NCBI GenBank assembly: GCA_903885445.1
Contig: CAISIO010000036.1
Coordinates: 37,485-101,484 of the forward strand
From: Candidatus Staskawiczbacteria bacterium
GTDB lineage: Bacteria; Patescibacteriota; Minisyncoccia; Minisyncoccales; Staskawiczbacteraceae
Reading direction: 5' to 3'
Length of the DNA stretch: 64,000 bases
In this document: one piece after another, positions 1-64,000 of the stretch
How positions within the stretch are numbered: position 1 is the first letter of the stretch
Layout of the letters: every line of letters starts with the position of its first letter
The notes under the pieces: generated by a model
What the model saw: the letters and a program-made list of their open reading frames with translations, nothing else
Told to the model about the DNA's origin: nothing
The model's database searches: none
Made by a program: the position numbers and the translations under genes

Positions 1-3000
1 AGTTGATGCTGCAGAAAATGTTGTCAGCTTTAAACCCGAAATTGTCACGGCATTGCTCGCGAGAAAATCGGCGGCAACGTGCACATAAGCGCTTGTAGTG
101 CTATCATATTCAACTGCCGGAGTTGCAGACATTTTACCTGCGCTAACAGCGGTTCCGCTAGCAGATGCCGAGGTTACTGTTTGATCCCAAACCGCGTTTA
201 AGCCAGCGGGAATTTTCAGCCTTATTCCATTTGTAGCAGTAATTGTCGGAGTCGATGAATCGGAGATAGTGATATCCGAGATAACAGTAGAAGGATCATT
301 TTTTGCAAATGTTTGGTCGGCTGCCGAAGCCATGGTCGCGCTGGTTACAGGATTGCTTCCCATTGCAAGATATAAAATTTGTCTTGAGGTTGCGTCGGCT
401 ATTGTATTATTTACCCTAAACGCAGTGGCGTCATTGGATACGAAATCCATTGATGAAGTCACGGTTGGGCTGGCACCCGGTGTTATTGTCTTTAAACATC
501 TTGTTCTATCTAAGTCTTGATTAGTGACCGACGGATTGGCAGCAGCGTTATCTCCAGACCAAATGCTTGCTCGCGAGGAAGAGCTTATACCAACACCGAA
601 TGATAATCTGCTTCCGCTTGTTATGGAAGTTGTTGCCGCATATCCTCCGCTTTGAAATAAGACAGCTGACGGTTGAAAGCCAGTTGTTACAGTTTGCTCA
701 CCGGTTGTTGTTGCTTGGTTGAAACTGCCAACATCATATTGTCCGCCTTTTAACGCTATGTAGTTTACATATACTGCATTCGCTGGAGCAATGGTAAAAT
801 CAAGAGTAAATCCATTAGTATCCAGCGAAACCAAAGATGCTGCCCTGGAAACAGCGCCAGCTCCGCTAACAGAGTTTATAACAGAATCTGTTCGTTGGTA
901 GCTATAAGTAGTTGATGCGGCTGTCGTTCTGTTTGAGGTACGGTTGTTTTGTTTAGCCGCGCTAGTGGCAAAACCCATACTGAATACCGAGCTCGCCGCG
1001 TCCCCGGTGGCTAAGTTTGTTGTTGTTAAGGTGTTGTCGAAAAATATCAAAGCGTCCGGCTTAAATCCTGGCGCCGTTACGCCAAATGTATGATTGACCG
1101 CCGTCGGAGTTGTGAAGCTTCCCACATAGGTATTAGTCACGTCGGTCCCGCCAATTGCTATATAATTTACTATTCTTGCGGTCGCGTCGCAGACGGTCCA
1201 ATTAAGTGTGAACCCATCGGCGTCCATGGAAACAAAATCTGCCGATGTGTTAAGGGTTGCCGTTGCTCCTTCTGTAATATTGGCGATTGCCAGCGCGTTA
1301 CTGAACCACTTCCTTTTGTTCGGGTTTGCGCCGCCGTTTGGGCCGGCTGCAGCAATTGCAGCGCGGGCGCTAGACGAAGTTGCCGCGCCAAAAAATTCAC
1401 GGGCGTTGGTTGTTGTTCCATCAGCCGCCGAATCATTTCCAAAAAACATAACCACTTTTGGCTGGAATCCGACGCCGGTTACGCCAATGGGATCAGATAC
1501 ACCACAACCTGAAACGGGTTTCGTGAAGCTTCCATATTTTACCAGCATTCCAGCAGGGTCTACTATGTAATCAATATCAACATTGCCGATAACCTTTAAA
1601 TCAAATGTATCTGTTGGAGTTTGCAGATTAGTAAGCAAAACTTTATAAGCGCTTTCTGCGCTGATGTTTTGAAATGTTGCTACTTTTTCACCCTCGGTTT
1701 GATTTCCATCTGCATCCGAGTAAACCGGATAGACTTCTATCTGCGCTGCCTGTCCCGCATTTGTCGGCCTGGCATAAATGGTATTGTCTTTTGTGTTGTC
1801 GAGTGGGTGATAGAAAGTTACCCGTATATACTCGCCATTATTGAATGTCGCCCAATTTCCATCTTTTGTCGCGACCTGGTCATACACATCTTCAAGTATG
1901 TTTTTATCGCTGTCTAAGCGGAACGCTTTTGAGATGAAGATAATCTCGAATGTCTGTTCAGACAAGTGGGGGACTGTCCATTCTACATAGTCGAGCTTGC
2001 CGTTGTTGTTGGTGTCGTAGGCGTGAAAGGTGACGTCTTGGTCGTTTTCGTTCTGCCACTTGATTTTGATTTTAGATTCCTGTCCGACTTTGAAAATCTC
2101 GGGAATGTTTGTGTAGGCAAGAACATCGGTGAGGGGGGATTGCGGGTCTTCATTCGGGGCAGAGACTGTGACCAGCTTTCCCGAGTCTGTATCTTGCTGG
2201 GTGATTTGCGGAGCAGGGGTTTCAAAGTCAATCTGGACGTTGTCGTCTGTGTTTGCAGTGTCAGGTTCTGAAGCTGGAGTTTCTTCTATGACTGTTGGAG
2301 CTTGGTCAGATGGGGAAGTGGTTTCTATGATTGGCTCGGCTGGGGTTTCGACCGGAGGTTCAGTAACCTCCGGAGCTGGTTCTGTTGTTGTCTCGATCGG
2401 TGCTTCTGCTGGAGCTTGGTCTGCCAAGTCAACATAGCTGGCGTCAGGAGCATCGATGATTGCAGGCTGGTCTGCAGAAGGCTGAATCAGCTGGCCTGCA
2501 ATCTGCTCTACGACATCTGAAGCTGCTTGTTCTAAATCAGCGAAAAGAAACTGGGTGGCTTTGGCAAAGAACCCTTTGCCGGGCTTTAGCAGATTGGCTG
2601 CTAACATCTGCCTTTCTGAAGGAGTAAGCTGGTTTTGAGGAGCGCCGCTCGACAAAATGGCGACTGCCTGGTCGTTGTTTATTGTTTTAATCTGTATATT
2701 GGCCGCGTTCTTGGGAAGTTTGATTAAGTTCTGGTTTGACGTGATGTCGCTGCGCTTAACTATCATTGTCCATTTAACGGGCTGGCCCGAGGCGACAATG
2801 GCCGAAGTGCGTTTGACTGCGACCTGCTTGATGACTGACGATTGGTCTACTCCGGGATTTGGGAAAAGAAGATTTCCTGTGATGAACAGGGAAGTGATAA
2901 CAAGTAAAAGCACCAAGGCTCCTTGGGCTGCAAAGTAGGGCTTAAAAGAGAAAGACAGTCTGGTCTTTCTAAACAAGGTGATTTCTTTGTCTCCGTACTT

Positions 3001-3018
3001 CTCGAAGAAGCTTCGCAT
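1..3018 (-). CDS. Large membrane-anchored repetitive surface protein (5'-start in window, runs off window start; partial)
   Basis: Manual minus-strand translation from ATG (3018-3016) stays open to position 1 (absent from ORF track because no in-window stop). N-terminal TM helix, Pro/Glu/Thr-rich linker, then repeated ~100-aa modules (e.g. GFTLNWTVCDATARIVNYIAIGG / GFTLDFTIAPANAVYVNYIALKGG). Confidence 0.6.
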   Translation of the reverse strand, partial: MRSFFEKYGDKEITLFRKTRLSFSFKPYFAAQGALVLLLVITSLFITGNLLFPNPGVDQSSVIKQVAVKRTSAIVASGQPVKWTMIVKRSDITSNQNLIKLPKNAANIQIKTINNDQAVAILSSGAPQNQLTPSERQMLAANLLKPGKGFFAKATQFLFADLEQAASDVVEQIAGQLIQPSADQPAIIDAPDASYVDLADQAPAEAPIETTTEPAPEVTEPPVETPAEPIIETTSPSDQAPTVIEETPASEPDTANTDDNVQIDFETPAPQITQQDTDSGKLVTVSAPNEDPQSPLTDVLAYTNIPEIFKVGQESKIKIKWQNENDQDVTFHAYDTNNNGKLDYVEWTVPHLSEQTFEIIFISKAFRLDSDKNILEDVYDQVATKDGNWATFNNGEYIRVTFYHPLDNTKDNTIYARPTNAGQAAQIEVYPVYSDADGNQTEGEKVATFQNISAESAYKVLLTNLQTPTDTFDLKVIGNVDIDYIVDPAGMLVKYGSFTKPVSGCGVSDPIGVTGVGFQPKVVMFFGNDSAADGTTTNAREFFGAATSSSARAAIAAAGPNGGANPNKRKWFSNALAIANITEGATATLNTSADFVSMDADGFTLNWTVCDATARIVNYIAIGGTDVTNTYVGSFTTPTAVNHTFGVTAPGFKPDALIFFDNTLTTTNLATGDAASSVFSMGFATSAAKQNNRTSNRTTAASTTYSYQRTDSVINSVSGAGAVSRAASLVSLDTNGFTLDFTIAPANAVYVNYIALKGGQYDVGSFNQATTTGEQTVTTGFQPSAVLFQSGGYAATTSITSGSRLSFGVGISSSSRASIWSGDNAAANPSVTNQDLDRTRCLKTITPGASPTVTSSMDFVSNDATAFRVNNTIADATSRQILYLAMGSNPVTSATMASAADQTFAKNDPSTVISDITISDSSTPTITATNGIRLKIPAGLNAVWDQTVTSASASGTAVSAGKMSATPAVEYDSTTSAYVHVAADFLASNAVTISGLKLTTFSAAST

Positions 3019-3045
3019 TTTTGGTGGAATTATTTAAAAATATTT

Positions 3046-3459
3046 CTACTTGCTTGTTGTCGGTACAGGAAGGATGATAATCGAAGTTCCTTGCAACTTT
3101 CCGTTCGGCAAGAGTTTTAAAGCCACGTTGACATTGTCTCCTGCTTTAATGCTTTCAAACTGGGTGATTTGCTGTTTTGAAGAAGAGTCAAAAGAATATA
3201 TCCTGGCATCTGGCGCGGCTGTAACTACCAGGTCATCGCCCAAGGAGCTCAGCGTCAAATCCCTTCCTTGGATGCCCGATACTTTTCCGTAGGCGGTGAT
3301 GGATGAAACAACTTTTGAAGACAGGTTGGTTGCCGCTTCAACTTTTGTCTGCACGGCCGGGGATTGCTGGGGCTTTATGGCAATGCCGAGCATCAAACCC
3401 AACACAAAAACAATAACAATCGATGCTATGAAGACGACGAGTTGATTTTTGGTGTACAT
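3046..3459 (-). CDS. Hypothetical membrane-anchored protein
   Basis: ORF with N-terminal TM helix, immediately upstream (same strand) of the giant surface protein gene. Confidence 0.45.
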   Translation of the reverse strand: MYTKNQLVVFIASIVIVFVLGLMLGIAIKPQQSPAVQTKVEAATNLSSKVVSSITAYGKVSGIQGRDLTLSSLGDDLVVTAAPDARIYSFDSSSKQQITQFESIKAGDNVNVALKLLPNGKLQGTSIIILPVPTTSK

Positions 3460-3584
3460 AAAAATATTATTTAGATAAATTTTGATTTCCTAATTATATC
3501 ACTTTAAATTTTTAAAAAAACAGGGTCAAGGTGTGGATAACTATTAAAATAATATTTAACATGCTAATATAAAAAATAATCATT

Positions 3585-4244
3585 ATGGAATTTCCAATTA
3601 GAATAAATAAATACTTAAGGGATAAAGGATTGGCGTCGAGAAGGGAAGCGGACGCTCTGGTTGAAGCCGGTCAGGTTTTTGTTAACGGAAAACGCGCCGA
3701 AAACGGGACTAAGGTGAACGAAAAAGATGATGTTACTGTAAAAGGAATTAAAAAAGAATATAAATATTTGGCGTATTACAAACCAAGAGATTTGCCGACA
3801 CAGGATTTGCCCGGCAGAAAAAGCGTTATAACGGAATGGAAAAGCAAGGGGCTCTATCCGATTGGCAGACTGGACAAAAGTTCGGAAGGGTTATTGTTAC
3901 TGACAAACGACGGCAGGTTTGCGAAGGAAGTTTTGTCTAACAGCGCGAGGTGGGAAAAGGAATATCTGGTCACGGTAAAAGAACCTTTGCGGGTTGGTGT
4001 TGTCAGAATTTTTAAAGAGGGGATGGATACGCAATCGCTTGGTAAATTACTTCCTGCAAAATCAAGAATTGTAAACGACACAAAAATTCAGGTAATTTTA
4101 AACGAAGGAAAGCGCCACCAAATCCGTGTCATGTTTAATGAATTAAATTACACAATTGCCGCGCTAAAAAGAGTTCGCGTGGGCAATATTAAAATAGAAA
4201 ATTTAAAACCGGGCGAAACCCGGCCGCTTCATATTTCGCTTTAA
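3585..4244 (+). CDS. rRNA pseudouridine synthase (RsuA/RluB family; S4 domain + catalytic domain)
   Basis: N-terminal S4-like RNA-binding region (INKYLRDKGLASRREADALVEAGQVFVNGKRA) and pseudouridine synthase core (GRLDKSSEGLLLLTNDG ... GKRHQIRVMF). Confidence 0.85.
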   Translation: MEFPIRINKYLRDKGLASRREADALVEAGQVFVNGKRAENGTKVNEKDDVTVKGIKKEYKYLAYYKPRDLPTQDLPGRKSVITEWKSKGLYPIGRLDKSSEGLLLLTNDGRFAKEVLSNSARWEKEYLVTVKEPLRVGVVRIFKEGMDTQSLGKLLPAKSRIVNDTKIQVILNEGKRHQIRVMFNELNYTIAALKRVRVGNIKIENLKPGETRPLHISL

Positions 4245-4246
4245 TT

Positions 4247-6175
4247 ATGGATACGGCAATTACTGGAAAAAAATACTCCGCCAAACCCGCTGATTATATA
4301 CGAGCCATATCTCTACCGCTAATTCTGGCGGTTTTATTTGTCGCGCAAAACCATTTTTTTAATGTTTGGCTGGGACTCTATTCAAAAACATATTCTGTCA
4401 GATTGTCACTTGTCACGTTTGCGTTAGGAGTTGTTTTCTACGGCCCGGCGTTGCTTTTCAAAAAAAGATATTCTTATGTATATCTTTTTATTATTTCATT
4501 TATAATTTCTTTCGGATTTTGCGCCGAATTTTTGTATTACCAGTATGGACAAAATTTCCTTCAAGCTTCGGCGCTTAGATATATAGGAGAGGCAGGAAGC
4601 CTGGTTGGAACAATAAAAACAATGCTTTCGCCAGAGTTGCTATTATTTATCGCGAATCTCGCGGTGGTTCTGGCGGCGTATGTTTTTGGCAGAAAAAAAA
4701 CTGACGCCAAGTTTATTTTGCCGGGCTGGGAAAGAATAATTATCATTTTGGCAATGATTGCCATTGTTTTCTTTGGATATAAATATCTTTTATATACAGA
4801 AAAAAAAGAGTGGGGAAGCACCAGCCGGCTTTACACAGATGTTTACGATCTAAAGGCGCTGGTAGGTAAAATGGGAATTATGAATTTTTTTCTGGAGGAC
4901 ACTTTTAAATATATTTTGCGCGCCAATTTGGTAACTGAAAAAGATAAAGATTTTTTAAAAACTTTCGCGGGAAAAAAACCGGCGCAAATAGCCGAAGGCA
5001 AATTTTTTGGCGTTAATAAAAATAAAAATCTTATAATTATCCAAGTTGAATCATTGGAAAATGCGGTTATTAACCGGGAAATTTACGGACAGGAAATTAC
5101 TCCAAGCTTAAATCAATTGGCGAGGCATGGCTTGTATTTTAACAATTTTTACGCCCAGGTCGGGCCGGGAAACACCGCCGACACGGAATTTTCCACAATG
5201 AATTCTTTGTATCCGTTGCCAAACAGCGTTGCATTCATCGACTATGCTAAAAATACTTACAAGGCGCTGCCACAACTGCTTATAGACAACGGGTACAAGA
5301 CTTATTCTTTACACGGTGACGTGCCGACTTTTTGGAATCGCTCAAATATTTATCCCGGGCTCGGCTACCAAAAAACATTTGCCCTGAGCGATTACACCGT
5401 AACCAGGTCTGTGGGCAAGGGGCCGTCTGATTTGGGTGATGAGGATTTATTTTCGCAATCATTAGCAAGGTTGGAAAGCTTTAAGCAGCCGTTTATGGCA
5501 ACGCTTATTACAATGAGCTCCCATACTCCGTTTATTTTGCCAGACGATCTGCAGACCTTGAATCTTCCGGCTGAAACCAACCTAACACAACTGCAATGGG
5601 AATATTTGCAGGCGGTTCATTATACCGACAAAGCAATTGGCGAGTTTATAGACGGATTAAAACAAAACGGATTATATGATAATTCTTTAATAGTTATTTG
5701 GGGCGACCACGGAAGTTATACAAAAATATCTGAATTGCTAAATCAAGAAAATAAAATCCCGAGATTAGCCGATCAACAGGTGCCGATGATAATTTTAAAT
5801 TCCGGAGTAGAAAATCAGACAATAAATGAGCCTGCCAGCCAATTGGACGTTTATCCGACAATTGCGAATCTTTTGGGAATTGTTTCGCCAAAAACTGTTT
5901 TGGGCCAGGATTTATTAAATACAAAAACTCCGGTTGAAACTAATTTTAAAATCGTCTCCGGCGGAATAGACGCAATTTTAACTTCAAATTTAGCGTATCA
6001 AGCAAGCGAAGACGGCGTTTTTTCGCATGGCTCGTGCGAGTCGGTGCCCGGCGCGAAACTATTGCCCATAACCGATTGTCAAAATATCTACACCGAGCAA
6101 TCAAACAATATTAAAGCTTCAAATATAATAGTCCGCGGAAATCTGCTAAACTTTTATTCCGCCAATCTGAAGTAA
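4247..6175 (+). CDS. LtaS-family membrane sulfatase / phosphoglycerol transferase
   Basis: N-terminal multi-TM region followed by extracellular alkaline-phosphatase-superfamily sulfatase domain (LIIIQVESLEN ... GPGNTADTEFS ... WGDHG). Confidence 0.85.
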   Translation: MDTAITGKKYSAKPADYIRAISLPLILAVLFVAQNHFFNVWLGLYSKTYSVRLSLVTFALGVVFYGPALLFKKRYSYVYLFIISFIISFGFCAEFLYYQYGQNFLQASALRYIGEAGSLVGTIKTMLSPELLLFIANLAVVLAAYVFGRKKTDAKFILPGWERIIIILAMIAIVFFGYKYLLYTEKKEWGSTSRLYTDVYDLKALVGKMGIMNFFLEDTFKYILRANLVTEKDKDFLKTFAGKKPAQIAEGKFFGVNKNKNLIIIQVESLENAVINREIYGQEITPSLNQLARHGLYFNNFYAQVGPGNTADTEFSTMNSLYPLPNSVAFIDYAKNTYKALPQLLIDNGYKTYSLHGDVPTFWNRSNIYPGLGYQKTFALSDYTVTRSVGKGPSDLGDEDLFSQSLARLESFKQPFMATLITMSSHTPFILPDDLQTLNLPAETNLTQLQWEYLQAVHYTDKAIGEFIDGLKQNGLYDNSLIVIWGDHGSYTKISELLNQENKIPRLADQQVPMIILNSGVENQTINEPASQLDVYPTIANLLGIVSPKTVLGQDLLNTKTPVETNFKIVSGGIDAILTSNLAYQASEDGVFSHGSCESVPGAKLLPITDCQNIYTEQSNNIKASNIIVRGNLLNFYSANLK

Positions 6176-6255
6176 AAAAACAGGGTTTCGCTTCCCTAAG
6201 CAGAAACCCATCTGGGCCGTCACGTAAAAACAAAAAACGAAAGTATCGGCGCCGT

Positions 6256-6393
6256 CTAGCCAATCGGCAGTTTGAGGAACACCAGGAAGGCAACCACCAC
6301 TGCGACGACTCCCACGGCCACCAACACATGACGCCAGTCGATGGGAGTTCGCACAAGCGCGCCTTTCTGGTTGGCTCTCTTCTTGCTTGACAT
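6256..6393 (-). CDS. Small single-TM peptide (45 aa), GC-rich micro-island
   Basis: ATG with AAAGGAAG SD. MSSKKRANQKGALVRTPIDWRHVLVAVGVVAVVVAFLVFLKLPIG. Followed by GGGTTTC..GAAACCC hairpin + T-run (6191-6225). Preferred over overlapping track ORF 6111..6482 which looks like GC-driven junk. Confidence 0.4.
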   Translation of the reverse strand: MSSKKRANQKGALVRTPIDWRHVLVAVGVVAVVVAFLVFLKLPIG

Positions 6394-6423
6394 ACTCTTC
6401 CTTTCTCTGCCCATGTGAATGTA

Positions 6424-6666
6424 CTACGCCGTCGCCGCGGCCCTTGCGAGCAATCCGCCCGAGAAATCACGGCGATGCCCACCCTTGAGCCTGATGGTAA
6501 CCATCTCGGGATGAGCCTTTGGCGGTTCGGTCAGCTCTTCTTCTTCAAGAAGCTGTAGCCCGACAACCTCGAATGGGCCTTCGCCATGTTGCTCGGCCAA
6601 CTCGATTGGGGCGTCTTCGTCCCACACCACCTTCTCGCGGAGACTGAAACCGTATTTCACTGCCAT
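6424..6666 (-). CDS. Hypothetical small acidic protein (GC-rich island)
   Basis: 80-aa ORF with SD cagAAGGAGcgc 4 nt before ATG. Own TTGACT-16-TATTAT promoter at 6710-6737 (minus strand). Confidence 0.45.
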   Translation of the reverse strand: MAVKYGFSLREKVVWDEDAPIELAEQHGEGPFEVVGLQLLEEEELTEPPKAHPEMVTIRLKGGHRRDFSGGLLARAAATA

Positions 6667-6809
6667 TTTTGCGCTCCTTCTGTTAATTGCACAATTCCAG
6701 GTTAAACTTATAATACCTAAATTTACATATAAGTCAACTTATTAGCGCACAAAAAAAGCCACCGAAGTGACCTGTGGGGAAATAAATATTTTAATGAACT
6801 CGGATGCGC

Positions 6810-7052
6810 CTACTTCCTACGAAGGCGCCTCACCCTCTGCGGCGTGGCCTTGATCAAGGCTTCCCAGACGCTTGCAGGAAGCCCAATCGTTGGAGTGCTA
6901 CCCTCTACGAGTAGCCATTCCACCGGACCAACTTTCACCGAGAGCAACTTGTACGTTCCCGGCTCTATTGGGACTGTTGTCGGCTGAGCCTCCAATTTCC
7001 CGTCATCCGGGACCACCTCGACATTTATCTTTACCAACACTTCCACGCGCAT
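6810..7052 (-). CDS. Hypothetical small protein (GC-rich island)
   Basis: Start moved to internal ATG at 7052 preceded by AAGTAAGGAGCTGACA SD. Own TTGACT-17-TATTAT promoter upstream and hairpin+T-run terminator downstream. Confidence 0.45.
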   Translation of the reverse strand: MRVEVLVKINVEVVPDDGKLEAQPTTVPIEPGTYKLLSVKVGPVEWLLVEGSTPTIGLPASVWEALIKATPQRVRRLRRK

Positions 7053-7216
7053 TGTCAGCTCCTTACTTTTCCATTCGGTGATGATCGAAGCACATATATA
7101 TAATAACAATTTATTTTAGAAAAGTCAATAGCAAAAAAGCAGCTTACTGCAAAAAAAACAGACCACCGGCGTGCATGGTCCCATGAAGACGAGAATGTGA
7201 ATGTGCGATTGCCCGG

Positions 7217-7459
7217 CTAGTTCCGGTCGAGACTGACGTGCCCCTCGGCCTCTAGCGCATCCCAGGTTTCGGACAAAAGACCCGACTTACCATCGGCGTC
7301 GATGAGCCAGTCTTTGCCGGTCGTCGCGTCTTTCCACGGCGCCAGCCCTATGCGTTCACCAACCTGAAGACTCTTGGCTGTGACATGAGCAATGTCTCCC
7401 TTGCGGAGCACTGCCGGAATAACCAGCCTAAGCGTCCGTGCTTTCACCGTTGCAACCAT
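7217..7459 (-). CDS. Hypothetical small protein, possible AbrB/MazE-like fold (GC-rich island)
   Basis: 80-aa ORF, SD cagAAGGAGcgc. Segment RLVIPAVLRKGDIAHV resembles swapped-hairpin DNA-binding proteins (weak). Own TTGACT-17-TATTAT promoter and GACCA..TGGTC+T-run terminator. Confidence 0.45.
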   Translation of the reverse strand: MVATVKARTLRLVIPAVLRKGDIAHVTAKSLQVGERIGLAPWKDATTGKDWLIDADGKSGLLSETWDALEAEGHVSLDRN

Positions 7460-7725
7460 CTCCGCGCTCCTTCTGGTTGCGATTGCGGAAAATATTTCTT
7501 AACTATTATAATACCTTAAAGACTTCAAAAGTCAACGCTTTGTACAAAAAAACGGGGGCCGCGTGGCGACCCCTTGGAAAAAACGAAACTGGATTGGTTG
7601 TTAATGTGCTCGCTAGGCCGCCAATGCTAATCATAATTTAATAATTCGCTTGACATTTGTAAAAATTGTAATAGATTATTAATATAAGAAGTTTTAAGGT
7701 AAAAACAGGTAAAATAAGAAAAATC

Positions 7726-9276
7726 ATGAAAAACACATCTAAAGTAGGCCTCATATTATTGGCGACAGTCATTTGCCTTTGTTTCGGAGGCGCGGTTTTC
7801 GCGCAGAGCGTACCGCAAATACAAACAAACTCCGCGACAAATATTCAGAACAGTTCGGCAACGCTTAATGCCTATATAGCAAACACCGGAAATTATGGCA
7901 GTACAACTGTCTATTTTCAGTGGGGGACAACCGTATCATACGGATACCAAAGCGCTGTTATAAATCAAAATTATCCCGGGAATTTAAGCCAGCCGATAAC
8001 CGGCCTGGCTTCAGGCTCGACATACCACTTCAGAGCAGTCGCGCAAAATAATTACGGCACTGTTTTTGGCCAGGACATGACGTTCACTGCAGGCCAGTCA
8101 TACGGTAATTCTCTTGCCGCAAACGCCGGTCCGGATATATATTTAGCCCTTGGCCAAACCGCAACGCTGCAAGGCTCTGGCTACGACCCAAATGGAAGCG
8201 CTCTGAATTATTTTTGGTCATGCAACGGCGGCACATTGTCAAACCCCAATATCGCGCAACCGGTATATACGTCGACCATTTTTGCAAACTACAGCAGTCA
8301 AGCAGCATACACCTGCACGCTTACGGTTACAAACAATTATGGAAATTCAAATTCCGACAGCATGACGGTTAATATAAATACCGTTCAAACGGGTGGAGTC
8401 ACTATTCAAACAAATTCGGCGACAAATGTTTCAAATTATCAGGCAACGCTAAATGGCAATCTCGCAGTTCCTTATTTTGGCAGTTCCAATTATGTTTATT
8501 TCCAATACGGGACAACAACCAGCTATGGCACTCAGACCAATCAACAATCTTTAAGTAATTCCGGTTCGTTCAGCCGAAACATCGCCGGATTAAGCGCAGG
8601 AACAACTTATCATTTCAGAGCGGTAGCGCAAGGAAATTATGGAACAGTTTACGGCCAAGATATGACTTTTTACAGCTCTGGCACCGGAACCGGATATTAC
8701 GGCAACGGAATTCTTACTGTAAACAAAAAAGCTATCGACCTGACCTCGGGAGGATTAATCTGGGCGACATCAATAAATGCCAATCCCTCGGATGTTTTAA
8801 CTTTTGCTATAACTTTGCAGGCAAACGGCCAGGACATCCACAACGTTATAGTTAAAGATATTTTACCGGCCAATTTAATTTACAAAGGAAATCTAACCGT
8901 AAACACAAACACTAATTTTGGCGGAGACATAACTTCCGGAGTCAATATTGGAACAGTCTACTCCAGCCAGCCAATTATTGTTTCATACCAGGCGCAGGTC
9001 GCATCAGCCGGGAATTTCAGCTATGGGACCGTCACAATGAACAACAATGCAACTATTACAAGCACGGAATCGGGCGCGCAAACCGCGACCGCAAATGTTG
9101 TTGTTACAAGAACATTAGTTCAGGGAGCGGCAACGGTTTCAACCGGCCTGACAAATAACTTTTTAGCAGACTCATTTTTCCTGCCATTATTGATAATCAT
9201 CGCCAGCTTATGGTTGTATTTCTCTGGTGCAGCATTCAGTTTTGGTAAAAAAATAAAGTCTCTTATAAAAAAATAA
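7726..9276 (+). CDS. Cell-surface protein with three fibronectin-III-like repeats and a DUF11-like domain, C-terminal TM anchor
   Basis: Signal peptide, three ~110-aa repeats each containing ...YFQ[WY]GTT.SYG ... TYHFRAVAQ.NYGTV.GQDMTF, then C-terminal hydrophobic anchor. Confidence 0.6.
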   Translation: MKNTSKVGLILLATVICLCFGGAVFAQSVPQIQTNSATNIQNSSATLNAYIANTGNYGSTTVYFQWGTTVSYGYQSAVINQNYPGNLSQPITGLASGSTYHFRAVAQNNYGTVFGQDMTFTAGQSYGNSLAANAGPDIYLALGQTATLQGSGYDPNGSALNYFWSCNGGTLSNPNIAQPVYTSTIFANYSSQAAYTCTLTVTNNYGNSNSDSMTVNINTVQTGGVTIQTNSATNVSNYQATLNGNLAVPYFGSSNYVYFQYGTTTSYGTQTNQQSLSNSGSFSRNIAGLSAGTTYHFRAVAQGNYGTVYGQDMTFYSSGTGTGYYGNGILTVNKKAIDLTSGGLIWATSINANPSDVLTFAITLQANGQDIHNVIVKDILPANLIYKGNLTVNTNTNFGGDITSGVNIGTVYSSQPIIVSYQAQVASAGNFSYGTVTMNNNATITSTESGAQTATANVVVTRTLVQGAATVSTGLTNNFLADSFFLPLLIIIASLWLYFSGAAFSFGKKIKSLIKK

Positions 9277-9315
9277 ATTACACAAAAGACCTCCTCCCAA
9301 AGGCGGTCTTTTGTT

Positions 9316-9352
9316 GACTTGAAAAAAACTTACAAATAAGTATAATAAGTAA
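9316..9352 (+). promoter_or_regulatory. Sigma70-like promoter for tRNA-Ala (TTGAAA-16-TATAAT)
   Basis: acTTGAAAaaaacttacaaataagTATAATaag ending ~10 nt before tRNA 5' end. Confidence 0.45.
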
Positions 9353-9358
9353 ATATTA

Positions 9359-9429
9359 GGGCCCATAGTAAATCGGTATTACGCATCCATGGCATGGATG
9401 AGGGCCGGGTTCGATTCCCGGTGGGTCCA
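9359..9429 (+). tRNA. tRNA-Ala (anticodon GGC)
   Basis: Cloverleaf folds by hand: acceptor GGGCCCA/TGGGTCC with G3:U70 (Ala identity), D-stem GTAA/TTAC, anticodon stem CATCC/GGATG, loop AUGGCAU, T-arm CCGGG-TTCGATT-CCCGG, discriminator A. No encoded CCA. Confidence 0.85.
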
Positions 9430-9431
9430 CT

Positions 9432-10214
9432 ATGACAATTCTAGAAGCAGGGCTAGCTACAGAACACAATCATGAAGGTGAAAAAATAGACGCATTTGAG
9501 GAAGGGCAGGGGATTATGGCAAAAGTTGCTGAGATGGGTTTTGCCGGGTATGCCGAGACTTTGCCGGACTTAGCCGATGCTTTTGACTTGGAAAAACATA
9601 GGCCTCCTGAAAATATGCGCAAATGCATGTGTTGTATGGATGAAAGAACTCCTTATGGGGTCCATTTGGCCGGGAGTGGCATTCTTCTATCAGAAAAAGC
9701 CTTTAAGGAGGCGTTTGAAAAATCTGGCGCGAAATGTATTACAAGCCATAAGGGTTGTGGCGCTGCGGGAATCTATGCGAAGCAAATAGAGTCAACAGAG
9801 GATCCGGATGTTGTCGGATGGAACTGGGCCGAGGAAAGAGCCAAGGAATTAGGAATCTCGCATGAGCACCTGGAAGTTGAAAAGCCGTTCCATTTTGCGC
9901 GCGTTTGTTATTATGATGGAACGGGAAAATTTAATTACGCGGGAGTTGAGGGCTTGCCGGCGGGGTTTGTTGTCGGGAGGAAAAACATGGATGAAAAAGC
10001 GTCGTTGGCAGAATGCGGAGTGGCTGAAAGCATAGCTTTTGGAGACCACGGCTTTGGCAGGGAAATGCTAAATGAATCAAATCCGTTTTGGTTTGTGGCA
10101 ATTGGGAGTACGCCAGAAGAAACGGAAAAACTTAGAGAAGAATTGGCCGAGCTTGTCCACGCGGAGGGTAATAACATTATGATTGATGGATTTACTGCTC
10201 CGGAAGAAAAATAA
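9432..10214 (+). CDS. Hypothetical Cys-rich protein
   Basis: 260-aa ORF starting 3 nt after tRNA-Ala. Cys cluster CMCCMDER...HKGCGAAG. Higher GC than neighbours. No family recognised. Confidence 0.55.
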   Translation: MTILEAGLATEHNHEGEKIDAFEEGQGIMAKVAEMGFAGYAETLPDLADAFDLEKHRPPENMRKCMCCMDERTPYGVHLAGSGILLSEKAFKEAFEKSGAKCITSHKGCGAAGIYAKQIESTEDPDVVGWNWAEERAKELGISHEHLEVEKPFHFARVCYYDGTGKFNYAGVEGLPAGFVVGRKNMDEKASLAECGVAESIAFGDHGFGREMLNESNPFWFVAIGSTPEETEKLREELAELVHAEGNNIMIDGFTAPEEK

Positions 10215-10351
10215 ATAGAGCCGATATTTTACAAAAAACCACCAATTGGCGGTTTTTTACGTATAGTTAATACAAAGATAATACAGAAGGGATATAATTT
10301 AAAAAGAAAGGTCGCAAAAAATAATTATAATTAAAAAGTAAATTTACTAAT

Positions 10352-10552
10352 ATGTATACATTAACTTGCAAAGACATGGGAGTTGGTACGTGCGATTACG
10401 TTGCCAAAGGAAAAACTAAAGAGGAGGTAATTAGGATGTTGGAAGAGCATGCAATGAAGGAGCATCCGAAAGAAATAAAGGATATGATGGCAAAAAACAC
10501 AAAAGAAGAGGTGGAGGATATGATGGCAGATAAGATAAAGGAAGAGATGTAA
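10352..10552 (+). CDS. DUF1059-family small metal-binding protein
   Basis: 66 aa, pattern M..L.C.D.G..CD....G.T.EEV......H....H typical of DUF1059. Confidence 0.55.
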   Translation: MYTLTCKDMGVGTCDYVAKGKTKEEVIRMLEEHAMKEHPKEIKDMMAKNTKEEVEDMMADKIKEEM

Positions 10553-10639
10553 ATACTGATTTGATGGAAATAATACCCAGTAAAAACAGTCCTTTAGGGG
10601 ATTGTTTTTATTTTTTATTTTTGTTATTATTATGCTTGT

Positions 10640-11821
10640 ATGAATTATAAAAAGATAATTTGGCCGGCTGTTTTAGTTATTTGTTCGGCCGTTTTTTTGG
10701 GGCTGGGCATTTGGATAGGTGTAAATAAAATCGCGTATCATGTTCCGCAGCCGGGAACAATTGACTTTTCGCTTTTTTGGGATGCATACGGAAAGCTGAA
10801 ACAAAATTTTATTAGCCCGTCGAAAATAGATAATAATAAAATACTTTATGGCGCAATCGAAGGAATGGCAAATTCGCTGGGAGACCCTTATACCAGTTTT
10901 TTTGACCCGAGCCAGGCGCAAAGATTCCAGCAGGATTTGTCGGGTTCCTTTAACGGGATAGGAGTGGAAGTTGGAGTAAAAAAAGATGTGCTCACGGTTA
11001 TAGCTCCACTAAAAGGAACTCCGGGACAAAAGGCAGGATTAAAATCCGGAGATATGATTGTGAAAATAGACGGCAAAGATTCGTCCAATATGACAGCCGA
11101 CGAAGCGGTGAGTTTAATCCGAGGAACAAAAGGAACAACCGTGACGTTAACTATTTTAAGGGACGGCTGGACTCAGACAAAAGACATTAAAATAATCAGG
11201 GACACCATAAAAGTCCCTTCTATCGAATGGTCTCTGAAAAACAACGACGTGGCATATATACAAATCTACCAGTTTGACGACACGCTTCCTTCTGATTTTA
11301 AGAAAGCCGCGCTTGAAATTGTGCAAAGCAAGGCAAAGAAAATCGTTCTAGACTTAAGAGATAATCCCGGAGGATATCTTGCCGCCGCCCAGGAAATTGC
11401 CGGATGGTTTTTAGGAAACGGGCAAACAGTCACGATTGAGGATTTTGGGAAAGCAAAAGCGCAACAGATTTATAAGGCCGAGGGCAACTCAGATTTTGAA
11501 AATTATCCGATGGTTATTTTAATCAACGAGGGTTCAGCGTCGGCGTCGGAAATTTTGGCCGGGGCGTTAAGAGATGACCGCAACATAAAACTCATTGGAA
11601 ATAAATCTTTTGGAAAAGGATGCGTACAGGAAGTTGTTGATTTACCGGGCGGCTCGTTTTTGAAGGTGACCATTGCCAACTGGCTGACTCCAAAAGGCAG
11701 CTCAATCTCGGATATCGGGCTTACTCCGGATGTAAAGATTGATGTGACTGAAAAAGACATTCAAGACAAAAAAGACCCGCAATTGGATAAAGCTCTTGAA
11801 ATAGTAGACAACTTAAAGTAG
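10640..11821 (+). CDS. ctpA: S41-family C-terminal processing peptidase
   Basis: N-terminal TM, PDZ domain (GLKSGDMIVKIDG), S41 catalytic motifs (LDLRDNPGGYL ... ILINEGSASASEILAGAL). Confidence 0.85.
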   Translation: MNYKKIIWPAVLVICSAVFLGLGIWIGVNKIAYHVPQPGTIDFSLFWDAYGKLKQNFISPSKIDNNKILYGAIEGMANSLGDPYTSFFDPSQAQRFQQDLSGSFNGIGVEVGVKKDVLTVIAPLKGTPGQKAGLKSGDMIVKIDGKDSSNMTADEAVSLIRGTKGTTVTLTILRDGWTQTKDIKIIRDTIKVPSIEWSLKNNDVAYIQIYQFDDTLPSDFKKAALEIVQSKAKKIVLDLRDNPGGYLAAAQEIAGWFLGNGQTVTIEDFGKAKAQQIYKAEGNSDFENYPMVILINEGSASASEILAGALRDDRNIKLIGNKSFGKGCVQEVVDLPGGSFLKVTIANWLTPKGSSISDIGLTPDVKIDVTEKDIQDKKDPQLDKALEIVDNLK

Positions 11822-11856
11822 AATACAAATATTGAGCTTAACCAAAATAAAAAAAC

Positions 11857-12324
11857 ATGAAAGTAATCATATTGCAAGACGTTGAAGGTCTTGGAAAAAA
11901 ATACGAATTAAAAGAAGTGAAAAGCGGATACGCAAGGAATTTTCTGCTTCCGCAAAAATTGGCCAGGGCCGCCACAAAGCCCGCCTTAAAATGGCTGGCC
12001 GACCAAAAAGAGGTTATCGATAAAGAAGTAGAAGAAGACCTGAAAAAAGCGCAGGCATTAGCTTCAGAACTCGACGGGCTGGAAGTTAATATCGCGGTGA
12101 AGGTTGGCGACGAGGGGCAGCTTTTCGAATCTATAAACAGCCAAAAAATTGTTGAGAAATTAAAGGAGCTGGGATTTGAGATTAAAAAATCTCAGGTCAA
12201 GCTGGAAAACCCGATAAAGGATGTTGGAGAATTCCCGGTGAGCATAAGCCTAGACCATAATTTAGAGTCAGAAATAAAAGTGATAATAACAGCGGAAAAA
12301 GTTGATGGAAAAATAGAAGAATAA
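11857..12324 (+). CDS. rplI: 50S ribosomal protein L9
   Basis: [32 protein letters not shown] matches L9 N-terminus. Confidence 0.9.
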
Positions 12325-12404
12325 AAATTAAAAACCTAGCCAAGGGCTAGGTTTTTTTCTATAATGAAATTAGCGTAGCGATATAATAAATAAAAACATA
12401 AATT

Positions 12405-14027
12405 ATGCCGCCAAAATATATTTTCGTTGTGGGGGGAGTAATGTCGAGCGTGGGCAAAGGAGTTGCCTCGGCTTCAATTGGAAAAATTTTGCAGTCCCGG
12501 GGCTTTACAGTCGCCAACATAAAGTGCGATATGTATGTCAACATTGACGCGGGCACAATCAGGCCGGCCGAGCACGGAGAGGTTTTTGTGGGAGAAGACG
12601 GAGTTGAGGCAGACCAGGATTTGGGGAATTACGAACGTTTTACAAACCAAGATTGCGTCCGGGACAATTATATAACAACCGGCCAGGTTTACCAGGAAGT
12701 AATCAAGCGCGAAAGAAATCTTGAGTATGGGGGCGAAGACGTGGAAGTTGTACCTGATATTCCTAACGAAATAATAAGAAGAATCAAATCCTGCCAAAAG
12801 AAAAATAAATCTGAAATTACAATCGTTGAATTTGGCGGAACAGTGGGCGAGTATCAGTTGCTTCTGTTTTTGGAAGCGGCAAGAATGCTGAAATGGAAAG
12901 AGCCGAAAAATGTTTTCTTTGTTTTGGTGAGTTATTTGCCCACGCCTTCGCTCCTTGGCGAACAAAAGTCAAAGCCGACGCAATATGCGGTCAGGACGCT
13001 AAACTCTGCGGGAATTTCTCCTGACTTTATTTTGTGCCGAGCAGACAGACCTGTATCTGACAGCATAAAAAATACAATCAGCACAGTTTGCAGTTTGGAC
13101 AAAGAACGCATAATGTCGGCTCCAGACGTTTACTCTATTTATGACGTTTTGCTGAATTTTGAGAAAGAAAATCTTGGAGGAATAATTTTGAAGGCCATGG
13201 GATTAAAGGCAAAGCAAACAGACCTGAAAGACTGGAGAACATTTTCAGAAAAAGTTAAGAATATAAATAAAGAAGTTACCATCGGAATTGTGGGCAAATA
13301 TTTTAATTTTAAATCGTGCAGAGATACATACATTTCGGTTATCGAATCAATAAATCACGCAGCTTGGTGGCACAACGCAAAACCAAATATTGTCTGGTTA
13401 GATTCAGAAAAATATGAGAACCATCCTGAAGAGTTAAAAGAGTTAGATAAAATGGACGGGATTATTGTGCCCGGCGGATTTGGCAAACGGGGAACTGAAG
13501 GGATGATAATGGCAGCCGATTACGCCTTTAGAAAAAAGATTCCTTATTTCGGGCTTTGCCTGGGAATGCAAATTATGACAATTGCGTTCGCAAGGATGAT
13601 TTTAAAAACCGAAGATGCAAACTCAACAGAGCTCGATGCTAAAACAAAAAACCCGGTCATATCGACAATGGCAGAACAAAAAAAACTGCTAAAAGAAAAA
13701 CATTATGGCGGAACAATGAGGCTTGGCGCTTGCCCGGCAAAATTGGAGAAAAAGTCTTTAAGTTTTGAAGCTTATAAAGCTGAAAATATTTCTGAGAGAC
13801 ACAGGCACAGATATGAGTTTAACAATGATTATAGAGATGTTTTAGAAAGAAACGGCCTGAGAATAGCCGGCGTAAACCCGGAAAGAAATCTAGTTGAAAT
13901 TGTAGAAGCCGAGGACCATCCGTGGATGGTGGGCGTACAGTTCCACCCCGAGTTTAAATCAAGGCCCTTGGCGCCCCATCCGCTATTTAAAGAGTTTTTG
14001 CGGGCGGCAATAAAAAAGCAAAAATAA
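12405..14027 (+). CDS. pyrG: CTP synthase
   Basis: KYIFVVGGVMSSVGKGVASASIG synthetase N-terminus, C-terminal glutamine amidotransferase (GLCLGMQ). Confidence 0.95.
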   Translation: MPPKYIFVVGGVMSSVGKGVASASIGKILQSRGFTVANIKCDMYVNIDAGTIRPAEHGEVFVGEDGVEADQDLGNYERFTNQDCVRDNYITTGQVYQEVIKRERNLEYGGEDVEVVPDIPNEIIRRIKSCQKKNKSEITIVEFGGTVGEYQLLLFLEAARMLKWKEPKNVFFVLVSYLPTPSLLGEQKSKPTQYAVRTLNSAGISPDFILCRADRPVSDSIKNTISTVCSLDKERIMSAPDVYSIYDVLLNFEKENLGGIILKAMGLKAKQTDLKDWRTFSEKVKNINKEVTIGIVGKYFNFKSCRDTYISVIESINHAAWWHNAKPNIVWLDSEKYENHPEELKELDKMDGIIVPGGFGKRGTEGMIMAADYAFRKKIPYFGLCLGMQIMTIAFARMILKTEDANSTELDAKTKNPVISTMAEQKKLLKEKHYGGTMRLGACPAKLEKKSLSFEAYKAENISERHRHRYEFNNDYRDVLERNGLRIAGVNPERNLVEIVEAEDHPWMVGVQFHPEFKSRPLAPHPLFKEFLRAAIKKQK

Positions 14028-14066
14028 CAAAAAACCGCCCCTCGATAAGATTGGGCGGTTTTTTTA
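14028..14066 (+). terminator. Rho-independent terminator after pyrG
   Basis: AAAACCGCCC-loop-GGGCGGTTTTTTT. Confidence 0.6.
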
Positions 14067-14071
14067 AAATA

Positions 14072-14359
14072 CTATTTTGTTTTTTTGAGTTCTACAGAGA
14101 CCACTTTAGCTATTCTCCTTGCTCCATTGAAAAGTTCTTTAGATTTAGAAGAAAATTTTACCACGCCGTCTTTCATTGCGTAGATGGAATCGTCAGATCC
14201 TTTTTTGACGTTTTTGCCCAAAAGGTATCTTGTTCCGCGCTGCCTAATAATAATCATCCCCAGCTTAACTTTTTCCCCGGCATTGACCTTAATTCCAAGT
14301 CTTTGCGCGGCAGAATCTCTTCCTAACCTGGAGGAACCTCCTTGTTTCGTATGTGCCAT
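14072..14359 (-). CDS. rpmA: 50S ribosomal protein L27
   Basis: [24 protein letters not shown] ... IIIRQRGT matches L27. Confidence 0.9.
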
Positions 14360-14376
14360 TTTTTAGATATTAAAAT

Positions 14377-14559
14377 TTGTATTTTGTGTATAATAGTATG
14401 TTATCAGAAATAAGAGAGTTTGTCAAAGGCCATTTTAATGATATAATGCTATTTATAATAGTTATGCTTTTAATTCTGCTGGCGTTTGCCTCAGGATATA
14501 TAACCGCAAAATACCAGTTAAAAGCGCCAATACAAATAACAAATCAATCAAAAATATGA
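14377..14559 (+). CDS. Small hypothetical membrane protein
   Basis: 60-aa ORF with one TM helix, stop overlaps uppS start. Weak. Confidence 0.3.
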   Translation: MYFVYNSMLSEIREFVKGHFNDIMLFIIVMLLILLAFASGYITAKYQLKAPIQITNQSKI

Positions 14560-15257
14560 ATGTTCCACAGCATATAGTTTTATTTCCTGACGGCAACAGA
14601 AGATGGGCAAAACAGAAAGGCTTAAATACGTTAGAAGGCCACAAAAAGGGCTACGAAAACCTTTTGGATTTTGCCGAGTGGTGTAAAAATAGGGGAGTAA
14701 AGACTCTTACTGCTTTTGGTTTTTCAACAGAAAATTGGAACAGAAGCCCGAAAGAAGTTGATTATTTAATGAAACTGCTGGAAACCGGCCTGATAAAAAA
14801 CGTGGAGAAATATATGAAGGACGAAAAATGGCAGGAGTACGGAGTAAGGCTAAAAGTCATCGGGCAGATAGAAAGGCTGCCAAAATCCTTGCAAGAGGCA
14901 ATTAAACGCGCCGAGGAGACGACAAAAAACAATAATAAGCTTCAATTAAACCTGGCTGTAAGCTACGGAGGGAAATGGGATATTTTAAACGCGGTTAAAA
15001 AGATTGTTGAGTCGGGAGTTCCTGTAGAAAAAATAGACGAAAAATTATTTGAGAGTTATTTATCTACTGCCGGATTGCCAAACCCTGATTTGATAATAAG
15101 AGCCGGTGGAGAAATGCGAATGTCTAACTTTGTTTTGTGGCAGGCAGCTTATTCTGAATTATATTTTTCTCCAAAACTCTGGCCTGATTTTACAGAAAAA
15201 GATTTAGACGAAGCTTTAACCGAATTCGACAGAAGATCGCGCCGTTTCGGCAAATAA
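14556..15257 (+). CDS. uppS: Undecaprenyl-diphosphate synthase (cis-isoprenyl transferase)
   Basis: HIVLFPDGNRRWAKQKGL ... AFGFSTENWNRSPKEVDYLM. Confidence 0.9.
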   Translation: MNVPQHIVLFPDGNRRWAKQKGLNTLEGHKKGYENLLDFAEWCKNRGVKTLTAFGFSTENWNRSPKEVDYLMKLLETGLIKNVEKYMKDEKWQEYGVRLKVIGQIERLPKSLQEAIKRAEETTKNNNKLQLNLAVSYGGKWDILNAVKKIVESGVPVEKIDEKLFESYLSTAGLPNPDLIIRAGGEMRMSNFVLWQAAYSELYFSPKLWPDFTEKDLDEALTEFDRRSRRFGK

Positions 15258-15352
15258 AAAAGCTCGGGAATAAACTTTTCGAGGCGATGGCTGGCTCCCC
15301 TGAAAGAGAGGACCCGGAGCCGAGAAAAGATTGTTTCCGAGCTTTTTTTGCC
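15258..15352. terminator. Compound bidirectional terminator (long stem GCTCGG/CCGAGC enclosing inner GGCTCC/GGAGCC hairpin, T-runs on both strands)
   Basis: Between convergent uppS and LAGLIDADG genes. Interleaved alternative pairing CGAGGC/GCCTCG also possible. Confidence 0.5.
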
Positions 15353-15357
15353 TCGTG

Positions 15358-15852
15358 CTAATTTGTTTTTGAGAGGGCTTTTGCCATATCCAGCCATTTT
15401 GGCGCCCGTGGCTTACTTTTGTATTTTGCAGATGATTTATGGATTTCTATAAGAGAGCATATTTCATTCTTTTTCCAGCCCGCCAGCGCAAGCCCTTTGT
15501 TTTTGTAGATTATTTCCACGCCTTTTGCCCAAAGCTCAAAATCTTTCTTTTTATTTTCCGCCAAACAGTTTTTCTTAAAAAAGGGGACTACGGTCTCGGC
15601 AATGTCGCTGATTTTCTGCACAGAGAACCTTGCCTGGTCTTTTGATAAAGTAATTTCTCCACAACCGATTTCTTTTTTTATTTTCTCTAAAATTTTAATA
15701 TCATTTCTGGGCCCTGTAACAATAAATTGCGCCTTCCACCTGTAGTAAGTGGGGGAGTTGGTTCTTTCATGCCGTGTGTCTTTGCGAAACTGCAAATCAA
15801 AACATCCGTCATTGTTCACCAATTTTGCCACGCTAAATTTTTCTGCCGCCAT
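15358..15852 (-). CDS. Free-standing LAGLIDADG-family homing endonuclease
   Basis: FSVAKLVNNDGCFDLQFRK resembles the LAGLIDADG motif (L[AV]GxxDxDG.F) in a ~160-aa single-motif protein. Own TTGACA-17-TAAAAT promoter upstream. Confidence 0.6.
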   Translation of the reverse strand: MAAEKFSVAKLVNNDGCFDLQFRKDTRHERTNSPTYYRWKAQFIVTGPRNDIKILEKIKKEIGCGEITLSKDQARFSVQKISDIAETVVPFFKKNCLAENKKKDFELWAKGVEIIYKNKGLALAGWKKNEICSLIEIHKSSAKYKSKPRAPKWLDMAKALSKTN

Positions 15853-15897
15853 AAATTACTTTTTTTATATTAGATTATTTTAGTATACGTTAATTTT

Positions 15898-15911
15898 AAT
15901 TGTGCGACAAG
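15898..15911 (-). repeat. 14-bp motif copy A (CTTGTCGCACAATT, minus orientation)
   Basis: One of 8 copies of TTTGTCGCACAATA-like motif. Lies in the -35/-10 spacer of the LAGLIDADG promoter. Confidence 0.7.
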
Positions 15912-16011
15912 TCAATGTCAAGCACTGTCTTCTTTATTAGGCAATTATCATTTCGCAGGCATATATTTTTTGACTTGTTTATTAATTTTTAAAACATGAT
16001 AAACTTAAAAT

Positions 16012-16719
16012 ATGTTAAGCGAAATTTTTGTTACGTCGTCTTTTGATCAATTGAAGGATTTATTTTTTCATCAATTGACGATATTGAATATCGCGTCTGC
16101 TTATATCTTGATGTATGTTATATACAAGGCATTTGGTCGTTATGTTTATTTTAAACCCCAGGAACATGCATCGAAAATAAATCGGACATTTCTCACTTTG
16201 TCAATAATTATTGTCTCAATTAACGTTATCTGGGGGATATCAAATTATTTGCCAGTTTTATCAGAATATCGCGGGTTTTATATGTTATGTGGTCTAGTTA
16301 TCCTTATGGCTCCGCTAAGTATTATTATGGATAGAATGATTTGGAAGTATGACTCTAACGGACGCAAAGAACGAAGAGATTGGCACTATTATTATTTGCA
16401 AATATCTAGGGATTATTATAAAACCAATATCACTAAAAGCGAGCGACATGATAACTATAGTGAAACATGGGAGGAGGAGGCGGTGGAAAGTACCGAAAAG
16501 AATATTCACTCTGATGCCCTGCTAAACATACTTGCGCTAGCTTTTTTTATTGGTGTCAGCGGGAAATGGGCTTATGAAAGTGCTAAAAATTATGGATACT
16601 TATCGTACATATTTTCTATTATTATTTGCCTTACAATCTCGAGTATTTTTTTGGATCATACTGTATTTTCCTGGATATCTTACATCGAAAAAGAAGGCCG
16701 AAAATTATTCAGAAAATAA
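16012..16719 (+). CDS. Hypothetical polytopic membrane protein
   Basis: 235-aa ORF, several TM helices, very AT-rich. Confidence 0.5.
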   Translation: MLSEIFVTSSFDQLKDLFFHQLTILNIASAYILMYVIYKAFGRYVYFKPQEHASKINRTFLTLSIIIVSINVIWGISNYLPVLSEYRGFYMLCGLVILMAPLSIIMDRMIWKYDSNGRKERRDWHYYYLQISRDYYKTNITKSERHDNYSETWEEEAVESTEKNIHSDALLNILALAFFIGVSGKWAYESAKNYGYLSYIFSIIICLTISSIFLDHTVFSWISYIEKEGRKLFRK

Positions 16720-16751
16720 AAATATTTATTGACTAAAAATTAAATAAAAAT

Positions 16752-17120
16752 ATGAAATTTTTACCAAATACATCAAAAGAATATCCGCTTCGTTTATTTA
16801 TCTATTGGTTAATAATATGGGCATTGTTATTCTTGTATTCCACAGTAATAATGTTGCCCAGAATATCAAGTAATGGATATGTTGTTAGAAAAGATGTGTG
16901 TTTGGAAGAAGCCCCTGCAGGCAGATTCGGCGAATATACTAAGTGCATTGATTATGGTGATCCCTATTACGTTCCGATCGGGAAGGAGCTTATGAATAAC
17001 TTTAAAAATAATGGGGTTGGTAGTTTTTTTGTTATACTTATAGTTAGTTTTGTTTTAATGGGTGGTAAAAGATTTGAAGAGAAACAAAGTAAAATTTTAG
17101 CAGAAAAATACGGCAAATGA
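16752..17120 (+). CDS. Hypothetical membrane protein
   Basis: 122-aa ORF, 2 TM helices. Confidence 0.45.
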   Translation: MKFLPNTSKEYPLRLFIYWLIIWALLFLYSTVIMLPRISSNGYVVRKDVCLEEAPAGRFGEYTKCIDYGDPYYVPIGKELMNNFKNNGVGSFFVILIVSFVLMGGKRFEEKQSKILAEKYGK

Positions 17121-17154
17121 AAAAATATATTAAATATTAAAAATACAGAATAGT

Positions 17155-17688
17155 ATGAATAAGAATGTTATCTATCTGATCTGTGCAGTATTATTAGTTG
17201 TCACTATTTGCAGTTTATTTTTTGCATACAATAATTCTAAAAATGTAGCTGTTGTTCCTAAACAAAATTTTGGTGGGGCTAATTTTTTTATGAATAATGT
17301 ATCGCAATGTCCTGATAATGTTAGCGTTCCTGATCAATTTTCTTGTTTGTATGAACTTGCAGACGCAACCGACAAGGAAGCAAATACTCTAGCTGAAAAA
17401 CTTATTTCTCAGGCGCCTATCCGCCTGGAAGAGATAACCATAAAAAAGACTGGACCAGTTTCATTTGTATATGGCGGAAGTGGTTTTTTAACCGATTTAC
17501 CCGTACAGGTTAAAAGGGCTCAACAAGCAAAGGATGAATATATAAAAAGTGTCTGCAACTTAACTTCAATGACTATTTATGCTGGTAGCGGGATGGATTT
17601 AGAGCAAAATGCTTGTAGGTATTACTTTACCAATGAATATCTACAAATATTAAAAAGCCTAGAAGGAGGTTTAACTGTGGAAGAATAA
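17155..17688 (+). CDS. Hypothetical secreted/membrane-anchored protein
   Basis: 177-aa ORF with N-terminal signal/anchor. Terminator hairpin AAAGCCACC..GGGTGGTTTTTT at 17765-17792. Confidence 0.5.
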   Translation: MNKNVIYLICAVLLVVTICSLFFAYNNSKNVAVVPKQNFGGANFFMNNVSQCPDNVSVPDQFSCLYELADATDKEANTLAEKLISQAPIRLEEITIKKTGPVSFVYGGSGFLTDLPVQVKRAQQAKDEYIKSVCNLTSMTIYAGSGMDLEQNACRYYFTNEYLQILKSLEGGLTVEE

Positions 17689-17728
17689 TTGAATGAAAAA
17701 GATATTTAATGTTAGTTTCGAGGACTTT

Positions 17729-17742
17729 CATTGTGCGACAGA
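17729..17742 (-). repeat. 14-bp motif copy B (TCTGTCGCACAATG, minus orientation, imperfect)
   Basis: Between stop of 17155..17688 and its terminator hairpin. Confidence 0.6.
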
Positions 17743-17805
17743 TTGAATGTACAGACTAAATAAAAGCCACCTTTTACTTTGGGTGGTTTTTTGGTAGAAT
17801 CATTT

Positions 17806-18151
17806 TAAGGAAGGAGGTGCGGTATGAAGAAACGCCGCGCTGCCTAAAAGAGGTCCGGAGTGGTGATCTCTCTCATAGCCCGTAAGGCTACAACAAGGCA
17901 AACGGCAAGTTCAAAGGTTCTCTTGCTACTTGTTGCGCGGAATAGCGTTGTACCCTCGTGAGAGATGTTAAACCAAGCTGCCTTCGGGAGATGGCAATCC
18001 CAACAGAGAGAAGGTAAACAACGAGAGGCTAACCATGCCTTTGGCCATGCATGCTGGCCCAGGTAAAGAGACAATTGTTCTCAGCACAGAGGAGCTAATG
18101 ATATGCTCTTCTACTTTCATGGGCGTGCATCTCTGTCCGCCCGTTTTTTTT
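17806..18151 (+). ncRNA. Candidate GC-rich structured RNA (~345 nt), class unknown
   Basis: Extended -10 TGGTAGAAT at 17792-17800. GC-rich segment with many nested helices (e.g. GAUCUCUCUCAU/GUGAGAGAUG, CAACAAG/CUUGUUG enclosing GCAAG/CUUGC, GGCCA/UGGCC, GAGGAGC/GCUCUUC, UUCG tetraloop). Ends in GGGCG..CGCCC + T8 terminator at 18121-18151. Only ORFs are a 7-codon MKKRRAA after AAGGAGG and an antisense junk ORF. Confidence 0.4.
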
Positions 18152-18164
18152 AATATATTGCGTT

Positions 18165-18767
18165 ATGAAAGAAGGGAAAAAATTTGGTGGGACTTTTTTG
18201 TTTTTCGATACGGAGACTACCGGGTTGCCGCTTAATTGGCGCGCGCCCGTAGATGATTTTTCTAATTGGCCCAGGATGGTGCAGATAGCTTGGGTGCTTT
18301 ATAAGGATGGAGTTAAACTTAGCAGCAGTAATTTTATAATTATGCCCGAAGGTTTTGAAATACCGGCTGAATCCTCAAAAATTCACGGCATAACAACTGA
18401 GCGAGCTAAAAAAGACGGCGTTTCTTTGCTGAAAGTTTTGAAGCAATTCCAAGGTTGCGCGGCAAAAGCAGACTTCTTGGTTGCTCATAATATGAGTTTT
18501 GACCAAATGATTGTCGGCGCAGAATTATTAAGAATGAATATGCAAAATTTCCTTGTTGCAAAAGACAGAATTTGTAATATGGAAATTTCTACAAATTTTT
18601 GCGCAATCTCAAGCGTGAACGGATACGGCGGTTACAAATGGCCCAAGCTTTCAGAACTCCACATGAAATTATTCGGCACGGAATTTGAAGATTCCCACAA
18701 TGCTATGGCCGACGTAGAGGCTACGGCAAAATGTTTTTGGGAAATGAAAAACCGCGGCATAATATAA
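18165..18767 (+). CDS. DEDDh 3'-5' exonuclease (DNA polymerase III epsilon/DnaQ-like)
   Basis: Exo I FFDTETTG, Exo II HNMSFDQ, Exo III HNAMADVEAT. Confidence 0.8.
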   Translation: MKEGKKFGGTFLFFDTETTGLPLNWRAPVDDFSNWPRMVQIAWVLYKDGVKLSSSNFIIMPEGFEIPAESSKIHGITTERAKKDGVSLLKVLKQFQGCAAKADFLVAHNMSFDQMIVGAELLRMNMQNFLVAKDRICNMEISTNFCAISSVNGYGGYKWPKLSELHMKLFGTEFEDSHNAMADVEATAKCFWEMKNRGII

Positions 18768-18795
18768 AAAAAGAGGGAATTGAGCCCTCTTTTTT

Positions 18796-18819
18796 ATCGG
18801 CTCAACGCGTTGACCCGAT
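18796..18819. other. Candidate dif-like tyrosine-recombinase core site (9-6-9: ATCGGCTCA-ACGCGT-TGACCCGAT)
   Basis: Near-perfect inverted arms around a 6-bp spacer, 13 nt from the xer gene stop, at the point where gene orientation flips. Confidence 0.4.
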
Positions 18820-18831
18820 GGATTGTTATGA

Positions 18832-19803
18832 TTATTTTTTATCAGGGTCGGAGTGGAATTGGTGGTGGATATCGCGGAGGCGCTTGTTGGTTACGTGCGT
18901 GTAGATTTGAGTGGTGGCGATGTTTGAGTGGCCTAGAAATTCTTGGATGCTGCGCAAGTCAACGCCTTGGTTTAACAAATCTGTCGCGTAGCTGTGGCGC
19001 AAAGTATGCGGAGTGGTGAAGATTGGCACGCCTGAAAGCAGAGCGTATTTTTTTACCATTCTTTCTATAGATCGCGGAGTAAGACGGGAGTCGGTGTTAT
19101 CGGCCTTATCGCGGAAGTTTATAAACAAGGCTTTTTGGTTGGCGTGCTTAACATCATTTCTTATTTCTAAATATTTTCTGATAAAGCCCAACGCGCGTTC
19201 AGAAAAATAAACAACTCGAGGTTTTCCGCCTTTGCCAATAACACCAAGCTCCATATCTTTTTTATCTTTTAAACTGTTAAACTGCTCAAGATTTAAAGAA
19301 ACCAGTTCGGCGATGCGAAGCCCTGTTGAGAAAAACGCCTCCAAAATAGCCCGGTCGCGGGTGCTTATATCGTCTTTTGGCTCTATGGAAGATAAAAGCT
19401 TACCAATCTGCTCTAAACTAAGGAATTTTATGCTTTTTAAGCCCCTGTCAGGCTTTGAGAGCGATATTTTGTCAGGGGGCAGTGAAAGTACGTCTTTTGC
19501 CACAAAGTAGCCTAAAAAGGCCCTTAAGGCGATTAAATAGTAGTTTTGGGTGCCTTTAGACAGCAATTTGCCGGTAGTTGGGCTAGGCGTGCGGGAAAGG
19601 TATAAACGGTAGGTCCAAACATGGTCAGAGGTCAGCTGATGGGGGAGTAAAGAGGATAATTTGTCCTGGTCTAGCCAATGAAAAAATTTCCCCAGATAAT
19701 TTTTATAATTCTCCTGAGTATTTTTTCTCAAACCTTTTTCAACTTCGCAATAATCTAAAAAATCTTGCAGATGTTCTTTTATTGGTTTTGTTGAGTTTTG
19801 CAT
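18832..19803 (-). CDS. Tyrosine site-specific recombinase, XerC/XerD family
   Basis: 323 aa. N-terminal core-binding domain, C-terminal catalytic domain with R...HTLRHSYAT...LGHSNIATTQIYTHV (R-H-R-Y signature region). Confidence 0.85.
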   Translation of the reverse strand: MQNSTKPIKEHLQDFLDYCEVEKGLRKNTQENYKNYLGKFFHWLDQDKLSSLLPHQLTSDHVWTYRLYLSRTPSPTTGKLLSKGTQNYYLIALRAFLGYFVAKDVLSLPPDKISLSKPDRGLKSIKFLSLEQIGKLLSSIEPKDDISTRDRAILEAFFSTGLRIAELVSLNLEQFNSLKDKKDMELGVIGKGGKPRVVYFSERALGFIRKYLEIRNDVKHANQKALFINFRDKADNTDSRLTPRSIERMVKKYALLSGVPIFTTPHTLRHSYATDLLNQGVDLRSIQEFLGHSNIATTQIYTHVTNKRLRDIHHQFHSDPDKK

Positions 19804-19945
19804 TTTTCCGGATTTTTAGAAGCACCACCTTAGATAACGTCGCTTTACCTACATTTTGCGACATAGCCTATATACTAATAATAGCCGTCCCCTAGACCCG
19901 TGTCAACACTCAAAAGCCTTAAAAGACGACCTAAACTACAACTTA

Positions 19946-20320
19946 TTATTTAACAGCCGGAGCTTGGGCCGGCTGGACTGCGCAATTATTATTTTCTCCC
20001 GGATGTAAAATGCTATCTGCAATTCCGGAAAAATAATTTCCAATTTTTGTTGAAATATTTTCTGAAACTTTATTTTTTTCTTGCGTGATTTCATTTTTTA
20101 TCACGTCTCCCCTCTTCTGCACCTCCCCGCTTATGGTCGGGTATACTTTAGACATAACCCAATTAGACCCTTTTGCCGCGTATGCCTGGACTTGGCTTTC
20201 GGCTCCCGAAATAAGGTTTTTCCCAAATTCCCTTGTGTATGCCTGCTGGCCCAAAAAAACAACAGCCAATATAACAGCTATGATTACAATATACTTTATA
20301 AAGCCTTGCTGATTGTCCAT
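19946..20320 (-). CDS. Hypothetical membrane-anchored protein
   Basis: 124-aa ORF, N-terminal TM. Confidence 0.5.
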   Translation of the reverse strand: MDNQQGFIKYIVIIAVILAVVFLGQQAYTREFGKNLISGAESQVQAYAAKGSNWVMSKVYPTISGEVQKRGDVIKNEITQEKNKVSENISTKIGNYFSGIADSILHPGENNNCAVQPAQAPAVK

Positions 20321-20379
20321 ATAAAAAAATTTATAAGTTATTTGTATATTATATCACTCCCCTTTTTTACAAGCAAAAG

Positions 20380-20393
20380 TTTGTCGCACAATA
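20380..20393 (+). repeat. 14-bp motif copy C (TTTGTCGCACAATA; 22/23 identical with copy F over TTTGTCGCACAATAAGATA[G/A]ACC)
   Basis: Direct sequence comparison. Confidence 0.75.
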
Positions 20394-20489
20394 AGATAGA
20401 CCAAAACTTAAAGCGATTCTTAAAAAAGTTTGGGCGGCTGCTTTGGTAAGCAGCCGCCCCGAGAATCTGATGGTCAGATCCCCCCGTTG

Positions 20490-20654
20490 TCACCGTGAAG
20501 GTGACGTTGATGTGGCCGGCGTGATGCCGGCGTTTTCCAGGGCTTTTGCGATGCCCTGGCTGTGATCGCCCTGCATCTGGGTTGTTCTGCCAACTGCCCA
20601 AGCTCCGATGCAGAGCCCCGTGGCAATCACCAACATCGCAAGAATCCATTTCAT
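20490..20654 (-). CDS. Small secreted peptide (54 aa, signal peptide), GC-rich micro-island
   Basis: MKWILAMLVIATGLCIGAWAVG signal-like N-terminus. Terminator GGGCGGCTGC..GCAGCCGCCC + T-run at 20410-20455. Preferred over out-of-frame track ORF 20338..20649. Confidence 0.45.
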   Translation of the reverse strand: MKWILAMLVIATGLCIGAWAVGRTTQMQGDHSQGIAKALENAGITPATSTSPSR

Positions 20655-20769
20655 ATTCTGCCCTTTCGTTCGTGGTTCTATTGTGATTCAGCCTAGATTA
20701 ATTATAACATATTAATATAGTCATGTCAAGTAAATAAAAACACCCTGCGCGGGTGCTCTTACTTGCCGA

Positions 20770-20783
20770 TTTGTCGCACAATA
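20770..20783 (+). repeat. 14-bp motif copy D (TTTGTCGCACAATA)
   Basis: 8 nt beyond stop of 20792..21358 (minus) and before its CACCC..GGGTG terminator. Confidence 0.75.
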
Positions 20784-20791
20784 GAGTATTT

Positions 20792-21358
20792 TTACTGCCT
20801 TATTTCTTCCGCGCTTACGATATGGCGGGAATTTTTTAAAACTCTCAGTTGATATTGTATAGAGGGTCTATTTGCATCGTATTCGTTTTTACCTAAGGAT
20901 TTAAGATCGGAATTGTCGTAATAACCGCAAAAGACATCATAAGTATCGCCATTTATATCTATGCAGCGAGTGCAGGCGAGATTTCTGGGGTTATGCGGGC
21001 ACCAATGCAGGCTGATTTTGGCGGTTATTTTTGTTTGGTTTAGGCCGAAACCGTCCATGAAATAATTACTGAGCATCCATCCGAACAATAAAATACACAA
21101 CACGCTAGCGGTTAAAAATATTATTGAGAATTGCAGTTCATCCTTATTCTTTTTCTTTTTTTTCAGCAGAACAACCGCATAAAGCAATCCAAAAATTGAG
21201 GCGGCGAAAAAAACAATGTAAATAATGTTTTCGAAAAGCAGCGCTAATAGCTGGTATTTGCTAAACGGCAACAACAAAAAACCCAGCGCGCACGATGCCA
21301 AAAATGTGAGAATAAAAATCCATAACCCCCAAACTAAAGCCCTTCCTTTTGCAGTCAT
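20792..21358 (-). CDS. Hypothetical membrane protein with Cys-rich C-terminal domain
   Basis: 188-aa ORF, 3 TM helices then CPHNPRNLACTRCIDINGDTYDVFCGYYD. Confidence 0.5.
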   Translation of the reverse strand: MTAKGRALVWGLWIFILTFLASCALGFLLLPFSKYQLLALLFENIIYIVFFAASIFGLLYAVVLLKKKKKNKDELQFSIIFLTASVLCILLFGWMLSNYFMDGFGLNQTKITAKISLHWCPHNPRNLACTRCIDINGDTYDVFCGYYDNSDLKSLGKNEYDANRPSIQYQLRVLKNSRHIVSAEEIRQ

Positions 21359-21359
21359 A

Positions 21360-22856
21360 TTATTTATTTAATAATTCTTTTGCCCTGTTGATTCTCTCCA
21401 GTGTTTTTTCTCTGCCTAAAATATCGGCTATTTCAAAGGGGCTTGGTGAAAAGCTTTTTCCGGATAATGCCACGCGCAGCGGCCACAAAAGGTAACCTTT
21501 ATTTTTTTCCGGATAGCCTTTTTCCAGATTAAATTTTTCCGAGCCGGCGAATAATTCTTTCTCCAGATTTTTTATGTCCCATTTTTTTATCGCAGATAAT
21601 ATTTTTTCGGAGAAAACCAAGGAATCTTTTATGTCGTTATCCCCCATCTTCTGCCACTTCAGTAAATCCTTATCGTAAATTAATTTGTCAGGAAAAAATA
21701 AATCTGCCAGCTCGGAAATCTCCGATAACTTCTTCATTCTTGTCCGCGAAACCTCAACAATTTTTTCCAGTTTATGTTCCGATGATTGGCCTTCAACTAA
21801 AAGCCCCGACTCCTTTAGGTATGGTATGCAAAGTTCAGTCAGTTTTTCTATCGGTTTTTCGCGGATATAAAAACCATTTAAGAAATCCAGTCTTTGCAAA
21901 TTAAATACAGCGCCGGCTTTCTGAACTTTTTCAATTGAAAATTCTTTTATAAGTTGTTGCAGGGTGAATATTTCTTTTTCAGTCCCCGGATTCCATCCGA
22001 GCAAAACCATAAAATTAACCATGGCCTCCGGCAAGTATCCTTTGCTGTGATAATCAGATAAAGCTACGTCTCCCTGGCGCTTGGACATCTTGCTTTTATC
22101 CATATTCAACATAAGCGGCAAGTGCGCGTATATTGGCTGATAAAAACCAAGCGCTTCCTGTAAAAGTATCTGGCGTGGCGTATTTGATAAATGTTCCTCC
22201 CCTCTTATCACATGGCTTATTTGCATTAAAAAATCATCAACCACAACCGCGAAGTGGTATAAAGGAGTCCTTAAATTTTTTGCTATCACTATATCCCCCA
22301 GTAGGCCTGCGTCAAATTCAACTTCTTGGCGGATTAAATCAGTAAATTTAATTTTTTTGTTTTCGACTCTAAATCTTATGACAGAAGATTTTCCGTCAGC
22401 AAGGTTTTTCTGTACAGCCTCTGCTGATAAATGAGCGCACGCCCCGTCATATTTTGGAGCCAGTCCCCTGCTCATCTGTTCCTGGCGCTTAGCTTCAAGC
22501 TCTTCCTCTGCGCAAAAACAATAATAAGCTTTATTATTTCCTAAAAGCTCTTTTAAATATTTTTCATAAATGTCCAGCCGCTGTGTTTGTTTATACGGAC
22601 CAAAATCTCCGCCAATATCCGGGCCTTCATCCCATTCAATTCCCAGCCATTTTAGCTCTTCGAGTATTTCATCGGTCCATCTTTGTTCAGATCTTTGCAG
22701 GTCTGTGTCTTCTATGCGCAAAATAAATTTTCCTTTATTTTTTTTTGCAAATAAATAATTAAATAGCGCGGACCTCGAACCGCCAACATGCAACGGTCCC
22801 GTTGGGGACGGCGCAAAACGTACTCTAACTTTTTTATCTTCTATTTTCTTTGGCAT
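21360..22856 (-). CDS. gltX: Glutamyl-tRNA synthetase
   Basis: Class I HIGH-like PSPTGPLHVGG and KMSKR (KMSKRQGDV) motifs. Confidence 0.9.
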   Translation of the reverse strand: MPKKIEDKKVRVRFAPSPTGPLHVGGSRSALFNYLFAKKNKGKFILRIEDTDLQRSEQRWTDEILEELKWLGIEWDEGPDIGGDFGPYKQTQRLDIYEKYLKELLGNNKAYYCFCAEEELEAKRQEQMSRGLAPKYDGACAHLSAEAVQKNLADGKSSVIRFRVENKKIKFTDLIRQEVEFDAGLLGDIVIAKNLRTPLYHFAVVVDDFLMQISHVIRGEEHLSNTPRQILLQEALGFYQPIYAHLPLMLNMDKSKMSKRQGDVALSDYHSKGYLPEAMVNFMVLLGWNPGTEKEIFTLQQLIKEFSIEKVQKAGAVFNLQRLDFLNGFYIREKPIEKLTELCIPYLKESGLLVEGQSSEHKLEKIVEVSRTRMKKLSEISELADLFFPDKLIYDKDLLKWQKMGDNDIKDSLVFSEKILSAIKKWDIKNLEKELFAGSEKFNLEKGYPEKNKGYLLWPLRVALSGKSFSPSPFEIADILGREKTLERINRAKELLNK

Positions 22857-22863
22857 ATTTAAT

Positions 22864-24012
22864 TTAGTCTAACATTAAAAATTCTAGAATTTCACGGGCA
22901 AGCGCGCGCGCCGCCAATGGTTTCGCAAAGGCCAGCGCTGATTGTTTCATTGCTTCAAGCTTTTCGGGGTGTAAAAATAATAGTTGTATATTTTCTAAAA
23001 AGAAATTCGGCGTAAGATTTTCCTGTTCAATCACCATAGCAGCTCCGGTCTGGGCATAGACGTATGCATTTTTCGACTGGTGGTCTCCGGCTGCTGATGG
23101 AAGCGGTATCAAAATGCTCGGCTTGCCAACTGCCGCAATTTCAAAAATAGAGCCTGCGCCAGATCGCGAGATTATAAGGTCAGCCGCCTTGTACGCGTGT
23201 TTCATTTTTTCTTCGTCTAAAAATCCAATTGGGTGGTAATACCTGTCCAGCTCTTGGTCTTTTTCTTCATCTTCCACAACCTGCGCCTCAGCTGATTCCT
23301 CTTTTAAATTTGCCGTTCCGGTGAGATGTATTATTTCGTAATCTTTCAGCAAAGCATTTAAAATTTCTAAAACAAAATCATTGATAGCCTCAGCCCCCTG
23401 CGAACCGCCCATTATCAAAAATACCGGCTTGGAAAGGGACAAATTAAACATTTCCGCGGCCATTTTTTCATCGCCGTCCAAAATTTCTTTGCGTATCGGA
23501 TTTCCGGTTAATATCGTTTTTTCTGGATTAAAATATTCTGTCTTGGGAAAAGAAACGAATATTTTTTTAGCCCACTTTGCGGTGGTTTGGTTTGAAAGCC
23601 CCGGCACAACATCTGATTCGTGTAAAAACACTGGGATTTTCAAAAATCTTGCGGAATAAGTTACAGCAATTGACCCAGAGCCTCCTTTGCTGAAAACTAA
23701 ATCAGGCTTAATCATCAAAAGCATGAAAAAACTTTGAATTACACCCAGGGGAATTTTAAATAGAATATCCACAAAGTTCTGCCACGCAAAATATCTCCTA
23801 ATTTTCCCCGATATGATTGTCTTTATTACAAAATCTTCTTGTGAAAGTAGAATCTGGCTAAAATCATCTTTGGGGCCCAAATAATAAAACTCCAAATCCC
23901 CGCCTTGCTGCGAGGCAGGTTTTTTAGGATAAATTCTTCGTATTTCTCTGGCGATGGCGACAAGCGGAAAAACGTGCCCGCCGGTTCCGCCGCCCGTAAA
24001 TAAAATCTTCAT
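22864..24012 (-). CDS. murG: UDP-N-acetylglucosamine--N-acetylmuramyl-(pentapeptide) pyrophosphoryl-undecaprenol GlcNAc transferase
   Basis: MKILFTGGGTGGHVFP N-terminus, glycosyltransferase family 28 layout. Confidence 0.9.
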   Translation of the reverse strand: MKILFTGGGTGGHVFPLVAIAREIRRIYPKKPASQQGGDLEFYYLGPKDDFSQILLSQEDFVIKTIISGKIRRYFAWQNFVDILFKIPLGVIQSFFMLLMIKPDLVFSKGGSGSIAVTYSARFLKIPVFLHESDVVPGLSNQTTAKWAKKIFVSFPKTEYFNPEKTILTGNPIRKEILDGDEKMAAEMFNLSLSKPVFLIMGGSQGAEAINDFVLEILNALLKDYEIIHLTGTANLKEESAEAQVVEDEEKDQELDRYYHPIGFLDEEKMKHAYKAADLIISRSGAGSIFEIAAVGKPSILIPLPSAAGDHQSKNAYVYAQTGAAMVIEQENLTPNFFLENIQLLFLHPEKLEAMKQSALAFAKPLAARALAREILEFLMLD

Positions 24013-24013
24013 T

Positions 24014-25141
24014 TTATGTATTTTTTGAAATATTTAATAAAAGCCCGACCCCAATTAGTTCAATAACCAGGTGCGAACCGCCGTAAGAAAAAAATGGCAA
24101 AGGAATCCCGGCCAGCGGAAAAATACCAGCGACAGAAGATATATTTATAAATGCCTGGAAGGTTATCCAAAATACAATGCCAGTAGCTGTAAGTTTTGAA
24201 AACCGGTCGCCTGAATTTTTGGCGATTTTAATGCCCAACCAGAAAAATAAAATAAAAATGACAATTAGCGCGATACATCCGACGGCCCCAGTCTCTTCGC
24301 CCATTATAGCAAAAATTGAGTCAGACATCGCCTGCGGCAACGCTCCAAATTTTTCCACCGACATTCCCAGTCCTTTCCCAAAAACTCCGCCCGAACCAAG
24401 CGAAATTAACGACTGGCGCAACTGGTATCCTTTTCCCAAAGGGTCGGAGTCCGGATGCAAGAAAATCAGCCATCGATTCAAGCGGTATGGCTCAAACTTT
24501 ATCAAAAATAGTAAAATGCTAGCGCCCGAAAAAGTCACAAGCAGGGTGTGCCAAAAAGGAGTCTTGGCGGAAAAATATAAGACGAGCAGCGTTATGGAAA
24601 TAATGCCGAGCGTACTGGCATCATTTTGAAAAATCAGCGCGATAGCAATCAACCCAAGAAAAATTAGAAAAGGAACAAGTATATATATTATATTATGATA
24701 ACCTTTTTTTGTGCGAGATTTCCAGTCTCCGGACCCGGTTTCCGATAATTTAGAGGCAATCCAGGCGGAAAGATACAGAATTGCGGTAATTTTTAAAAAT
24801 TCCGACGGCTGTATGTTGGCAACCCCAAGATGAATCCATCGGCTGGCTCCGTTTGCGCTAGACCCGATTCCGGGCAAAAAAACCACAAACAAAAAGCCAA
24901 GGTTTAACAATACAAAAAGCCAGGCCCATTTCTTTAGAAAACTTAAAGGGATTTTATACGCAATAAACCCCAAAACAGCCGCCGGCAAAAATCCGAACAA
25001 TAGTTGGTGAAGTAGATAATAATTAGTTGTGCCGAATTTTTTTAATGATTCGGGAGCTGACATGCAAGCTAAAAACAAAAGGCTGAAACAAAGCAGAAAA
25101 ACGACTAAAAAAAATAAAAAATAATTAAACGGGTTCTTCAT
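24014..25141 (-). CDS. ftsW: SEDS-family cell division/elongation protein FtsW/RodA
   Basis: 10-TM SEDS topology, located between murD and murG. Confidence 0.85.
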   Translation of the reverse strand: MKNPFNYFLFFLVVFLLCFSLLFLACMSAPESLKKFGTTNYYLLHQLLFGFLPAAVLGFIAYKIPLSFLKKWAWLFVLLNLGFLFVVFLPGIGSSANGASRWIHLGVANIQPSEFLKITAILYLSAWIASKLSETGSGDWKSRTKKGYHNIIYILVPFLIFLGLIAIALIFQNDASTLGIISITLLVLYFSAKTPFWHTLLVTFSGASILLFLIKFEPYRLNRWLIFLHPDSDPLGKGYQLRQSLISLGSGGVFGKGLGMSVEKFGALPQAMSDSIFAIMGEETGAVGCIALIVIFILFFWLGIKIAKNSGDRFSKLTATGIVFWITFQAFINISSVAGIFPLAGIPLPFFSYGGSHLVIELIGVGLLLNISKNT

Positions 25142-26439
25142 TTTAAATCTTTGACAGCTTTTACAAATTGCGCGCCTCTGTCAAATTCATTTTTAAACAA
25201 ATTAAAACTTGAGGCAGCCGGGGAAAGCGCCACTAAATCCCCCGCCTCCGCGAGCTCAGCGGCTTTTTTAACAGCTTCCTGCATTGAAGAAGCGGCATTC
25301 ACTTTTGCGTAATCGCCCAAAGCTTCTTTTATTTTATCAGACCCGCTACCAGGCAGTAAAATCAGCCCGACAGACCTTTCTTCTATTTTTTCTGCCATAG
25401 CCCTATAATCGACTCCTTTATAAACTCCTCCGCATATTAAAAATATTTTTCCCGAAGGATATTCTTCCGAAAAAGAATCTATAGCCGAAATTACGGCCTG
25501 TGGTATTGTGGCTGTCGTATCATTGAAATATTTTACTCCATTAACTTCTTTTACAAACTCCTGGCGATTCGGTACGCCCTTAAAACTTTTCAATGATTTC
25601 TTTATGTTTTCTGCCGGAACTTTCAACAATTTTGCAACCTCAATCGCCGCTGAAAGATTTGATAAATTATGTTTCCCGAATAATCTTAATCCTTTTGCCT
25701 CAACATCTTTCGGGAAGAATATAACCTTAGATCCCGCTTCTTTCGCAAACTCGCGGGAGGTCGGGTCATCGGCGCTTAAAACCAAAAAATCTTTTTCTGC
25801 CTGATATTTAAAGATGATTTTTTTGGCCTCAATATATCCTGCCATGCCCGCATACCTGTTTAGATGGTCGGGCATTATGTTTGTTATTACGGCAATCTGC
25901 GGACTTTGTTTTAAATCCTCCAGCTCAAAACTGGAAAGTTCCAGGATAACTTTGTCGTTCTTTTTTATTTTTGCCAAAAGCTCCAGCGGAGACACTCCAA
26001 TGTTGCCCGCCAAGAAAATTCTTTTATACTTTGATTTCAGCAGGTGATAAATCAGCGATGCTGTGGTTGATTTTCCCTTTGTGCCGGTTACGCCTATGAT
26101 AAAAGCTTTTGATAATTTAAAAAACAAACTGACGTCGGTTTCTATTTGAATGTTATTCTTCCGCGCGACTTCTAAATATGGGGACGTGCTTGGAACATCG
26201 GGATTTTTTATAATTAAGCCGGCCGACAGAAAATCTTTTTCTTCGTGGCCGCCAAGCGCATACCTGATTTTTAACCTTTTTAATTTTTCAACAGATTCTT
26301 TCAACTGCTCTTTTGTTTTTAAATCTGTGACCAAAACGTCCGCGCCTTGTTTGCAGAAGAATTTCGCAACTCCAACTCCCCCGCCGTTTAAGCCGAGCCC
26401 CATTATTAAAACCTTTTTATTTTTAAATAATTTAGTCAT
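25138..26439 (-). CDS. murD: UDP-N-acetylmuramoylalanine--D-glutamate ligase
   Basis: Mur ligase P-loop GVTGTKGKSTTASLI, central and C-terminal Mur ligase domains. Confidence 0.9.
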   Translation of the reverse strand: MTKLFKNKKVLIMGLGLNGGGVGVAKFFCKQGADVLVTDLKTKEQLKESVEKLKRLKIRYALGGHEEKDFLSAGLIIKNPDVPSTSPYLEVARKNNIQIETDVSLFFKLSKAFIIGVTGTKGKSTTASLIYHLLKSKYKRIFLAGNIGVSPLELLAKIKKNDKVILELSSFELEDLKQSPQIAVITNIMPDHLNRYAGMAGYIEAKKIIFKYQAEKDFLVLSADDPTSREFAKEAGSKVIFFPKDVEAKGLRLFGKHNLSNLSAAIEVAKLLKVPAENIKKSLKSFKGVPNRQEFVKEVNGVKYFNDTTATIPQAVISAIDSFSEEYPSGKIFLICGGVYKGVDYRAMAEKIEERSVGLILLPGSGSDKIKEALGDYAKVNAASSMQEAVKKAAELAEAGDLVALSPAASSFNLFKNEFDRGAQFVKAVKDLK

Positions 26440-27229
26440 CGAATGGGTCGTTTATAATTGGATTTATTTTTTTCTTAAAACAGAGTCGGTTAATCTCCTT
26501 CAAGTCGTATGGTTCGTCCGAAAAGAAAAACTTATGGCCGCTCCCCTGCTTTAATTTCTTAGCCAGTAGCGGGTTTTCTTTCAGATACTTTTTAATTTCT
26601 TTTGCCGTGCTCTCAGCCGGATTTATTATTTTCACTTTTGAACCCATAACTTTTTTGATTACGCCTTCCAGCAAGGGGTAATGTGTGCAGGCAAGAACTA
26701 AAACATCCACATTATTGGCTTTTATTTTTTTAAGATATTCTCTTACCAGTTTTTCGGTTACCGCGCCTTTAGTAAAACCCATCTCAACCATCGGAACAAA
26801 CAGCGGACATGCTTGCGAATAAATTTTCAAGGATGGATCTAGTTTTTTCAACCTATCGCTCCAAGCATTACTTTTTATTGTGCCGGGCGTTCCTATTACG
26901 CCAACTTTCTTGTTTTTTGTATTTATTATGACATCTTTTGCGGCAAAACTTATCATGTCAAAAATTGGCACGCCCTTATATTTACTTCTCAGAAAATCAG
27001 CGGCCCAGGCAGACGATGTGTTGCAGGCGATTACGATAATTTTCGCTTTTTTATTCAACAACCAGCCGGTTGTTTTTCCTGAATATTTTTTTACAAAATC
27101 AGCTCCCTTCGTGCCGTAAGGAAGCCTGGCGGTATCTCCAAAATAAATTATTTGTTTGCCGGGAAGATATTTAAAAATCTCTTTTACAACAGTTAAACCT
27201 CCCACGCCCGAATCAAAAATTCCTATCAT
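26432..27229 (-). CDS. murI: Glutamate racemase
   Basis: MIGIFDSGVGGLTV, CNTSSA, ACTHYPLL motifs. Confidence 0.9.
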   Translation of the reverse strand: MIGIFDSGVGGLTVVKEIFKYLPGKQIIYFGDTARLPYGTKGADFVKKYSGKTTGWLLNKKAKIIVIACNTSSAWAADFLRSKYKGVPIFDMISFAAKDVIINTKNKKVGVIGTPGTIKSNAWSDRLKKLDPSLKIYSQACPLFVPMVEMGFTKGAVTEKLVREYLKKIKANNVDVLVLACTHYPLLEGVIKKVMGSKVKIINPAESTAKEIKKYLKENPLLAKKLKQGSGHKFFFSDEPYDLKEINRLCFKKKINPIINDPFDD

Positions 27230-27270
27230 ATTTTTATTCTTCAGTATATCAAAAATTTTGCGTTAATCAA

Positions 27271-27299
27271 ACCGCCCGAGGCAGTTGGCCACGGGCGGT
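27271..27299. terminator. Hairpin terminator ACCGCCCG-aggcagttggcca-CGGGCGGT (copy 1 of a repeated terminator)
   Basis: Near-identical copy at 28519-28547. The pair brackets gene 27311..28450. Confidence 0.55.
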
Positions 27300-27310
27300 A
27301 TTTAGTTAAA

Positions 27311-28450
27311 CTATTTAGCTTCCGCATCCAATACTTTTTGGAGTCCGTCTCGCGGCTGAACCTTACCATCAGTCATAGCGTTAAGCACGTCACTTAATTT
27401 CACGGTTAGAGGGGTTTTATCGTGTAAGGGCTTAATCCACATATTTTCTCTCACTTTTCTCCCCTGAGGAAATTCTTCATTTAGGGGTCCTGCCGTATTT
27501 ATAAAAAAGTTTTGTTCCTTGGGATTCCAGATAACATATGCTCCGCAGCCATACCCGCGAGCGGCATCAAATCCGGCCCCGACAGTTTTGCCGAGATCTA
27601 TGACAATTCTGCCGTAACGGTCTGAATCAACGACCATGCCATCTTTATCCATTTCTGCAAGTCTGGCTAATGACGAATCGACAATTTTTTTCTGCTCTTT
27701 GCTTCTTCCTACAAGTCCCATTCTCTGCAAGCCAACCAGAGATAGGAGTTTTGTGGGACTTCGTCCGTCCTTAAAGTAATCCACGAGATCGCTGGGGTCA
27801 ATAAATCTTTGCAGGCCAAGAACTGTTAGATATGAATTTTTAAAATCTTCTTTTGTCCTAGGATAACTGCCCGTATCAACCTGGGTTACAAACTCAACTA
27901 ATTTATCCAAATGTTCCTCTCTTTTTAACAATCCGAGTTTAATCAGCGTCTCATAGGCAACTTTTGTGGCGGATGAATCACTGCCGGATTCTGGCGCATG
28001 ATGGTCCATAAAAGCAGTTTTACCGCCATCTTCTATGACCAGCCCTTCTTTGTCTCCGGTGTCCAAGTTAATTCTTCCTTCAACGGACGAACTTGGAGCC
28101 ACATATTTAACATCCTTTACATCTATTCCGGCCAGTTTCAACATAAGCATGCTAGACTTACCATCCAAATCCGTGAATGGTAAAATCGTTGTTTGCTTGG
28201 TTTTCGCATCGACGCGCGTTATTCCATGTACGGCAAATTCTCGCCATAATTCTCTTGTTTTTTTTATAAATTGTTTGTCGCCTTCTTGCTCTGTGTCTGC
28301 TGCAAGCTCGCTGTAATCGCTAACCCTGGCGATTGTAATTTCTGCGGCATCTCTTGAGGTTTTGTTTTTTAATTCCGGCTCTTCTGCGCCAGACTGTAAG
28401 TCTTCGTTTGTTGGCTCATCAGGATGTCTCGACTCTTTTGATTCACTCAT
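27311..28450 (-). CDS. Hypothetical protein (acidic N-terminus; weak DHH-like motif)
   Basis: 379-aa ORF, GC higher than neighbours. AFMDHHAPESG might hint at DHH phosphoesterase, but other motifs not seen. Confidence 0.5.
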   Translation of the reverse strand: MSESKESRHPDEPTNEDLQSGAEEPELKNKTSRDAAEITIARVSDYSELAADTEQEGDKQFIKKTRELWREFAVHGITRVDAKTKQTTILPFTDLDGKSSMLMLKLAGIDVKDVKYVAPSSSVEGRINLDTGDKEGLVIEDGGKTAFMDHHAPESGSDSSATKVAYETLIKLGLLKREEHLDKLVEFVTQVDTGSYPRTKEDFKNSYLTVLGLQRFIDPSDLVDYFKDGRSPTKLLSLVGLQRMGLVGRSKEQKKIVDSSLARLAEMDKDGMVVDSDRYGRIVIDLGKTVGAGFDAARGYGCGAYVIWNPKEQNFFINTAGPLNEEFPQGRKVRENMWIKPLHDKTPLTVKLSDVLNAMTDGKVQPRDGLQKVLDAEAK

Positions 28451-28518
28451 TTTATTATTTTGCTTATTTAATTTTATTAATATATATTAAAATGAAACAA
28501 ATTTAAAAGCAAACAAAA

Positions 28519-28547
28519 ACCGCCTGCGGCAGTTGGCCACGGGCGGT
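28519..28547. terminator. Hairpin terminator ACCGCCTG-cggcagttggcca-CGGGCGGT (copy 2)
   Basis: Shares 20-nt identical core GGCAGTTGGCCACGGGCGGT with copy at 27271-27299. Confidence 0.55.
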
Positions 28548-28563
28548 TTTTATATAAGAAAAT

Positions 28564-29967
28564 TTATACAGTGGAAGAAAGGCGTCTAAAAACGACGACG
28601 AATAAAAGCACCAATACGAGCCCGGCTAGAATCCATATATACCAGCGCTTTAAAAATCCCAAAAAGCCCGTTGTGGCCGGGGCGGCAACAACTGCGGCAA
28701 CAACTGCGGCAACCGGCTGGCTCGGACTAAAATCTAACGAGACATTATCTGTCTGGCCGTTGCTTGATGCAATTGCCTGTTTTGCTGACGCTGTTGAAAT
28801 TGTTTGAGTTTTTCCCTCAAAATTAACTAATTTTGTTGTTGATGGAGCAATTGACCCAACGTTGATTCCGGTTATTATATCACCGGCAACCGAAACTCCG
28901 TTAATCTGCAAATTTCCCAAAGAAGAAATCTCGCTTGGGATATTTGCTGAAACGTTGACGTTATCTATTTGAGTTGTTGAATTATTTAACAATGAAATCA
29001 TAAATAAAACCTGGCCGTTAGACCCGACTTGCGCTGCTTTTTGCCATTGGGTTGAACTGGCGTCTTGCTTGGCAAAAAATGAAACAGAAATTGTGCTGAC
29101 AGCCGGGGTGGTATTTATTTTACAGTCGTTCGGGCAGTTGGTTATCGTTTCTCCTGAATTTGGTTCGCAAAACCCGTTTCCGCAACTTATTTTTACTGGC
29201 ACGGGAGTTGGCGTTGGAGTTACAACTGGCGCATTAGCAACGCACACATTTGTTTTACACGTGCTATCGGCTCCACAATTTTTGTATAATCCGCTAGCAG
29301 CTCCCAGTGAGTCATACCAGTAAAGCGAATTACCATAACATGCTGTTCTGTAATGGGCTACATAATTATTGTAAGGCTGAATTGGAGCTGGCTGGACGTA
29401 TGCGGCGCATTGTCCGTACTGGCAAGCTTGTCCGATGGTGCAACTAGAAAATAAATCTTGTTTATTGTCGCATGAATCGTACCAATAAACGCTGTTTCCC
29501 GAGCAAAGCTTATAGGCGTGATAAGTGCAGCTGCTGCTGTTATTATTATAGTTATTAGAATTGCTGTTGTAGTTGTAGCTGTTGTAGTTGTAGCTGTTGT
29601 AGTTATAATTATTGCTGTAACCGTTGTAAGAGCAGGCATTATTAGAGCAACCGCTTTGGCAGGACTGGGCCAAGTCTTGCTGGTTTCCGCATGAGTCGTA
29701 CCAGTACAAATTATTGCCCTGGCAGGATTCATATGAATGGTAAGAGCAATTATTATTGCAAGAATTATTGTTGCATCCGTTTGGGCAGTATTGCGCTAAA
29801 TCCTGCATATTTCCGCAAGAATCCAGCCAATATAAACTATTCCCAATACACCCTTGTTGGGCGTGGTAATAGCAACCAGTGTATTGCGCGCTGGCAACAC
29901 TTGGCATAGCTAGAGCTGAAACAAAAATTACTAATGCGAGAACGCCGATAGTTATTAACTTATTCAT
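28564..29967 (-). CDS. Secreted Cys-rich repeat protein with Asn/Tyr/Ser low-complexity region and C-terminal TM anchor
   Basis: Signal peptide. At least 4 modules C..H...C.GN.[LV]YW.DSC[GD]N.QDL...C..G..C. (NYNSY)n stretch. C-terminal hydrophobic anchor + RRLSSTV. Confidence 0.6.
   Translation of the reverse strand: MNKLITIGVLALVIFVSALAMPSVASAQYTGCYYHAQQGCIGNSLYWLDSCGNMQDLAQYCPNGCNNNSCNNNCSYHSYESCQGNNLYWYDSCGNQQDLAQSCQSGCSNNACSYNGYSNNYNYNSYNYNSYNYNSNSNNYNNNSSSCTYHAYKLCSGNSVYWYDSCDNKQDLFSSCTIGQACQYGQCAAYVQPAPIQPYNNYVAHYRTACYGNSLYWYDSLGAASGLYKNCGADSTCKTNVCVANAPVVTPTPTPVPVKISCGNGFCEPNSGETITNCPNDCKINTTPAVSTISVSFFAKQDASSTQWQKAAQVGSNGQVLFMISLLNNSTTQIDNVNVSANIPSEISSLGNLQINGVSVAGDIITGINVGSIAPSTTKLVNFEGKTQTISTASAKQAIASSNGQTDNVSLDFSPSQPVAAVVAAVVAAPATTGFLGFLKRWYIWILAGLVLVLLFVVVFRRLSSTV
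29563..29607. repeat. 15-bp in-frame tandem repeat x3 (GCTGTTGTAGTTGTA) inside 28564..29967
   Basis: Encodes (YNYNS)3 on the minus strand. Confidence 0.7.
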
Positions 29968-30083
29968 AATTTTTACAGTTTGAATAATCCTATATTAAAA
30001 TACATTAAGTAATAATTAATAACTTTACCATTTTATATATAAAAAGTCAAGCAAAAACACCGCTTCGCGGTGCTTCCTATTAG

Positions 30084-30155
30084 TGCTCCCGCCGGGACTC
30101 GAACCCGGAACCAATAGCTTAAAAGGCTACTGCTCTACCATTGAGCTACAGGAGC
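30084..30155 (-). tRNA. tRNA-Lys (anticodon UUU)
   Basis: Minus-strand cloverleaf: acceptor GCTCCTG/CGGGAGC, D-arm GCTC-AATGGTA-GAGC, anticodon stem GTAGC/GCTAT loop CUUUUAA, T-arm CCGGG-TTCGAGT-CCCGG. Confidence 0.85.
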
Positions 30156-30171
30156 GTTATTTTATATTATC

Positions 30172-31278
30172 TTATAATCCCTCTTTTTTCAATTCGTCCA
30201 GCAGTTCTTTCTGCCTTCTTGATAATTTTTTTGGGGTTTTGACTTTTAACTCAATATACATATTTCCTCTTCCATATCCGCCAAAATGTGGAATTCCTTT
30301 GCCTGAAATACGTAGAACCTTGCCAGATTCTGTTCCCGAGGGCACTTCCAGTAAAATATTTGTACCTTCCAATGATTTGATTTCTGTTTCAGCTCCCAAT
30401 GCCGCTTGCGAAAAACTTATATCCGATTCGGCAAACAAATCGTCTCCCCTTCTCTCAAAAACCGAATGTTTTTTTACAAATATTCTTACAAATAAATTTC
30501 CTGCCTTTGCTCCTTTTCTGCCCGCCTCCCCCTTTCCATCGGCTCTAATCACCTGGTTTGTGTCAATTCCAGCCGGAATATGTATTTCAATTGTTTCTTG
30601 GCCCTTTGTTCTGCCTTCGCCCCTGCAAACATTGCACGGCTTTTCGGGAATTGTCCCTTCGCCTTTGCATTCCGGGCAGGTTGCCAGTGTTGTGTAAGAA
30701 CCAAAAACAGTTTTTTTGACTTGCTGAACTTGCCCTGTTCCCCTGCACGAAAAACATTCTTTTACTTTACTTCCCGGTTCAGCTCCGGTTCCAGTACATC
30801 TGTGGCACGTTACATTCTTTGCCAGCTCAATTTTTTCAACCGATTCCTTTAAAACTCTCTCCAAATCTATCTCCAAATCAACCTGTATGTCTTTTCCTTT
30901 TCTGGCATCTTTTTTGTTTGACCTTCTGCCCCCTCCAAATCCCCCGCCAAAAAATTCCTCAAAAATATCTCCCACATTCTCAAAATCAAATTCCACGCCT
31001 TCTTGGCCTTGAGATTTATTACCCCAAGCCCAATTAAATCCCTGTCCTTCAAATGGATTGCCTCCTCCTTGCTGGCCATCAAAAACCCGGCCGTATTGGT
31101 CGTATTGCGCGCGTTTTGCGGTATCTGAAAGCACCTGGTACGCTTCGTTTATCTCCTTAAATTTCTTCTCATCTCCGCCTTTGTCAGGATGATATTTATG
31201 CGCCAGTTTATGAAATGCTTTTTTTACTTCGTCTTGAGAAGCACCTTTCGTGATTCCAAGAATTTCGTAATAATCCAT
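30172..31278 (-). CDS. dnaJ: Chaperone DnaJ
   Basis: J-domain starting MDYYEILGI (start trimmed from track ORF that overlaps dnaK), G/F region, four CxxCxGxG zinc-finger repeats. Confidence 0.85.
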
Positions 31279-31366
31279 AGTGTAGAGAGCCAAATAATTT
31301 TTTCGAGGAGAGGGTGCCCCGCTAGAGAGGCTCTCCCCGCAGAAAAAATTCATTTGGCGAACGAAA

Positions 31367-33262
31367 TTATTTTTGTTCTGTGTATTTTCCTTCTTCGGCT
31401 TTTGGCTCGTCGCCATCTTTTGGTTTTTCTTCTCCTGTTGGAGGAGTTTGTTGCGGTCCTTGCTGCTTATACAGCTCCGCTCCAATTTTCTGTATTGCCT
31501 CAGAAAGCTCTTTGGTTTTAGATTTTATATCGTCTATATTATCACCTTTTTGAGCTTCCTTCAAGGCGCTTATTTTATCCTCAATCCCCTTTTTATCCTC
31601 CGCTTTAATTTTATCACCCGAGTCTTTTATAGTCTTCTCACAGGTATAAACCAGAGTGTCGGCAGCATTTTTAGCTTCAATAGATTCCTGTTTTTTCTTG
31701 TCATCGGCAGCGTGTATTTCCGCGTCTTTTTTCATTTTCTCAATTTCTTCCTTTGAAAGTCCTGCTGAACCTTCAATCTTAATAGATTGCGATTTGCCGG
31801 TTGCCTTATCTTTTGCCGAAACATTCAAAATTCCGTTTGCATCAATATCAAAAGCAACTTCAACTTGCGGTAATCCTCTTGGAGCTGGCGGTATTCCATC
31901 AAGAATAAATCTTCCAAGAGTTTTGTTATCTTGCGCCATTGGCCTCTCTCCCTGCAAAACATGTATTTCCACACTTGTTTGGCTGTCGGCAGCAGTTGAA
32001 AACACTTGGTTTTTGGCAGTTGGCACAGTTGTATTTTTCGCAATCAAAATAGTATCAACTCCGCCAAATGTCTCTATTCCAAGCGAGAGAGGCGTTACGT
32101 CTAGCAACAAAACATCTCTCACTTCGCCTTGCATAATTCCGCCTTGTATGGCCGCTCCAATTGCCACAACCTCGTCTGGGTTTACTTCTTTGTTGGGCTC
32201 TTTGCCAAAGTACTTTTTAACTTCTTCCTGCATTTTGGGCATTCTTGTCTGCCCTCCTACTAATACGACTTCGTTTATATCTTTTGGCTCAAGCTTTGCT
32301 TCCTGCATCGTCTTTTTGATTAGTTCAATAGACTTTTCAATATAATCGCCCACCATTGATTCCAAATTTGCCCTGGTCAGTTTCAAATCCAAGTGTTTTG
32401 GCCCATTTTGGTCGCTTGTAATAAACGGCAAGTTAATTTGTGCTTCCAAAGAAGACGACAATTCAATCTTCGCTTTTTCAGCTGCTTCCTTAATTCTCTG
32501 CAAAGCCAAATTATCTTTCTGCAAATCAACTCCGTTGTCTTTCTTAAATTCTTTCACAATCCAATCCATAATCCTCTGGTCAAAATCATCTCCGCCCAAG
32601 TGCGTGTCTCCGCCGGTTGCTTTCACTTCAACTGTTTCAGCGCAAACGTCCAAAATAGATATATCAAAAGTTCCTCCGCCAAAATCATAAACAACAATTT
32701 TTTCGTCTTTCTTTTTGTTCAGCCCGTAAGCCAAAGCCGCCGCTGTTGGTTCGTTGATAACTCTTTTTACATTAAACCCCGCGATTTCTCCCGCAATCTT
32801 CGTAGCTTTTCTTTGCGAGTCGTCAAAATATGCCGGGCAAGTAATAATTGCCTCGGTTATAGTCTCGCCAATTTTTGCTTCGGCGTCTGCTTTCAATTTC
32901 TGCAAAATCATTGCCGAGATTTCTGCCGGGTTCAGCCATTTGTCTCCCATTTTCACATCCACTCCGCCGTCAGCAGATTCTCTAATTTCATAAGGCAATA
33001 ATTTTTTATCTCTCTGCACTTCCGCGTCTGTAAACTTTCTTCCAATCAATCTTTTAACCGAAAAAATCGTGTTGTGCGGATTTGTAACCGCCTGCCTCTT
33101 GGCAAGCACGCCAACCACGCGTTCCCCTGACTTCGTTATAGCCACAATAGACGGAGTAGTTCGTGCTCCCTCCTTATTCTCCACAATTTTCGCCTCCCCC
33201 GACTCCACCACCGCCATCGCCGAAAACGTCGTACCTAAGTCTATTCCTAAAATTTTGCTCAT
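31367..33262 (-). CDS. dnaK: Chaperone DnaK (Hsp70)
   Basis: GIDLGTT..S, DLGGGTFD, full Hsp70 architecture. Confidence 0.95.
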
Positions 33263-33311
33263 ATGTTTTTAAAAATTTATTTAATTACTATTTATTATTT
33301 TTGTTGGGATT

Positions 33312-34061
33312 TTATTTTAGATCATCCAGCATTCTATTCGCCGTTTTATAATCAATCTTTCCGGCTTCAAACTTTGCTCTAATCTCATGTATTTTTTTTA
33401 CTGATTCATTCGTTCCCTCTATTATTTTCCTTATTTTTTCATTTGATGCACCTGCTTCTTTTATGGCTTTTTCCTTCATTGCTTCCATCTCTTTCTCAAA
33501 TTTTTTTTCTCTTATTGCAATATCCTCGTCCCCTTTTTTCCTAATCTCATCCAAGCGCTGTTCCTTCCTTGCATTAGCCATTTGCCTTAATGCATCACGA
33601 GTTTCTTGTTGTATTTTCCTATCTTTAATCCTTCTATATGGTTCTATTTCAAAACTTATTAACTCTTCTAATGTCATATCTTTTGCCGCTTCTAACATTT
33701 CGTGTGATTTTTCTTCATCCGCAGTTTTTAATAATTCGCCCGCCTTCACTTCAGCATCTTCCATTATTTTGTCTAATTCCTTTGTAGCATCCGCTATTAT
33801 TGCTACATTTTTTTCCTTAATTTTAGCTAATTCTTCCTCGTTTTCCTTCGCTTTTTCTTCCGCCTTTTTCCATATTTCATCTAACTCTTTCGTGGCTTCA
33901 GTCACTATTTCTTTATTTCTTTTCCTAATCTTAGATAATTCCTCGTTCTCGGATGACGATGCTGTCGGCCCTAAGTCTCCCGCCAAAAAATCTGTCTTTG
34001 GTTCTTGATCGCCTTGTCCTAGCTCTGGCTCATTTTCAAAACTTGGATTTTCAATTGACAT
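33312..34061 (-). CDS. Hypothetical coiled-coil protein (Lys/Glu-rich) upstream of dnaK
   Basis: 249-aa ORF, heptad-like K/E-rich repeats. Confidence 0.5.
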   Translation of the reverse strand: MSIENPSFENEPELGQGDQEPKTDFLAGDLGPTASSSENEELSKIRKRNKEIVTEATKELDEIWKKAEEKAKENEEELAKIKEKNVAIIADATKELDKIMEDAEVKAGELLKTADEEKSHEMLEAAKDMTLEELISFEIEPYRRIKDRKIQQETRDALRQMANARKEQRLDEIRKKGDEDIAIREKKFEKEMEAMKEKAIKEAGASNEKIRKIIEGTNESVKKIHEIRAKFEAGKIDYKTANRMLDDLK

Positions 34062-34150
34062 ATATTTTTAGATTATTTTATTTGTTTAATATTTTCTACG
34101 GCTATTCCACTTTTTCTTGGAATAGCTTTAGGTTGTCTTTGGTTATCATA

Positions 34151-34168
34151 TGATAACCGGAAAGTATA
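34151..34168. promoter_or_regulatory. Perfect 18-bp palindrome GGTTATCATATGATAACC (candidate operator)
   Basis: Located ~90 nt upstream of 33312..34061. Confidence 0.35.
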
Positions 34169-34260
34169 CTGCATAGTGGTGCGTTTTCCTTAAAATCATA
34201 ATTTTTATTTTGATTTGCTTGGTGCAGTTTATTGACGACCGATTAAAATCTGTCCGCAGG

Positions 34261-35250
34261 TTAATTAGAAAGCAGGTTTGTGATAATTTTGACGATTTTG
34301 TCTTTTTCTGCGGGATTACTTATGGCAATCAAAAGCGAAAGCGCGGTTAAGGCGTTGTCATTTATTTTCTTTTCGTTGTTGTCTTTGTAAAGGTAATTAT
34401 TTTTGTCTAAATAATAAACAAACAAGAACGATGCGATTCTTTTGTTTCCGTCAACAAATGGGTGGTCTTTTATTATAAAGTATAACAAATGAGACGCCTT
34501 TTCTTCAATGCTCGAGTATAATTCCTTTTTATCAAATGTCTGCAAAATATTCCCCAAAATTGCTTTAAATTTATCTTCATATTCCTGGCCAAAAATTTCG
34601 CCTGCTTGTTTCTTCTCTATCAACTTTTTTTTAATTTCCTTAATAATTTCAGCTGATTTTCCGTAATTTAAAACAAACTTTCCTTTGCCGGTTTTCAGCA
34701 ACGAAACTTTTTCCTTGTCATATTGCTCGAGCAATGTTAAGGTTTTTGAATAATCCGCCAACAAACTCAAAATCTCCTGCTCTTGCCCCGCAAGTAACTC
34801 GTGCTTTGATTTTTCCTGTAAAAACAAAATTGACGACTGCAATTCCTTAAATTTATTTTCTGATTGCAGAAGTTTTTTCTCGTTTATCACAAACCCATCT
34901 ACGATATAGCTCCGTAGTGTTTTGGTTGTCCATTTTCTAAATTCTATTGCAACCTTTGAATTTGTCCTATACCCGACTCCCAGGATAACATCAAGCGAGT
35001 AAGATATAATAGGTTTATCAGAATTTGCATTATGCATTTTTTGCATATTGCTTTTTTCTTCAATTTCGCCGTCTCTAAATATGTTTTTTATGTGACGAGA
35101 AACCACCGATTGGTCAACGCCAAAAAGATTTACTATCTGCGCTTGTGTAGCCCAAATAGTTTCCCGCGCAAAATCTCCCCGAAGCTCAATAGCTCCAGAT
35201 TTTGCCTGATAAATAATTATTTCTCCTTTTTTTAATTCCTCTTTTTTCAT
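34261..35250 (-). CDS. Fic/DOC-family protein with N-terminal RhuM-like domain
   Basis: Fic motif HPFVDGNKR near C-terminus. N-terminal region resembles RhuM/virulence-protein family. Confidence 0.8.
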   Translation of the reverse strand: MKKEELKKGEIIIYQAKSGAIELRGDFARETIWATQAQIVNLFGVDQSVVSRHIKNIFRDGEIEEKSNMQKMHNANSDKPIISYSLDVILGVGYRTNSKVAIEFRKWTTKTLRSYIVDGFVINEKKLLQSENKFKELQSSILFLQEKSKHELLAGQEQEILSLLADYSKTLTLLEQYDKEKVSLLKTGKGKFVLNYGKSAEIIKEIKKKLIEKKQAGEIFGQEYEDKFKAILGNILQTFDKKELYSSIEEKASHLLYFIIKDHPFVDGNKRIASFLFVYYLDKNNYLYKDNNEKKINDNALTALSLLIAISNPAEKDKIVKIITNLLSN

Positions 35251-35254
35251 CTAA

Positions 35255-35623
35255 TTATTTTGTCGCTTTTTTGGCTTCGTTAATTTTTGCTTGGGCTTTT
35301 AGAATTTGTTTTATTGCTGTTGCCGGAACTTTTTGGTCAAGCTGGATTTGGATTCTTTTTTGGCCTAGTGTATAGCCATCTTTCTCAAGCATCTCGCGGT
35401 CTTTATCTTGAAGATCTGAACCAAAGCCAAGGGCAACGTGATTCTTGTACTCGGCAAAGTGCGCAAGGGTGCCGTGATATTTGTAAAACGGAAAGCCGTA
35501 GCTTATTCCTTCTTCTACTTTTGGGACGGCAGACTTTACTATTTTCCGTATTTCTTCAAGTATCGGCCTGGCTTTGCTACCCGAATTGGCAATATATGAA
35601 TCAACGTCTTTTGGCACTGTCAT
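35255..35623 (-). CDS. DUF1801 (YdhG-like) domain protein
   Basis: 122-aa, pattern ...GISYGFPFYKYHGTLAHFAEYKNHVALGF. Confidence 0.5.
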   Translation of the reverse strand: MTVPKDVDSYIANSGSKARPILEEIRKIVKSAVPKVEEGISYGFPFYKYHGTLAHFAEYKNHVALGFGSDLQDKDREMLEKDGYTLGQKRIQIQLDQKVPATAIKQILKAQAKINEAKKATK

Positions 35624-35665
35624 ATATTTTAATAACTTTTAATTACCATATTTTTGCCTGTCGCG

Positions 35666-35687
35666 CAGGTTAACCATGGTTAACCTG
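35666..35687. promoter_or_regulatory. Perfect 22-bp palindrome CAGGTTAACCATGGTTAACCTG
   Basis: Overlaps stop codon of 35680..35943 and lies 43 nt upstream of 35255..35623. Confidence 0.35.
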
Positions 35688-35943
35688 AAATTGCTTTTTT
35701 GACATCGCTGATTTTTATTCCCATCAAGGGAGAAGATTTGGATTCTGCGACGAATAAGGTACCGACTTCAAGTCCCTCAATAAAAACTGCGTTCGTTCTT
35801 GTCTCTCCATTTGGCTCCAAAACGGTTAATTCTGCCTTAATCCCCTTTTCAAACGCCGATTCTAATGCGTCCAAAATTTCTTCCCGGGTTTGTTCTTTCT
35901 CCTGTTCGCCTTCAAAATTTTCTCGGCTCTGTTGCTCTGACAT
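35680..35943 (-). CDS. Hypothetical acidic protein
   Basis: 87-aa ORF. Confidence 0.4.
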   Translation of the reverse strand: MSEQQSRENFEGEQEKEQTREEILDALESAFEKGIKAELTVLEPNGETRTNAVFIEGLEVGTLFVAESKSSPLMGIKISDVKKAISG

Positions 35944-35948
35944 GTTAT

Positions 35949-36224
35949 TTAGAATCCAACCTTGGGCTCTTCCGTGGTGCTTTTTGGCATGCTTGGTAGT
36001 TGGGTTTTTATTTCGCCGAATTTTTTCTCGTATCCTTCTATTTGTTGCTTTAGTAATAAATAAATCCTTTTGGCGTGCTTGGGAGTTGCCACGAATTGCC
36101 TGCCCTGGTTTGCCGAGGCTATCAAAAACCTGAACATTTCCTCCTCAAACCCAATATTCATCAAGGTAATCATATACGAATTTGGATCTACATTTAACTG
36201 CATCTGCGGTTTTTCTTTTTCCAT
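35949..36224 (-). CDS. DUF3467-like protein
   Basis: ...ATPKHAKRIYLLLKQQIEGYEKKFGEI resembles DUF3467 C-terminal signature. Confidence 0.45.
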   Translation of the reverse strand: MEKEKPQMQLNVDPNSYMITLMNIGFEEEMFRFLIASANQGRQFVATPKHAKRIYLLLKQQIEGYEKKFGEIKTQLPSMPKSTTEEPKVGF

Positions 36225-36241
36225 TTATCTATTTTTTAATT

Positions 36242-36784
36242 TTATAAATATTTTAACATTATGTACTCGCCGATAAGCTTGCCTTTGTACTGGATTTGCT
36301 TTGGAATTTTGGCGACAATCTTAAATCCCATCTTTTTGTAAAGCCCAATTGCCGGTTTATTATTAACATAAACCTCAAGCTTTATAATTTTAGGCGCAGG
36401 TTTTAGCTCTTTCTTTGCAAGTTTTATAACTTCCTGTGTTAAAAACTTTCCCAGCCCCAAGCCTCTTTAGCCTTCTCTGATTACTATTCCAAATCTGCCA
36501 ACGTGGTTTAGTCGCCATCTTTCCTGCTGTATGCCGGCGGTTCCAACGATTTCATTGTTTGATTCGGCTACCAAGTATGCGTGCGTTTTATTATTTACCG
36601 AAGCTAAAACCCCTTTCAGAAATGCCTTTTCACCCTTTAAATCAATTTCTTTATTCATAGACAGCTTAGCGTCTTCGCGGACCGTAGAGTTTATAAAATC
36701 TTGGAATTTTTTAGCGTTTCTTAAATCGGCTTGGCAAACCGTCCTTATGGTTATTTTTTTATTCCCAAATATCTTCGTTGTCAT
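36242..36784 (-). pseudogene. GNAT N-acetyltransferase interrupted by in-frame TAA (36464-36466)
   Basis: Track ORFs 36467..36784 (N-terminal half) and 36242..36460 (C-terminal half with ...FLTQEVIKLAKKELKPAPKIIKLEVYVNNKPAIGLYKKMGF) are in the same frame separated by one stop. Confidence 0.55.
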
Positions 36785-36786
36785 AA

Positions 36787-37209
36787 CTATTTCGCAACTT
36801 TAACTCTTGCGGGCAGGCGCATTCCTTTTTGCCAAATCTTTCTGCGCCATGGCCGGTAATAATAATCTCTTACTTCGCTTTTATACTCCCTAAAAAACCT
36901 ATCGACATCAAACGACGGAGCTGGTCCATGTTTGTGCTCTTTAAAATGTATGCAATTCTCAAACAGCATATCTCCAGTTCTGACTTTATACTTTTCCTCA
37001 AACTTTTCTTTAAAAATATTCACGAATCCGTAAACTGCCACCAGCCAAACAAGCCGGCCTACTCTTCCCTCGTCTTTGTGGTTAATAAAATGCTGATCCA
37101 CGTGCCGTCTAAAATGAGCAATGAGCTCGTCTTCATCGCACGTTTTGGCAATTTCTTTGCACCATTTTGCGTATTCCCTATTCACGTTAATTTTTGCCTT
37201 GCTTGGCAT
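36787..37209 (-). CDS. Hypothetical protein
   Basis: 140-aa ORF, His/Trp-rich, no family recognised. Confidence 0.45.
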   Translation of the reverse strand: MPSKAKINVNREYAKWCKEIAKTCDEDELIAHFRRHVDQHFINHKDEGRVGRLVWLVAVYGFVNIFKEKFEEKYKVRTGDMLFENCIHFKEHKHGPAPSFDVDRFFREYKSEVRDYYYRPWRRKIWQKGMRLPARVKVAK

Positions 37210-37215
37210 AAAATT

Positions 37216-37725
37216 TTATTTACTTATTTTTACCTTGGCTACGCGAATTATTTTCCCGTCCATTGTGTAGCCTTTTTGGGTTTCTTCAACGATAGTGCCA
37301 GGTTTGCCCCCCTTCGCCAAGGCTTCGGAGGGGCTAATCTCCTCGACCACCTCGTGGAAATTAGGGTCAAACGGCTTTCCGACAGTTTCTATAGGCTCAA
37401 TTCCCTCCTTTGAAAGAAAACTGGCTAATTGGTTTTTGATTTGGTTAAATCCATTTATCCATTTATTTTCCTTTAATTCCTCGGGAACATGCGACTCCGC
37501 CAAGTAAATATTATCTAAAATTGGAATTATCTTTAAAATTATTTCCGTATTTGCGTATTTAGCCAGTTCGCCAATTCTTTCCATTTCATCCTTTTTGTAG
37601 TTTATAAAATCAGCCCGCTCTCTTTTCCAGCCGTTTAAATATTCCTCGCACTTTGCTTTGGCTTGCGCCAGCTCTTCCCTCACCTTTTCTTCTTCTGTTA
37701 AATTTTTTTTATCTTCTTCTGCCAT
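37216..37725 (-). CDS. grpE: Nucleotide exchange factor GrpE
   Basis: Coiled-coil N-terminus, GrpE signature region. Confidence 0.85.
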   Translation of the reverse strand: MAEEDKKNLTEEEKVREELAQAKAKCEEYLNGWKRERADFINYKKDEMERIGELAKYANTEIILKIIPILDNIYLAESHVPEELKENKWINGFNQIKNQLASFLSKEGIEPIETVGKPFDPNFHEVVEEISPSEALAKGGKPGTIVEETQKGYTMDGKIIRVAKVKISK

Positions 37726-37726
37726 A

Positions 37727-38221
37727 TTAAAATTGTGATAACTTTTTAATTATTTGGTTAATTATATTCATATCTTGCCCGAAAGATGTTTTTGACGAGC
37801 CAAGAATATTTAAAATCTCAAATAAATCCTCACCCTCGGGCATATTGGAAATAGACAAAGTCATAGACGTTTCAGTAAGCGAGCTCATCAACTCTTGCGT
37901 TAAACGCATTTCCTGCTCTATCTGTTGGTGCGCTGATCTGATTTGTCGCACAATAAAACTGGCGAATTCATTCTCTTTTTCTTCGGCAATTTTTTCTGAT
38001 AAATATTTATAAGCTTTTTTGGTTGGGACCCTCCCCGCTGAAGTGTGGGGCTGTTCTATAAATCCCTGCTTGGCTAAAACCTGCAAATCATTTCTTATTG
38101 TTGCTCCACAAACATCCAAATCCGTAACCTTTTTTAAGGCCTTAGAGCTCACAGGTTCAGCTGTGCTTATATATTCTTTAACCAGAAATTCCAAAAGTTT
38201 TTCTTGTCTGTTTGTAATCAT
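37727..38221 (-). CDS. hrcA: HrcA-like heat-inducible repressor (short, 164 aa: winged-helix N-terminal domain only)
   Basis: ITNRQEKLLEFLVKEYISTAEPVSSKAL...ATIRNDLQVLAKQGFIEQPHTSAGRVPT matches HrcA N-terminus. Operon position upstream of grpE. Confidence 0.7.
   Translation of the reverse strand: MITNRQEKLLEFLVKEYISTAEPVSSKALKKVTDLDVCGATIRNDLQVLAKQGFIEQPHTSAGRVPTKKAYKYLSEKIAEEKENEFASFIVRQIRSAHQQIEQEMRLTQELMSSLTETSMTLSISNMPEGEDLFEILNILGSSKTSFGQDMNIINQIIKKLSQF
37943..37956 (+). repeat. 14-bp motif copy E (TTTGTCGCACAATA) inside hrcA coding sequence
   Basis: Encodes ...FIVRQIR... on the minus strand. Confidence 0.7.
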
Positions 38222-38243
38222 ACTTTATATTTGTATCTTACTT

Positions 38244-38270
38244 TTATCACTCGCCCTTGTCAAGTGCTAA
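38244..38270. promoter_or_regulatory. CIRCE-like inverted repeat TTATCACTC-N9-AAGTGCTAA
   Basis: Matches CIRCE consensus TTAGCACTC-N9-GAGTGCTAA at 7+8 of 9 positions per half. 23 nt upstream of hrcA start. Confidence 0.5.
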
Positions 38271-38434
38271 AACGCTTTTCTGTCTAAAAATTGTAAAAAA
38301 AGAAGCGATCCAGCTCGCGTGTGCGTGTGGACCGCTATTACTGCGGATGATCGCGTGCATGCCTAATGGCGCGCACATATTCTCTCCTTTGTGCCTTGTA
38401 GCACGGTTTCAGACTCTGGCAGGATTTGCCAGTC

Positions 38435-38521
38435 CTATTTCACTCTTCGCTTTGTGTACTTCTTGCGGCGAAGCCTGTTTCGTCTCGGCGCTCCTGCAAG
38501 TCGGCGAACCATCCTTCTCAT
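38435..38521 (-). CDS. Very basic 28-aa peptide (MRRMVRRLAGAPRRNRLRRKKYTKRRVK)
   Basis: GGAGGAAGAAACG-ATG SD. TTGACT-17-TATTAT promoter ~65 nt upstream. GC-rich. Coding status unproven. Confidence 0.3.
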   Translation of the reverse strand: MRRMVRRLAGAPRRNRLRRKKYTKRRVK

Positions 38522-38716
38522 CGTTTCTTCCTCCGAAAGGTGGCAGAAATGTGTCGCGAACAACAAAAACGAAGTATTATTTGATAATAATACCGCTGGC
38601 AAAAAAACTAGTCAATTGTTTATAACTTTTTGTAAAGAAAAAAGGCGACCCGGGCACCCTCACGGTGAGGATGTCCAGGTCGCCCTAAAGATTGGGCTTG
38701 CAGCCCGACGTTCAGG

Positions 38717-38878
38717 CTACGCGCCGGACTGGTCGGCCAGGCGGGTGATCTTCTTGACCATGCCCATGTTGTCGGCGGCGTCGGCGGCAGGCGGATCGTT
38801 GTTGCGCCGGGTAGTCGCCTGATTGTTGGCATCCAGCAGATCCGCGCCCAGGGTACGATGCGTGCGTCGTCGGTTCAT
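38717..38878 (-). CDS. Small hypothetical protein (53 aa), GC-rich micro-island
   Basis: AGGAGA SD. TTGACA-17-TACGAT promoter with ~90-nt leader. Strong terminator GGCGACC..GGGTCGCC + T-run at 38640-38700. Confidence 0.4.
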   Translation of the reverse strand: MNRRRTHRTLGADLLDANNQATTRRNNDPPAADAADNMGMVKKITRLADQSGA

Positions 38879-39041
38879 GGTCGGTGTCTCCTAAGGAGCC
38901 GAAAGGTGCAGTGATGCGCCTAACCTTACACAGGTCAGTGTGTCTACACAATATAGGCACACGCGCATCGGTTGTTTATATTATCGTAGCTCCAACAAAA
39001 AACCGTGTCAAGAGTTAATAAAATTAACACAATGGCTGGAA

Positions 39042-40226
39042 TCACGCTTTTACTATTTTTTTAGAGAAGATTAGAAGCGAGATTACGGCAACTCCTGCCA
39101 TAATGGCGCCAAAGTAAAATGGAACTTGAGCTCCGAATTTGTCCCAAAGAAGCCCCGCAAAAAAACTGGCAGGGAGAGTTGTTAGCCCAACTGCCATGCC
39201 GTAAATGCCGAAGGCTCTGCCCCTGTGGTCGGGATTTACTATATCTGCCAGCAAAGCTTTTGAAACTCCCTGGCTTATGGCGTAGTAAATCCCATAGAAA
39301 CCATATAAAGCCCAGATTAAGATTGCGTGGGTGGAAACGGCAAATCCAAGATAAACCAAAGCATAGGCAAACCAGCCGATAATCAAAGTTGGAATTCTGC
39401 CAATTTTATCAGACAGCGAACCAAACGGAACCGCCGCCAGCGCGTAAACAAAATTAAAAAGCGCAATTACCAAAGGAATTTCCAGCAAAGTGATGCCGAG
39501 GTTTTTCGCGCGTAAAATTAAAAATGCGTCAGACGAGTTGCCTAAAGTGAAAATAATCACTATGGTTATAAAAATATAAAAATTTGCAGGAAGTTTGCCT
39601 TTTGCCGTGATAATTTCGGTTTTTGTAATTTGCGTTTTTGGGATTTCTCTTAATCTAAATACAAGCAACAAAGTTATGACTAAAGGTATTGCCGAAAAAA
39701 ACAAAATTTTATGATAAAGCGCGTTGCTGTTTTGGAAAATCCATAAAAGGAAAAATAAAATCAAAGGCCCGGCAACAGAGCCCAAAGTATCAAGCATTGT
39801 GGCGATGCCGAAACTCTTTCCACGGACATTTCTTTCTGACGAGCCAGCGATTAAAACATCTTTTGGAGGTTCTTTAATCCCCTTTCCCGATCCGTCTAAT
39901 AAGCGCAATCCGATGACCGAACCAATTGAAGTAAAAAAAACCAGCAAAACCCTGCCGAGCATTGATAAAAAATATCCAAGAAAAATTATAGGTTTTTGTT
40001 TTTTGAATTTGTCAGATAAAAAACCTGCTACAATGGCAAAAAAGTTTGCGCTGGCTGTAACGATACCTTCGGCAATGCCGACGACAGTTTTGTCAAAACC
40101 TAAAACAGAAGTTAAATAAACCGGCAAAATCGGCGAAAAAATATCCTGGCTTATCCCCCCAAAAAAACTTAAAAGCCCCACATACCAGATGTTTTTATTT
40201 TTCACCATATTTTTTCCTTGTTCCAT
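39042..40226 (-). CDS. MFS transporter
   Basis: 12-TM major facilitator topology. Confidence 0.8.
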   Translation of the reverse strand: MEQGKNMVKNKNIWYVGLLSFFGGISQDIFSPILPVYLTSVLGFDKTVVGIAEGIVTASANFFAIVAGFLSDKFKKQKPIIFLGYFLSMLGRVLLVFFTSIGSVIGLRLLDGSGKGIKEPPKDVLIAGSSERNVRGKSFGIATMLDTLGSVAGPLILFFLLWIFQNSNALYHKILFFSAIPLVITLLLVFRLREIPKTQITKTEIITAKGKLPANFYIFITIVIIFTLGNSSDAFLILRAKNLGITLLEIPLVIALFNFVYALAAVPFGSLSDKIGRIPTLIIGWFAYALVYLGFAVSTHAILIWALYGFYGIYYAISQGVSKALLADIVNPDHRGRAFGIYGMAVGLTTLPASFFAGLLWDKFGAQVPFYFGAIMAGVAVISLLIFSKKIVKA

Positions 40227-40240
40227 ATTCTGCTATTTTA

Positions 40241-40606
40241 TCACTTTCCTGGTTTGAGGTCTAAACACACAGAGTTTATGCAATAACGTTTTCCGGTTTC
40301 TGTCGGGCCATCATTAAAAACATGGCCTAAGTGCGAACCGCATTTTGAACAAATTATTTCTGTGCGATTTCCATCTTTTTGTTGTTTGATAGAGCCTTCA
40401 ATGGCCTTGTCAAAACTTGGCCAGCCCGTTCCAGAATCAAACTGCGCATCGGCAACGAACAATGGATTTCCACAATAAGAACAAACATAGGTACCATCTT
40501 CTGTTTTATGTACATACTTACCGGTGAATGGCGCTTCTGTCCCCTTCTCTACCATTACTTTATATTGTTCCGGCGTGAGTTTGTTTTTTAGTTCTTTTTC
40601 TGCCAT
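40241..40606 (-). CDS. msrB: Peptide methionine-R-sulfoxide reductase
   Basis: Two CxxC pairs and ...GWPSF... SelR signature. Confidence 0.9.
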   Translation of the reverse strand: MAEKELKNKLTPEQYKVMVEKGTEAPFTGKYVHKTEDGTYVCSYCGNPLFVADAQFDSGTGWPSFDKAIEGSIKQQKDGNRTEIICSKCGSHLGHVFNDGPTETGKRYCINSVCLDLKPGK

Positions 40607-40610
40607 AATT

Positions 40611-41171
40611 TTAAATATTTTTTAGAAGTTTTGCAAAATTCTTTTTAACCTTTTCTAATTTGGGGTTTATAACTACCCGGCAGTAGGCTTCTTCAGGATG
40701 TTTCTCGTAATAATCTCTGTGTTCGGGTTCTGCTTGATAAAAAATTCCTAACGGAGCCACATGCGTCACAATAGGCTTTCCGTGAGTTGTTGAGAAATTA
40801 ATTTGTTCAATAATTTTTTTAGCTTTTGCTTCCTGCTCTTTCGTTGTGCACAAAATCACTGAGCGATATTGCTCGCCCACATCATTGCCCTGCTTGTTTA
40901 CTGTTGTGGAGTCGTGGCTTGCAAAAAATACTGTCAACAAGTCTTCAAGCGAAATTTTATGGGGATCATAAACAACCTTAACAACCTCTGCGTGCCCGGT
41001 TGTTCCCGAGCGAACCTCCTCATAATCCGGACTCTCTGTGCGCCCTCCAGCGTAACCCGGCTCGACCGAGATGACTCCTTTTAACATTTTAAATACCGCC
41101 TCGGTGCACCAAAAGCATCCTCCTCCGAATACAATCGTTTCATGGCTATAATCTTCAGTAAAAATGCCCAT
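40611..41171 (-). CDS. msrA: Peptide methionine-S-sulfoxide reductase
   Basis: GGCFWC active-site motif. Confidence 0.9.
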   Translation of the reverse strand: MGIFTEDYSHETIVFGGGCFWCTEAVFKMLKGVISVEPGYAGGRTESPDYEEVRSGTTGHAEVVKVVYDPHKISLEDLLTVFFASHDSTTVNKQGNDVGEQYRSVILCTTKEQEAKAKKIIEQINFSTTHGKPIVTHVAPLGIFYQAEPEHRDYYEKHPEEAYCRVVINPKLEKVKKNFAKLLKNI

Positions 41172-41244
41172 AGATTTATTTTACGCTTTTTACATTAGTA
41201 TTACGTTAAACGCCACAAAAAAAGCGCCCTTTGGCGCTTTTTAA

Positions 41245-41487
41245 TTAGTGGTGGTCCTGTCCGTCGCTGTCGTGGTCGCAATCGCAATCTTCGCATTCGC
41301 ATTCTTGCTTGCGCATAAAATGACCCCATCCGCACATCGGGCACTTGCCCTTGCGCATCATCATTTTTATTCCGGCGGCTATAAAAAATATTGCCCAGAA
41401 AAATCCCCAGAAGCTTCCGTTCATTATTCCTAACGTGTTCAGCAGGATTGCCAAACCTAATGCAATAATTAGCGCTGCAAAAAACAT
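41245..41487 (-). CDS. Small membrane protein with Cys/His/Asp-rich C-terminal tail
   Basis: 2 TM helices then CPMCGWGHFMRKQECECEDCDCDHDSDGQDHH. Confidence 0.45.
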   Translation of the reverse strand: MFFAALIIALGLAILLNTLGIMNGSFWGFFWAIFFIAAGIKMMMRKGKCPMCGWGHFMRKQECECEDCDCDHDSDGQDHH

Positions 41488-41534
41488 AAATTTATTTAAT
41501 TTAATATTATTAAATAATTATATCACCTAATAAT

Positions 41535-43079
41535 TTACACTTCAACGAAGGTTTCTTCGCCGGTGTGGCCGGTCATCATTCTCTCCTTGGAAACTATTAT
41601 AAACAGAGAAAGCACCGAACCAATGAACAATAAAATTGAGGCGACAGTAAAAACCGGCTTGTACGCGTCAATTTGCGCTTTTAAAATAATCAGCTCCACG
41701 GCCTGCTGGTATATTGTCGGATTTATAATTTTTATAGCGCTATGATAGGCGGTGTTTAAAATATTAGCGTTAGTCGCGTTAGTTAGTATCGTACCGAAAA
41801 CCGCAATTCCGAAAGCACCCGCGATATTTCTGCCAAGCGCCAGTATAGATGAGGCAATTCCCATTTCTTCATTTGGCACAACCGCTGCAATGACCGAGGT
41901 TCTTTGCGCCATTCCAAAACCCAAACCCATAGCCATCACCGAAAGCGGGATGATTACATCTATGATGGTTGACCGCGGATCTAAAAAAGAAAACATGTAT
42001 ACTCCCATTGCCGCTACAAAAGTACTGATGAAAATAACTAATCTTGGCTGTATTTTACCTGTTAGGCTTCCTCCTATTGCCGAAGATATAACCATAAAGA
42101 ATGCCATCGGTATAAATATGTATCCGGTTTTTGTGGCGTCAAAACCCAAATATGTTTCAACAAAAATTGGGATTAAAAATACAGCTCCCATCAAAGCCAT
42201 AAAAACAACAAAGTTATTTACCAGAGTATTAACAAAAACGCTGTTTTTAAAAAACTTAAGGTCAACGATCGGTTCTTTTGCTTTTGCTTCGATATACAAA
42301 AATATGAAAGTAAATAAAATGGTGACAAAATAACAAACAACGCTTTGGTAAGCAAACCATCCCCAAACATTTCCCTGGTCAAGAACCAAAACCAGCGCCG
42401 AAAGCGCGCCCCCAAGACTAATCGCGCCCCACCAGTCAAAGTGTATTGTTTTGTGCTCTGACACAGATTCTCTTACAAATATAAACGCCATTATTAAGCC
42501 GACAATTCCAACAGGAATGTTTAGCAAAAATATTGACCTCCAGCCGAAAATATCAATCATCGGGCCTCCGATTAACGGGCCGAATACCGAGGCGGCCGCA
42601 AAGGAGACGGACCACAAGCCCAAAGCCTGCGCGCGTTCTTTTCCGTTTGCAAAAGTTACAGCCAAGATTGCCATTGCTGTGGGGTAATCAGCCGAGCCGG
42701 CAATTGCTTGAATAACCCTGAAAACAAGCATAGAGCTCAGGTTCCAGGCAAAACCCGCCAATGCCGAGCCAAAAATAAAAATTGAAAATCCTAAAATATA
42801 AACTTTTTTTCTGCCGATTGTGTCTCCAAGTTTTCCCCAAATGGGAACAAAAACCGCGTTAGCTAAAATATACGCGGTCGCAATCCAGCTGGCGGAGGTG
42901 ACTGTAATTTTAAAGTCGGTAATTATTTTTGGCAGGGCCAAATTCACAATTGTTTGGTCCAGTCTGCCCAAAAAAGTTCCGATGATTACGGTCAGTAATA
43001 CCAGCCACTTAAAATTTTTGTGAGTTTCCTCAATCATTTGGATTTTATTTGTAAATCCAAAGCTTTGCAGACATCCCAT
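41535..43079 (-). CDS. MFS drug exporter, DHA2 (14-TMS, EmrB/QacA-like)
   Basis: 514 aa, 14 predicted TM helices, MFS motifs. Confidence 0.8.
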   Translation of the reverse strand: MGCLQSFGFTNKIQMIEETHKNFKWLVLLTVIIGTFLGRLDQTIVNLALPKIITDFKITVTSASWIATAYILANAVFVPIWGKLGDTIGRKKVYILGFSIFIFGSALAGFAWNLSSMLVFRVIQAIAGSADYPTAMAILAVTFANGKERAQALGLWSVSFAAASVFGPLIGGPMIDIFGWRSIFLLNIPVGIVGLIMAFIFVRESVSEHKTIHFDWWGAISLGGALSALVLVLDQGNVWGWFAYQSVVCYFVTILFTFIFLYIEAKAKEPIVDLKFFKNSVFVNTLVNNFVVFMALMGAVFLIPIFVETYLGFDATKTGYIFIPMAFFMVISSAIGGSLTGKIQPRLVIFISTFVAAMGVYMFSFLDPRSTIIDVIIPLSVMAMGLGFGMAQRTSVIAAVVPNEEMGIASSILALGRNIAGAFGIAVFGTILTNATNANILNTAYHSAIKIINPTIYQQAVELIILKAQIDAYKPVFTVASILLFIGSVLSLFIIVSKERMMTGHTGEETFVEV

Positions 43080-43695
43080 TTTTCAATTCCGGGTATTGGC
43101 TTATATCAAACCGGGCCTTAATGTCAAAATCGTTTTCCTGCCTGGCGCCGGAAATATTAAAAACAATATCGCCCGAGTTGGCAGTAGGATTTATCTGGTC
43201 AACAATCCCAGGATATTGTTTTGACCCGAAGGCATCAACCGTAAAAATAGCTGTTTGCCCAATTTTAATATCCTTCAGCCCTTTATCTTCCTGGACCTGG
43301 CCCACAACCCTCAAATCTTCACGATTCATCATCGTGGCAACCGGCTGTCCCGGCCCGAAAGAAGCTCCGGCATTTGTGTTTATAGATAGAATCTGGCCCA
43401 CCGAAGGCGCTTTAATAAGCTCGTTCCCTACTCTTGCTATTGGAGCAGATATCTGCACGTTGTCTCCAATATTAACGAAAACTTCCTGTAATATTCCTCC
43501 AACCGCTGGAGATAAATTTATAACCGGCGCAGAAATGGTTGAATTTTCTATGTAAACTCTGCTAGAAGCGATACTCCAATATATAAGCCCGCCCGCTCCA
43601 ACTAAAATTATCACGGCAATGCCGGCAACAATTAATATTTTGTTACGTGTATTTTTTACTATTTTTTGTTCGGTTCCTTCTATATTATTTTCCAT
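43045..43695 (-). CDS. HlyD-family periplasmic adaptor (short, EmrA-like)
   Basis: N-terminal TM anchor, biotinyl/lipoyl-like and beta-barrel segments. Confidence 0.6.
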   Translation of the reverse strand: MENNIEGTEQKIVKNTRNKILIVAGIAVIILVGAGGLIYWSIASSRVYIENSTISAPVINLSPAVGGILQEVFVNIGDNVQISAPIARVGNELIKAPSVGQILSINTNAGASFGPGQPVATMMNREDLRVVGQVQEDKGLKDIKIGQTAIFTVDAFGSKQYPGIVDQINPTANSGDIVFNISGARQENDFDIKARFDISQYPELKNGMSAKLWIYK

Positions 43696-43699
43696 AGTT

Positions 43700-45142
43700 T
43701 TAATAGGCTAATACTCTTTCGCCCAATTTTAATCCTGAAATAATTTCAACATTTTTATCGTCGCTGAGCCCAATCGAAACCTCTCTTGTTTCTTTCTTTG
43801 GATTTCCGCTGTCAACGATTACGAAATACTTGTTATTATTTTGTATAACTGCTGATTTGGGAACCAGCAAAACATTTGTGTGAGTTTCAGAAACTAGAAT
43901 TATATTCGCAGTCATACCCGGTTTTATTGAGCTATCTTGGCTTTTAAATTTTAGCTTTGCTCCATAAGCCGACACGCCGTTTATAATTGTGGGCGCCGAA
44001 TCAATGGAAATAATTGTGGCCGGGAAAACAGCGTTAGTTCCAAAGGCATCAAGCGTTACATTTGCTTGGCCGCCAACTTTTGCGTTAGTTAAATCTATTT
44101 CGGAAATATTGGTATTTATTTCTAAATTATTATTTGAGATTGTTATAACGGGAACATTTGAAGAAACAATCTGTCCTAAAACAATGTTATCTTTATCCAC
44201 CTGGCCTGCAAATAGCGCCCAAATTACTGTCTTTGAAATTTGAGTTTTTATGGCGCCAATGTTTGCCTGCGCCGCTTCAATCTGCGCGTCCGTCGTGCTT
44301 ATTGTCGCGGAATTATTAACCTTTTGCGCCGAAATTGCTTGTATATTGGCGGAAGTAGTAATAATTTCTAAATTAATATTTGTCTTTGCCGCGCTTATGC
44401 CCGCTCTTTCCGTAGAAGCCATTGACGGGTCAATCGGCAAAGCGTTGACCGAATCGCCCACATTTTGCAAAGCAATTTGCGAAGCTGAAAGCGCTCTATC
44501 TATATTTTCCTGCGTCGGGCTATTTATTGCATCCTGGACCAATCCAAAAGCCCCGCCATTTAATTGGCTTATCGCCTGCGATGTCCAAGATCCGGCGTCC
44601 GGGCGGCCAAGCAAAGAATTAACTGCCCTTGCTTTCACGTCCTGCAGGGCGATGTTTTGCTGATTTTGGGCGGTAAAATGGCTGTATTGTATGTCGGAAA
44701 TTGTAAGCAAAATATCCTTTGCCGCGGTTACAGATTTTTGCACGGCGCTCAAACTGCCAGCATAAAGAGTTTGCAGGCTTGCGCTTGTTTTGCTTTGTAC
44801 GGTGTCTATGTTCAAAGCGTCCAATTGTGCTTGCGCTTGTTTTAATTGGGATTGCAAAACCGAGCTGTCGATTGCCGCAAGAGCCTGCCCGCTATAAATT
44901 TTGGCGCCGACTTTTACATAATTTGCCACAATCCTTCCCTGTGTTTCAAAAGCCAAGTCAACTCCTTGGGAGGCTCGTACCTGCCCTGTTAAATTTATTC
45001 TTTCTGTAACGTCGCCATTTTTTGCCTCGACTGAAAATATTTTTATTGGCGAATTACTGCCGAAAATAAAATATAAAACCACGGCAATTATGATTACCGC
45101 GATTGCAATTCCGGCTATTAATAAATTTTTAGGTATTTTCAT
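43700..45142 (-). CDS. HlyD-family membrane-fusion protein with long coiled-coil hairpin
   Basis: N-terminal TM anchor, long alpha-helical region, C-terminal beta-barrel domain. Confidence 0.65.
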   Translation of the reverse strand: MKIPKNLLIAGIAIAVIIIAVVLYFIFGSNSPIKIFSVEAKNGDVTERINLTGQVRASQGVDLAFETQGRIVANYVKVGAKIYSGQALAAIDSSVLQSQLKQAQAQLDALNIDTVQSKTSASLQTLYAGSLSAVQKSVTAAKDILLTISDIQYSHFTAQNQQNIALQDVKARAVNSLLGRPDAGSWTSQAISQLNGGAFGLVQDAINSPTQENIDRALSASQIALQNVGDSVNALPIDPSMASTERAGISAAKTNINLEIITTSANIQAISAQKVNNSATISTTDAQIEAAQANIGAIKTQISKTVIWALFAGQVDKDNIVLGQIVSSNVPVITISNNNLEINTNISEIDLTNAKVGGQANVTLDAFGTNAVFPATIISIDSAPTIINGVSAYGAKLKFKSQDSSIKPGMTANIILVSETHTNVLLVPKSAVIQNNNKYFVIVDSGNPKKETREVSIGLSDDKNVEIISGLKLGERVLAY

Positions 45143-45183
45143 AATTTTTTATTATATTACAAAATTGAGGCATTGTCAATGTA

Positions 45184-45578
45184 ATAATACAAAAAAAATC
45201 GGCCACGGGAGGGGGCATTCTCCCGTGGCCTTACTGCACGGCCGAGGGACGACCGCATGCTTGCCCAGCGTAACGGCTGGGCTGACGTTTGAAAGGAACT
45301 GCTGGCAGTACTATGCCAAGCAAAGATGGTAAATAAAACAGTTGACGGGTGAGTTCCGGCGGTAATGCGTTGCGGGAATGTATTCCTGGTGCGCGGGTCC
45401 GCATTCCTCCGCTCGCCGCGCTGTGCCCGGAAACATAAGATTCCCACGGAGACCTTGCATTCGCCGCTTCACGATGCCGGGGGTTGGATTCTGCCCGTAG
45501 TGCGTGACCGATTGGGGGCCATCGTTGCCCATTTTGACCACATGGGTCCGTATCGGCACCCGCCAACTGTCTCTCAAC
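45184..45578 (-). ncRNA. Candidate GC-rich structured RNA (~395 nt), class unknown
   Basis: Minus-strand TTGACG-17-TAGATT promoter (45586-45614). Transcript ends at GGCCACGGGAG..CTCCCGTGGCC + T8 terminator (45190-45221). Many local and long-range helices (UUCCGG/CCGGAA enclosing GCGCGG/CCGCGC; UGGCA/UGCCA; CCCAGC/GCUGGG). All overlapping ORFs in 4 frames look like GC-driven junk. Confidence 0.4.
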
Positions 45579-45636
45579 TAATTCAAATCTACTACAACAA
45601 AAAAGCGCCGTCAAGCGCATCTTTGTTTTAATTTTT

Positions 45637-46134
45637 CTATTTTCCGTTAATAGAAAGCATATCGATTTCAAATACCAAGGTTGAGTTTGCGGGAATCAGC
45701 GGACTCGGGCTTCTCTCTCCGTAGGCTAATTCTGGTGGAATTGTCAGTTTTCTTTTTTCGCCGACCTTCATTCCCAAAACCCCCAAATTCCAGCCCTGTA
45801 TAACCTGGCCGGGCAATGAAAACTCAAAAGGCGTTCTTCCCGGGTTAAGGCTTGAATCAAACGGTGTTCCGTCCGTTAAAGTTCCCGAGTAATTTACTGT
45901 GACTGAATCTCCATTTTTTGCTCCCTCGCCAGTCCCCTGTTTTAAAATTTCTACTTTCATACCTTGTATCATAAAATTATTTGAATTGTTTGAATTAATA
46001 TTTTGCTCAGCCGCCGCATTTTTTTTCATGCGTTCGTCTGTAGTTGATTTATCCCAGGCCAACCAAATTACGCCGATTATCGCAATTAACATTACTACTA
46101 TTATGATGCTTAATATTATAGATATTTTATTCAT
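45637..46134 (-). CDS. FKBP-type peptidyl-prolyl cis-trans isomerase (membrane-anchored)
   Basis: FKBP domain motifs ...VTVNYSGTLTDGTPFDSS...GWNLGVLGMKVGEKRKLTIPPELAYG...LVFEIDML. Confidence 0.85.
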   Translation of the reverse strand: MNKISIILSIIIVVMLIAIIGVIWLAWDKSTTDERMKKNAAAEQNINSNNSNNFMIQGMKVEILKQGTGEGAKNGDSVTVNYSGTLTDGTPFDSSLNPGRTPFEFSLPGQVIQGWNLGVLGMKVGEKRKLTIPPELAYGERSPSPLIPANSTLVFEIDMLSINGK

Positions 46135-46138
46135 GATT

Positions 46139-46579
46139 TTATTTATTATTTGAACTTGGCATACATTTTGGGTCGCTTCTTATTTGGATTGACTGGGCCG
46201 TAAAACTGCCATCAGAGTTAGGAGCGCCCGTAACGTTTACCAGCTGGCAGTTCCCTGGCAGTAAATTACCCGCGTTTCCCAGGATCAACTGCTGTATTTG
46301 CGTTGTGTTTGAATAAAAAACAATTTTTGATCCGCCTGCAGGCAAGCTTACAGTAATACTGTTGCTGTCTTTGCTAATAAGGCTTCCTGAAACAAAATTA
46401 CCACCAGCTCCAGCTCCCGCGATTCCTGTTCTATTTGCCCTTGCCCCCTGGAAGTTAGCGGCTGAAAAGGCCGGGCGCGCATTTTGGCTTTTACCGTAAA
46501 GCATTCCCCCATAAAAAGCCCCGCCGGCCACGACGACCAAAACAATTGTCGAAACTATTATCATATTTTTTTTGCCCAT
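46139..46579 (-). CDS. Hypothetical secreted protein
   Basis: 146-aa ORF with N-terminal TM/signal. Confidence 0.4.
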   Translation of the reverse strand: MGKKNMIIVSTIVLVVVAGGAFYGGMLYGKSQNARPAFSAANFQGARANRTGIAGAGAGGNFVSGSLISKDSNSITVSLPAGGSKIVFYSNTTQIQQLILGNAGNLLPGNCQLVNVTGAPNSDGSFTAQSIQIRSDPKCMPSSNNK

Positions 46580-46609
46580 GAATTTTTTGATTTATTAATT
46601 AATATTATA

Positions 46610-47842
46610 CTACTCATATCTTAAAGCTTCAATTGGATTGAGTTTTGCGGCTCTTTTGGCAGGATAATATCCAAAGACAATTCCAATGCCCGCTGAAACC
46701 GCAACCGCCAAAATTATTGAAAATAAAGAAACCTGCGTCTGGTAAAAATTAAAGTATTTAATTCCCCACGAAATTATCCAGCCCAAAAAAACCCCCACTA
46801 ATCCGCCCGTAAACGTTAAAACCACAGCTTCTGTCAAAAATTGCAAAGTTATATCTTTGGCTTTAGCTCCAATTGCTTTGCGAAGGCCAATTTCTTTTGT
46901 TCTTTCTGTGACAGTTGTAAGCATCATATTCATAATTCCAATTCCGCCCACCAGCAAAGAGATTCCCGCAATTGCTCCAAGCAGAATTGTTAAAGTTTGG
47001 CTTACGCTGGAAATGCTTGATAGTATATCCGCCTGGTTTTGCACCGTAAAATCAGCCATCGTCGAGTCGGCAATATTGTGGCGCTCCAACAACAAACTGG
47101 TAACATCATTTTGCGCCCCTGTCATTAAATTAGAGCTGGAAATTTGTAAATCTATTTCTGATAAATATTTATTTCCCGTAAAATATCTTTGCGAAACCGT
47201 ATATGGAATATAAATCCTGTCATCCTGATTTTGGAACCCGCTTCCGCCTTTTGCTTTTGTAACTCCAATAACCTGAAATTCCATTTTGTTAATTTTTATA
47301 GTCTGCCCAATCGCGTCGCTTGGAACAGCATCGGTTCCAAATAAATCAACCACAACTGTCGGACCAATAACCGCGACTCTTGAAACATTATCAACGTCTT
47401 GTGAAGAAATAAAAACTCCTTGGTCAACGCCCAAGTTCCTCACTTCTGGATACGTGTCGCCAGTTCCCATTATGGAAGTGTTTGTGTTATTTCCTTTGTA
47501 AACCACCTGGTATCTGCCTGAAACCTCGGGGGCCATATATTGGACAGACAAAACTTGGCTGGCGATGGCGTTTGCGTCATCAACCGTAAGCGACTGGGCT
47601 GTTCCGCCGGCCGAACGCACTCCCGCTCCAAAGGTTCTAGCGGCGCCCGGAGTTATCATTAGAAGATTAGACCCGGTTGATTCAATGCTTGCCTGTATAG
47701 AGCTTGTCGCGCCCTGCCCTACTGACACCATCACAATTACCGAGCTTATTCCAATTACAATACCTAAAATCGTAAGCCCGGTTCTGGCCTTGTTCGACGT
47801 CAATGCTAAAAATGTTTCCTCTAACGTGTCAGATAATTTCAT
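46610..47842 (-). CDS. macB: ABC transporter permease, MacB/FtsX family
   Basis: N-terminal TM, periplasmic MacB_PCD-like domain, C-terminal FtsX 3-TM domain. Confidence 0.8.
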   Translation of the reverse strand: MKLSDTLEETFLALTSNKARTGLTILGIVIGISSVIVMVSVGQGATSSIQASIESTGSNLLMITPGAARTFGAGVRSAGGTAQSLTVDDANAIASQVLSVQYMAPEVSGRYQVVYKGNNTNTSIMGTGDTYPEVRNLGVDQGVFISSQDVDNVSRVAVIGPTVVVDLFGTDAVPSDAIGQTIKINKMEFQVIGVTKAKGGSGFQNQDDRIYIPYTVSQRYFTGNKYLSEIDLQISSSNLMTGAQNDVTSLLLERHNIADSTMADFTVQNQADILSSISSVSQTLTILLGAIAGISLLVGGIGIMNMMLTTVTERTKEIGLRKAIGAKAKDITLQFLTEAVVLTFTGGLVGVFLGWIISWGIKYFNFYQTQVSLFSIILAVAVSAGIGIVFGYYPAKRAAKLNPIEALRYE

Positions 47843-47843
47843 T

Positions 47844-48536
47844 TTATCTTTTCTTGTGGTCTTTTGAGTCGCTTGTTATAAGCCCGTCTTTTATAAAAAT
47901 AATCCTGTCAGCATGCTCTGCCACATCGTGTTCGTGCGTGATAAGTATAATAGTCCTTCCGTGTTCTTTATTTAATTTTCTGAAAGTTTCCAAAACAATT
48001 TCACCGGTTTTTGAATCCAGGTTTCCCGTCGGTTCGTCAGCTAAAATCAAAGTCGGATTATTAACCAGAGCCCTGGCAATTGCGACTCTTTGGATTTGTC
48101 CGCCCGATAATTGATTCGACAAGTGATCAAAATATTCCTCGTCCAGCCCGGCTGCTTTTAATGATGCCCTGGCTCTTTTTTCGCGTTCTATTTTTTCGAC
48201 GCCGGTATAAACCAATGGCAAGGATACGTTTCGCAAGGCTGTTGCTCTTGGCAAAAGATTAAATGCCTGGAAAACAAAACCGATTTTATTTTTTCTTATG
48301 TCAGCCAATTCGTCTTCGTTCAAGGTCGAAACGTCTTTGCCGTCTAAAAAATAGGATCCTGTTGTGGGCGTATCCAGGCATCCTAAAATGTGCATTAGAG
48401 TCGACTTCCCGGAACCGGAGGGTCCCATTATTGCCACAAACTCGCCGTCTTTTATATTAAAACTCACACCGGAAAGAGCTTGAAACCCAACGGTTCCTGT
48501 TTGGTAAATTTTTACGATATTTTTAATTTCAATCAC
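47844..48536 (-). CDS. ABC transporter ATP-binding protein
   Basis: Walker A GPSGSGKST, signature LSGGQIQRVAIARAL, Walker B ILADEPTGNLD. Confidence 0.9.
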   Translation of the reverse strand: MIEIKNIVKIYQTGTVGFQALSGVSFNIKDGEFVAIMGPSGSGKSTLMHILGCLDTPTTGSYFLDGKDVSTLNEDELADIRKNKIGFVFQAFNLLPRATALRNVSLPLVYTGVEKIEREKRARASLKAAGLDEEYFDHLSNQLSGGQIQRVAIARALVNNPTLILADEPTGNLDSKTGEIVLETFRKLNKEHGRTIILITHEHDVAEHADRIIFIKDGLITSDSKDHKKR

Positions 48537-48545
48537 GTTTGATTC

Positions 48546-50306
48546 TTAATTTCCCGGTCTTCCCCCTGCTCCTCCGCCGATAAATAAGCCTCTGGTTGCT
48601 CCCGTTGCTCCGCCGGCTGTTCTGTTTGCACTTGAAGCGGCGCTGGTGGCAGCAGCGGTTGTAGTACCGGCAATTGTTCTTACGACAACTTGGTCTCCTG
48701 CGGATAATCCTGAGGTTATTTCCGTATTTGTACCGTCGGCAACTCCAATTTGGACGGTTTTTTGTATTGGAGCTATTGCGGGAATAAATCCTTGGCTTGC
48801 TGTCGCGCTTGTCAAATCCTGTTTCTGGCTAAGAACCAAAACATAGCTAACCGCGCCTCTGGATTTAACCGCGCTATTGGGGACAGTTAAAACATTTTGC
48901 GCGGTGTTTGTGATTACGCTGGCCGTTACGCTCATTCCCGGTTTTATTCTGTCGTCTTGCGTATCAAAAGTAATTTGCACATTATAATTCACCACGCCTT
49001 GGCTGACGGTTCCTATGGTGTCTGTTCCCGTAACATGGCCGGCAATGCTCAAACCGTCAATTGCATCAAAAGTAAGAATTGCTTTCTGCCCCACTTTTAT
49101 TTTCGTAATGTCAACTTCGCTCAAGGAAATTTGGGTCATTTCGGTTTGTGTTATAAAAGTTATGGCAGATGTTCCCGAAGAAATTGTGTCGCCTTTTTTC
49201 ACGCTGACAGCTCCCACGACTCCGTCAAAGGGCGCGTAAATATAATAATTTGCGAGAGCGGCTTTCGCGTTATTGAGCGAGTTCTGGCTGTTTTGAAGCG
49301 ATAGCTGCTGGGACTGCAAGTCCAAATCCGAATTTGTGATGGCGCTTTGGTCGTTTTTTATTGTATTTTGAGCATTTAATAAAGTAATAATGTCCGAATT
49401 AGTCTTGCTTGCGTCGCTGTTTACCGATGAAAGATGGGTTGCCGCTCCTGCTGGTATTTTTATGTTGTATTTAGTTAAAGTATCAATATAAAATTGGATA
49501 AGGTTGTTGGTATCTTTTATCGCCTGGGAAATATCTTTTGTAGTATTGTATGTTTCGGTAATTAAGGAATCAATGGTTGTGTTATCAGAAAATCTTGTTG
49601 TTGCTTTATAGTCATTGAAATTTTTTGTATATTCGTCGGAAGCTGTTTTATAAGACTTCACCAGGCTATTTTTAAATGTTAAAGAATTTTCGTCATAATT
49701 GTATGCGCCATATGTATAGTAGTCGATATTTTGCTGGTAGCCATTAAAAGTGTTTCCGTAGATAATGCCCTGCAAATCAGTCATAACCGTCGGTAAATCG
49801 GTGAAAATATTTGAAATTGTATTGTATCCCGACTGGTAATCCTGGTTTAAAGCGTCAATTGCGTTTTGTTTGTTCTGCGGAACGCTCAACAACGGGTCGC
49901 CCTCCAATTTTTTTAGAGAAATTTGCGTTGACTGAAGGCTTGATTCGGCGCTTGTTATTGTTTTTTGCGCTTCAGTTGTGTCCAGCTCAAGTAAAAGAGT
50001 CCCTCTTGCAACCTTCTGGCCGGAAACCGCATTTAAATAAACAATTCTCCCGGACGCGCCCGAGCCCGGTGAAAGGGTCATTTGATTGGAAGCTGAAACC
50101 TGGCCTGTTCCGGAAACCGAGGAAATTATTGTCCCGTTTTCGGCCGAAGCTAAAACATAACGGGTTTGCCCGCTTGTGTTGGTTGAAGATGCGCGCCACC
50201 AATATCCGCCGGCCAACAAACACAAAATTATAATTATGCTGATTATTTTATGCTTGAATATAAAATTTTTGAAAAATCCGGCTATTTTTTTAATAGCATT
50301 CATCAT
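48546..50306 (-). CDS. Efflux periplasmic adaptor subunit (HlyD/MacA-like) with Gly/Ala/Thr-rich C-terminal tail
   Basis: N-terminal anchor, coiled-coil, beta-barrel segments. Operon with ABC ATPase/permease. Confidence 0.7.
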   Translation of the reverse strand: MMNAIKKIAGFFKNFIFKHKIISIIIILCLLAGGYWWRASSTNTSGQTRYVLASAENGTIISSVSGTGQVSASNQMTLSPGSGASGRIVYLNAVSGQKVARGTLLLELDTTEAQKTITSAESSLQSTQISLKKLEGDPLLSVPQNKQNAIDALNQDYQSGYNTISNIFTDLPTVMTDLQGIIYGNTFNGYQQNIDYYTYGAYNYDENSLTFKNSLVKSYKTASDEYTKNFNDYKATTRFSDNTTIDSLITETYNTTKDISQAIKDTNNLIQFYIDTLTKYNIKIPAGAATHLSSVNSDASKTNSDIITLLNAQNTIKNDQSAITNSDLDLQSQQLSLQNSQNSLNNAKAALANYYIYAPFDGVVGAVSVKKGDTISSGTSAITFITQTEMTQISLSEVDITKIKVGQKAILTFDAIDGLSIAGHVTGTDTIGTVSQGVVNYNVQITFDTQDDRIKPGMSVTASVITNTAQNVLTVPNSAVKSRGAVSYVLVLSQKQDLTSATASQGFIPAIAPIQKTVQIGVADGTNTEITSGLSAGDQVVVRTIAGTTTAAATSAASSANRTAGGATGATRGLFIGGGAGGRPGN

Positions 50307-50322
50307 AAGTTGAGTGTTAAAA

Positions 50323-50790
50323 TTATTTATTTTGTGGAACGGCCAGAGGAGCTGGCATTACTCTTATGAGTTGCGCTTCAATTTGTCCGGTTGCATTGGG
50401 CTGGCCGATTACAACCAGATTATCGCCAATTTTAAGGTCAGTTATTTTTTCGCTTTTATTCTGAAATTTTATGCTAACATCTTCGTCCGCGATTATAACT
50501 TTTTCAACGCCGTCCTTGCCTTTTATGGTCAGGCTCGTTCCTTCAATTTTTATTATCTGTCCGAATACGCCGTTGCCGGGAGTGAATCCCCTTCCCGCTG
50601 GGTCCCCCAAAAACCCTCCCTGAGGACCGCCGAAATTACTGTGATAGGCTTCTGCCCATCTGAAAGAAAAATCTGCCCGCCTTGTCCCGGTATAAACTCC
50701 CATTCCGAAAACAAAAACTAGAACAATCAGGCCCGCTACGCTCAAAATTACTATCTTAAATGTTTTTGATTCTAAAATATTATTTTGCAT
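50323..50790 (-). CDS. Hypothetical secreted protein
   Basis: 155-aa ORF with N-terminal TM. Confidence 0.4.
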   Translation of the reverse strand: MQNNILESKTFKIVILSVAGLIVLVFVFGMGVYTGTRRADFSFRWAEAYHSNFGGPQGGFLGDPAGRGFTPGNGVFGQIIKIEGTSLTIKGKDGVEKVIIADEDVSIKFQNKSEKITDLKIGDNLVVIGQPNATGQIEAQLIRVMPAPLAVPQNK

Positions 50791-51157
50791 ATATTATTGT
50801 TTTTACGTTTCTAGTAAGAGATCTGGCTGATTGCAAAAGCGTTAGTACTACCGCCAAAAATACCGCCAAGCTTATCGCCGGCAATGTTTCCAGCAACATA
50901 AGAGTAAAACTTCTCCAATATACTGCCACCGATGAAAAGTCAGAGAATATCAAGGAAAAGAAATTAAAAAATCCTGACTGCGCAAAGTCGGCAGAAACCA
51001 TTCTAAAAGCAGGGATAAACCCAATTACCGATGCCGCCAGAGTGGCTGAAAACAAAATAACTTTTCTCCAAATTAAAACACGCTCTTCATGATGAATGCG
51101 TTTCATAATTTTTTCCAGCAAATTCCCCGGTGGCTCAATTTGGAGTTGCGAGTTCAT
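50780..51157 (-). CDS. Putative anti-sigma factor (membrane protein)
   Basis: Immediately downstream of ECF sigma gene, single TM, 125 aa. Confidence 0.4.
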   Translation of the reverse strand: MNSQLQIEPPGNLLEKIMKRIHHEERVLIWRKVILFSATLAASVIGFIPAFRMVSADFAQSGFFNFFSLIFSDFSSVAVYWRSFTLMLLETLPAISLAVFLAVVLTLLQSARSLTRNVKTIIYAK

Positions 51158-51207
51158 AACTAATATCTAATACGCAAGACAATTGCGTTTTGGTTTGTCA
51201 ACTGCAT

Positions 51208-51765
51208 TTAATTTTGCTTGATGTTCTTTCTCATATTGCCCAGCACCCTGCGATACCTGCTTTTTACCGTATTTATAGACTCATTGAATTCCTCGGCGAT
51301 CTCCTTAAAGCTCATTCCGTCGGTATGGCGCATTGTTATAATTTTCTGTTCATTTTGGGTAAGAGTTCCCATGACAGCCATCACGGTCTTTTCATCGCTT
51401 AACTTTTCTATTAAATTTAACGGTTTTGCGGCGATATTATCAACCAGCGGATTCTGGCCTTTCTCATTTTCAAATTTTGAAAACGGTATGGACTTTTTCT
51501 TTCGCAAGAAATCTATAGATGTATTTTTAGCTATCTGGAAAACCCACGGTTTAAAGTTTTTTTTCTGGTCAAACTTTTTTAAATTTTTCCAAACTTTCAC
51601 GAAAACTTCCTGCGTTATGTCTTCGGCGTCTGTTTGGCTCCCAACATTATTATACACAAAACTGTAAATCAGTTTCAAATATTTTGCAATCAAAATCTCC
51701 AGCGCGCTTCCGTCGCCATTTAGATACTTCTTTATTAATTCACTATCCAGCAAAATTTCCGACAT
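51208..51765 (-). CDS. ECF-type sigma-70 family RNA polymerase sigma factor
   Basis: Region 2 (...DAEDITQEVFVKVWKNL...) and region 4 HTH (...MSFKEIAEEFNESINTVKSRYRR...). Confidence 0.8.
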   Translation of the reverse strand: MSEILLDSELIKKYLNGDGSALEILIAKYLKLIYSFVYNNVGSQTDAEDITQEVFVKVWKNLKKFDQKKNFKPWVFQIAKNTSIDFLRKKKSIPFSKFENEKGQNPLVDNIAAKPLNLIEKLSDEKTVMAVMGTLTQNEQKIITMRHTDGMSFKEIAEEFNESINTVKSRYRRVLGNMRKNIKQN

Positions 51766-52258
51766 AATAATTATTTAAAATGCTCCAAGCGCGCTGCGAG
51801 TGTACCTGGCTGAAAAGAGACGTCGCGTCTTGACCGCAATAAGGAATTATTTGGCCCGGTCCGCCAGGATGTATTGGTATGTAGCTTGTTGCATTATAAA
51901 CTTTGTTATTTATTATAAGCCAGCAATTGCTTGAACTATTGTGTGTTGCAATTTGAGATGCCGTTATTCCCGAGGGCGTTGGCGTTGGAATGGGTGTAGG
52001 TGTAGGCGTGGGTATAGGAGTTGGGATTGGCGTTGGGACAGGAGTTGGCGCGGGCGTCGGCCCATCGTCGCCAGACTCGTCATCGCCAGTTTGGACTATA
52101 ACAGGAGTTGTTTTCGGCGGTAAATTTACATTTTGGTTGCTTGTTAATACTGGCGCATTCACAGCATTTTTTGAACTCATAAAAACTCCGGCGCCGAGCA
52201 CCGCGACAACCGCGACTATAAATATCATCAGCGAAATTGTAACTATATTCTTTAACAT
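51743..52258 (-). CDS. Secreted cytochrome b5-like heme-binding domain protein with Pro/Thr-rich linker
   Basis: N-terminal TM, (PTP)n linker, C-terminal ...HNSSSNCWLIINNKVYNATSYIPIHPGGPG... (HPGG heme-binding motif). Confidence 0.55.
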   Translation of the reverse strand: MLKNIVTISLMIFIVAVVAVLGAGVFMSSKNAVNAPVLTSNQNVNLPPKTTPVIVQTGDDESGDDGPTPAPTPVPTPIPTPIPTPTPTPIPTPTPSGITASQIATHNSSSNCWLIINNKVYNATSYIPIHPGGPGQIIPYCGQDATSLFSQVHSQRAWSILNNYYVGNFAG

Positions 52259-52317
52259 ATTATTTTCAGTTAATACTATCTATGCTGACTGGCAATCATA
52301 GCACGTTGGGCAAGATA

Positions 52318-53643
52318 TTAGTAGAGCTGGAACTCTTCAATGTGTATCTGCTTTTCTAGCGCTCCTTGCGCCAAAAACTGCTTTTTCATTGTGTCCATCA
52401 TGATTGCCGGCCCGCAAATTAAGATATCCCTCTCCATTAAGTCCTGCGTTTTTTCTTTAATCGCATCTGCTGTCAAAAATCCCATTGCTTTTGATATCCA
52501 AATAGTTGCATTCAAATTTTCATTTAGGCCGGCGATTTCCTGTATTTCATCTGCAAACGCAAGGCAATTTTCATCTTTAATAGAATAATACAAATCAATT
52601 TTATATTCACTGTCTTTTTCGTCCAAGCTTCTCAACATGCTCAAAAATGGAGTAATCCCGATTCCGCCAGCCACCCAAACCTGTTTTTTGTTGCTATGGT
52701 TTCTAAAATTAAAAACCCCAAACGGCCCTTCTATTTTTACCAAGTCTCCAACTTTCAAGCTTCCAAGTTTGTCTGTGTAGTCTCCCAATTCTTTTACGGC
52801 AATCTTCAACGGAGATCCCGTATTGGAGCTGAACGAAAACGGGTGCAATTCCCTTGATAATTCCTTGCTATAAAATTTAATAAATCCAAATTGTCCTGAT
52901 GTAAATTTAATCTCCTTGCCCACCGGTTTAAATTCTATTTCCCATATTTTATCTGGCAATAATTTTATATCTTTTACAGTATATCTCAAAACTTTAACTA
53001 AATAATCTGCAAATAAAGTCCTGTAAAAGAAAGCAACAATTGCGGTAATTCCCAGGACTAAAAAGTATGTTCTTAGCCCATTATTAAATGATAAGTCTGA
53101 CTTGATTAAGAAAGTATGAAAAATGGCGAAAACATATGCCAGCCCCAAAAATTTGTGCGTAAACCGCCAAACCTGGTATTTTATTTTTGTGTAAAAAGTG
53201 ATTACAAGCGTAATTATCATAACAAGAAGCCCGATTGTGCCGAAATTCTGCGCCCAATTTGCTCCGGGCAACAAAAACAAAGCTCCTTGCCTAAAAGAAA
53301 TCAAAAGATAATTATAAGCTAGGAAAAGCGGATGAAATAGCAATAAGATAAGCGCCACTCCGCCAAAAAAATGATGGGCGGTATATGCGTCGTTAATTCC
53401 TTTGAAAAATCTCTCAAAGATTTTCAAGCGCGCAGATAAAATTATAACCAAAGAAAACATCGCCATTCCGCAAAGCCCAAAAACATCGCCAATGTCCTTG
53501 GCGAAAACCGATAAACTAGAAAACATAAACTTCAATGGCGAACCATAAGGATTTCCAAAAAGCCAAAATAACAGAGGTGCCAAAGATAAAATAGATATTA
53601 TCCACCAGCCTGAATTTTGTAAAATTCTATTTGCTTTAATCAT
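52318..53643 (-). CDS. Ferric-reductase/NADPH-oxidase-like flavocytochrome (TM heme domain + FAD + NAD(P)H binding)
   Basis: 6-TM ferric reductase domain with conserved His, FAD-binding HPFS (HPFSFSS), NAD-binding GGIGITP. Confidence 0.7.
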   Translation of the reverse strand: MIKANRILQNSGWWIISILSLAPLLFWLFGNPYGSPLKFMFSSLSVFAKDIGDVFGLCGMAMFSLVIILSARLKIFERFFKGINDAYTAHHFFGGVALILLLFHPLFLAYNYLLISFRQGALFLLPGANWAQNFGTIGLLVMIITLVITFYTKIKYQVWRFTHKFLGLAYVFAIFHTFLIKSDLSFNNGLRTYFLVLGITAIVAFFYRTLFADYLVKVLRYTVKDIKLLPDKIWEIEFKPVGKEIKFTSGQFGFIKFYSKELSRELHPFSFSSNTGSPLKIAVKELGDYTDKLGSLKVGDLVKIEGPFGVFNFRNHSNKKQVWVAGGIGITPFLSMLRSLDEKDSEYKIDLYYSIKDENCLAFADEIQEIAGLNENLNATIWISKAMGFLTADAIKEKTQDLMERDILICGPAIMMDTMKKQFLAQGALEKQIHIEEFQLY

Positions 53644-53707
53644 TTATTCAAAATTACGAACAATTAAAAGCCGTACTTAGTATTACGGCTTTTTACGTGA
53701 ATTTGGT

Positions 53708-53926
53708 CTACTTTCCATCATCCTTTGCCTCGACTTCTTTTTTGATTTCCTCAAACTCGTTTTCTATTTGTTTCAATCTTTCCTTACTTTCTTTTATCAA
53801 AACCACCGCCTCTTTAACTTTTGCCAAGCCCTCTTCCACATCCACTTCTTCCCTATTATCAAACCAGTCCGATATCTCCGAAAGTTTTTTCAGATTATTA
53901 TTTAGATTGTTAGTTTCTTTTGCCAT
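53708..53926 (-). CDS. xseB: Exodeoxyribonuclease VII small subunit
   Basis: 72-aa helical protein immediately downstream of xseA, XseB-like pattern. Confidence 0.7.
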   Translation of the reverse strand: MAKETNNLNNNLKKLSEISDWFDNREEVDVEEGLAKVKEAVVLIKESKERLKQIENEFEEIKKEVEAKDDGK

Positions 53927-53941
53927 TTTTATTTTATATTT

Positions 53942-55126
53942 TTATTTAATTTCTTTCACTTCTGAAACAATTATACCATCAGAAACTTTTATATTCACGT
54001 CTTGCCCGATTTTTGTGTCGCTTGTCTTCCTGACTATTTTCCCGCCAACCGACGCAATACTATATCCTAGCTTTAAATTCCTTTCGGGATTATTAAGATT
54101 TACCACTTTCTCTATTCCATTCAGTTTTTCGCGTGTTTTGTCGCACAATAAGATAAACCCTGTAAAATAGCTTTCCATTTGCTTATCCAAATTGGCGCCA
54201 ATATTCAAGATATTGTTTTTAAAATTCTGCAAAGATATTTTAAACTTGTTTTCAATTGTTTTATACTTTTCAAAAATCAGCCCATAACTGGCAAAAATTT
54301 TCCTTTCAAACCTTTCCAGCAACAACAACGCCTGTTCCCACGATTCATTCAGCAAATTAGCCACGGCAGTTGGAGTTGATTCGCTTCTGTCAGCTGCCAT
54401 TGCAACAAGCGGAACATCTTTATCGTGCCCAATTCCCACCAGCACCGGCACAGGAAACCCCACCACCTCGCGCACCAGCAGTTCATTGTTAAAAGGCATC
54501 AGCGATTCCATTGACCCGCCCCCTCTGATAATAACCAGCACATCAATATCTTTTTTTCTAAATGTTTTAATTGACTCCAGCAAATCTTCCACCGCCCCCT
54601 GCCCCTCAACCCTTGAATCAATCATTTTAATATCAAACCCAAACTTGCCAATATTATTTAAAAAGTCGTGTATGACCGCCCCTTGTTTTGAGGTAATCAC
54701 CCCAATTTTGTGCGGATATTTTGGAATTGCCCTTTTATTCTCCAAATCAAAAAGCCCTTCTTTGGCCAGCTTGTTTTTCAATTCATCGTACTGTTTTTTT
54801 ATATCGCCCTCGCCAGCCAATTCAATTGTATCTGCAATAAAAGACAGCCTCCCGTTTGGAGCATAAATCTCCGGCGCTCCATAAGCCACAATTTTCTTCC
54901 CCGGCTCCAAAGTAATCCCAAACAATCTATACTTTGAGCTCCACATTATGCAATTCAACATCGTCCCATCTTTCTCATCCTTCAAAGTAAAATACATATG
55001 CCCTGTTGGCCCAGCCTTAGCCTCGCCCACCTCCCCCACAATCCTCGCCTTCATCCACTTCAAATCCGCATTAACCACCGTAATAAACTCCGATACAGAA
55101 TAAATTTTATCCTTTTCAATTTCCAT
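53942..55126 (-). CDS. xseA: Exodeoxyribonuclease VII large subunit
   Basis: N-terminal OB-fold (tRNA_anti-like) and ExoVII large-subunit catalytic region. Confidence 0.85.
   Translation of the reverse strand: MEIEKDKIYSVSEFITVVNADLKWMKARIVGEVGEAKAGPTGHMYFTLKDEKDGTMLNCIMWSSKYRLFGITLEPGKKIVAYGAPEIYAPNGRLSFIADTIELAGEGDIKKQYDELKNKLAKEGLFDLENKRAIPKYPHKIGVITSKQGAVIHDFLNNIGKFGFDIKMIDSRVEGQGAVEDLLESIKTFRKKDIDVLVIIRGGGSMESLMPFNNELLVREVVGFPVPVLVGIGHDKDVPLVAMAADRSESTPTAVANLLNESWEQALLLLERFERKIFASYGLIFEKYKTIENKFKISLQNFKNNILNIGANLDKQMESYFTGFILLCDKTREKLNGIEKVVNLNNPERNLKLGYSIASVGGKIVRKTSDTKIGQDVNIKVSDGIIVSEVKEIK
54137..54150 (+). repeat. 14-bp motif copy F (TTTGTCGCACAATA) inside xseA coding sequence
   Basis: Encodes ...FILLCDKT... 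on the minus strand. 22/23 identical to copy C over 23 nt. Confidence 0.7.
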
Positions 55127-55234
55127 AGTTGATTTATTCTATCAGAATTTTGCTAAATAAAAAAGTTATTTATTCAAAAAAATAGTGCTAATGACGTCGC
55201 CGTCAGAAGCACCTACTAACATCGCGAAGAAGCC

Positions 55235-55834
55235 TCATTGTTTATACTGCCGTTGACGCCTGACGAGGGTGATAGTGCCCAAACCGAGTAGTACAATCGT
55301 CGCTGGCTCGGGTATAGCTACGCCCTCTATTCGATAATCAACAGTTAGATAAAAGTCTGTCCAAATCCCATCATGTTGACCGTTTTCTCCTGGGATATCT
55401 ATTGTAAGATACTCAACAGTAGCGCTTATACTGTCAATTCGGTATCCTTGCAGGTCATGACCATTGCCGTCGCATATAGACATCCAAATATCCCATTTAC
55501 TTGGGTCATCGGATGTAAAAAGGATTGGCATAATCATTGAGTCATCAATGCCGTCCGTTGCAAATGCGACGAATGCCGCAAAATTAGGGTCATTGTCTCT
55601 GTTAGCGATAAAGGTCTTCCCTACATCCTGGATGCCAACGGTTATGTCCAAAATTGGGGGAGAGATTGGATTATCGCCCCATTGATCACCAACGAAGATG
55701 GCTGTATTTATCTCGTGGACGATGCGGTGCATGCCGAACCCCCCATCGAAGGAATACGTCTCGATGACTTCCGCTGGGGAAACGCCGGAACAGAGCAGAC
55801 AGGTTGCCATAACCATAGTTGTGCAAGCCTTCAT
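55235..55834 (-). CDS. Secreted protein with PEP-CTERM-like C-terminal sorting signal (GC-rich)
   Basis: Signal peptide. C-terminus ...IPEPATIVLLGLGTITLVRRQRQ (PEP + hydrophobic span + Arg cluster). TTGACT-17-TATTAA promoter and AAGGAGA SD. Confidence 0.5.
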   Translation of the reverse strand: MKACTTMVMATCLLCSGVSPAEVIETYSFDGGFGMHRIVHEINTAIFVGDQWGDNPISPPILDITVGIQDVGKTFIANRDNDPNFAAFVAFATDGIDDSMIMPILFTSDDPSKWDIWMSICDGNGHDLQGYRIDSISATVEYLTIDIPGENGQHDGIWTDFYLTVDYRIEGVAIPEPATIVLLGLGTITLVRRQRQYKQ

Positions 55835-55972
55835 CAGTATTCTCCTTACAAGGGACTCTTCGTGACAACTTGTCGCGATAGATAATTAATACAACAAAAT
55901 ATGATTATAGTCAAACAAAAAACCGCCAATGGCGGTTTTGTTTTTGAACTAATCTTACGATTGTTAACGTGT

Positions 55973-56377
55973 TTATTCTTTTTTTTCTTCTACTTCCTCC
56001 GCTTTAACAAACTTCAATTCTTGTTTTTTAAAATTCACTAAAGCAATATGAGAGGAAAATAATTCAACGCCGCAAATTGCTTCTGTGGATTTTGGATTAT
56101 CAATCATAGAAGCTAATACCTGCTTTTCTACTCCGTCTACTATTACTTTTACGGAAAAATATAATACTGGTATCGGATAGCCATTAGCAAGCTCTGCTTC
56201 TCCTACGGAAGACAATTGTGCTCCTATGTCAATTAAATCAAGGATAGGTAAAGACAAACTTCCAGAATGGCCTGTATCAAATAACGCAGTTATTTGTTTT
56301 TTGTAGCCTTCTTTACTGCCGCTGATTTCTATGACAACCTTCGGGCTACCATCGCGTGCGTCAAAAATTCCAATCAT
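55973..56377 (-). CDS. Retropepsin-like (clan AA) aspartic protease
   Basis: ALFDTGHSGSLSLP contains the D-T/S-G active-site motif in a ~130-aa protein. Confidence 0.65.
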   Translation of the reverse strand: MIGIFDARDGSPKVVIEISGSKEGYKKQITALFDTGHSGSLSLPILDLIDIGAQLSSVGEAELANGYPIPVLYFSVKVIVDGVEKQVLASMIDNPKSTEAICGVELFSSHIALVNFKKQELKFVKAEEVEEKKE

Positions 56378-56378
56378 A

Positions 56379-56681
56379 TTACTGATAGCAAGGATTAAAA
56401 TTCAAGGAATAGCGGGAAGCTTTGTCCCCCTGTCCTATCCTTCTTATAAACATTATTTGGGTGGGGAATTCTTTTTTTGCCGAAGCAATTGCCTCGTCGG
56501 TTGTGTTCCCAATAAATTGTTTTCCCGAATTAACTTCAATAACTATATATTTACCATTCTGTATGGGTTCCAAAGCATTCTTAAGCCCATCATAAATCTT
56601 ATTTCCCTTGTCAATTATTTCTTGTATATTAGTCGGAGGTTTTGGTTGAGTTGGTTTTTCTTCTGGATTTGGATTTGTCAT
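56379..56681 (-). CDS. Hypothetical protein (DUF often paired with retropepsin-like proteases)
   Basis: 100-aa ORF abutting the protease gene. Confidence 0.4.
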   Translation of the reverse strand: MTNPNPEEKPTQPKPPTNIQEIIDKGNKIYDGLKNALEPIQNGKYIVIEVNSGKQFIGNTTDEAIASAKKEFPTQIMFIRRIGQGDKASRYSLNFNPCYQ

Positions 56682-56691
56682 AATTTTGTGT

Positions 56692-56916
56692 TTACTCCTC
56701 TATTATAAATTTTGAAATATCGTAAAGTTTTGATTTAACCTTGACGCCACCTTCGCATTCTAATACGCACATTCTGTGTTGATTGGTTGCGTCAGACTGG
56801 TACCCTTTATTTTTTACTTTTTCCGCGCATAGAACCGTTTTACCCAATAACTGAAATAAAAGTATCCAGCCGTGCTCATTAACGTAAAAACAGACTTTTT
56901 TCTTTTTGCTATCCAT
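56692..56916 (-). CDS. Hypothetical small Cys-containing protein
   Basis: 74-aa ORF, overlaps upstream ORF by 8 nt. Confidence 0.35.
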   Translation of the reverse strand: MDSKKKKVCFYVNEHGWILLFQLLGKTVLCAEKVKNKGYQSDATNQHRMCVLECEGGVKVKSKLYDISKFIIEE

Positions 56917-57106
56917 TTAATTCCTTTATTCTTTTCTCTTTTGTGAAATCACTGAGAACTTCTTCTACTTGATCGGCAGGTATTTTTAAGCTCAATACTA
57001 TATCAAAAGCACTTAAGGTTTTTACTCCATTAGTTTTTTCTTTCGCAATAAAATCAGCTACCTCTGTTTTAGCTTTTTTTATAGATAATTTTCTAAATTT
57101 CAACAT
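56909..57106 (-). CDS. Hypothetical small protein
   Basis: 65-aa ORF, translationally coupled to 56692..56916. Confidence 0.35.
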   Translation of the reverse strand: MLKFRKLSIKKAKTEVADFIAKEKTNGVKTLSAFDIVLSLKIPADQVEEVLSDFTKEKRIKELNG

Positions 57107-57293
57107 GGGAATTATTTTATTATTTTATCACAAAGCCCGTTTGTTAGACACTGTGGATAACTTTTTTTGCCAGAGATTTCTATGTTTATCACAAATATAT
57201 GGCGAAGTCAACACCTATTATTACGTATTATTTTAAATTTTAGATTAAATTTTTTTTGATAGCTTTCGTCGCCAAATTGATTTATTCTGTCTA

Positions 57294-57800
57294 TTATATT
57301 TTTATTTTTTCTTTGGCGGATTGGAGCAGGGCTAAATCTCGGGTGACCATATATGGGCCGTCTAGAACTATTGGTTTGCTTTCCTTAACTTTTTTTATTG
57401 CTTCATCAAGCGAAACCCAAACTGTTTCGAAACCTTCCTCGGCTTCATCTTTTTCCAAATGTGGAACGCCTTTTTCTCCAACAAGCTCGGCAATATAGCA
57501 ATATGAAATCTGTTTTAGATTAAATTCCTTTCTGTATTCCACGGTCAAACCCAATTCACCGGTAATTTTAACATTGCATCCAATTTCCTCCAAACATTCC
57601 CGTTTTAAAGCTTCTTCTTTTGTTTCGCCCTTTTCAATTCCTCCGCCGGGTAATTTATAATAAAAAGTTTTTGTTGCGTGAAGCAAAGCAACTAATTTAT
57701 TGCTATCAAAAACAATCGCCCTCGCCGCCTCGCGAATTTTATATCCATCCGCCTCCTCATCCGAAACATTTCTAATATTGATTAACTTAATCTGCTCCAT
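57294..57800 (-). CDS. NUDIX hydrolase
   Basis: Nudix box GGGIEKGETKEEALKRECLEEIG. Confidence 0.8.
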   Translation of the reverse strand: MEQIKLINIRNVSDEEADGYKIREAARAIVFDSNKLVALLHATKTFYYKLPGGGIEKGETKEEALKRECLEEIGCNVKITGELGLTVEYRKEFNLKQISYCYIAELVGEKGVPHLEKDEAEEGFETVWVSLDEAIKKVKESKPIVLDGPYMVTRDLALLQSAKEKIKI

Positions 57801-57804
57801 TGAG

Positions 57805-57824
57805 TTATTTTACTCTTTATCTAT
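57805..57824. repeat. Conserved promoter module copy R1 (revcomp ATAGATAAAGAGTAAAATAA)
   Basis: Same 20-mer found at 60345 and 62462, each immediately upstream of a minus-strand AT-rich enzyme gene. Confidence 0.7.
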
Positions 57825-57901
57825 ATTTTTGCAAAAAAAATCCCCAACGCGCTTTGATCTGCGTGGGGACATGAGACATTCAGTTGCACCGGGTGGCGCA
57901 A

Positions 57902-58405
57902 CTACTTGACGACGTATTCCTCGAAGTTCTCCTTGGGCGGATTGGGCTTGGTCTTGAACGGCGCCCAGTTGAACTTCGAACTTGAAGCGTTGTACTCCCT
58001 GGCCAGGTTGTTCCGTTGGGAAGCAACAGCGATGAGATCTTCCCTCGCTTGCTGACGCTCCCTATTGAACTGGACCTGGATGTGGGGTGGCCACTTGGAC
58101 CTGTCGTCGCCGTAGCTCTTGTACTGCTCGTCCACCGACGAGCCCCGCTTCTCGAACATGACGATGTCCTGGTCCATCTTCTTTATGCGGGCGTTCTGGT
58201 CGATGAACCATTCGTACTTCTCGAGCGCGGCCTTGGGGCCGAACTCCTGCTGGGCGACCACCGCCGCCTCGCCGAACCAGCCGAAGCCGTATCCGATGAC
58301 GCCCACGACCACGGAAAACGCCACCACGAAAAGGATGACCTTCCAGGTGATGGACCAAGGACCCTTCTCCGCCGCTTGCTGATACCCATTCCAGTTGTTG
58401 CTCAT
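57902..58405 (-). CDS. Hypothetical membrane-anchored protein (GC-rich)
   Basis: 167-aa ORF with N-terminal TM. Terminator CCCCAACGC..GCGTGGGG + T-run at 57839-57875. Confidence 0.4.
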   Translation of the reverse strand: MSNNWNGYQQAAEKGPWSITWKVILFVVAFSVVVGVIGYGFGWFGEAAVVAQQEFGPKAALEKYEWFIDQNARIKKMDQDIVMFEKRGSSVDEQYKSYGDDRSKWPPHIQVQFNRERQQAREDLIAVASQRNNLAREYNASSSKFNWAPFKTKPNPPKENFEEYVVK

Positions 58406-58456
58406 GCGATTCTCCTGTTCCCGAGGTTAATTGTTCCGTTCTGGTGCCCGTTCGTC

Positions 58457-59155
58457 CTACTTCTTCTCCGCCTCGACCTTGAACTTGCCCTCCTTGATTC
58501 TCAGTTGCTCCTCCTGCTGGAGTTGCCAGTCGTGAGCGGCCTTGCTCATGTTGTACATACCCGTCACCTCGTCTTGTGGGTTGACGAGATCAATAGGGTA
58601 ATCGGTGATCAGGTAACCAATGCCGCCCGCCGTACCATACTGATGGTATCTGTGCATGGCGTCGAACCAGTAAATGTAGTTGTCCGATTCTCCACGGGTT
58701 CCGTCGGGGCCGATGGCCTCGTCTGTGAGAAAACCCTTATAGCTCGGTAGGCTGCTGGTGACCACGTTTTGACCATCAGCAACATAGTGCTTCGGTTCCA
58801 ACCGCTTGTTGGAACTGGTGACCTTGCAAGCCACCGGCATCCGCTTGATGATTTTGCCGTCCAGGGCCATCAAGTGAATCCACATCACCTTGGTGGGGTC
58901 ATTGGTCACCGCAATGCGGTCGTTGATGTTCTGCTGTTCGACCGTGTTGCCTCTGGAGTTCAGCGGTACTTTGACTGGAGAAGCTTGCTTGGCACCACTT
59001 GCCGATTCTTCGATCCTCCGATTATCGCACCCGCTCTGGCCTTGCCCTACCATCAGGCAGAGCACTCCGAACACAACCATTATTGTCGCCTTGCGCATGT
59101 TTGCGCTCCTTTCCAACTTCTCACGAGATTGTATGGACAAACCCCGCCATTTCAA
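58457..59155 (-). CDS. Hypothetical lipoprotein-like protein (GC-rich)
   Basis: Probable true start at internal MRKATIMVVFGVLCLMVGQGQSGC (signal + Cys). Confidence 0.4.
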   Translation of the reverse strand: MKWRGLSIQSREKLERSANMRKATIMVVFGVLCLMVGQGQSGCDNRRIEESASGAKQASPVKVPLNSRGNTVEQQNINDRIAVTNDPTKVMWIHLMALDGKIIKRMPVACKVTSSNKRLEPKHYVADGQNVVTSSLPSYKGFLTDEAIGPDGTRGESDNYIYWFDAMHRYHQYGTAGGIGYLITDYPIDLVNPQDEVTGMYNMSKAAHDWQLQQEEQLRIKEGKFKVEAEKK

Positions 59156-59326
59156 TGGCGAGATAAAACGAGGGGCTAGGACTTTTCTGCTAAAATGTCT
59201 CCTTTCAGATTTACAACGAACCGATTAGACAGCCACAAGCTGTCTAACTTACACTTTGGATTATAGCACTATTTATTATTAATGTCAACAGACGTAAAAC
59301 CAAAAAGCCGAGATAAAATCTCGGCG

Positions 59327-59340
59327 ATTGTCGCACAACA
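59327..59340 (+). repeat. 14-bp motif copy G (ATTGTCGCACAACA)
   Basis: Between stop of 59349..59870 and its GCCGAGAT..ATCTCGGC terminator. Confidence 0.7.
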
Positions 59341-59348
59341 AGATTATT

Positions 59349-59870
59349 TTATAAATTATATTCCCAGAAGGGTTGCCATTTGAAGGGAGTTTTTACGCAA
59401 TCTTCAAGAGTTTTGCCGGTCAGAGTATCTAATCCGAATTGAGTTGCGCGGTGGCCGACAACTAAAATTATCTTATCGGGATATTTTTGTTTCAATTCTT
59501 TAAAAAATTCTTGAACCCTTGTTATCGCCTGCTCATAGCTCTCGCCTTTTGGGAAAGGCATTTTTATTCTTTCTGCTTTCATTTTATCAACAATATTTTT
59601 GGGTTTGCCGTTAAAATCTCCGTAATTTAATTCGCGCAATCTTTTATCAATGATAACAGGAATTTTTTCTCTAAATGCAATTTTAACAGTATCTATTGCC
59701 CTAATTAAATCCGAGCAACAAATAATATCAAATTTTATATCTCCCAAAGCATTTTCCAGCTTTTTTGATTGTTGCACGCCCAACGGAGATAACTCAATAT
59801 TGTTCCAGCCGGAAGCTATGTCTTTTTCGTTATCAGTTGTTGTTGAATGGGTCGCAAAATATATCTTCAT
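59349..59870 (-). CDS. Histidine-phosphatase (phosphoglycerate-mutase-like) superfamily protein
   Basis: 173-aa, fold-level resemblance only (catalytic RHG replaced by THS at N-terminus), so assignment is tentative. Confidence 0.45.
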   Translation of the reverse strand: MKIYFATHSTTTDNEKDIASGWNNIELSPLGVQQSKKLENALGDIKFDIICCSDLIRAIDTVKIAFREKIPVIIDKRLRELNYGDFNGKPKNIVDKMKAERIKMPFPKGESYEQAITRVQEFFKELKQKYPDKIILVVGHRATQFGLDTLTGKTLEDCVKTPFKWQPFWEYNL

Positions 59871-60325
59871 AATGAATTTTCTTTGACCAGCTCTATCCTG
59901 GGCTCGCCGTCGCCGAAATAATTTTCTTTTTGCTCTTTTATTACAAAACCAAATGAAAGATAAATTTTCAGCGCGCCACTGTTTTCGGGATGCGTTACCA
60001 GCTCAATTCTTTTCATATTTTTCAGTTCTTCCAGCAAAAGCCGGGTTGCCTCCCGCCCAATCCCCTGTTTTTGAAATTGCGGGTCAATGGCAAGTCCCGA
60101 GATATAAGCAACGCCATCGGGCTTTATCTCGTAAGATGCGTCTCCGACAATTTTGCCATCACGCAAAATAAGATAAACCACTGCGTTATTTTTATTAAAA
60201 ACTTCTTCCCACCCTTTTTCTGTAATCTCAGCAGAATAGTTTTTGATGCCAATCAGCTTCTTTTCAATCTCTATCAAAACCGGAATGTCTTTAATTGTCG
60301 CTTTTTTAAAAATTATCTCCGCCAT
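59867..60325 (-). CDS. GNAT-family N-acetyltransferase
   Basis: Motif A ...QFQKQGIGREATRLLL... Confidence 0.8.
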   Translation of the reverse strand: MAEIIFKKATIKDIPVLIEIEKKLIGIKNYSAEITEKGWEEVFNKNNAVVYLILRDGKIVGDASYEIKPDGVAYISGLAIDPQFQKQGIGREATRLLLEELKNMKRIELVTHPENSGALKIYLSFGFVIKEQKENYFGDGEPRIELVKENSL

Positions 60326-60344
60326 AAAAATCTTTATTGTTCTG

Positions 60345-60406
60345 TTATTTTACTCTTTATCTATTTCTTTTCAATCACCGCCATCGGGTCAACGAACTGA
60401 CCCGAT
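60345..60406. repeat. Promoter module + 24-bp palindrome, copy R2/P2 (ATCGGGTCA-ACGAAC-TGACCCGAT at 60383-60406)
   Basis: ~62 bp near-identical to 62462-62523. Confidence 0.75.
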
Positions 60407-60503
60407 AAAATTTGCAAGAAAAATGGCCCGGCAACCAGCATCCTTGCTGGTCATCGGGCCTTTGTGTCGCGCTCGCTATATGCGAGCAAAACCTGTTAGA
60501 GGA

Positions 60504-60878
60504 CTAACCCTCCTCATCGTCCTCGTCGAGGGGTCTGTCTTTCTTGCCTTCATCCTCATCGTCATCTTCCTCGTCCTCGTCATCGTCGGGGAAGAGACTC
60601 CAGTCTTCCTCTTCCTCGTCGTCGTCATCGTCAAGGTTCTGATCCAGGAGGTTCCCCTCGGCGAGCTCTCGGGCGGTCGCGGCGAGCCACTCACGGAGTT
60701 CTTCCGGCGTGACGCCCATCTCCTTGGCAGCACGGAGGAAAAGCTCTTTGTCGAGTTCCTCGGTACTGTCGTTCAAGGGAAGATCTTCGCCAGGGTATTT
60801 CTCCGGCTTCAGCTCCTTCTCTTTCCAGTTCCACTCGTCCACCGCCAGGCCAATCGTCTCAATCCTTGCCTTGTCCAC
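60504..60878 (-). CDS. Hypothetical highly acidic protein (GC-rich), paralog of 61192..61536
   Basis: GTG start with AAGGAGA SD. Shares ...VDEWNWKEKE...LFLRAAKEMGVTPEELREW... with neighbour. Poly-D/E tail. Terminator at 60420-60470. Confidence 0.45.
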   Translation of the reverse strand: MDKARIETIGLAVDEWNWKEKELKPEKYPGEDLPLNDSTEELDKELFLRAAKEMGVTPEELREWLAATARELAEGNLLDQNLDDDDDEEEEDWSLFPDDDEDEEDDDEDEGKKDRPLDEDDEEG

Positions 60879-61191
60879 GTCAGTCTCCTTTTCTCGGCGC
60901 TACTTGTCCTTGTGTTATCGCCAACAGTTGCTCTGGCGCTTCAGCGGCGGTTAAGGCAACTGTTTTCGTACTATGAATATAATATCATATATAGAAATTA
61001 CGTCAATATTAAAATCAAACAAAAAGTACGGTAGCCTAAGAGCACGATTTCGCTATCTTAATGCGGATTAAATTAGTCCGCATCGCGGTTTTCTGCTAAG
61101 CCTTAATTCGCGCAAAAAAATCCCCGAGCACGCGATGATCTGCGTGTCCGGGGTCCCTTCTCGCCTTGCTGAAGCGAGAACTTACGACAAT

Positions 61192-61536
61192 TCATGCTCC
61201 CGCGCCTCGTCGGTCAGCTCTCTTCCCACACTGTTGGTCGGAGCGAGCGCGGCAAGGATGTCCGTCTGTGCTGAGCATATCAGCTATGCGCAGTGGACTC
61301 ACGTTTGGAGAAGGCGCTCCGAGCGGTCCGCACAGATCCTCCTCGAACCAATTGTGTAGTTCGTCTGGTTCGATGCTCATTTCCCGGGCCGCGCGGAGAA
61401 ACAATTTCCTGTTTTCCCCCTCAGTGTTGACGGTCAGTGCAGGAATGGCATTGGGAAAGTCTTTTCCCACTTGCTCCTTATCGTTCCATTCTTTCACCAG
61501 CCTTTCAATGTCGCCGAAACGCACATGTGTCATCAT
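61192..61536 (-). CDS. Hypothetical protein (GC-rich), paralog of 60504..60878
   Basis: AAGGAGA SD. ...VKEWNDKEQV...LFLRAAREMSIEPDELHNW... Confidence 0.45.
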   Translation of the reverse strand: MMTHVRFGDIERLVKEWNDKEQVGKDFPNAIPALTVNTEGENRKLFLRAAREMSIEPDELHNWFEEDLCGPLGAPSPNVSPLRIADMLSTDGHPCRARSDQQCGKRADRRGAGA

Positions 61537-61655
61537 GATTGTCTCCTTTTTCGGCCTATGCTCGTCGCACGTTATTTATATATAAAATACCACATATAAA
61601 AATGTGTGTCAATAAAAATAAAAGCAAACAAAAAGCCGATATTGAAGTGTCGGCT

Positions 61656-61669
61656 TTTGTCGCACAATA
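61656..61669 (+). repeat. 14-bp motif copy H (TTTGTCGCACAATA)
   Basis: Between stop of HIT gene (61673) and its GCCGACA..TCGGC terminator. Confidence 0.75.
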
Positions 61670-61672
61670 TAA

Positions 61673-62128
61673 TTATTTTAGCAAAGCTATGATTTTATTT
61701 TTTTCTTCCTCGGATAAATCTTTGTATAACGGGTCTTTGAATTTTTCAGCTTTTTCTTGGAGCTCGTCCTGAAAATCTCTTGGCAAAAGATGAAAATGCA
61801 CGTGGCCAACATGCGTTTGGCTGTTTTTTACGTAGGGTTTAAAGTTTTGCCTGATATCGCACCCCGATGATAATTTTTCCAGTATCTTTCCCTGAAACTC
61901 CACAAGCAAATCAAAAATTTCGCTTTGTTCTTCTTTTGTCAGCTGGGAAATACTTGTGACATGCCTTTTAGGAATAATAAGTGTGTGCCCCGCAACCAAT
62001 CTTGGATTGCTCAAAATAACATAAGCATTCTCTGTCTCTTTAATAGTCCTGTCTTCCTTGTATATATTGCAAAACGGACAATCCATAATTTTATTTTCCA
62101 TTATTGATATACTTTGATAATTTTTCAA
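61673..62128 (-). CDS. HIT-family nucleotide hydrolase/transferase
   Basis: Histidine triad HVGHVHFHLLPR, ...HTLIIPKRHV... Confidence 0.8.
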   Translation of the reverse strand: MKNYQSISIMENKIMDCPFCNIYKEDRTIKETENAYVILSNPRLVAGHTLIIPKRHVTSISQLTKEEQSEIFDLLVEFQGKILEKLSSGCDIRQNFKPYVKNSQTHVGHVHFHLLPRDFQDELQEKAEKFKDPLYKDLSEEEKNKIIALLK

Positions 62129-62456
62129 TCATATCAGGCGAATCATCGTATTCTATAAAATTCTCGGTTAATTTGCCGATGGATTTTGAATATTTGCTTC
62201 CCGTCTTGAAAATGCAGACAACCGGTATGTTAAAAACATCAGCCCAGCCCAATTCAATGCCTTGCCCCGTTGAAGAAAATGATATTTCAGCCACCACAAG
62301 GTTGCTATCTTTAATTATATCTTTTGTGATAACGTCTTTGCCATTCTCGTGAGGAAAAGATATTTCATGCTGTTTATTTATCTCCGAATTTCTAAGCGGA
62401 ATATATATCTGATTTTCAAAATCAAAACTGCTTGAGTGGCTAACAAATATTTTCAT
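62091..62456 (-). CDS. Nucleoside 2-deoxyribosyltransferase-like protein
   Basis: 121-aa flavodoxin-like fold pattern MKIFVSHSS...VVAEIS...GQGIELGWADVFNIPVV. Confidence 0.5.
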   Translation of the reverse strand: MKIFVSHSSSFDFENQIYIPLRNSEINKQHEISFPHENGKDVITKDIIKDSNLVVAEISFSSTGQGIELGWADVFNIPVVCIFKTGSKYSKSIGKLTENFIEYDDSPDMIEKLSKYINNGK

Positions 62457-62461
62457 ATTGC

Positions 62462-62523
62462 TTATTTTACTCTTTATCTATTTCTTTTCAACCGATGCCA
62501 TCGGGTCAACGAACTGACCCGAT
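62462..62523. repeat. Promoter module + 24-bp palindrome, copy R3/P3 (ATCGGGTCA-ACGAAC-TGACCCGAT at 62500-62523)
   Basis: Near-identical to 60345-60406. Additional nested palindrome CCGATGCCATCGG. Confidence 0.75.
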
Positions 62524-62596
62524 AAAACAGGCAAAAAAAACAGCTTCACTCCAAGTGAGCCTTGATGTGAAGCCTGCGTCGCAACGAAGCGTCCGC

Positions 62597-62965
62597 CTAG
62601 AGGGCGAGCTTCTTGCACAATCGTGCGACATCACTGCTGACCTGCAATGCCCTGGCGCAGAACTCCTCTGGGCTTTTGCCCTCCTTGGCGGCCAGCTTTG
62701 CGATTACATCCTGCCTAAGGGAGTGAGTTTTGGCGATGACCTTCCCGGGTACGTCTGGCGAAACGCCAAGCGTAACGGCAATCTGGTCCAGGGTCGGCAT
62801 GGCACCGCCGGCTACCAGAACCTTCAAGGTCAAGTATCCTACGACGGCCCGGGACTGCTTGCCCCGATCCACTGGCGGACTCGCGGCCGGCTTAGCCTCG
62901 GTTTCGACTTCTGTTCCATTGGGCATGTTGCACCATTCCTTTTCTGTGGCCAATTGTTGCGACAC
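62597..62965 (-). CDS. Hypothetical small protein with possible HTH (GC-rich)
   Basis: ...PTLDQIAVTLGVSPDVPGKVIAK resembles a helix-turn-helix. Terminator GCTTCAC..GTGAAGC + T8. Confidence 0.4.
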   Translation of the reverse strand: MSQQLATEKEWCNMPNGTEVETEAKPAASPPVDRGKQSRAVVGYLTLKVLVAGGAMPTLDQIAVTLGVSPDVPGKVIAKTHSLRQDVIAKLAAKEGKSPEEFCARALQVSSDVARLCKKLAL

Positions 62966-63083
62966 CTATATTTAATATAATCTCTGTAGGTTTTCTGTCA
63001 ACATGAAAAAATCTCAAATGAGTAGAATTACGCGAATAATTTTACAAAAAAATGCCCCTTAATTTTTATCAAGGGGCTGAAAG

Positions 63084-63944
63084 TCACAAAAGATCAGAGA
63101 GCAAATCCACAAAGCGCGAGCTGGGGCCCTCTAACCCTTTAACTTGCCTGCTTAAGTCTCCGCATCGCACAACTCTCGAGGAGCATTTCTCGATTTCCTC
63201 AAACAGAGCGATAGTTTGGGACAGGCAAAACCGAGAAAACGATAATTGGAATTTGGACGGAATAGATGCCCATTCCCCGGGACGCCCGAACGGGAAAATG
63301 TATGGCACGCCTATATTTTCCCCCGTGTTAAGCAGGCGGCCTGAAAGTGGCACGCCCGGATAGAAATCCCGCTCGCACAGTTCGTCTATTACGCCGTTGT
63401 ACAGGCGCACATAACGGGTTTCACATCCCATATCGGCCAGTTTGTTCCTTCCCTCAGCGATTGCAATTCCTATGCAAACAACGGGAACTCGTATGCCTGC
63501 TCTGTTGAGAAGGTCAATCACCCGGCTTATGGAAACGCCCGAATAGACTACATCATCAACAAGGACGACCTCTCGCGTGTTGGATTCCCTAAGCTGCCGT
63601 ATTTGTTTAAGCACCGGGTCAGACCCTGCTCTGCGTCCTATCCCCCTGTCTTTGCCCTGTTCGTCAACTAAGCGGGCAACCTTAATTGTTAACTGCGCGG
63701 GGAAGTACGCTTCGTCCAGAGATACAGTGGCTAATCCAAGACTGAAAATAATCCGATTAAGTCCTTCTGTAATCTCGGCCTCTCCGACGAATTCAAAGCC
63801 CGTAAACATCCTCCGCATAAATTCGGAGAAGTCCCGGCGCAACTCGTCGAAAAATTGTTGCGGGGGCAGGATAAATCCTTTTTCGCGCGCCCATTTTTCC
63901 AGCAAAAGATGGATGTCCTCGGAGACAACATAAGGAATGCTCAT
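63084..63944 (-). CDS. Phosphoribosyltransferase-domain protein (GC-rich)
   Basis: Type I PRTase PRPP-binding motif EVVLVDDVVYSGVSISRVIDLL. Confidence 0.5.
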   Translation of the reverse strand: MSIPYVVSEDIHLLLEKWAREKGFILPPQQFFDELRRDFSEFMRRMFTGFEFVGEAEITEGLNRIIFSLGLATVSLDEAYFPAQLTIKVARLVDEQGKDRGIGRRAGSDPVLKQIRQLRESNTREVVLVDDVVYSGVSISRVIDLLNRAGIRVPVVCIGIAIAEGRNKLADMGCETRYVRLYNGVIDELCERDFYPGVPLSGRLLNTGENIGVPYIFPFGRPGEWASIPSKFQLSFSRFCLSQTIALFEEIEKCSSRVVRCGDLSRQVKGLEGPSSRFVDLLSDLL

Positions 63945-64000
63945 CGGTCTCTCCTAAAAAGTGTTGTAAAAGTCCAATCCCTCCAGAAGTAACAAAAAAT

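Follow-up and report, generated by a model that had tools for sequence, protein, structure and literature searches.

Positions 45192-45614 on the minus strand of the window, i.e. the whole stretch of 64,000 nt that was analysed, are occupied by a candidate RNA block whose computed GC content is 0.58, vs. 0.41 window-wide. The block is flanked upstream by a gene coding for an FKBP-type isomerase (45637-46134, minus strand; PF00254) and downstream by the gene of an HlyD-type adaptor (43700-45142, minus strand), the first gene of a hlyD / 216-aa / MFS efflux operon. Both the composition and the gene coordinates bear out an earlier sequence-only reading, which had placed a GC-rich block between an efflux operon and an FKBP gene. 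According to the neighbouring proteins and to named database matches, the host chromosome is that of a Parcubacteria member (Candidatus Staskawiczbacteria-like). Elsewhere in the window, a RhuM/Fic-domain protein, of a kind typical of mobile or toxin-type modules, is encoded about 10 kb from the block (34261-35250, minus strand), and a free-standing LAGLIDADG homing-endonuclease gene (15358-15852, minus strand) is found within a very AT-rich stretch, outside any detected rRNA or intron.

A promoter-like site, TTGACG-17-TAGATT (45586..45614, minus strand), matches the consensus at 9 of 12 positions, with a predicted transcription start at about 45579 on the same strand. The FKBP terminator, a weak one (45618-45605), has this -35 hexamer in its loop. 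At the other end, the intrinsic terminator HP3 (GGCCACGGGAG..CTCCCGTGGCC, followed by GA-T8; 45191..45230, minus strand, the part from the hairpin to T8 being 45230..45201) has an 11-bp stem with nine G-C pairs. The signal scan recovered on the minus strand both the promoter and the T8 terminator that had been proposed from the letters alone. While these signals are read directly in the DNA, transcription itself is predicted: the block looks like an independent minus-strand non-coding transcription unit, from promoter to terminator giving a predicted RNA of about 390 nt. Twelve bases past the terminator region, and outside the RNA, begins the consensus promoter of hlyD (TTGACA-17-TATAAT, 12/12; 45151..45179, minus strand). 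It ends 8 nt before the hlyD ATG at 45142, so that the efflux-operon transcript is expected to be leaderless and is probably constitutive.

Relatives of the block and their divergence

Homologues were sought by a synteny walk outward from the FKBP and HlyD homologues, which comprised 12 contig look-ups and yielded three related pieces: L005, a fragment identical to the window copy; L004, a diverged copy; and L061, a piece from a sister sample, with the same sequence as L004 throughout the block. These amount to two distinct sequences only, a number with which covariation is not open to statistical testing. As for the neighbouring FKBP gene, the L004 type (read from the identical L061 copy) has 91% protein and 86% DNA identity with that of the window, and 30 of the 54 four-fold sites (56%) agree; neither the FKBP terminator nor the intergenic spacers can still be recognised from one copy to the other. 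Since the neighbouring four-fold sites are only 56% identical and the spacers have been replaced, the conserved blocks of the RNA appear to be under constraint. The FKBP genes of L061 (32-481) and L004 (27-419) also differ from the window gene by an insertion of about 19 residues near the C-terminus (GAGYGGRFGCAGQNNCDPNKETYT region).

The block is absent from the loci whose FKBP has 87, 81 and 73% identity, and therefore dispensable; it is equally absent from every other retrieved locus. BLAST searches of both copies against phages, plasmids and E. coli genomes gave no match, and nhmmer, run with both copies against the window and all the fetched loci, returned only self matches and marginal mutual matches of the 3' domain (E = 0.05-0.1). 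A scan for the pattern of the best-conserved hairpin (GCCCAGCCGTTNNGCNGGGCAA), which is too short for the size of the genome and metagenome collections, gave 23 matches in genome contigs, 22 in metagenome contigs and one in a viral contig; all of them come from GC-rich genomes, are due to chance and lack the flanking boxes. In viral contigs, no match was obtained with the terminator pattern, and the two obtained with a pattern made of AACUCAC and box A (see below) are chance matches inside coding sequence. A literature search on non-coding RNAs of the candidate phyla radiation (CPR) retrieved nothing relevant. The block is a narrowly distributed, lineage-restricted element, new to databases, which we judge to be non-coding and probably functional.

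Parts of the predicted RNA and their conservation

All the parts described here lie on the minus strand and are given from 5' to 3'. The promoter has a counterpart in L004, CTTGACA-17-TACGTT; the -10 hexamers of the window copy (TAGATT) and of L004 (TACGTT) are both weak, and in both copies 11 nt separate this hexamer from an AGAGAC box. The 5' strand of a long-range helix, P1 (GAGAGACAGUUGGCGGGUG; 45557..45575), begins about 4 nt past the predicted transcription start, and its AGAGAC box is kept in L004. P1 encloses a GC-rich core of about 203 nt (45352..45556), and its 3' strand (CACCCGUCAACUGUUUUAU; 45333..45351) comes just after a conserved AACUCAC box (45355-45349). In the window copy, the 5' strand forms 17 contiguous pairs with 45351-45335, a run attained by none of 300 shuffles, and the helix measures 17-19 bp overall; in L004 it consists of 12 pairs, a bulge and 6 pairs. 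Between the two copies, three two-sided and four one-sided compatible changes have occurred in P1 with no internal break, and the bases at its junction with the core (CCGA on the 5' side, AACU on the 3' side) are common to both.

P1 is followed by a conserved linker, box A (AUUUACCAUCUUUGC, vs. AUUUUCCGUUCUUUGC in L004; 45320..45334), which is predicted to be mostly unpaired; the linker sequence common to both copies is AUUUNCCNUNCUUUGC. Next to it, a variable hairpin (UUGGCAUAGUACUGCCAG; 45302..45319) is absent in L004. The best-conserved block in the comparison with L004 (45252..45288) is made up of ACGUCA, hairpin HP1 (GCCCAGC-CGUUAC-GCUGGGC) and then AAGCAUGCGGU, the 31 nt from HP1 to CAUGCGGU showing only four differences. 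Hairpin HP2 (GCGGUCG-UCCCU-CGGCCGU; 45238..45256) takes the form UCGGCCG-GUUCAU-CGGCCGA in L004, with one two-sided and one one-sided compatible change, and L004 has an extra hairpin of about 55 nt inserted ahead of it. The terminator stem and its GAU8 tail are also kept in L004, with one compensatory change of an A-U to a G-C pair. HP1, HP2 and the terminator constitute a 3' domain of about 150 nt, in which they are separated by short conserved boxes (UCUUUGC, ACGUCA and CAUGCGGU) predicted to be single-stranded. This domain aligns between the two copies with z = 8.4, and its fold, compared with shuffles, gives z = -5.5 and -4.3 in the two copies.

When P1, HP2 and the terminator are combined, five two-sided compensatory changes, five one-sided compatible changes and 30 invariant pairs are counted. 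Four helix positions are unpaired, namely three helix-end pairs and one A-C mismatch within HP1. The window-copy helices contain six G-U pairs, four of them in P1; these agree with a minus-strand RNA, since the other strand would give A-C mismatches, and the orientation is the same as that of the terminator. The fold of the whole RNA reaches -161.6 kcal/mol (z = -4.1), a stability attained by none of 100 dinucleotide shuffles and due to the hairpins of the 3' domain and to P1, the long helix that closes the 5' domain.

The core behaves differently from these parts. Taken alone (203 nt), it folds with z = +0.45, and the L004 core with z = +0.02 (dinucleotide shuffles). No alignment was found between it and the L004 core (L004:521-708), the z values being 1.0-1.5 in the same orientation and 1.1-1.7 when one of them is inverted. 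Given that a core simulated with the divergence of the FKBP four-fold sites and up to 10 indels still gives z of about 6, the core must have been replaced, or have changed faster than synonymous sites, while staying at about 60% GC. Despite the 41% GC of the genome, the block has a GC content of about 58-60% in both lineages, and the core is the part responsible for this richness and for the many open frames. About half of the molecule is thus neither conserved nor detectably structured.

The sequence-only reading had described a single structured RNA of about 395 nt with multiple helices, and proposed a comparative alignment as a check. In this alignment, limited to two sequences, the long-range helix and three hairpins are maintained in the diverged relative, P1 and the 3' hairpins through compensatory changes; the claim does not extend to the core. 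All the helices that had been named do exist in the sequence, and CCCAGC/GCUGGG (i.e. HP1) and UGGCA/UGCCA both belong to the minimum-free-energy fold. UUCCGG/CCGGAA and GCGCGG/CCGCGC, on the other hand, are located in the unconserved core and find no support in the comparison with the only relative.

Alternative explanations for the block

GC-richer cassettes (52-60%), each with a small ORF and its own promoter and terminator, are found on the minus strand at 6256-7535, 20338-20649, 38640-39011, 57902-59288, 60504-61006, 61192-61612 and 62597-63001. Their promoters often read TTGACT-16/17-TATTAT, a Shine-Dalgarno sequence is present in both cassettes checked for it (38.7 kb and 58-59 kb), and several show strong codon periodicity; those tested with Pfam are without significant match. 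They look like horizontally acquired small-protein genes. Since the other GC-rich blocks examined hold plausible small protein genes, GC-richness alone is no evidence for an RNA here. The candidate block shares no sequence similarity with these other blocks, and those that resemble one another share only a repeated downstream promoter module.

This intergenic module of 79 nt (60345-60424 and 62462-62540, 90% identity; partial copy at 57805-57835) consists of a hairpin, ATCGGGTCAGTTCGTTGACCCGAT, and a TTGAAA-16-TAAAAT promoter; GC-rich cassettes precede it, and genes of the GNAT, nucleoside-transferase-like and NUDIX types follow it. Two of the GC-rich ORFs (60504-60878 and 61192-61536, minus strand) are paralogues with LFLRAA(K/R)EM..P(E/D)EL in common, one of them having a long Asp/Glu tail. 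At 57902-59155 (minus strand), two in-frame GC-rich ORFs are separated by stop codons; they code for a lipoprotein-like product of 232 aa (signal peptide, Cys) and for a product of 167 aa with one membrane helix, neither with a significant Pfam match.

The block could itself be what is left of a GC-rich cassette that was acquired horizontally, has lost its ORF and is decaying, amounting to transcribed junk or to non-functional DNA. This explanation is conceivable, yet we find it unlikely. It accounts for the company of at least eight other GC-richer blocks in which a plausible small protein gene comes with a promoter and a terminator of its own, for a core that lacks conservation and does not exceed shuffles in structure, for the weak 3-periodicity of the window copy in the frame of an 88-aa ORF, and for the lack of the element in near relatives. 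What it leaves unexplained is that the P1 pairing was kept over three two-sided and four one-sided changes where unconstrained neighbouring sequence has become unrecognisable, along with the terminator stem and the 31-nt stretch with its four differences. That some 200 nt of useless GC-rich DNA should persist in both lineages, given a small AT-rich genome, would also be unexpected, and no long-range inverted repeat comparable to P1 was found in the other cassettes.

A second explanation draws on the efflux operon. In relatives (L054:1975-2460, L057:2030-2517 and L007:400-788), the region ahead of this operon contains a promoter, an operator in the form of a palindrome and marR, an AT-rich gene; the relative with the 81% FKBP has the gene order FKBP -> marR. 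In the window, marR and the palindromic operator are absent at the efflux operon: only 8 nt separate the marR-type promoter (ATTGACAATG...), now fused to hlyD, from the start of this gene, and the GC-rich unit is just upstream of this promoter. When set beside the marR-hlyD-MFS operons of related Parcubacteria, the window agrees with them in operon and promoter type, with the block just upstream of the marR slot; the block itself is unlike marR, since it contains no MarR-like ORF and has 58% GC, vs. an AT-rich marR.

The block might accordingly be seen as a cis-acting leader or regulator of the efflux operon that replaced MarR, acting by read-through when the terminator is bypassed (e.g. with a ligand or a protein on the 3' domain), or locally on the leaderless hlyD mRNA. 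Its location between FKBP and the efflux promoter, where relatives have a promoter and then operator and marR in front of the same hlyD / 216-aa / MFS operon, speaks for such a role, as do the disappearance of marR and its operator from the window and the joint preservation in L004 of the 3' domain together with both terminator and downstream promoter. Nevertheless, we consider it rather improbable: the 12/12 promoter between the terminator and the ATG frees the operon from any need of read-through, the terminator is strong (11 bp plus U8) with no conserved antiterminator pairing found, and the scan of the conserved boxes against start regions (see below) did not single out hlyD. Moreover, the L004 contig stops at the -10 hexamer of the downstream promoter, short of any marR position, so the loss of marR is seen in the window only. 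A riboswitch or cis leader proper was rejected in view of this same promoter, which separates the terminator from the ORF, the lack of a match to any riboswitch or leader family and the lack of conserved alternative pairing on inspection.

Very little credence is given to a third explanation, a DNA-level element, i.e. either a segment capable of inversion or a small non-autonomous mobile element with the 19-bp inverted repeats as its ends. Inverted repeats do surround a segment of about 200 bp whose interior is wholly different between two otherwise collinear loci, and an interior more diverged than four-fold sites fits replacement. However, the two P1 arms differ at four G-U positions and nonetheless co-vary between lineages, which fits RNA pairing and not the recognition by a protein of two identical sites. 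An invertible DNA switch was rejected, the cores being unalignable in inverted orientation as well and no recombinase being encoded within 25 kb; no transposase is found nearby either, and the sole integrase-family gene is located 25 kb away. A mobile element with terminal inverted repeats was rejected as well: the block and the P1 repeat each occur as a single copy in the 64-kb window, and direct reading revealed neither a flanking direct repeat nor any other target-site duplication.

Concerning the coding potential, five ORFs of 80 to 146 aa overlap in five frames across the block, roughly as had been reported from the sequence (four overlapping frames). The rule that many open frames denote non-coding DNA is unsafe here, as most other GC-rich blocks hold plausible small protein genes. 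The longest ORF (146 aa) has no homologue among 5.8 billion proteins, and since this search fails to retrieve even the ORF itself, no gene caller has ever reported it. One 88-aa ORF was searched against 1.84 billion representatives, with no homologue found. No Pfam match was obtained for any ORF of the block nor for the L004 frames, and tblastx between the window copy and L004 yielded only short matches at the nucleotide-conserved blocks, in shifting frames. By direct reading, the differences from L004 in box A and in the 3' strand of P1 occupy codon positions 1 and 2. The only sign of coding is a weak 3-base periodicity of the window copy in the frame of the 88-aa ORF (p = 0.009, uncorrected), which is absent in L004. 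A protein-coding gene was therefore rejected: the conserved and translated ORF that would speak against an RNA did not emerge from the conservation searches made with the 146-aa ORF and one 88-aa ORF.

A small fast-evolving protein, encoded by the 73/88-aa ORF (45314-45577) and by a 71-aa ORF of L004 sharing its frame at AACUCAC, is hardly credible, for although some 70 codons are open in both copies and the frame with the weak periodicity is common at that box (direct reading), mostly open frames throughout are expected at 60% GC, a Shine-Dalgarno sequence is lacking, unlike in the neighbouring cassettes, and peptide similarity between the copies is absent outside the nucleotide-conserved blocks.

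Proposed reading and comparison with known RNAs

At the Rfam 15 gathering threshold and at E<=0.05, only two tRNAs were detected in the whole window. When the 4227 models were searched at E<=10 against 45100-45700 and against L004, no family was found, the best score being 25.5 bits vs. a gathering score of 47 and the hits being mostly terminators. ARAGORN predicts nothing at the block locus and no tmRNA in the window. The sequence-only reading had failed by eye to match the block to RNase P, tmRNA, SRP or group II intron; the Rfam search that it proposed assigns it to none of them, and ARAGORN agrees.

Individual classes were also considered. Bacterial RNase P RNA was rejected, since no model matches at E<=10 and the P4-core regions GGAAAGUCC and ACAGAA-CCGGCUUA are, by direct reading, absent from the window RNA; L004 has UAAAGUCCUCGG, which is non-collinear with anything in the window copy. 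A tmRNA was rejected on the lack of both an ARAGORN prediction in the window and an Rfam tmRNA match. 6S RNA folds into a rod of about 180-200 nt, in which a large central bubble separates the closing stem from the terminal stem. No Rfam match to it was found, and the P1 domain (229-241 nt) comes out of the fold predictions as multi-branched and not rod-like, although such predictions are themselves unreliable with a core z near 0. A retron or DGR template RNA was rejected: no reverse-transcriptase domain was found in the approximately 60 window ORFs scanned with Pfam, nor was a second copy of the block.

The reading that we put forward, held with about even confidence, is that the block is an orphan, lineage-specific non-coding RNA gene of about 390 nt, single-copy and on the minus strand, in which selection would act on P1 and on the 3' domain, the core being a tolerated variable insert. 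Such an RNA would start from the block's own promoter and stop at the block's own terminator, a strong one. Its 3' domain would be the working part, through RNA pairing or protein binding. P1 may shield the 5' end; alternatively, it may be a double-stranded site at which processing of the RNase III type frees the 3' domain. For the core, the role of a tolerated, variable GC-rich filler is proposed. As with transcription, any processing and any target are conjectural. When the three conserved boxes were compared with 63 start regions in the window in search of targets, no specific candidate emerged, and the top scores tracked GC content.

A bolder version, which we regard as a long shot, would make the block an RNA gene in the regulatory slot of the lost MarR, with a 3' domain that senses or transmits a signal tuning the efflux operon and a P1-bracketed core that serves as hypervariable cargo, exchanged or diversified at a rate above that of synonymous sites. 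If true, this would define an RNA element of a new kind, in which a conserved frame carries a variable insert.

As it stands, the block is a modest, lineage-restricted candidate with two sequences behind it. The non-coding RNAs of candidate-phyla-radiation bacteria are almost unexplored, and a conserved, independently transcribed RNA without an Rfam family would be a small addition to them. The layout is unusual: the ends are conserved, the clamp helix co-varies, and the core has outpaced neighbouring synonymous sites in its divergence, all this beside the slot in which relatives have a repressor. If a function were shown, the block would offer a tractable case of tiny genomes gaining RNA genes and losing protein regulators.

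Among known systems, RNAIII of Staphylococcus is a multi-domain regulatory RNA. The block is comparable to it in its length of several hundred nt, its own promoter and terminator, the long-range helix closing its 5' end and, as in RNAIII, a 5' extremity and a 3' hairpin domain that are conserved between species while the centre diverges. This is an analogy of layout only: there is no sequence or family relation to RNAIII, no peptide gene is embedded in the block, and the C-rich loop (UCCCU in HP2) is not kept in L004.

RNase III processing stems bracket pre-16S and pre-23S rRNA. P1 is similar to them in being a long helix, perfect or containing G-U pairs, whose arms are about 200 nt apart and co-vary while the enclosed sequence is free to differ. 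Unlike in these stems, the enclosed RNA is no known functional RNA, and 17-19 bp represents the lower limit for RNase III substrates.

Finally, large bacterial RNAs are usually spotted as GC-rich, ORF-free blocks in AT-rich genomes. Although, unlike ROOL, GOLLD, OLE, raiA, HEARO and the housekeeping RNAs (RNase P, tmRNA, 6S and SRP), neither the window copy nor L004 is matched by any of the 4227 Rfam models, the block has the same appearance as all of these, that of a GC-rich, ORF-free block of hundreds of nt in an AT-rich genome.

Follow-up and report, generated by a model that had tools for sequence, protein, structure and literature searches.

Insulated foreign transcription units probably accreted like phage morons at a hot spot upstream of xseAB in a Candidatus Staskawiczbacteria genome

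Introduction

Here, we address why, on the minus strand at 55.2-64 kb of a 64,000-nt stretch of a Candidatus Staskawiczbacteria genome (the window), GC-rich blocks (GC 0.50-0.59, GC3 0.54-0.85) interleave with AT-rich enzyme blocks (GC3 0.32-0.41). A preliminary description of the locus had proposed that these blocks alternate with a period of ~2.2 kb, that promoters are duplicated ahead of the AT-rich blocks, and that the arrangement arose by serial accretion of modules at a recurring site. Such an arrangement is best known from phage genomes, where insertions called morons, defined by a deviant GC content and by a promoter and a terminator of their own, separate genes that adjoin each other in relatives (PMC3594210); here, foreign units appear to break up an operon of a tiny-genome bacterium of the Candidate Phyla Radiation (CPR). 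A prophage reading of the locus was rejected. We consider it probable that the locus, upstream of xseAB, is a hot spot at which insulated foreign transcription units accumulated much as morons do.

Results

Composition of the locus

The alternation is real. In 300-nt windows, GC maxima of 0.58-0.61 lie inside the GC blocks (~57.8-59.2, 60.35-61.6 and 62.45-63.9 kb), while the intervening blocks drop to 0.28-0.40. The genes of the two kinds of block differ accordingly in GC3 (Table 1), with a background of 0.405±0.022 for the 21 long genes of the window; DnaK and the ribosomal proteins, as highly expressed native genes of the window, are at background. Protein A is a nucleotide-type enzyme, so that enzymes are not strictly confined to the AT blocks, nor are all GC genes unknown. 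The upstream end of its unit runs past the window edge, and the left end of the array is outside the window. The proposed period did not hold up: the spacings are 2117, 2329 and 2540 nt, for no more than two or three units, and reflect similar module sizes rather than true periodicity.

Table 1. Features of the locus in order of position. GC3 of the GC-unit genes refers to the correct frames; P_AT is the promoter ahead of the AT blocks and SD a Shine-Dalgarno site
Feature	Coordinates	Strand	GC3	Details
xseA	53942..55126	-		Pfam; conserved anchor gene, boundary of the hot spot
Unit 4, PEP-CTERM protein	55235..55834	-	0.47	SD AAGGAGA; PF07589/TIGR02595
L-O terminator	55919-55939	-		predicted
Block L-O, very AT-rich, inserted	55973..57215	-	0.20-0.39	four small ORFs including a clan-AA aspartic protease
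L-O promoter	near 57210	-		predicted
AT block 3, NUDIX hydrolase	57294..57800	-	0.33	PF00293
J terminator (D8) fused to P_AT copy c	57804..57865	-		TTGCAA-16-TAAAAT
Unit 3, proteins I-J	57902..59098	-		each with AGGAG SD
Protein J	57902-58405	-	0.85	N-terminal TM/helical
Protein I	58457-59098	-	0.71	lipoprotein-like
Unit 3 promoter	59260..59288	-		TTGACA-17-TATAAT, 12/12 plus TG; then ~160-nt leader
D6 copy b	59297..59351	-		TAAAATAA at HisPhos stop codon; TTGTGCGACAA 59328-59338; terminator 59307-59325
AT block 2	59349..60325	-	0.41 (GNAT), 0.32 (HisPhos)	GNAT acetyltransferase 59867-60325, histidine phosphatase (HisPhos) 59349-59870; Pfam
D1 copy b	60345..60423	-		palindrome 60383-60406; P_AT 60347-60374
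Unit 2b, orphan protein F	60504..60878	-	0.72	124 aa; strongly acidic tail; SD AAGGAGA
Unit 2b promoter	60979..61006	-		TTGACG-16-TATTAT with TG
Terminator 3' of E (D8)	61112..61146	-		80% identity to J terminator
Unit 2a, orphan protein E	61192..61536	-	0.56	114 aa; SD AAGGAGA
Unit 2a promoter	61584..61612	-		TTGACA-17-TATTTT plus extended TG
D6 copy a	61626..61680	-		TAAAATAA overlapping HIT stop codon; TTGTGCGACAA 61657-61667; terminator hairpin
AT block 1 gene 2, HIT-family hydrolase	61673..62128	-	0.38	PF01230, E = 3.9e-11
AT block 1 gene 1, NDT/DNPH1-like	62091..62456	-	0.34	no SD; weak PF05014 match
D1 copy a	62462..62540	-		B-terminator T-run; palindrome; P_AT TTGAAA-16-TAAAAT 62464-62491; 20-mer
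Unit 1b, orphan protein B	62597..62926	-	0.69	109 aa from ATG; SD AAGGAA
Unit 1b promoter	62974..63001	-		TTGACA-16-TATATT; 11/12 consensus positions
Terminator 3' of A	63054..63077	-		terminator scan: 10-bp stem, then T-run
Unit 1a, protein A	63084..63944	-	0.54	286 aa; type I phosphoribosyltransferase (PRTase) fold; SD AGGAGA; PF00156

GC-rich units and AT-rich blocks

Every GC unit has a predicted near-consensus sigma-70 promoter, a strong SD and a predicted terminator of its own. Consistently, SD motifs precede 13 of the 14 GC-unit ORFs but only 3 of 55 native/AT-rich ORFs (Fisher p = 2e-10), and the terminators lie at the expected places, in agreement with the earlier suggestion that the GC blocks carry both signals. 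The promoter scan returned 30 sites compared with 16±3.8 in shuffled sequences, and the strongest sigma-70-like sites of the region are all on the minus strand and all at predicted junctions. The GC-unit promoters are AT-rich, host-like and mutually unrelated outside the hexamers; they could, therefore, have arrived with the cargo or been recruited locally. The AF2 model of protein A (pLDDT 94.5) has Foldseek matches to XPRT, APRT and OPRT. Searches for homologs of B, E and F found none, and B has no family match and matched itself alone among 1.84e9 representative proteins. E and F are paralogs, as had been noticed, with 40% identity over 65 aa.

Based on Pfam, the earlier gene calls for PRTase, HIT, GNAT, His_Phos_1, NUDIX and PEP-CTERM are supported; the NDT assignment is weak, with a weak match to PF05014 and weak PDB sequence matches to DNPH1. 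The idea that each AT block is an enzyme pair applies to NDT-like/HIT and to GNAT/HisPhos, which are coupled by an ATGA stop/start overlap, but not to the third block, which is NUDIX alone. The NDT-like ATG lies 7 nt past a −10 box, and its mRNA may therefore be leaderless; the NUDIX ATG lies 6 nt past the −10 box of P_AT copy c.

Junction repeats

The 20-mer ATAGATAAAGAGTAAAATAA is present in three exact minus-strand copies (57805, 60345 and 62462) and nowhere else in the window, with 0.02 expected by chance. Thus, the promoters ahead of the AT blocks are indeed duplicated; what had been taken for a 20-bp promoter core is the spacer plus −10 box of P_AT (TTGAAA/TTGCAA-N16-TAAAAT). The P_AT copies (20/20 identical, and 30/30 for two of the three) are too alike for an independent origin. 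The 20-mer is embedded in a 31-nt repeat with three copies and is included in the 79-nt repeat D1 (60345-60423 and 62462-62540; 90% identity). A 24-nt palindrome, ATCGGGTCAGTTCGTTGACCCGAT, has two exact copies, and the palindrome of D1 copy a (62500-62523) reads ATCGGGTCA-N6-TGACCCGAT. The other junction repeats within the window are D4, the 55-nt D6 (59297-59351 and 61626-61680; 71% identity), which lies at or after the HisPhos and HIT stop codons, and the 35-nt terminator repeat D8 (57831-57865 after J and 61112-61146 after E; 80% identity). The 14-mer previously seen after the AT blocks is present there and is one instance of a lineage-wide 11-mer motif, TTGTGCGACAA.

Related genomes at the same site

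Orthologs of xseA with 62-87% identity were found in nine CPR genomes. In one relative, L003 (XseA 83% and HisPhos 70% identical), HisPhos (4930-5454) overlaps NUDIX (5451-5942) at ATGA, xseA (5943-) follows with nothing in between, and the region is uniformly AT-rich (GC 0.30-0.42 throughout). Neither the I-J nor the L-O block is present at this site in L003, and the contiguity identifies the I-J block and the block from L to the PEP-CTERM gene as insertions. In L004, a 112-aa ORF (GC3 0.62) with the motif, a TTGACT promoter, an SD and a terminator lies between a CsaA-like gene and xseA; in L005, two other units lie at the same spot upstream of xseA, one of them flanked by an 87-nt direct repeat with 99% identity. 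The composition and synteny checks called for in the preliminary description thus found a non-uniform locus, a contiguous order in L003 and other units in L004 and L005, in support of the proposal that modules of foreign composition accreted one after another at a recurring site. The upstream neighbors of HisPhos differ among L002, L003 and the window, arguing that the AT blocks themselves shuffle and that a native operon with insertions is a simplification; judged by these neighborhoods, the AT genes are not all stable core genes.

Cargo families

Two of the cargo families, I-J and A, are widespread in Patescibacteria: protein A has 259 homologs and protein I at least 114, with named sources that are nearly all Patescibacteria. 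The I-J pair is kept in L011, L014, L016 and four IMG/VR loci, and its locus differs among L011, L014 and L016. GC3 of I-J is 0.69/0.72 in L011 compared with a local background of 0.21-0.37, and the unit is flanked there by a 33-nt repeat with 85% identity; in L016, it is 0.44/0.46 and, thus, at the background level (~0.5). Similarly, the GC of A is elevated in L063 and close to native in L064. The SD contrast is also present in L011 and L004, and the SDs of I-J are retained even in L016; the anti-SD motif is missing in many Parcubacteria (PMC9297842). A donor search returned nothing nearer than ~73% protein identity, so that it is composition alone that suggests the direction and timing of transfer.

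Discussion

We suggest that the ancestral state was a compact AT-rich operon without SDs for small nucleotide/small-molecule house-cleaning enzymes, with a native order ...HisPhos-NUDIX-xseA-xseB that one relative retains. At least three foreign GC-rich transcription units (A+B, E+F and I-J) would have split this operon into mini-operons, with the very AT-rich block L-O and the PEP-CTERM gene as further insertions. Like a phage moron, each foreign unit is self-contained: its one or two ORFs follow a predicted near-consensus sigma-70 promoter and a GC-rich leader, in which the AGGAG ribosome-binding site is strong, and are closed by a predicted intrinsic terminator of the unit's own. Because these terminators would silence downstream native genes, a P_AT copy after each insertion would restart the next native block, probably on a leaderless or short-leader mRNA, and selection against polarity may maintain the promoter copies. 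Each native block would close with the TTGTGCGACAA motif and a terminator, thereby insulating the next foreign unit. The interleaving of native and foreign blocks accounts for the composition alternation and the ~2.2-kb spacing. The donors were likely higher-GC, SD-using organisms, mostly other Patescibacteria. We speculate that the units integrated without a dedicated integrase, through recombination between short homologous stretches at the junctions: either circular or taken-up DNA entered by a Campbell-type single crossover, or junction copies exchanged unequally. The repeats D1, D4, D6 and D8 in the window, together with those of 87 nt in L005 and 33 nt in L011, suggest that junctions were repeatedly duplicated as a by-product.

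An integron-like or other site-specific cassette array, in which a recombinase captures each unit at a conserved attachment site, would also explain small one- to two-gene units in one orientation with repeated junction sequences between them. The TTGTGCGACAA motif, the TAAAATAA core and the 79-nt junction repeat would then be candidate attC- or att-like sites: a 53-aa unit at 20381-20771 lies between direct copies of TA-TTGTGCGACAA-A, TTGTGCGACAA lies 5' of units in L004 and L005, TAAAATAA is the exact start of D6 and the exact end of D1/D4, and the near-identical repeat flanking the L005 unit fits as well. However, we found no integron integrase; the sole tyrosine recombinase in the window (18832-19803), 35 kb away, scores as XerC/D (225 bits) and reaches only 102 bits on the IntI model with its cut-off of 265. 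No RYYYAAC...GTTRRRY attC-type pairs are present in 55-64 kb, and the units have promoters of their own and end in rho-independent terminators of the ordinary short kind. Moreover, the repeats at the junctions are confined to this locus (neither the 20-mer nor D1 is in the window's other cassettes or in the relatives), flanking repeats vary in length and sequence among genomes, TAAAATAA has 21 copies on that strand and is frequent at AT-rich gene junctions, and the TTGTGCGACAA motif is also found within the conserved xseA and hrcA coding sequences. Altogether, we regard a cassette array as improbable. We are similarly doubtful that the GC-rich, SD-led state is intrinsic and selected, e.g., for expression level or mRNA structure, in vertically inherited resident genes. 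This idea agrees with the GC elevation of I-J and A over their neighbors in several genomes, including even L014 with its 58% GC (GC3 0.89 versus ~0.73), with the conserved TrpR-LOG-A neighborhood in L063 and L064/L065, and with the SDs of I-J being kept in every context examined. But GC3 of I-J at or below background in L016 and of A near native in L064 indicate that high GC is not intrinsic to these families; I-J is at a different locus in every genome examined and missing from the site in L003, and the highly expressed native genes for DnaK and ribosomal proteins do not share the elevated GC3.

Two further explanations appear very unlikely to us. Tandem segmental duplication of a ~2.2-kb ancestral unit (promoter, two genes, terminator, promoter, GC gene, terminator), whose copies later diverged or had genes replaced, matches the regular repeat spacings of 2117 and 2329 nt, the paralogy of E and F and the 71-100% identity of the regulatory flanks. 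Nevertheless, genes in equivalent slots have unrelated folds (NDT-like versus GNAT, HIT versus His-phosphatase, A versus E and B versus F; no alignment, and Pfam), E and F share one unit instead of lying in successive units, the abutting HisPhos and NUDIX genes in L003 require insertion, and duplication cannot yield the contrast in composition and SDs between blocks. Finally, metagenome assembly could, through short repeats common to both, have fused fragments of a GC-rich organism to an AT-rich CPR contig. The source is a metagenome-assembled contig (118.5 kb), the junction repeats contain exact runs of up to 31 nt, contigs from sibling samples are interrupted at a junction (L074 stops where D1 starts), and 47 unrelated bases are attached in L075 at window position 63263. 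Against such an artifact, independent assemblies of other projects (L004, L005, L011 and L063) have a like architecture, and exact repeats of ≤31 nt are below the k-mers typical of final assembly. Fragments from other samples (L073-L076) are 100% identical across unit interiors, and L074 spans the A-to-B junction. An AT-rich host-type promoter 5' and a terminator 3' of every GC ORF, a single orientation and a lineage-specific motif in the junctions are, moreover, not expected from random chimeras.

Moron-like accretion, which we favor, is not confined to this site: GC units of like kind with a like architecture are present elsewhere in the window (6128-7534, 20381-20771 and 38300-39010), and the phenomenon is genome-wide, with its densest cluster at 55-64 kb. 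Detected horizontal gene transfer in Patescibacteria is mostly between Patescibacteria (PMC12455944). The composition of I-J and A is host-like in some genomes and that of a GC island in others, pointing to transfer from one CPR lineage to another.

GC-rich units alternate with AT-rich enzyme genes upstream of xseA

On the minus strand between 55.2 and 64 kb, GC-rich genes alternate with AT-rich genes for small enzymes. Based on 300-nt windows, GC content has maxima of 0.58-0.61 at ~57.8-59.2, 60.35-61.6, and 62.45-63.9 kb and drops to 0.28-0.40 between these blocks, with an overall value for the window of 0.414. Consistently, the in-frame GC content of third codon positions (GC3) is 0.54-0.85 in A (a PRTase-fold protein), B, E, and F (orphans), and I and J (a lipoprotein-like protein and a helical protein with an N-terminal transmembrane [TM] segment), while it is 0.32-0.41 in the genes for the NDT-like, HIT, GNAT, histidine phosphatase (HisPhos), and NUDIX proteins; the background, from 21 long genes in the window, is 0.405±0.022. 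Thus, the alternation noted in the preliminary description is evident by both measures. The 2.2-kb period also proposed there is not a true period; because there are only two or three units, with spacings of 2117, 2329, and 2540 nt, the pattern reflects similar module sizes. The earlier Pfam assignments hold, except that the one to NDT is weak, this protein being closest to DNPH1. E and F are paralogs, and both lie inside one unit.

The locus is bounded by the conserved gene xseA. Identity to the window XseA is 74-87% in six MAGs, two of them titled "uncultured Candidatus Saccharibacteria" and four titled Candidatus Staskawiczbacteria, and 62-65% in three remoter genomes of the Candidate Phyla Radiation (CPR, or Patescibacteria), of which two are Nealsonbacteria; these matches place the window on a Parcubacteria/CPR chromosome. 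Conserved chromosomal flanking genes were found in these nine CPR genomes, and the flanks of the locus (xseAB, HisPhos, and NUDIX) are chromosomal in the relatives. In one relative with an empty site (L003; XseA 83% identical), HisPhos, NUDIX, and xseA are contiguous in a uniformly AT-rich region: HisPhos and NUDIX, 70% and 54% identical to the window copies, overlap by ATGA, and NUDIX and xseA abut as TAAATG. In the window, the gap between HisPhos and NUDIX is 1.55 kb and contains the 11-mer motif (see below), a terminator, a promoter, I-J, a second terminator, and a copy of the promoter P_AT, and the gap between NUDIX and xseA is 2.2 kb and contains the small ORFs L to O and the PEP-CTERM gene. 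This comparison indicates that the blocks are insertions where it is possible, i.e., for the I-J unit and the block from L to the PEP-CTERM gene. A relative with NDT-HIT-GNAT, sought for the same comparison of A/B and E/F, was not found.

The cargo upstream of xseA differs among the relatives, and we conclude that this interval is a hot spot. L004 has a 112-aa ORF (GC3 0.62) with the motif, a TTGACT promoter, a Shine-Dalgarno (SD) site, and a terminator; L005 has two units, a membrane-protein unit and a Zn-ribbon unit; and L001 and L006 have a hydrolase-like gene. The neighbors of HisPhos also vary, as it follows GNAT at a distant locus of L002 and a CsaA-like gene in L003, arguing that the AT-rich genes are themselves accessory and shuffled. 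The apparently split GNAT gene of the window is homologous to the intact 180-aa GNAT preceding HisPhos in L002 and may be what is left, after a frameshift, of a GNAT-HisPhos pair close to hrcA. The L to O block, which is very AT-rich and absent from L003, is a second compositional insertion class at the hot spot. PEP-CTERM sorting signals are usually accompanied by an exosortase and an outer membrane; the gene for such a protein in this CPR genome has an SD site and a slightly raised GC3 (0.47), based on which it was probably transferred, with a Gram-negative bacterium as the probable donor.

Coordinates of the features discussed in the text
Feature	Position(s)	Strand	Description
11-mer TTGTGCGACAA	15900, 17731	+	
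11-mer TTGTGCGACAA	20381, 20771, 37943, 54138, 59328, 61657	-	
11-mer TTGTGCGACAA, variant	4338	-	
Tandem units	6128-7534	-	Three GC-rich 80-aa units and a 45-aa TM ORF; own promoter, SD, terminator
GC-rich ORF-less segment	17805-18150	+	Between promoter and terminator
Diverged D1 palindrome (ATCGGGTCAACGCGTTGAGCCGAT)	18796-18819		Third copy, between convergent DnaQ-like and Xer genes
Signal-peptide ORF unit	20381-20771	-	53-aa ORF; direct copies of TA-TTGTGCGACAA-A on both flanks
Split GNAT gene	36242-36784	-	Two ORFs (105 aa and 72 aa)
Two GC mini-units	38300-39010	-	53-aa ORF and 28-aa highly basic ORF, upstream of hrcA
GC-rich ORF-less segment	45195-45585	-	Between promoter and terminator
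xseA	53942-55126	-	Conserved anchor gene
PEP-CTERM gene	55235-55834	-	Sorting-signal protein
L to O block	55973-57215	-	Four small ORFs (GC3 0.20-0.39), including a clan-AA (DTGF) aspartic protease
GC-unit promoters	63001, 61612, 61006, 59288	-	Consensus scan; sequence prediction only

The GC-rich units carry predicted promoters, SD sites, and terminators

The GC-rich units share a predicted build: an AT-rich near-consensus promoter, a GC-rich leader, a strong SD site, one or two ORFs, and a hairpin followed by a T-run. Downstream of A, B, E, F, and J there are predicted terminators or hairpins with T-runs. The putative I-J promoter, TTGACA-17-TATAAT, matches the consensus at 12/12 positions and has an extended TG. 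Outside the hexamers, the GC-unit promoters are mutually unrelated in sequence, and the seven top sigma-70-like sites of the region are all on the minus strand at inferred junctions. GGAG, GAGG, or AGGA is present at -22 to -4 in 13/14 GC-unit ORFs versus 3/55 native or AT-rich ORFs (Fisher p = 2e-10). L004 and L011, the latter another CPR locus with I-J, show this contrast too, and the SD sites of I-J are kept in every CPR genome examined, including L016, in which the pair matches the host in composition. Because just 48% of Parcubacteria 16S rRNAs have a detectable anti-SD motif (PMC9297842), a largely SD-less host with SD-led foreign genes is plausible.

A like architecture is present at three other places in the window (the tandem units, the signal-peptide ORF unit, and the mini-units upstream of hrcA), arguing that the locus is the densest cluster of a genome-wide phenomenon. 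Each of the tandem units is exactly 80 aa with a TTGACT-N17-TAT(T/A)AT promoter, an AAGGAG SD site, and its own terminator, and each of the two mini-unit ORFs has its own promoter and terminator. Separately, the two GC-rich ORF-less segments fold more stably than shuffled sequences (z = -4.0 for the minus-strand and z = -2.2 for the plus-strand segment). Rfam returned no known RNA in either, and they are candidate structured ncRNAs, e.g., a divergent RNase P RNA or another CPR RNA.

Junctions are duplicated and contain a lineage-specific motif

The 20-bp promoter core that the AT-rich blocks had been described as sharing is indeed present in three exact copies (ATAGATAAAGAGTAAAATAA; 0.02 expected), which within the window occur only at this locus. 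It comprises the spacer and -10 box of a predicted TTGAAA/TTGCAA-N16-TAAAAT promoter (P_AT), of which two copies are identical across 30 nt. In addition, a 79-nt junction sequence is present twice (90% identity), as are a 55-nt sequence that comes after the stop codons of HIT and HisPhos (71% identity) and a 35-nt terminator sequence downstream of E and J (80% identity); a 24-nt palindrome has two exact copies. When metagenome contigs were scanned with the 20-mer for sister strains, all 45 matches were unrelated, chance matches in low-GC organisms. The palindrome of junction repeat D1 is probably a native bidirectional terminator-type hairpin, based on the diverged copy between convergent genes.

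Junctions are also duplicated in other genomes, where the repeated sequences are unrelated. In L005, direct repeats of 87 nt with 99% identity (5233-5319 and 5766-5852) flank a 533-nt unit, and in L011, direct repeats of 33 nt with 85% identity (7862-7894 and 9236-9268), which duplicate the 3' end of a P-type ATPase gene, flank the I-J unit. These flanking repeats suggest Campbell-type or att-like integration without a nearby integrase. The recurrence argues more for junction duplication as a by-product of integration, via short-homology or Campbell-type recombination, than for a universal att site. TAAAATAA, which bounds the repeats exactly, was considered as a target-site duplication and is a weak lead as such: it has 21 copies on the strand, is typical of AT-rich gene junctions, and is missing from the HisPhos/NUDIX empty site of L003.

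The 14-mer described previously is one instance of the 11-mer TTGTGCGACAA, which has nine copies in the 64 kb versus 1.25 expected. All copies are co-oriented with genes and six of the nine are intergenic (p = 0.0016), the usual place being directly past a stop codon and ahead of a terminator. Two copies lie inside coding sequence, in conserved codons of xseA (LLCD) and hrcA (FIVRQ). All six of the closest XseA loci (L001-L006, Staskawiczbacteria-type) have the motif, with the extended consensus TTTA-TTGTGCGACA-A/G, and the further CPR loci L007-L009 and L011-L017 lack it; one-mismatch matches occur in L010 and L064/65, outside the lineage of L001-L006. Candidate roles for TTGTGCGACAA are those of a 3'-UTR element, a DNA uptake or Chi-like signal, and a recombination signal.

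Two cargo families probably circulate among Patescibacteria

For A, 259 homologs (~50-59% identity) were found, and for I at least 114 (44-73% identity). The named sources of I homologs are all Patescibacteria or unclassified "bacterium" MAGs, and those of A homologs are Patescibacteria except for one Actinobacteria and one Omnitrophica MAG. I-J is a conserved pair that is at a different locus in each genome examined. Its GC3 is 0.69/0.72 in L011, where neighbors have 0.21-0.37 and the pair adjoins a further GC unit, and 0.89 versus ~0.73 in L014 (58% GC), while the 0.44/0.46 in L016 matches the ~0.5 of the host. Similarly, A, which has the neighborhood TrpR-like-LOG-like-A in L063 and L064/L065, has a raised GC content in L063 and a near-native one in L064. 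These host-matched copies refute the idea that the GC-rich composition is intrinsic to the I-J and A families; rather, judged by composition, high GC appears to mark copies recently received by AT-rich hosts. Such recent receipt fits the report that detectable horizontal gene transfer (HGT) in Patescibacteria is mostly from Patescibacteria to Patescibacteria (PMC12455944).

A has the type I PRTase fold plus an extra domain; its AF2 model (pLDDT 94.5) matches XPRT, APRT, and OPRT in Foldseek at E ~1e-5. The AlphaFold model of I (pLDDT 66) is too poor for a fold search. B, E, and F are orphans with no homologs in collections of 5.8e9 and 1.84e9 proteins, and searches of B, E, F, I, and J against PHROGs, PADLOC, NCBIfam, and Pfam yielded no significant match, the sole traces being a very weak match of J to an Rz-like spanin and a weak match of F to SinI-like proteins. 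A relationship of B to E/F, considered because of a shared PEE(L/F) motif, was rejected, as BLASTP gave no alignment. The GC unit adjoining I-J in L011 has a 321-aa ORF (9510-10475; GC3 0.63) with its own promoter, SD site, and terminator, and an NGQHT motif in the protein is reminiscent of the ParB/DGQHR-type nuclease fold. In a viral collection, single-sequence scans of I and A and a profile of A gave no matches, and the profile of I, alone in giving matches, reached seven loci. Among the IMG/VR contigs with these distant I(-J) relatives, at least one has phage-type genes (L070) and one resembles a CPR chromosome (L067).

Probable moron-like accretion and alternative explanations

Our data support the serial accretion of foreign modules at a recurring site, with duplicated promoters, as proposed in the preliminary description, and the insertion of the I-J unit and the L-to-PEP block is confirmed by comparison with L003. 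The best-supported explanation is a moron-like process in which foreign DNA came in as insulated transcription units that were stacked, at a hot spot, inside a small operon of the chromosome. We suggest that the P_AT copies would restore expression of the native genes downstream of the inserted units. Morons are reportedly a concept of Hendrix and Juhala. They are defined by their own promoter and terminator, a deviant GC content, and insertion between genes that neighbor each other in a relative (PMC3594210). As in phage morons, the units here are predicted to be independent transcription units with a sigma-70 promoter and an intrinsic terminator, deviate in GC from the surrounding genes, and, for I-J and L-to-PEP, lie between genes directly adjacent in a related genome; their cargo is small, accessory or of unknown function, and in many cases encodes a lipoprotein or membrane protein, and distant I-J homologs are on phage-like IMG/VR contigs. 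Unlike in phage morons, the recipient is a bacterial chromosomal operon rather than a prophage, native mini-operons alternate with a stack of several units, each of which is followed by a copied "restart" promoter, and the units differ from the host in the translation-initiation signal. Because all defining features except the phage recipient are shared, we conclude that the locus works like a moron array without being a member of that family. A prophage is an unlikely explanation, as no capsid, terminase, integrase, or other phage structural genes were found in or around the locus.

An integron or cassette array would share a co-oriented series of small units that mostly hold one gene, are foreign in composition, and are of unknown function, repeated junction elements between the units, and variable content at a fixed chromosomal site. 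Integron cassettes are, however, mostly promoterless and expressed from a common Pc promoter, while each unit here has its own near-consensus promoter and classical terminator, both predicted; moreover, the units are interleaved with native genes, and the junction repeats are locus-specific, the junction hairpins being short GC stems followed by T-runs. We found no IntI (the sole tyrosine recombinase in the 64 kb is XerC/D-like, lies 35 kb away, and scores 102 bits against a cut-off of 265 for the IntI model), no attI, and no complementary attC pair (RYYYAAC/GTTRRRY) on either strand at 55-64 kb, all of which makes an integron unlikely. Tandem segmental duplication is hard to reconcile with unrelated genes in equivalent slots, where the Pfam families differ from slot to slot. 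B could not be aligned with F, the one paralogous pair (E and F) is inside a single unit, and L003 requires insertion; we consider such a duplication unlikely. An assembly chimera would fit two observations in contigs from sibling samples, of which one ends at D1 and another (L075) begins with 47 unrelated bases joined at position 63263 of the window, from where it is identical to the window downward; this head may reflect an assembly artifact or a variant strain in which A has a breakpoint. Against a chimera, the same architecture is found in independent assemblies, and the junctions have host-type signals in a single orientation. Look-ups of contigs encoding A and I gave none, those of F and B returned only short fragments, 100% identical to the window, and among the equally identical sibling-sample fragments, L074 spans the A-to-B junction. 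Thus, a chimera is unlikely.

The units also resemble the genomic islands and islets of Patescibacteria, with which they share compositionally deviant accessory DNA and mostly CPR-to-CPR exchange, and natural competence has been proposed as an HGT route in this group (PMC12455944). They differ from classical genomic islands in being far smaller (0.4-1.5 kb), in lacking tRNA or integrase hallmarks, in each having a promoter, SD site, and terminator, and in interrupting an operon and having duplicated junctions. At 52-64 kb, no integrase, transposase, or tRNA was found, and the direct repeats there are junction-specific. We also considered, as a doubtful possibility that we think improbable, that the units represent an undescribed class of integrase-less mini mobile elements in Patescibacteria. 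Such an element would be a self-contained cassette of a consensus sigma-70 promoter, a strong SD site, one or two small ORFs, and a terminator, and would circulate among CPR lineages, including those otherwise without SD-led initiation. Short-homology (Campbell-type) recombination at terminator-promoter junctions would then generate direct repeats of 16-87 nt, the lineage-specific 11-mer might mark or promote integration sites as an uptake or recombination signal, and the copied "restart" promoters would let streamlined operons tolerate insertions.

Implications for gene acquisition in Patescibacteria

Genomic islands and morons are familiar, and neither concept is overturned here. What stands out under moron-like accretion is the stacking of units inside an operon, the restart promoters, the contrast between SD-led and SD-less genes, the lineage-specific 11-mer, and integrase-less cassettes with junction repeats across CPR genomes. 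CPR bacteria have tiny, streamlined genomes and no genetics, and, to our knowledge, the routes by which they gain and express new genes are, for this reason, largely unknown. The locus offers a nucleotide-resolution picture in which foreign genes arrive, or are retained, as what are predicted to be fully insulated transcription units, and copying of a promoter would compensate for insertion inside a tight operon. The foreign units can be told apart by GC3 and the translation-initiation signal, the lineage's own genes being almost never SD-led. The orphans B, E, and F and the widespread I-J module are candidates for symbiosis or phage-related functions, and the junctions provide a testable hypothesis of integration without dedicated recombinases. 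If general, the combination of a promoter, an SD site, elevated GC3, and a terminator would be a rule for recognizing recent HGT in CPR genomes.

Follow-up and report, generated by a model that had tools for sequence, protein, structure and literature searches.

Mobile elements such as the CTX phage and the gonococcal genetic island (IMEX) have no recombinase of their own and integrate at the chromosomal dif site, which forms one of their flanks. Integrons encode an integrase and carry an attI site, and the attC sites of their cassettes are about 55–140 nt long, with two box pairs (R''-L''...L'-R') and the core motifs RYYYAAC and GTTRRRY. The XerS/difSL and XerH/difH systems use a single Xer and a more symmetric site located beside the recombinase gene near the terminus, an adjacency that is conserved within the clade. 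REP elements are associated with a RAYT transposase and a GTAG-type head motif and are present in many copies per genome. Toxin-antitoxin genes are common cargo of dif modules. In the pdif modules of Acinetobacter plasmids, excision depends on sites in direct orientation whose spacers match exactly or almost exactly, and crossing-over takes place inside the sites (PMC13141974). A pdif site is intrinsically polar, since its XerC and XerD arms differ (for example ATTTCGTATAA and TTATGTTAAAT), and single modules are bounded by inversely oriented sites.

We analysed a 64,000-nt stretch of Candidatus Staskawiczbacteria DNA (hereafter the window) in which directly repeated copies of a 24-bp palindrome bracket a four-gene unit. 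To our knowledge, little is established on accessory-gene exchange in CPR bacteria (Patescibacteria), which have tiny genomes, and we know of no integron- or pdif-like cassette-exchange system in the phylum. Our literature search for CPR dif sites and integrons returned nothing relevant to this palindrome. We favor, at a probability of roughly 0.4, the interpretation that the palindrome belongs to a dispersed family of recombinogenic or mobile repeats that are gained and lost between close relatives and mark cassette boundaries.

The palindrome pair and the module it brackets

The 24-mer ATCGGGTCAACGAACTGACCCGAT has exactly two occurrences (60383–60406 and 62500–62523), both on the plus strand and in direct orientation, where the first-pass annotation had placed them; the expected number of matches in shuffled sequences is zero. 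The two copies bracket a 2,117-bp unit comprising a gene for a nucleoside 2-deoxyribosyltransferase-like (NDT-like) protein, a HIT gene and two GC-rich paralogs. The features of the locus, in order of position, are as follows.

57807–57834, minus strand: promoter P copy 3, TTGCAA-16-TAAAAT, upstream of a NUDIX gene; no palindrome
60345–60423, no strand assigned: 79-nt repeat block copy 1 (promoter, 8-nt linker, palindrome, terminator T-run), from repeat search and alignment
60347–60374, minus strand: promoter P copy 1, TTGAAA-16-TAAAAT, reading into the GNAT (59867–60325) and histidine-phosphatase genes
60383–60406, no strand assigned: palindrome copy 1, ATCGGGTCA-ACGAAC-TGACCCGAT, exact match
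60421–60463, minus strand: terminator-like hairpin and U-run of the 124-aa gene (RNA fold −29.7 kcal/mol, z = −4.0)
60504–60878, minus strand: module gene 4, GC-rich paralog, 124 aa, with an acidic tail, a weak SinI-like motif and its own promoter (61006–60979)
61192–61536, minus strand: module gene 3, GC-rich, 114 aa, with its own TTGACA-17-TATTTT promoter
61673–62098, minus strand: module gene 2, HIT-family protein (Pfam HIT E = 3.9e-11)
62091–62456, minus strand: module gene 1, NDT-like protein, 121 aa (Pfam PF05014 E = 0.0075; PHROG NDT E = 0.003)
62462–62540, no strand assigned: 79-nt repeat block copy 2, 90% identity to copy 1, from repeat search, blastn and alignment
62464–62491, minus strand: promoter P copy 2, TTGAAA-16-TAAAAT, reading into the NDT-like and HIT genes
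62500–62523, no strand assigned: palindrome copy 2, identical to copy 1, direct orientation
62540–62577, minus strand: terminator-like hairpin and U8 of the upstream 122-aa GC-rich gene (RNA fold weaker, z = −1.75)

The palindrome has 9–11-bp arms separated by a 6-bp spacer (CCATCGGGTCA-ACGAAC-TGACCCGATAA), in keeping with the arm and central-region architecture of dif-type sites, and the spacers of the two copies are identical. As a DNA hairpin, copy 1 folds with −8.7 to −9.1 kcal/mol (z about −3 to −3.7). Around each copy is a near-identical, promoter-bearing block, for which the earlier length estimate of ~62 bp compares with 79 nt at 90% identity (spacing 2117) or, by blastn, 66 nt at 94%. 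Three parts make it up: 30 nt of identical promoter sequence, a diverged 8-nt linker (TCACCGCC vs CCGATGCC, unlike at 5/8 positions) and a 31-nt identical block (GCC, the palindrome and AAAA). Identity of the spacer and of the CC/AAAA flanks despite the diverged linker would fit either copies of one element or homogenisation by recombination.

The palindrome suits neither direction of transcription as an intrinsic terminator, a role that can be ruled out because the T-run comes before the hairpin on the gene strand and the A-run comes after it on the other. True terminators, detected by RNA folding, directly adjoin the palindromes; that of the 124-aa gene stops 14 nt short of copy 1 and that of the 122-aa gene 16 nt short of copy 2. 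An RNA element was also ruled out, the only Rfam matches across the window being two tRNAs.

The promoters read into the minus-strand GNAT and NDT-like genes (sites 60374–60347 and 62491–62464), as annotated, and the −10 box of promoter P copy 2 is 7 nt from the ATG, a leaderless-type spacing. The annotated four-gene content was likewise recovered, with a weak family match for the NDT-like protein (the Pfam E-value of 0.0075 is under the curated cut-off). No homolog of this protein exceeds 70% identity, the value of its best match, and the homolog contigs (L041–L053) present ordinary chromosomal contexts that contain neither the palindrome nor HIT. The ATG start of HIT at 62098 was taken from the gene call on a metagenome contig (L001, described below). 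The GC-rich paralogs (43% identity over 53 aa) have no Pfam hit and at most a weak SinI-like motif, and their family has 19 representatives, none of them named, among 1.84 billion proteins. The GC-rich proteins have no viral relatives and no PHROG hits, the palindrome is absent from IMG/VR, and a phage origin was ruled out.

A third promoter block (57804–57834) lacks the palindrome, and a terminator T-run abuts its −35 box. The units 57804–60344 and 60344–62461 have in common promoter P, one terminator and one intergenic segment (about 65–70% identity in an alignment of roughly 100 columns); no relationship is seen between their coding sequences. Judged from its sequence, the locus is a tandem array of paralogous units, each combining GC-rich orphan genes with promoter P and a pair of AT-rich enzyme genes.

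The palindrome family and the site beside xer

The palindrome follows the pattern ATCGG(C/G)TCA-N6-TGA(C/G)CCGAT, often flanked by CC...GG, and occurs sporadically in Staskawiczbacteria and other CPR (Parcubacteria-like) contigs, mostly in intergenic DNA by terminator hairpins. A terminator-like hairpin lies within roughly 20 nt of about 10 of the 17 CPR-like sites, whatever the gene direction. At arm position 6, 12 CPR-like sites have C/C or G/G and three are mixed, a pattern to be read with the search in mind: exact arms were demanded, so that arm conservation and C/G symmetry are partly built in.

Direct pairs surround small modules at three independent loci. These are the window (2,117 bp), contig L003 (2,457 bp, carrying an amidase gene plus two small ORFs) and contig L030 (912 bp, with an HNH gene). 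The small ORFs of L003, read by eye, form a candidate toxin-antitoxin pair, a possible parallel to dif-module cargo. Contigs L005 and L022 share a 96%-identical backbone in which the palindrome occupies different intergenic positions with different cassettes adjoining; the swapped cassettes have T8G terminators and TTGACAA −35 boxes as their boundaries instead of a pair of palindromes.

Genes adjoining the palindromes are unrelated between loci. All-against-all BLASTP of the ORFs within 4 kb of every CPR-like copy revealed no recurrent family of linked recombinase, transposase or regulator, and no xer homolog was present in the fetched flanks of about 12 CPR-like palindrome contigs. The 64-kb window contains three copies and no degenerate ones, a low number compared with classical REP or MITE families, and none is present in a further 200 kb or so of CPR DNA that takes in the xer neighbourhoods of three relatives. 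No palindrome accompanies the third promoter P copy or two cassette terminators.

The third copy in the window adjoins the gene of a tyrosine recombinase.

18796–18819, no strand assigned: third family member ATCGGCTCAACGCGTTGACCCGAT (ATCGGCTCA-ACGCGT-TGACCCGAT), between the xer stop codon and a bidirectional terminator
18832–19803, minus strand: Xer-family tyrosine recombinase (Pfam Phage_integrase E = 3.6e-37)

Its likeness to the module copies is as the annotation described: the right arm is identical and the left arm matches at 8/9 positions; the spacers agree at 3/6. Going by the conserved flanks (CC...AAAA), it is inverted relative to the two module copies, which are 41–44 kb away from this terminus-like site. 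The recombinase matches the NCBIfam XerD and XerC models at E about 1e-66 to 5e-65, under the curated cut-offs, and neither a second tyrosine recombinase or Xer paralog nor any other recombinase or transposase was seen within the window. The gene lies at a switch in GC skew and gene orientation, and the palindrome, 12 nt from its stop codon, is at the maximum of cumulative GC skew. Xer is a core gene (80–93% identical in >100 protein clusters, with conserved synteny). The palindrome beside it is contained in a segment of roughly 34 nt that is present in the window and absent from L034, in which Xer is 92% identical and the 3' end of xer and the terminator are retained. L034–36 (Xer 92%), L037 (88%) and L038–40 (80%) all lack the palindrome to a distance of 10 kb from xer.

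The junction contig and the proposed recombination

A metagenome contig of 757 bp from a sister metagenome (L001; ENA ERZ18662751) is 100% identical to window positions 60543→60406 joined to 62523→61904. Its structure is that of the exact circle or tandem-duplication junction of the 2,117-bp unit, the product that the first-pass annotation had predicted for excision, and we infer that such a molecule may exist. The contig has the linker of copy 2 on one side and the flank of copy 1 on the other, which places the crossover inside the 31-nt identical block. L001 may be chimeric, given the fragmented assembly behind it: in its sample, the organism assembles only as contigs of about 600–770 bp (L001, L002 and L054), and the contig could be a false join across the 31-nt exact repeat. 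Homologous recombination between the 79-nt repeats would yield an identical junction. In the search for an empty-site junction, no record of the flanking proteins was found beyond the 118,534-bp source contig; a 579-bp contig has a GNAT variant with one substitution.

If the palindrome is a recombination site, a recombinase acting in trans would bind both 9–11-bp arms, and strands would be exchanged across the 6-bp spacer. Given identical spacers in direct repeats, the product would be an excised circle with one site or, via unequal sister-chromosome exchange, a tandem duplication. The only candidate enzyme visible in the window is the single Xer; a hairpin-binding transposase encoded elsewhere may act instead. 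Crossover at the palindrome would presumably be site-specific rather than homologous.

The observations that argue for the repeat-family interpretation are the contig with the predicted junction, the indel polymorphism relative to L034, the differing positions in L005 and L022, the scattered distribution with direct pairs at three loci, a repeat structure that recurs next to terminators amid unrelated genes, the identity of the window copies through spacer and flanks, the paired bases at arm position 6, and the absence of copies from the roughly 200 kb of other CPR DNA. The combination of a short extragenic palindrome with insertion polymorphism (the L034 indel; the L005/L022 positions) is what would be expected of a REP- or MITE-like element. 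Against this interpretation are the possible chimeric or homologous origin of the L001 junction, the lack of a consistently linked recombinase or transposase, the low copy number, the exact-arm search, the L005/L022 cassette boundaries, and the copy of promoter P and the terminators that lack the palindrome. On balance, the palindrome may be a cis-acting site of recombination or mobility, rather than dif or a promoter operator, although we hold this tentatively and at less than even odds.

It is unlikely, in our estimation, that the palindrome has no role in recombination and is a passive part of a promoter-plus-hairpin block duplicated with the tandem units, L001 being a chimera or a rare RecA-dependent event. 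The parts that the two units share, with unrelated coding sequences between them, are compatible with such a history. The L001, L002 and L054 fragments are short and come from sister samples of low coverage, and small-k-mer assemblers or homologous recombination could bridge exact repeats of about 31 nt, the length of the repeat here. Passive duplication nevertheless leaves unexplained the same 24-mer in unrelated contexts of other CPR organisms, the clean indel beside xer, the differing L005/L022 positions and the recurrent direct pairs round modules.

A more specific proposal, which we also regard as unlikely, is that the palindrome is the crossover site of a CPR cassette-exchange platform. 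Promoter-bearing modules would leave as circles and re-insert at a symmetric site of 24–28 bp, driven by the single housekeeping Xer or by another recombinase, and the platform would be a functional analogue of integrons or pdif modules.

Comparison with described systems

The window pair resembles pdif modules in that a small module without its own recombinase is bounded by short sites of the form arm, 6-bp spacer, arm. The orientation and spacers of the pair fit the pdif excision rule, and the crossover that L001 would record falls inside the site block. In contrast to pdif sites, the two arms form a near-perfect inverted repeat and bear no sequence relationship to dif; distinct XerC and XerD arms and inversely oriented bounding sites were not found in the window. 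Moreover, the window has a single Xer, with only a candidate role, and its sites are on a chromosome-like contig. As in IMEX, the module lacks a recombinase, lies between direct repeats and could potentially be excised as a circle. Unlike an IMEX, it is 41 kb from the terminus-like site, itself not conserved in relatives, and is thus not an IMEX integrated at dif. The proposed likeness to Xer-dependent modules stands for the direct repeats and identical spacers, with further pairs in L003 and L030, and fails for integration at dif.

Integron-like traits are the co-oriented small cassettes, the palindromic site just past a stop codon (L030 and the 18796–18819 site) and accessory-type cargo (GNAT, NUDIX and HNH, with the possible toxin-antitoxin pair of L003). 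The C-type palindrome contains GCTCAAC...GTTGAGC, compatible with RYYYAAC/GTTRRRY, whereas the G-type arms of the window depart from the core consensus at one position each. The palindrome (24–30 nt) forms one stem only, and the cassettes have their own promoters and terminators. Neither an integron integrase nor attI is present in the window, where the sole tyrosine recombinase scores 102 bits against an integron-integrase cut-off of 265. The palindromes share with REP/RAYT systems their short extragenic form, a position near gene 3' ends or terminators, presence/absence polymorphism and paired arm changes that preserve the stem. They differ in number (three per 64 kb, none in about 200 kb of related DNA) and in lacking a GTAG-type head motif; no RAYT, other HUH or any transposase gene was seen near the copies. 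With XerS/difSL and XerH/difH the window has in common one Xer and a symmetric site immediately by its gene near the terminus-like skew switch. The difference is that this adjacency is missing in relatives whose Xer is 92%, 88% and 80% identical.

That the palindromes are Xer targets, with the 18796–18819 site being dif and the direct copies making the 2.1-kb segment an Xer-dependent excisable module of the pdif/IMEX type, we consider distinctly unlikely. The arm-spacer-arm layout, the position of the third site next to the sole tyrosine recombinase gene at the skew maximum and orientation switch, and the L001 junction all suit this explanation, as does the pdif excision rule of direct repeats with identical spacers (PMC13141974). 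In addition, the 18796–18819 site has one C-type and one G-type arm, as in a recombinant site, and the gene content immediately downstream of xer differs among relatives. Yet a core Xer would be accompanied by a site that none of the relatives (L034–L040) has beside xer and that is cleanly delimited as an indel relative to L034. When one genome per GTDB species was scanned, just one Staskawiczbacteria MAG had the pattern, and there not near an xer homolog, and the flanks of the CPR-like contigs lack xer as noted above. The arms ATCGGGTCA and TGACCCGAT have no similarity to the dif and pdif arms of PMC13141974, and the ATAA/TTATG cores of the dif consensus are lacking. The module is 41 kb from the 18796–18819 site, with spacers differing at 3/6 positions. 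The palindrome is thus probably not the dif site of this chromosome, contrary to the "dif-like" label it had been given. No convincing canonical or conserved palindromic dif was found near xer in the relatives. A separate dif candidate at window position 14436 was rejected because it overlaps a small-ORF start and a promoter, both conserved for other reasons.

Least probable is the alternative offered in the first-pass annotation, that the palindrome is the operator of a dimeric transcription factor upstream of the −35 box in two duplicated promoters and that the repeat is a duplicated promoter-operator region. In its favor, both promoters have the symmetric site centred some 54 bp ahead of their inferred transcription start, several homologous sites fall in the gap that separates a terminator from the following promoter, and a nucleotide-related regulon could be made up of the promoter P genes (NUDIX; GNAT and histidine phosphatase; NDT-like and HIT). 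Against it, the distance to the −35 box ranges from 8 nt (both window copies) to 60–66 nt (L005 and L022), one promoter P has no palindrome, downstream genes are unrelated across loci, and no promoter would be expected at the sites in L015, L017, L021 and L030 and at 18796–18819, which have a stop codon on one side and a terminator on the other or else separate convergent genes. The half-site centres are 15–17 bp apart, which is unusual for helix-turn-helix dimers, and the spacer, which would not be contacted, is identical in both copies though the adjoining linker diverged.

Even if the palindrome proves to be an ordinary repeat or an operator, the locus illustrates that a palindrome by xer at the terminus is not thereby dif, and that junction contigs from fragmented assemblies require read support. 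If the repeat-family interpretation is correct, a short palindromic site would provide a concrete and testable mechanism for CPR accessory islands that mix AT-rich and GC-rich genes, and recombinase-less module systems (pdif, integron-like) would be extended to a new phylum and a new type of site.

The palindrome pair and its array

The 24-nt palindrome ATCGGGTCAACGAACTGACCCGAT occurs exactly twice in the window, on the same strand (shuffled-sequence expectation 0), and the pair is a real, non-random feature. Its best explanation, with a probability of roughly 0.4, is a dispersed, gained-and-lost palindromic repeat that would act in cis as a recombination or mobility site, a reading that covers most of the observations. 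The first-pass annotation had described two same-strand copies with duplicated promoters, a four-gene module between them and a related site beside xer; all of this is correct.

Elements of the palindrome family and the array in the window
18796-18819, inverted relative to copies 1 and 2 as judged from its flanks: site 1, ATCGGCTCAACGCGTTGACCCGAT
18832-19803, minus strand: xer, Xer-family recombinase
57804-57834, minus strand: promoter, reading into a NUDIX gene
60344-60374, minus strand: promoter, reading into GNAT and histidine phosphatase genes (copy-1 block)
60383-60406: palindrome, copy 1
62461-62491, minus strand: promoter, reading into the nucleoside 2-deoxyribosyltransferase-like (NDT-like) and HIT genes (copy-2 block)
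62500-62523: palindrome, copy 2

The repeat extends beyond the palindrome to a block of 79 nt in which the copies are 90% identical (blastn aligns 66 nt at 94%), with a start-to-start distance of 2,117 bp.

Composition of the repeat block
Promoter segment: 30 nt, identical in both copies
Linker: 8 nt, differing between copies at 5 positions
Palindrome segment: 31 nt, identical, GCC + palindrome + AAAA

Each block carries TTGAAA-16-TAAAAT on the minus strand. Four genes lie between the copies: HIT, the NDT-like gene, whose family assignment is weak, and a pair of GC-rich paralogs (114 and 124 aa), each paralog with a sigma-70-like promoter of its own. The paralogs (60504-60878 and 61192-61536) share the motif LFLRAAKEMGVTPEELREW, whose resemblance to the SinI/SinR interaction helix is weak (NCBIfam E = 0.0019, far under cut-off). 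Their family is small, with only 19 representatives in a set of 1.84 billion proteins.

The promoter at 57804-57834, an addition to the first-pass annotation, lacks a palindrome; the palindrome is present at two of the three promoter junctions. The three promoters are 87-100% identical over 31 nt, spacer included. For the NUDIX and NDT-like genes the -10 box lies only 6-7 nt from the ATG, a gap that suggests leaderless mRNAs. Segments 57804-60344 and 60344-62461 form a pair of paralogous scaffolds whose coding sequences are unrelated: both have the promoter, a homologous intergenic stretch behind an AT-rich gene pair (about 65-70% identical across some 100 aligned columns) and a homologous terminator behind a GC-rich gene. 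Because neighboring scaffolds share these three elements, the 2.1-kb module is a single unit of a tandem cassette-like array, in which coding GC alternates between ~0.33-0.37 and 0.52-0.58.

The GC-rich genes at 57835-59200, 60410-61560 and 62525-63000 (0.52-0.58) are orphans interleaved with AT-rich enzyme genes (0.33-0.37); each has a near-consensus TTGACA-16/17-TATAAT-like promoter, and several have a terminator of T7-8 followed by GC. The CPR-like contigs L005 and L022 are built in this style too. Nearby, a 199-aa protein (55235-55834) carries a C-terminal PEP-CTERM sorting motif (Pfam E = 1.7e-05), to our knowledge unexpected in a CPR genome. A retropepsin-like aspartic protease ORF lies beside accessory genes in several CPR contigs (window 55973-56681, where it has no Pfam match; L003 220-603; L041-L050). 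In the window and in L041-L050 it is paired with a small upstream ORF, and the L041-L050 pair adjoins NDT-like homologs.

The junction contig

An exact-protein look-up of the NDT-like gene retrieved the contig L001 (ENA ERZ18662751), which is 757 bp long and belongs to a sister metagenome. Its bases 1-138 match window 60543 to 60406 and bases 139-757 match window 62523 to 61904, each at 100% identity. In a three-way alignment, one side of L001 shows the linker and promoter of copy 2 and the other side the terminator flank of copy 1, which confines the crossover to the 31-nt segment that contains the palindrome. A junction of precisely this structure is expected of an excised circle or a tandem duplication, as predicted from the direct orientation of the copies. 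The contig comes from a fragmented assembly and may be a chimera joined across the 31-nt exact repeat; the three sister samples contain only fragments of this organism, about 600-770 bp long (L001, L002, L054). Homologous recombination between the 79-nt repeats would also yield the same product. Recombination between copies 1 and 2 is thus suggestive but unconfirmed. It is unlikely that the copies are duplicated hairpins without activity and that L001 is an artefact or stems from a rare homologous event, yet this reading fares best among the alternatives to a recombination or mobility site.

The xer-proximal site and the dif label

Site 1 lies 12 nt past the xer stop codon; its inverted orientation had not been described. 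The recombinase is 80-93% identical to more than 100 protein clusters, the named ones being Candidatus Staskawiczbacteria, and reaches about 1e-66 to 5e-65 against the XerD and XerC models, under the curated cut-offs. The window contains no Xer paralog. The gene sits in a conserved synteny (MurD-FtsW-MurG-GltX-small ORF-Xer). Cumulative GC skew peaks at about 19 kb and gene orientation switches from plus to minus at 18.8 kb, which places xer and site 1 at a terminus-like point. This point is also a variable spot (18770-19000, and downstream of xer in the relatives L034, L037 and L038): the genes that separate xer from the LAGLIDADG/uppS block are different in each of the relatives examined, with upstream synteny kept. 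A 13-mer, TTGTCGCACAATA, occurs seven times against 0.14 expected (15898, 20381, 20771, 37943, 54138, 59328, 61657). All six occurrences right of about 19 kb are on the plus strand, and the single one to the left is on the minus strand. Typically it lies behind a stop codon and ahead of a terminator, on the gene's strand, and it also occurs behind xer in L034 (about 11040) and L037 (about 11025).

The palindrome had been called dif-like, a label that should be dropped. L034-L036 (Xer 92% identical) share the xer 3' end and terminator AAAAAAGAGGGCTCAAT.CCCTCTTTTTT with the window and lack the palindrome-bearing segment of roughly 34 nt as a clean indel. No family member lies within 10 kb of xer in L037 (Xer 88%) or L038-L040 (80%). 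A scan for ATCGGNTCAACGNNNTGANCCGAT in one genome per GTDB species matched only one Staskawiczbacteria MAG (two contigs) and one CPR-like bin, and the fetched flanks of about 12 CPR-like site-carrying contigs held no xer homolog. Nothing in the arms resembles the XerC/XerD arms that PMC13141974 lists for pdif sites. The dimer-resolution site of an essential, highly conserved recombinase should not be so sporadic, which argues against dif identity. Action of the chromosomal Xer at the palindromes would fit the arm-spacer-arm build of the sites, the place where site 1 lies and the L001 junction, but fails on conservation, and we regard it as doubtful.

The wider family and its possible role

A pattern search returned 18 metagenome and 13 genome contigs, about a dozen of them low-GC and CPR-like and none viral; no copy was found in about 200 kb of other CPR DNA with 4 mismatches allowed. 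At arm position 6, 12 sites have C/C or G/G and 3 are mixed; the remaining arm positions were fixed by the pattern, and their conservation is no evidence. In CPR-like contigs the palindrome is almost always intergenic, and a terminator-like hairpin adjoins it in about 10 of 17 cases. It stands between stop codon and terminator at site 1, in L015 and L021 and at both L030 copies, and directly behind a terminator T-run, ahead of the next promoter, at copies 1 and 2 and in L004, L005 and L022. That the palindrome is an operator is improbable: copies 1 and 2 both lie 8 nt upstream of a -35 box, but this distance ranges from 8 to about 66 nt across CPR-like contigs, some sites lack promoter context and the neighboring genes are unrelated.

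Direct pairs recur in L003 (2,457 bp apart, 38 nt conserved per site), enclosing an amidase gene and two small ORFs that by eye form a putative toxin-antitoxin pair, and in L030 (912 bp apart), enclosing a single HNH gene. L005 and L022 have 96% identical backbones, with the palindrome in different intergenic places beside different single-gene cassettes (L005 4940-5950, 6900-6960; L022 3140-3600, 4590-5330). The cassette boundaries lie at T8G terminator tails and duplicated TTGACAA -35 boxes, suggesting exchange at conserved regulatory sequences.

In the related contigs L006 (9878-9901) and L011 (156-179) the palindrome lies within a long ORF (951 aa in L006), conserved save one arm base; either the ORF call is wrong or the palindrome can occupy coding sequence. 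In a Lachnospiraceae MAG (L024 4773-4877), two ATCGGCTCAACGGATTGAGCCGAT copies 81 nt apart lie inside a nearly perfect 81-nt repeat unit, a tandem repeat of a non-CPR genome in which the palindrome happens to occur as well. L027 and L032 (Saccharicrinis MAGs) and L010 share AAAAA-ATCGG(G/A)TCAACGTTTTGA(C/T)CCGAT-TTTT in the same conserved context; it looks like a bidirectional terminator (10-bp stem, 4-nt loop), so some non-CPR matches may be ordinary terminators.

Acinetobacter dif modules, whose excision requires direct sites with identical spacers (PMC13141974), are functionally closest: they too lack a recombinase and have arm-6-bp-arm sites. The window palindrome differs in its symmetric arms, unrelated to dif, and its sites are direct repeats. 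Integron cassette arrays likewise have a palindromic site behind each gene and accessory-type cargo, but the palindrome is too short for attC and an integron integrase is absent. The evidence supports membership in neither family. Like REP- and MITE-like repeats, the palindrome is extragenic and shows indel polymorphism; unlike them, it has a low copy number.

As a recombination or mobility site, the palindrome would favor positions adjoining terminators, and direct pairs would mark off modules able to be excised or duplicated. Xer is the sole candidate enzyme visible in the window; a transposase that binds hairpins and is encoded elsewhere is just as possible. The pair may belong to a cassette system of a new kind, or the palindrome may be a dispersed repeat of the ordinary sort.
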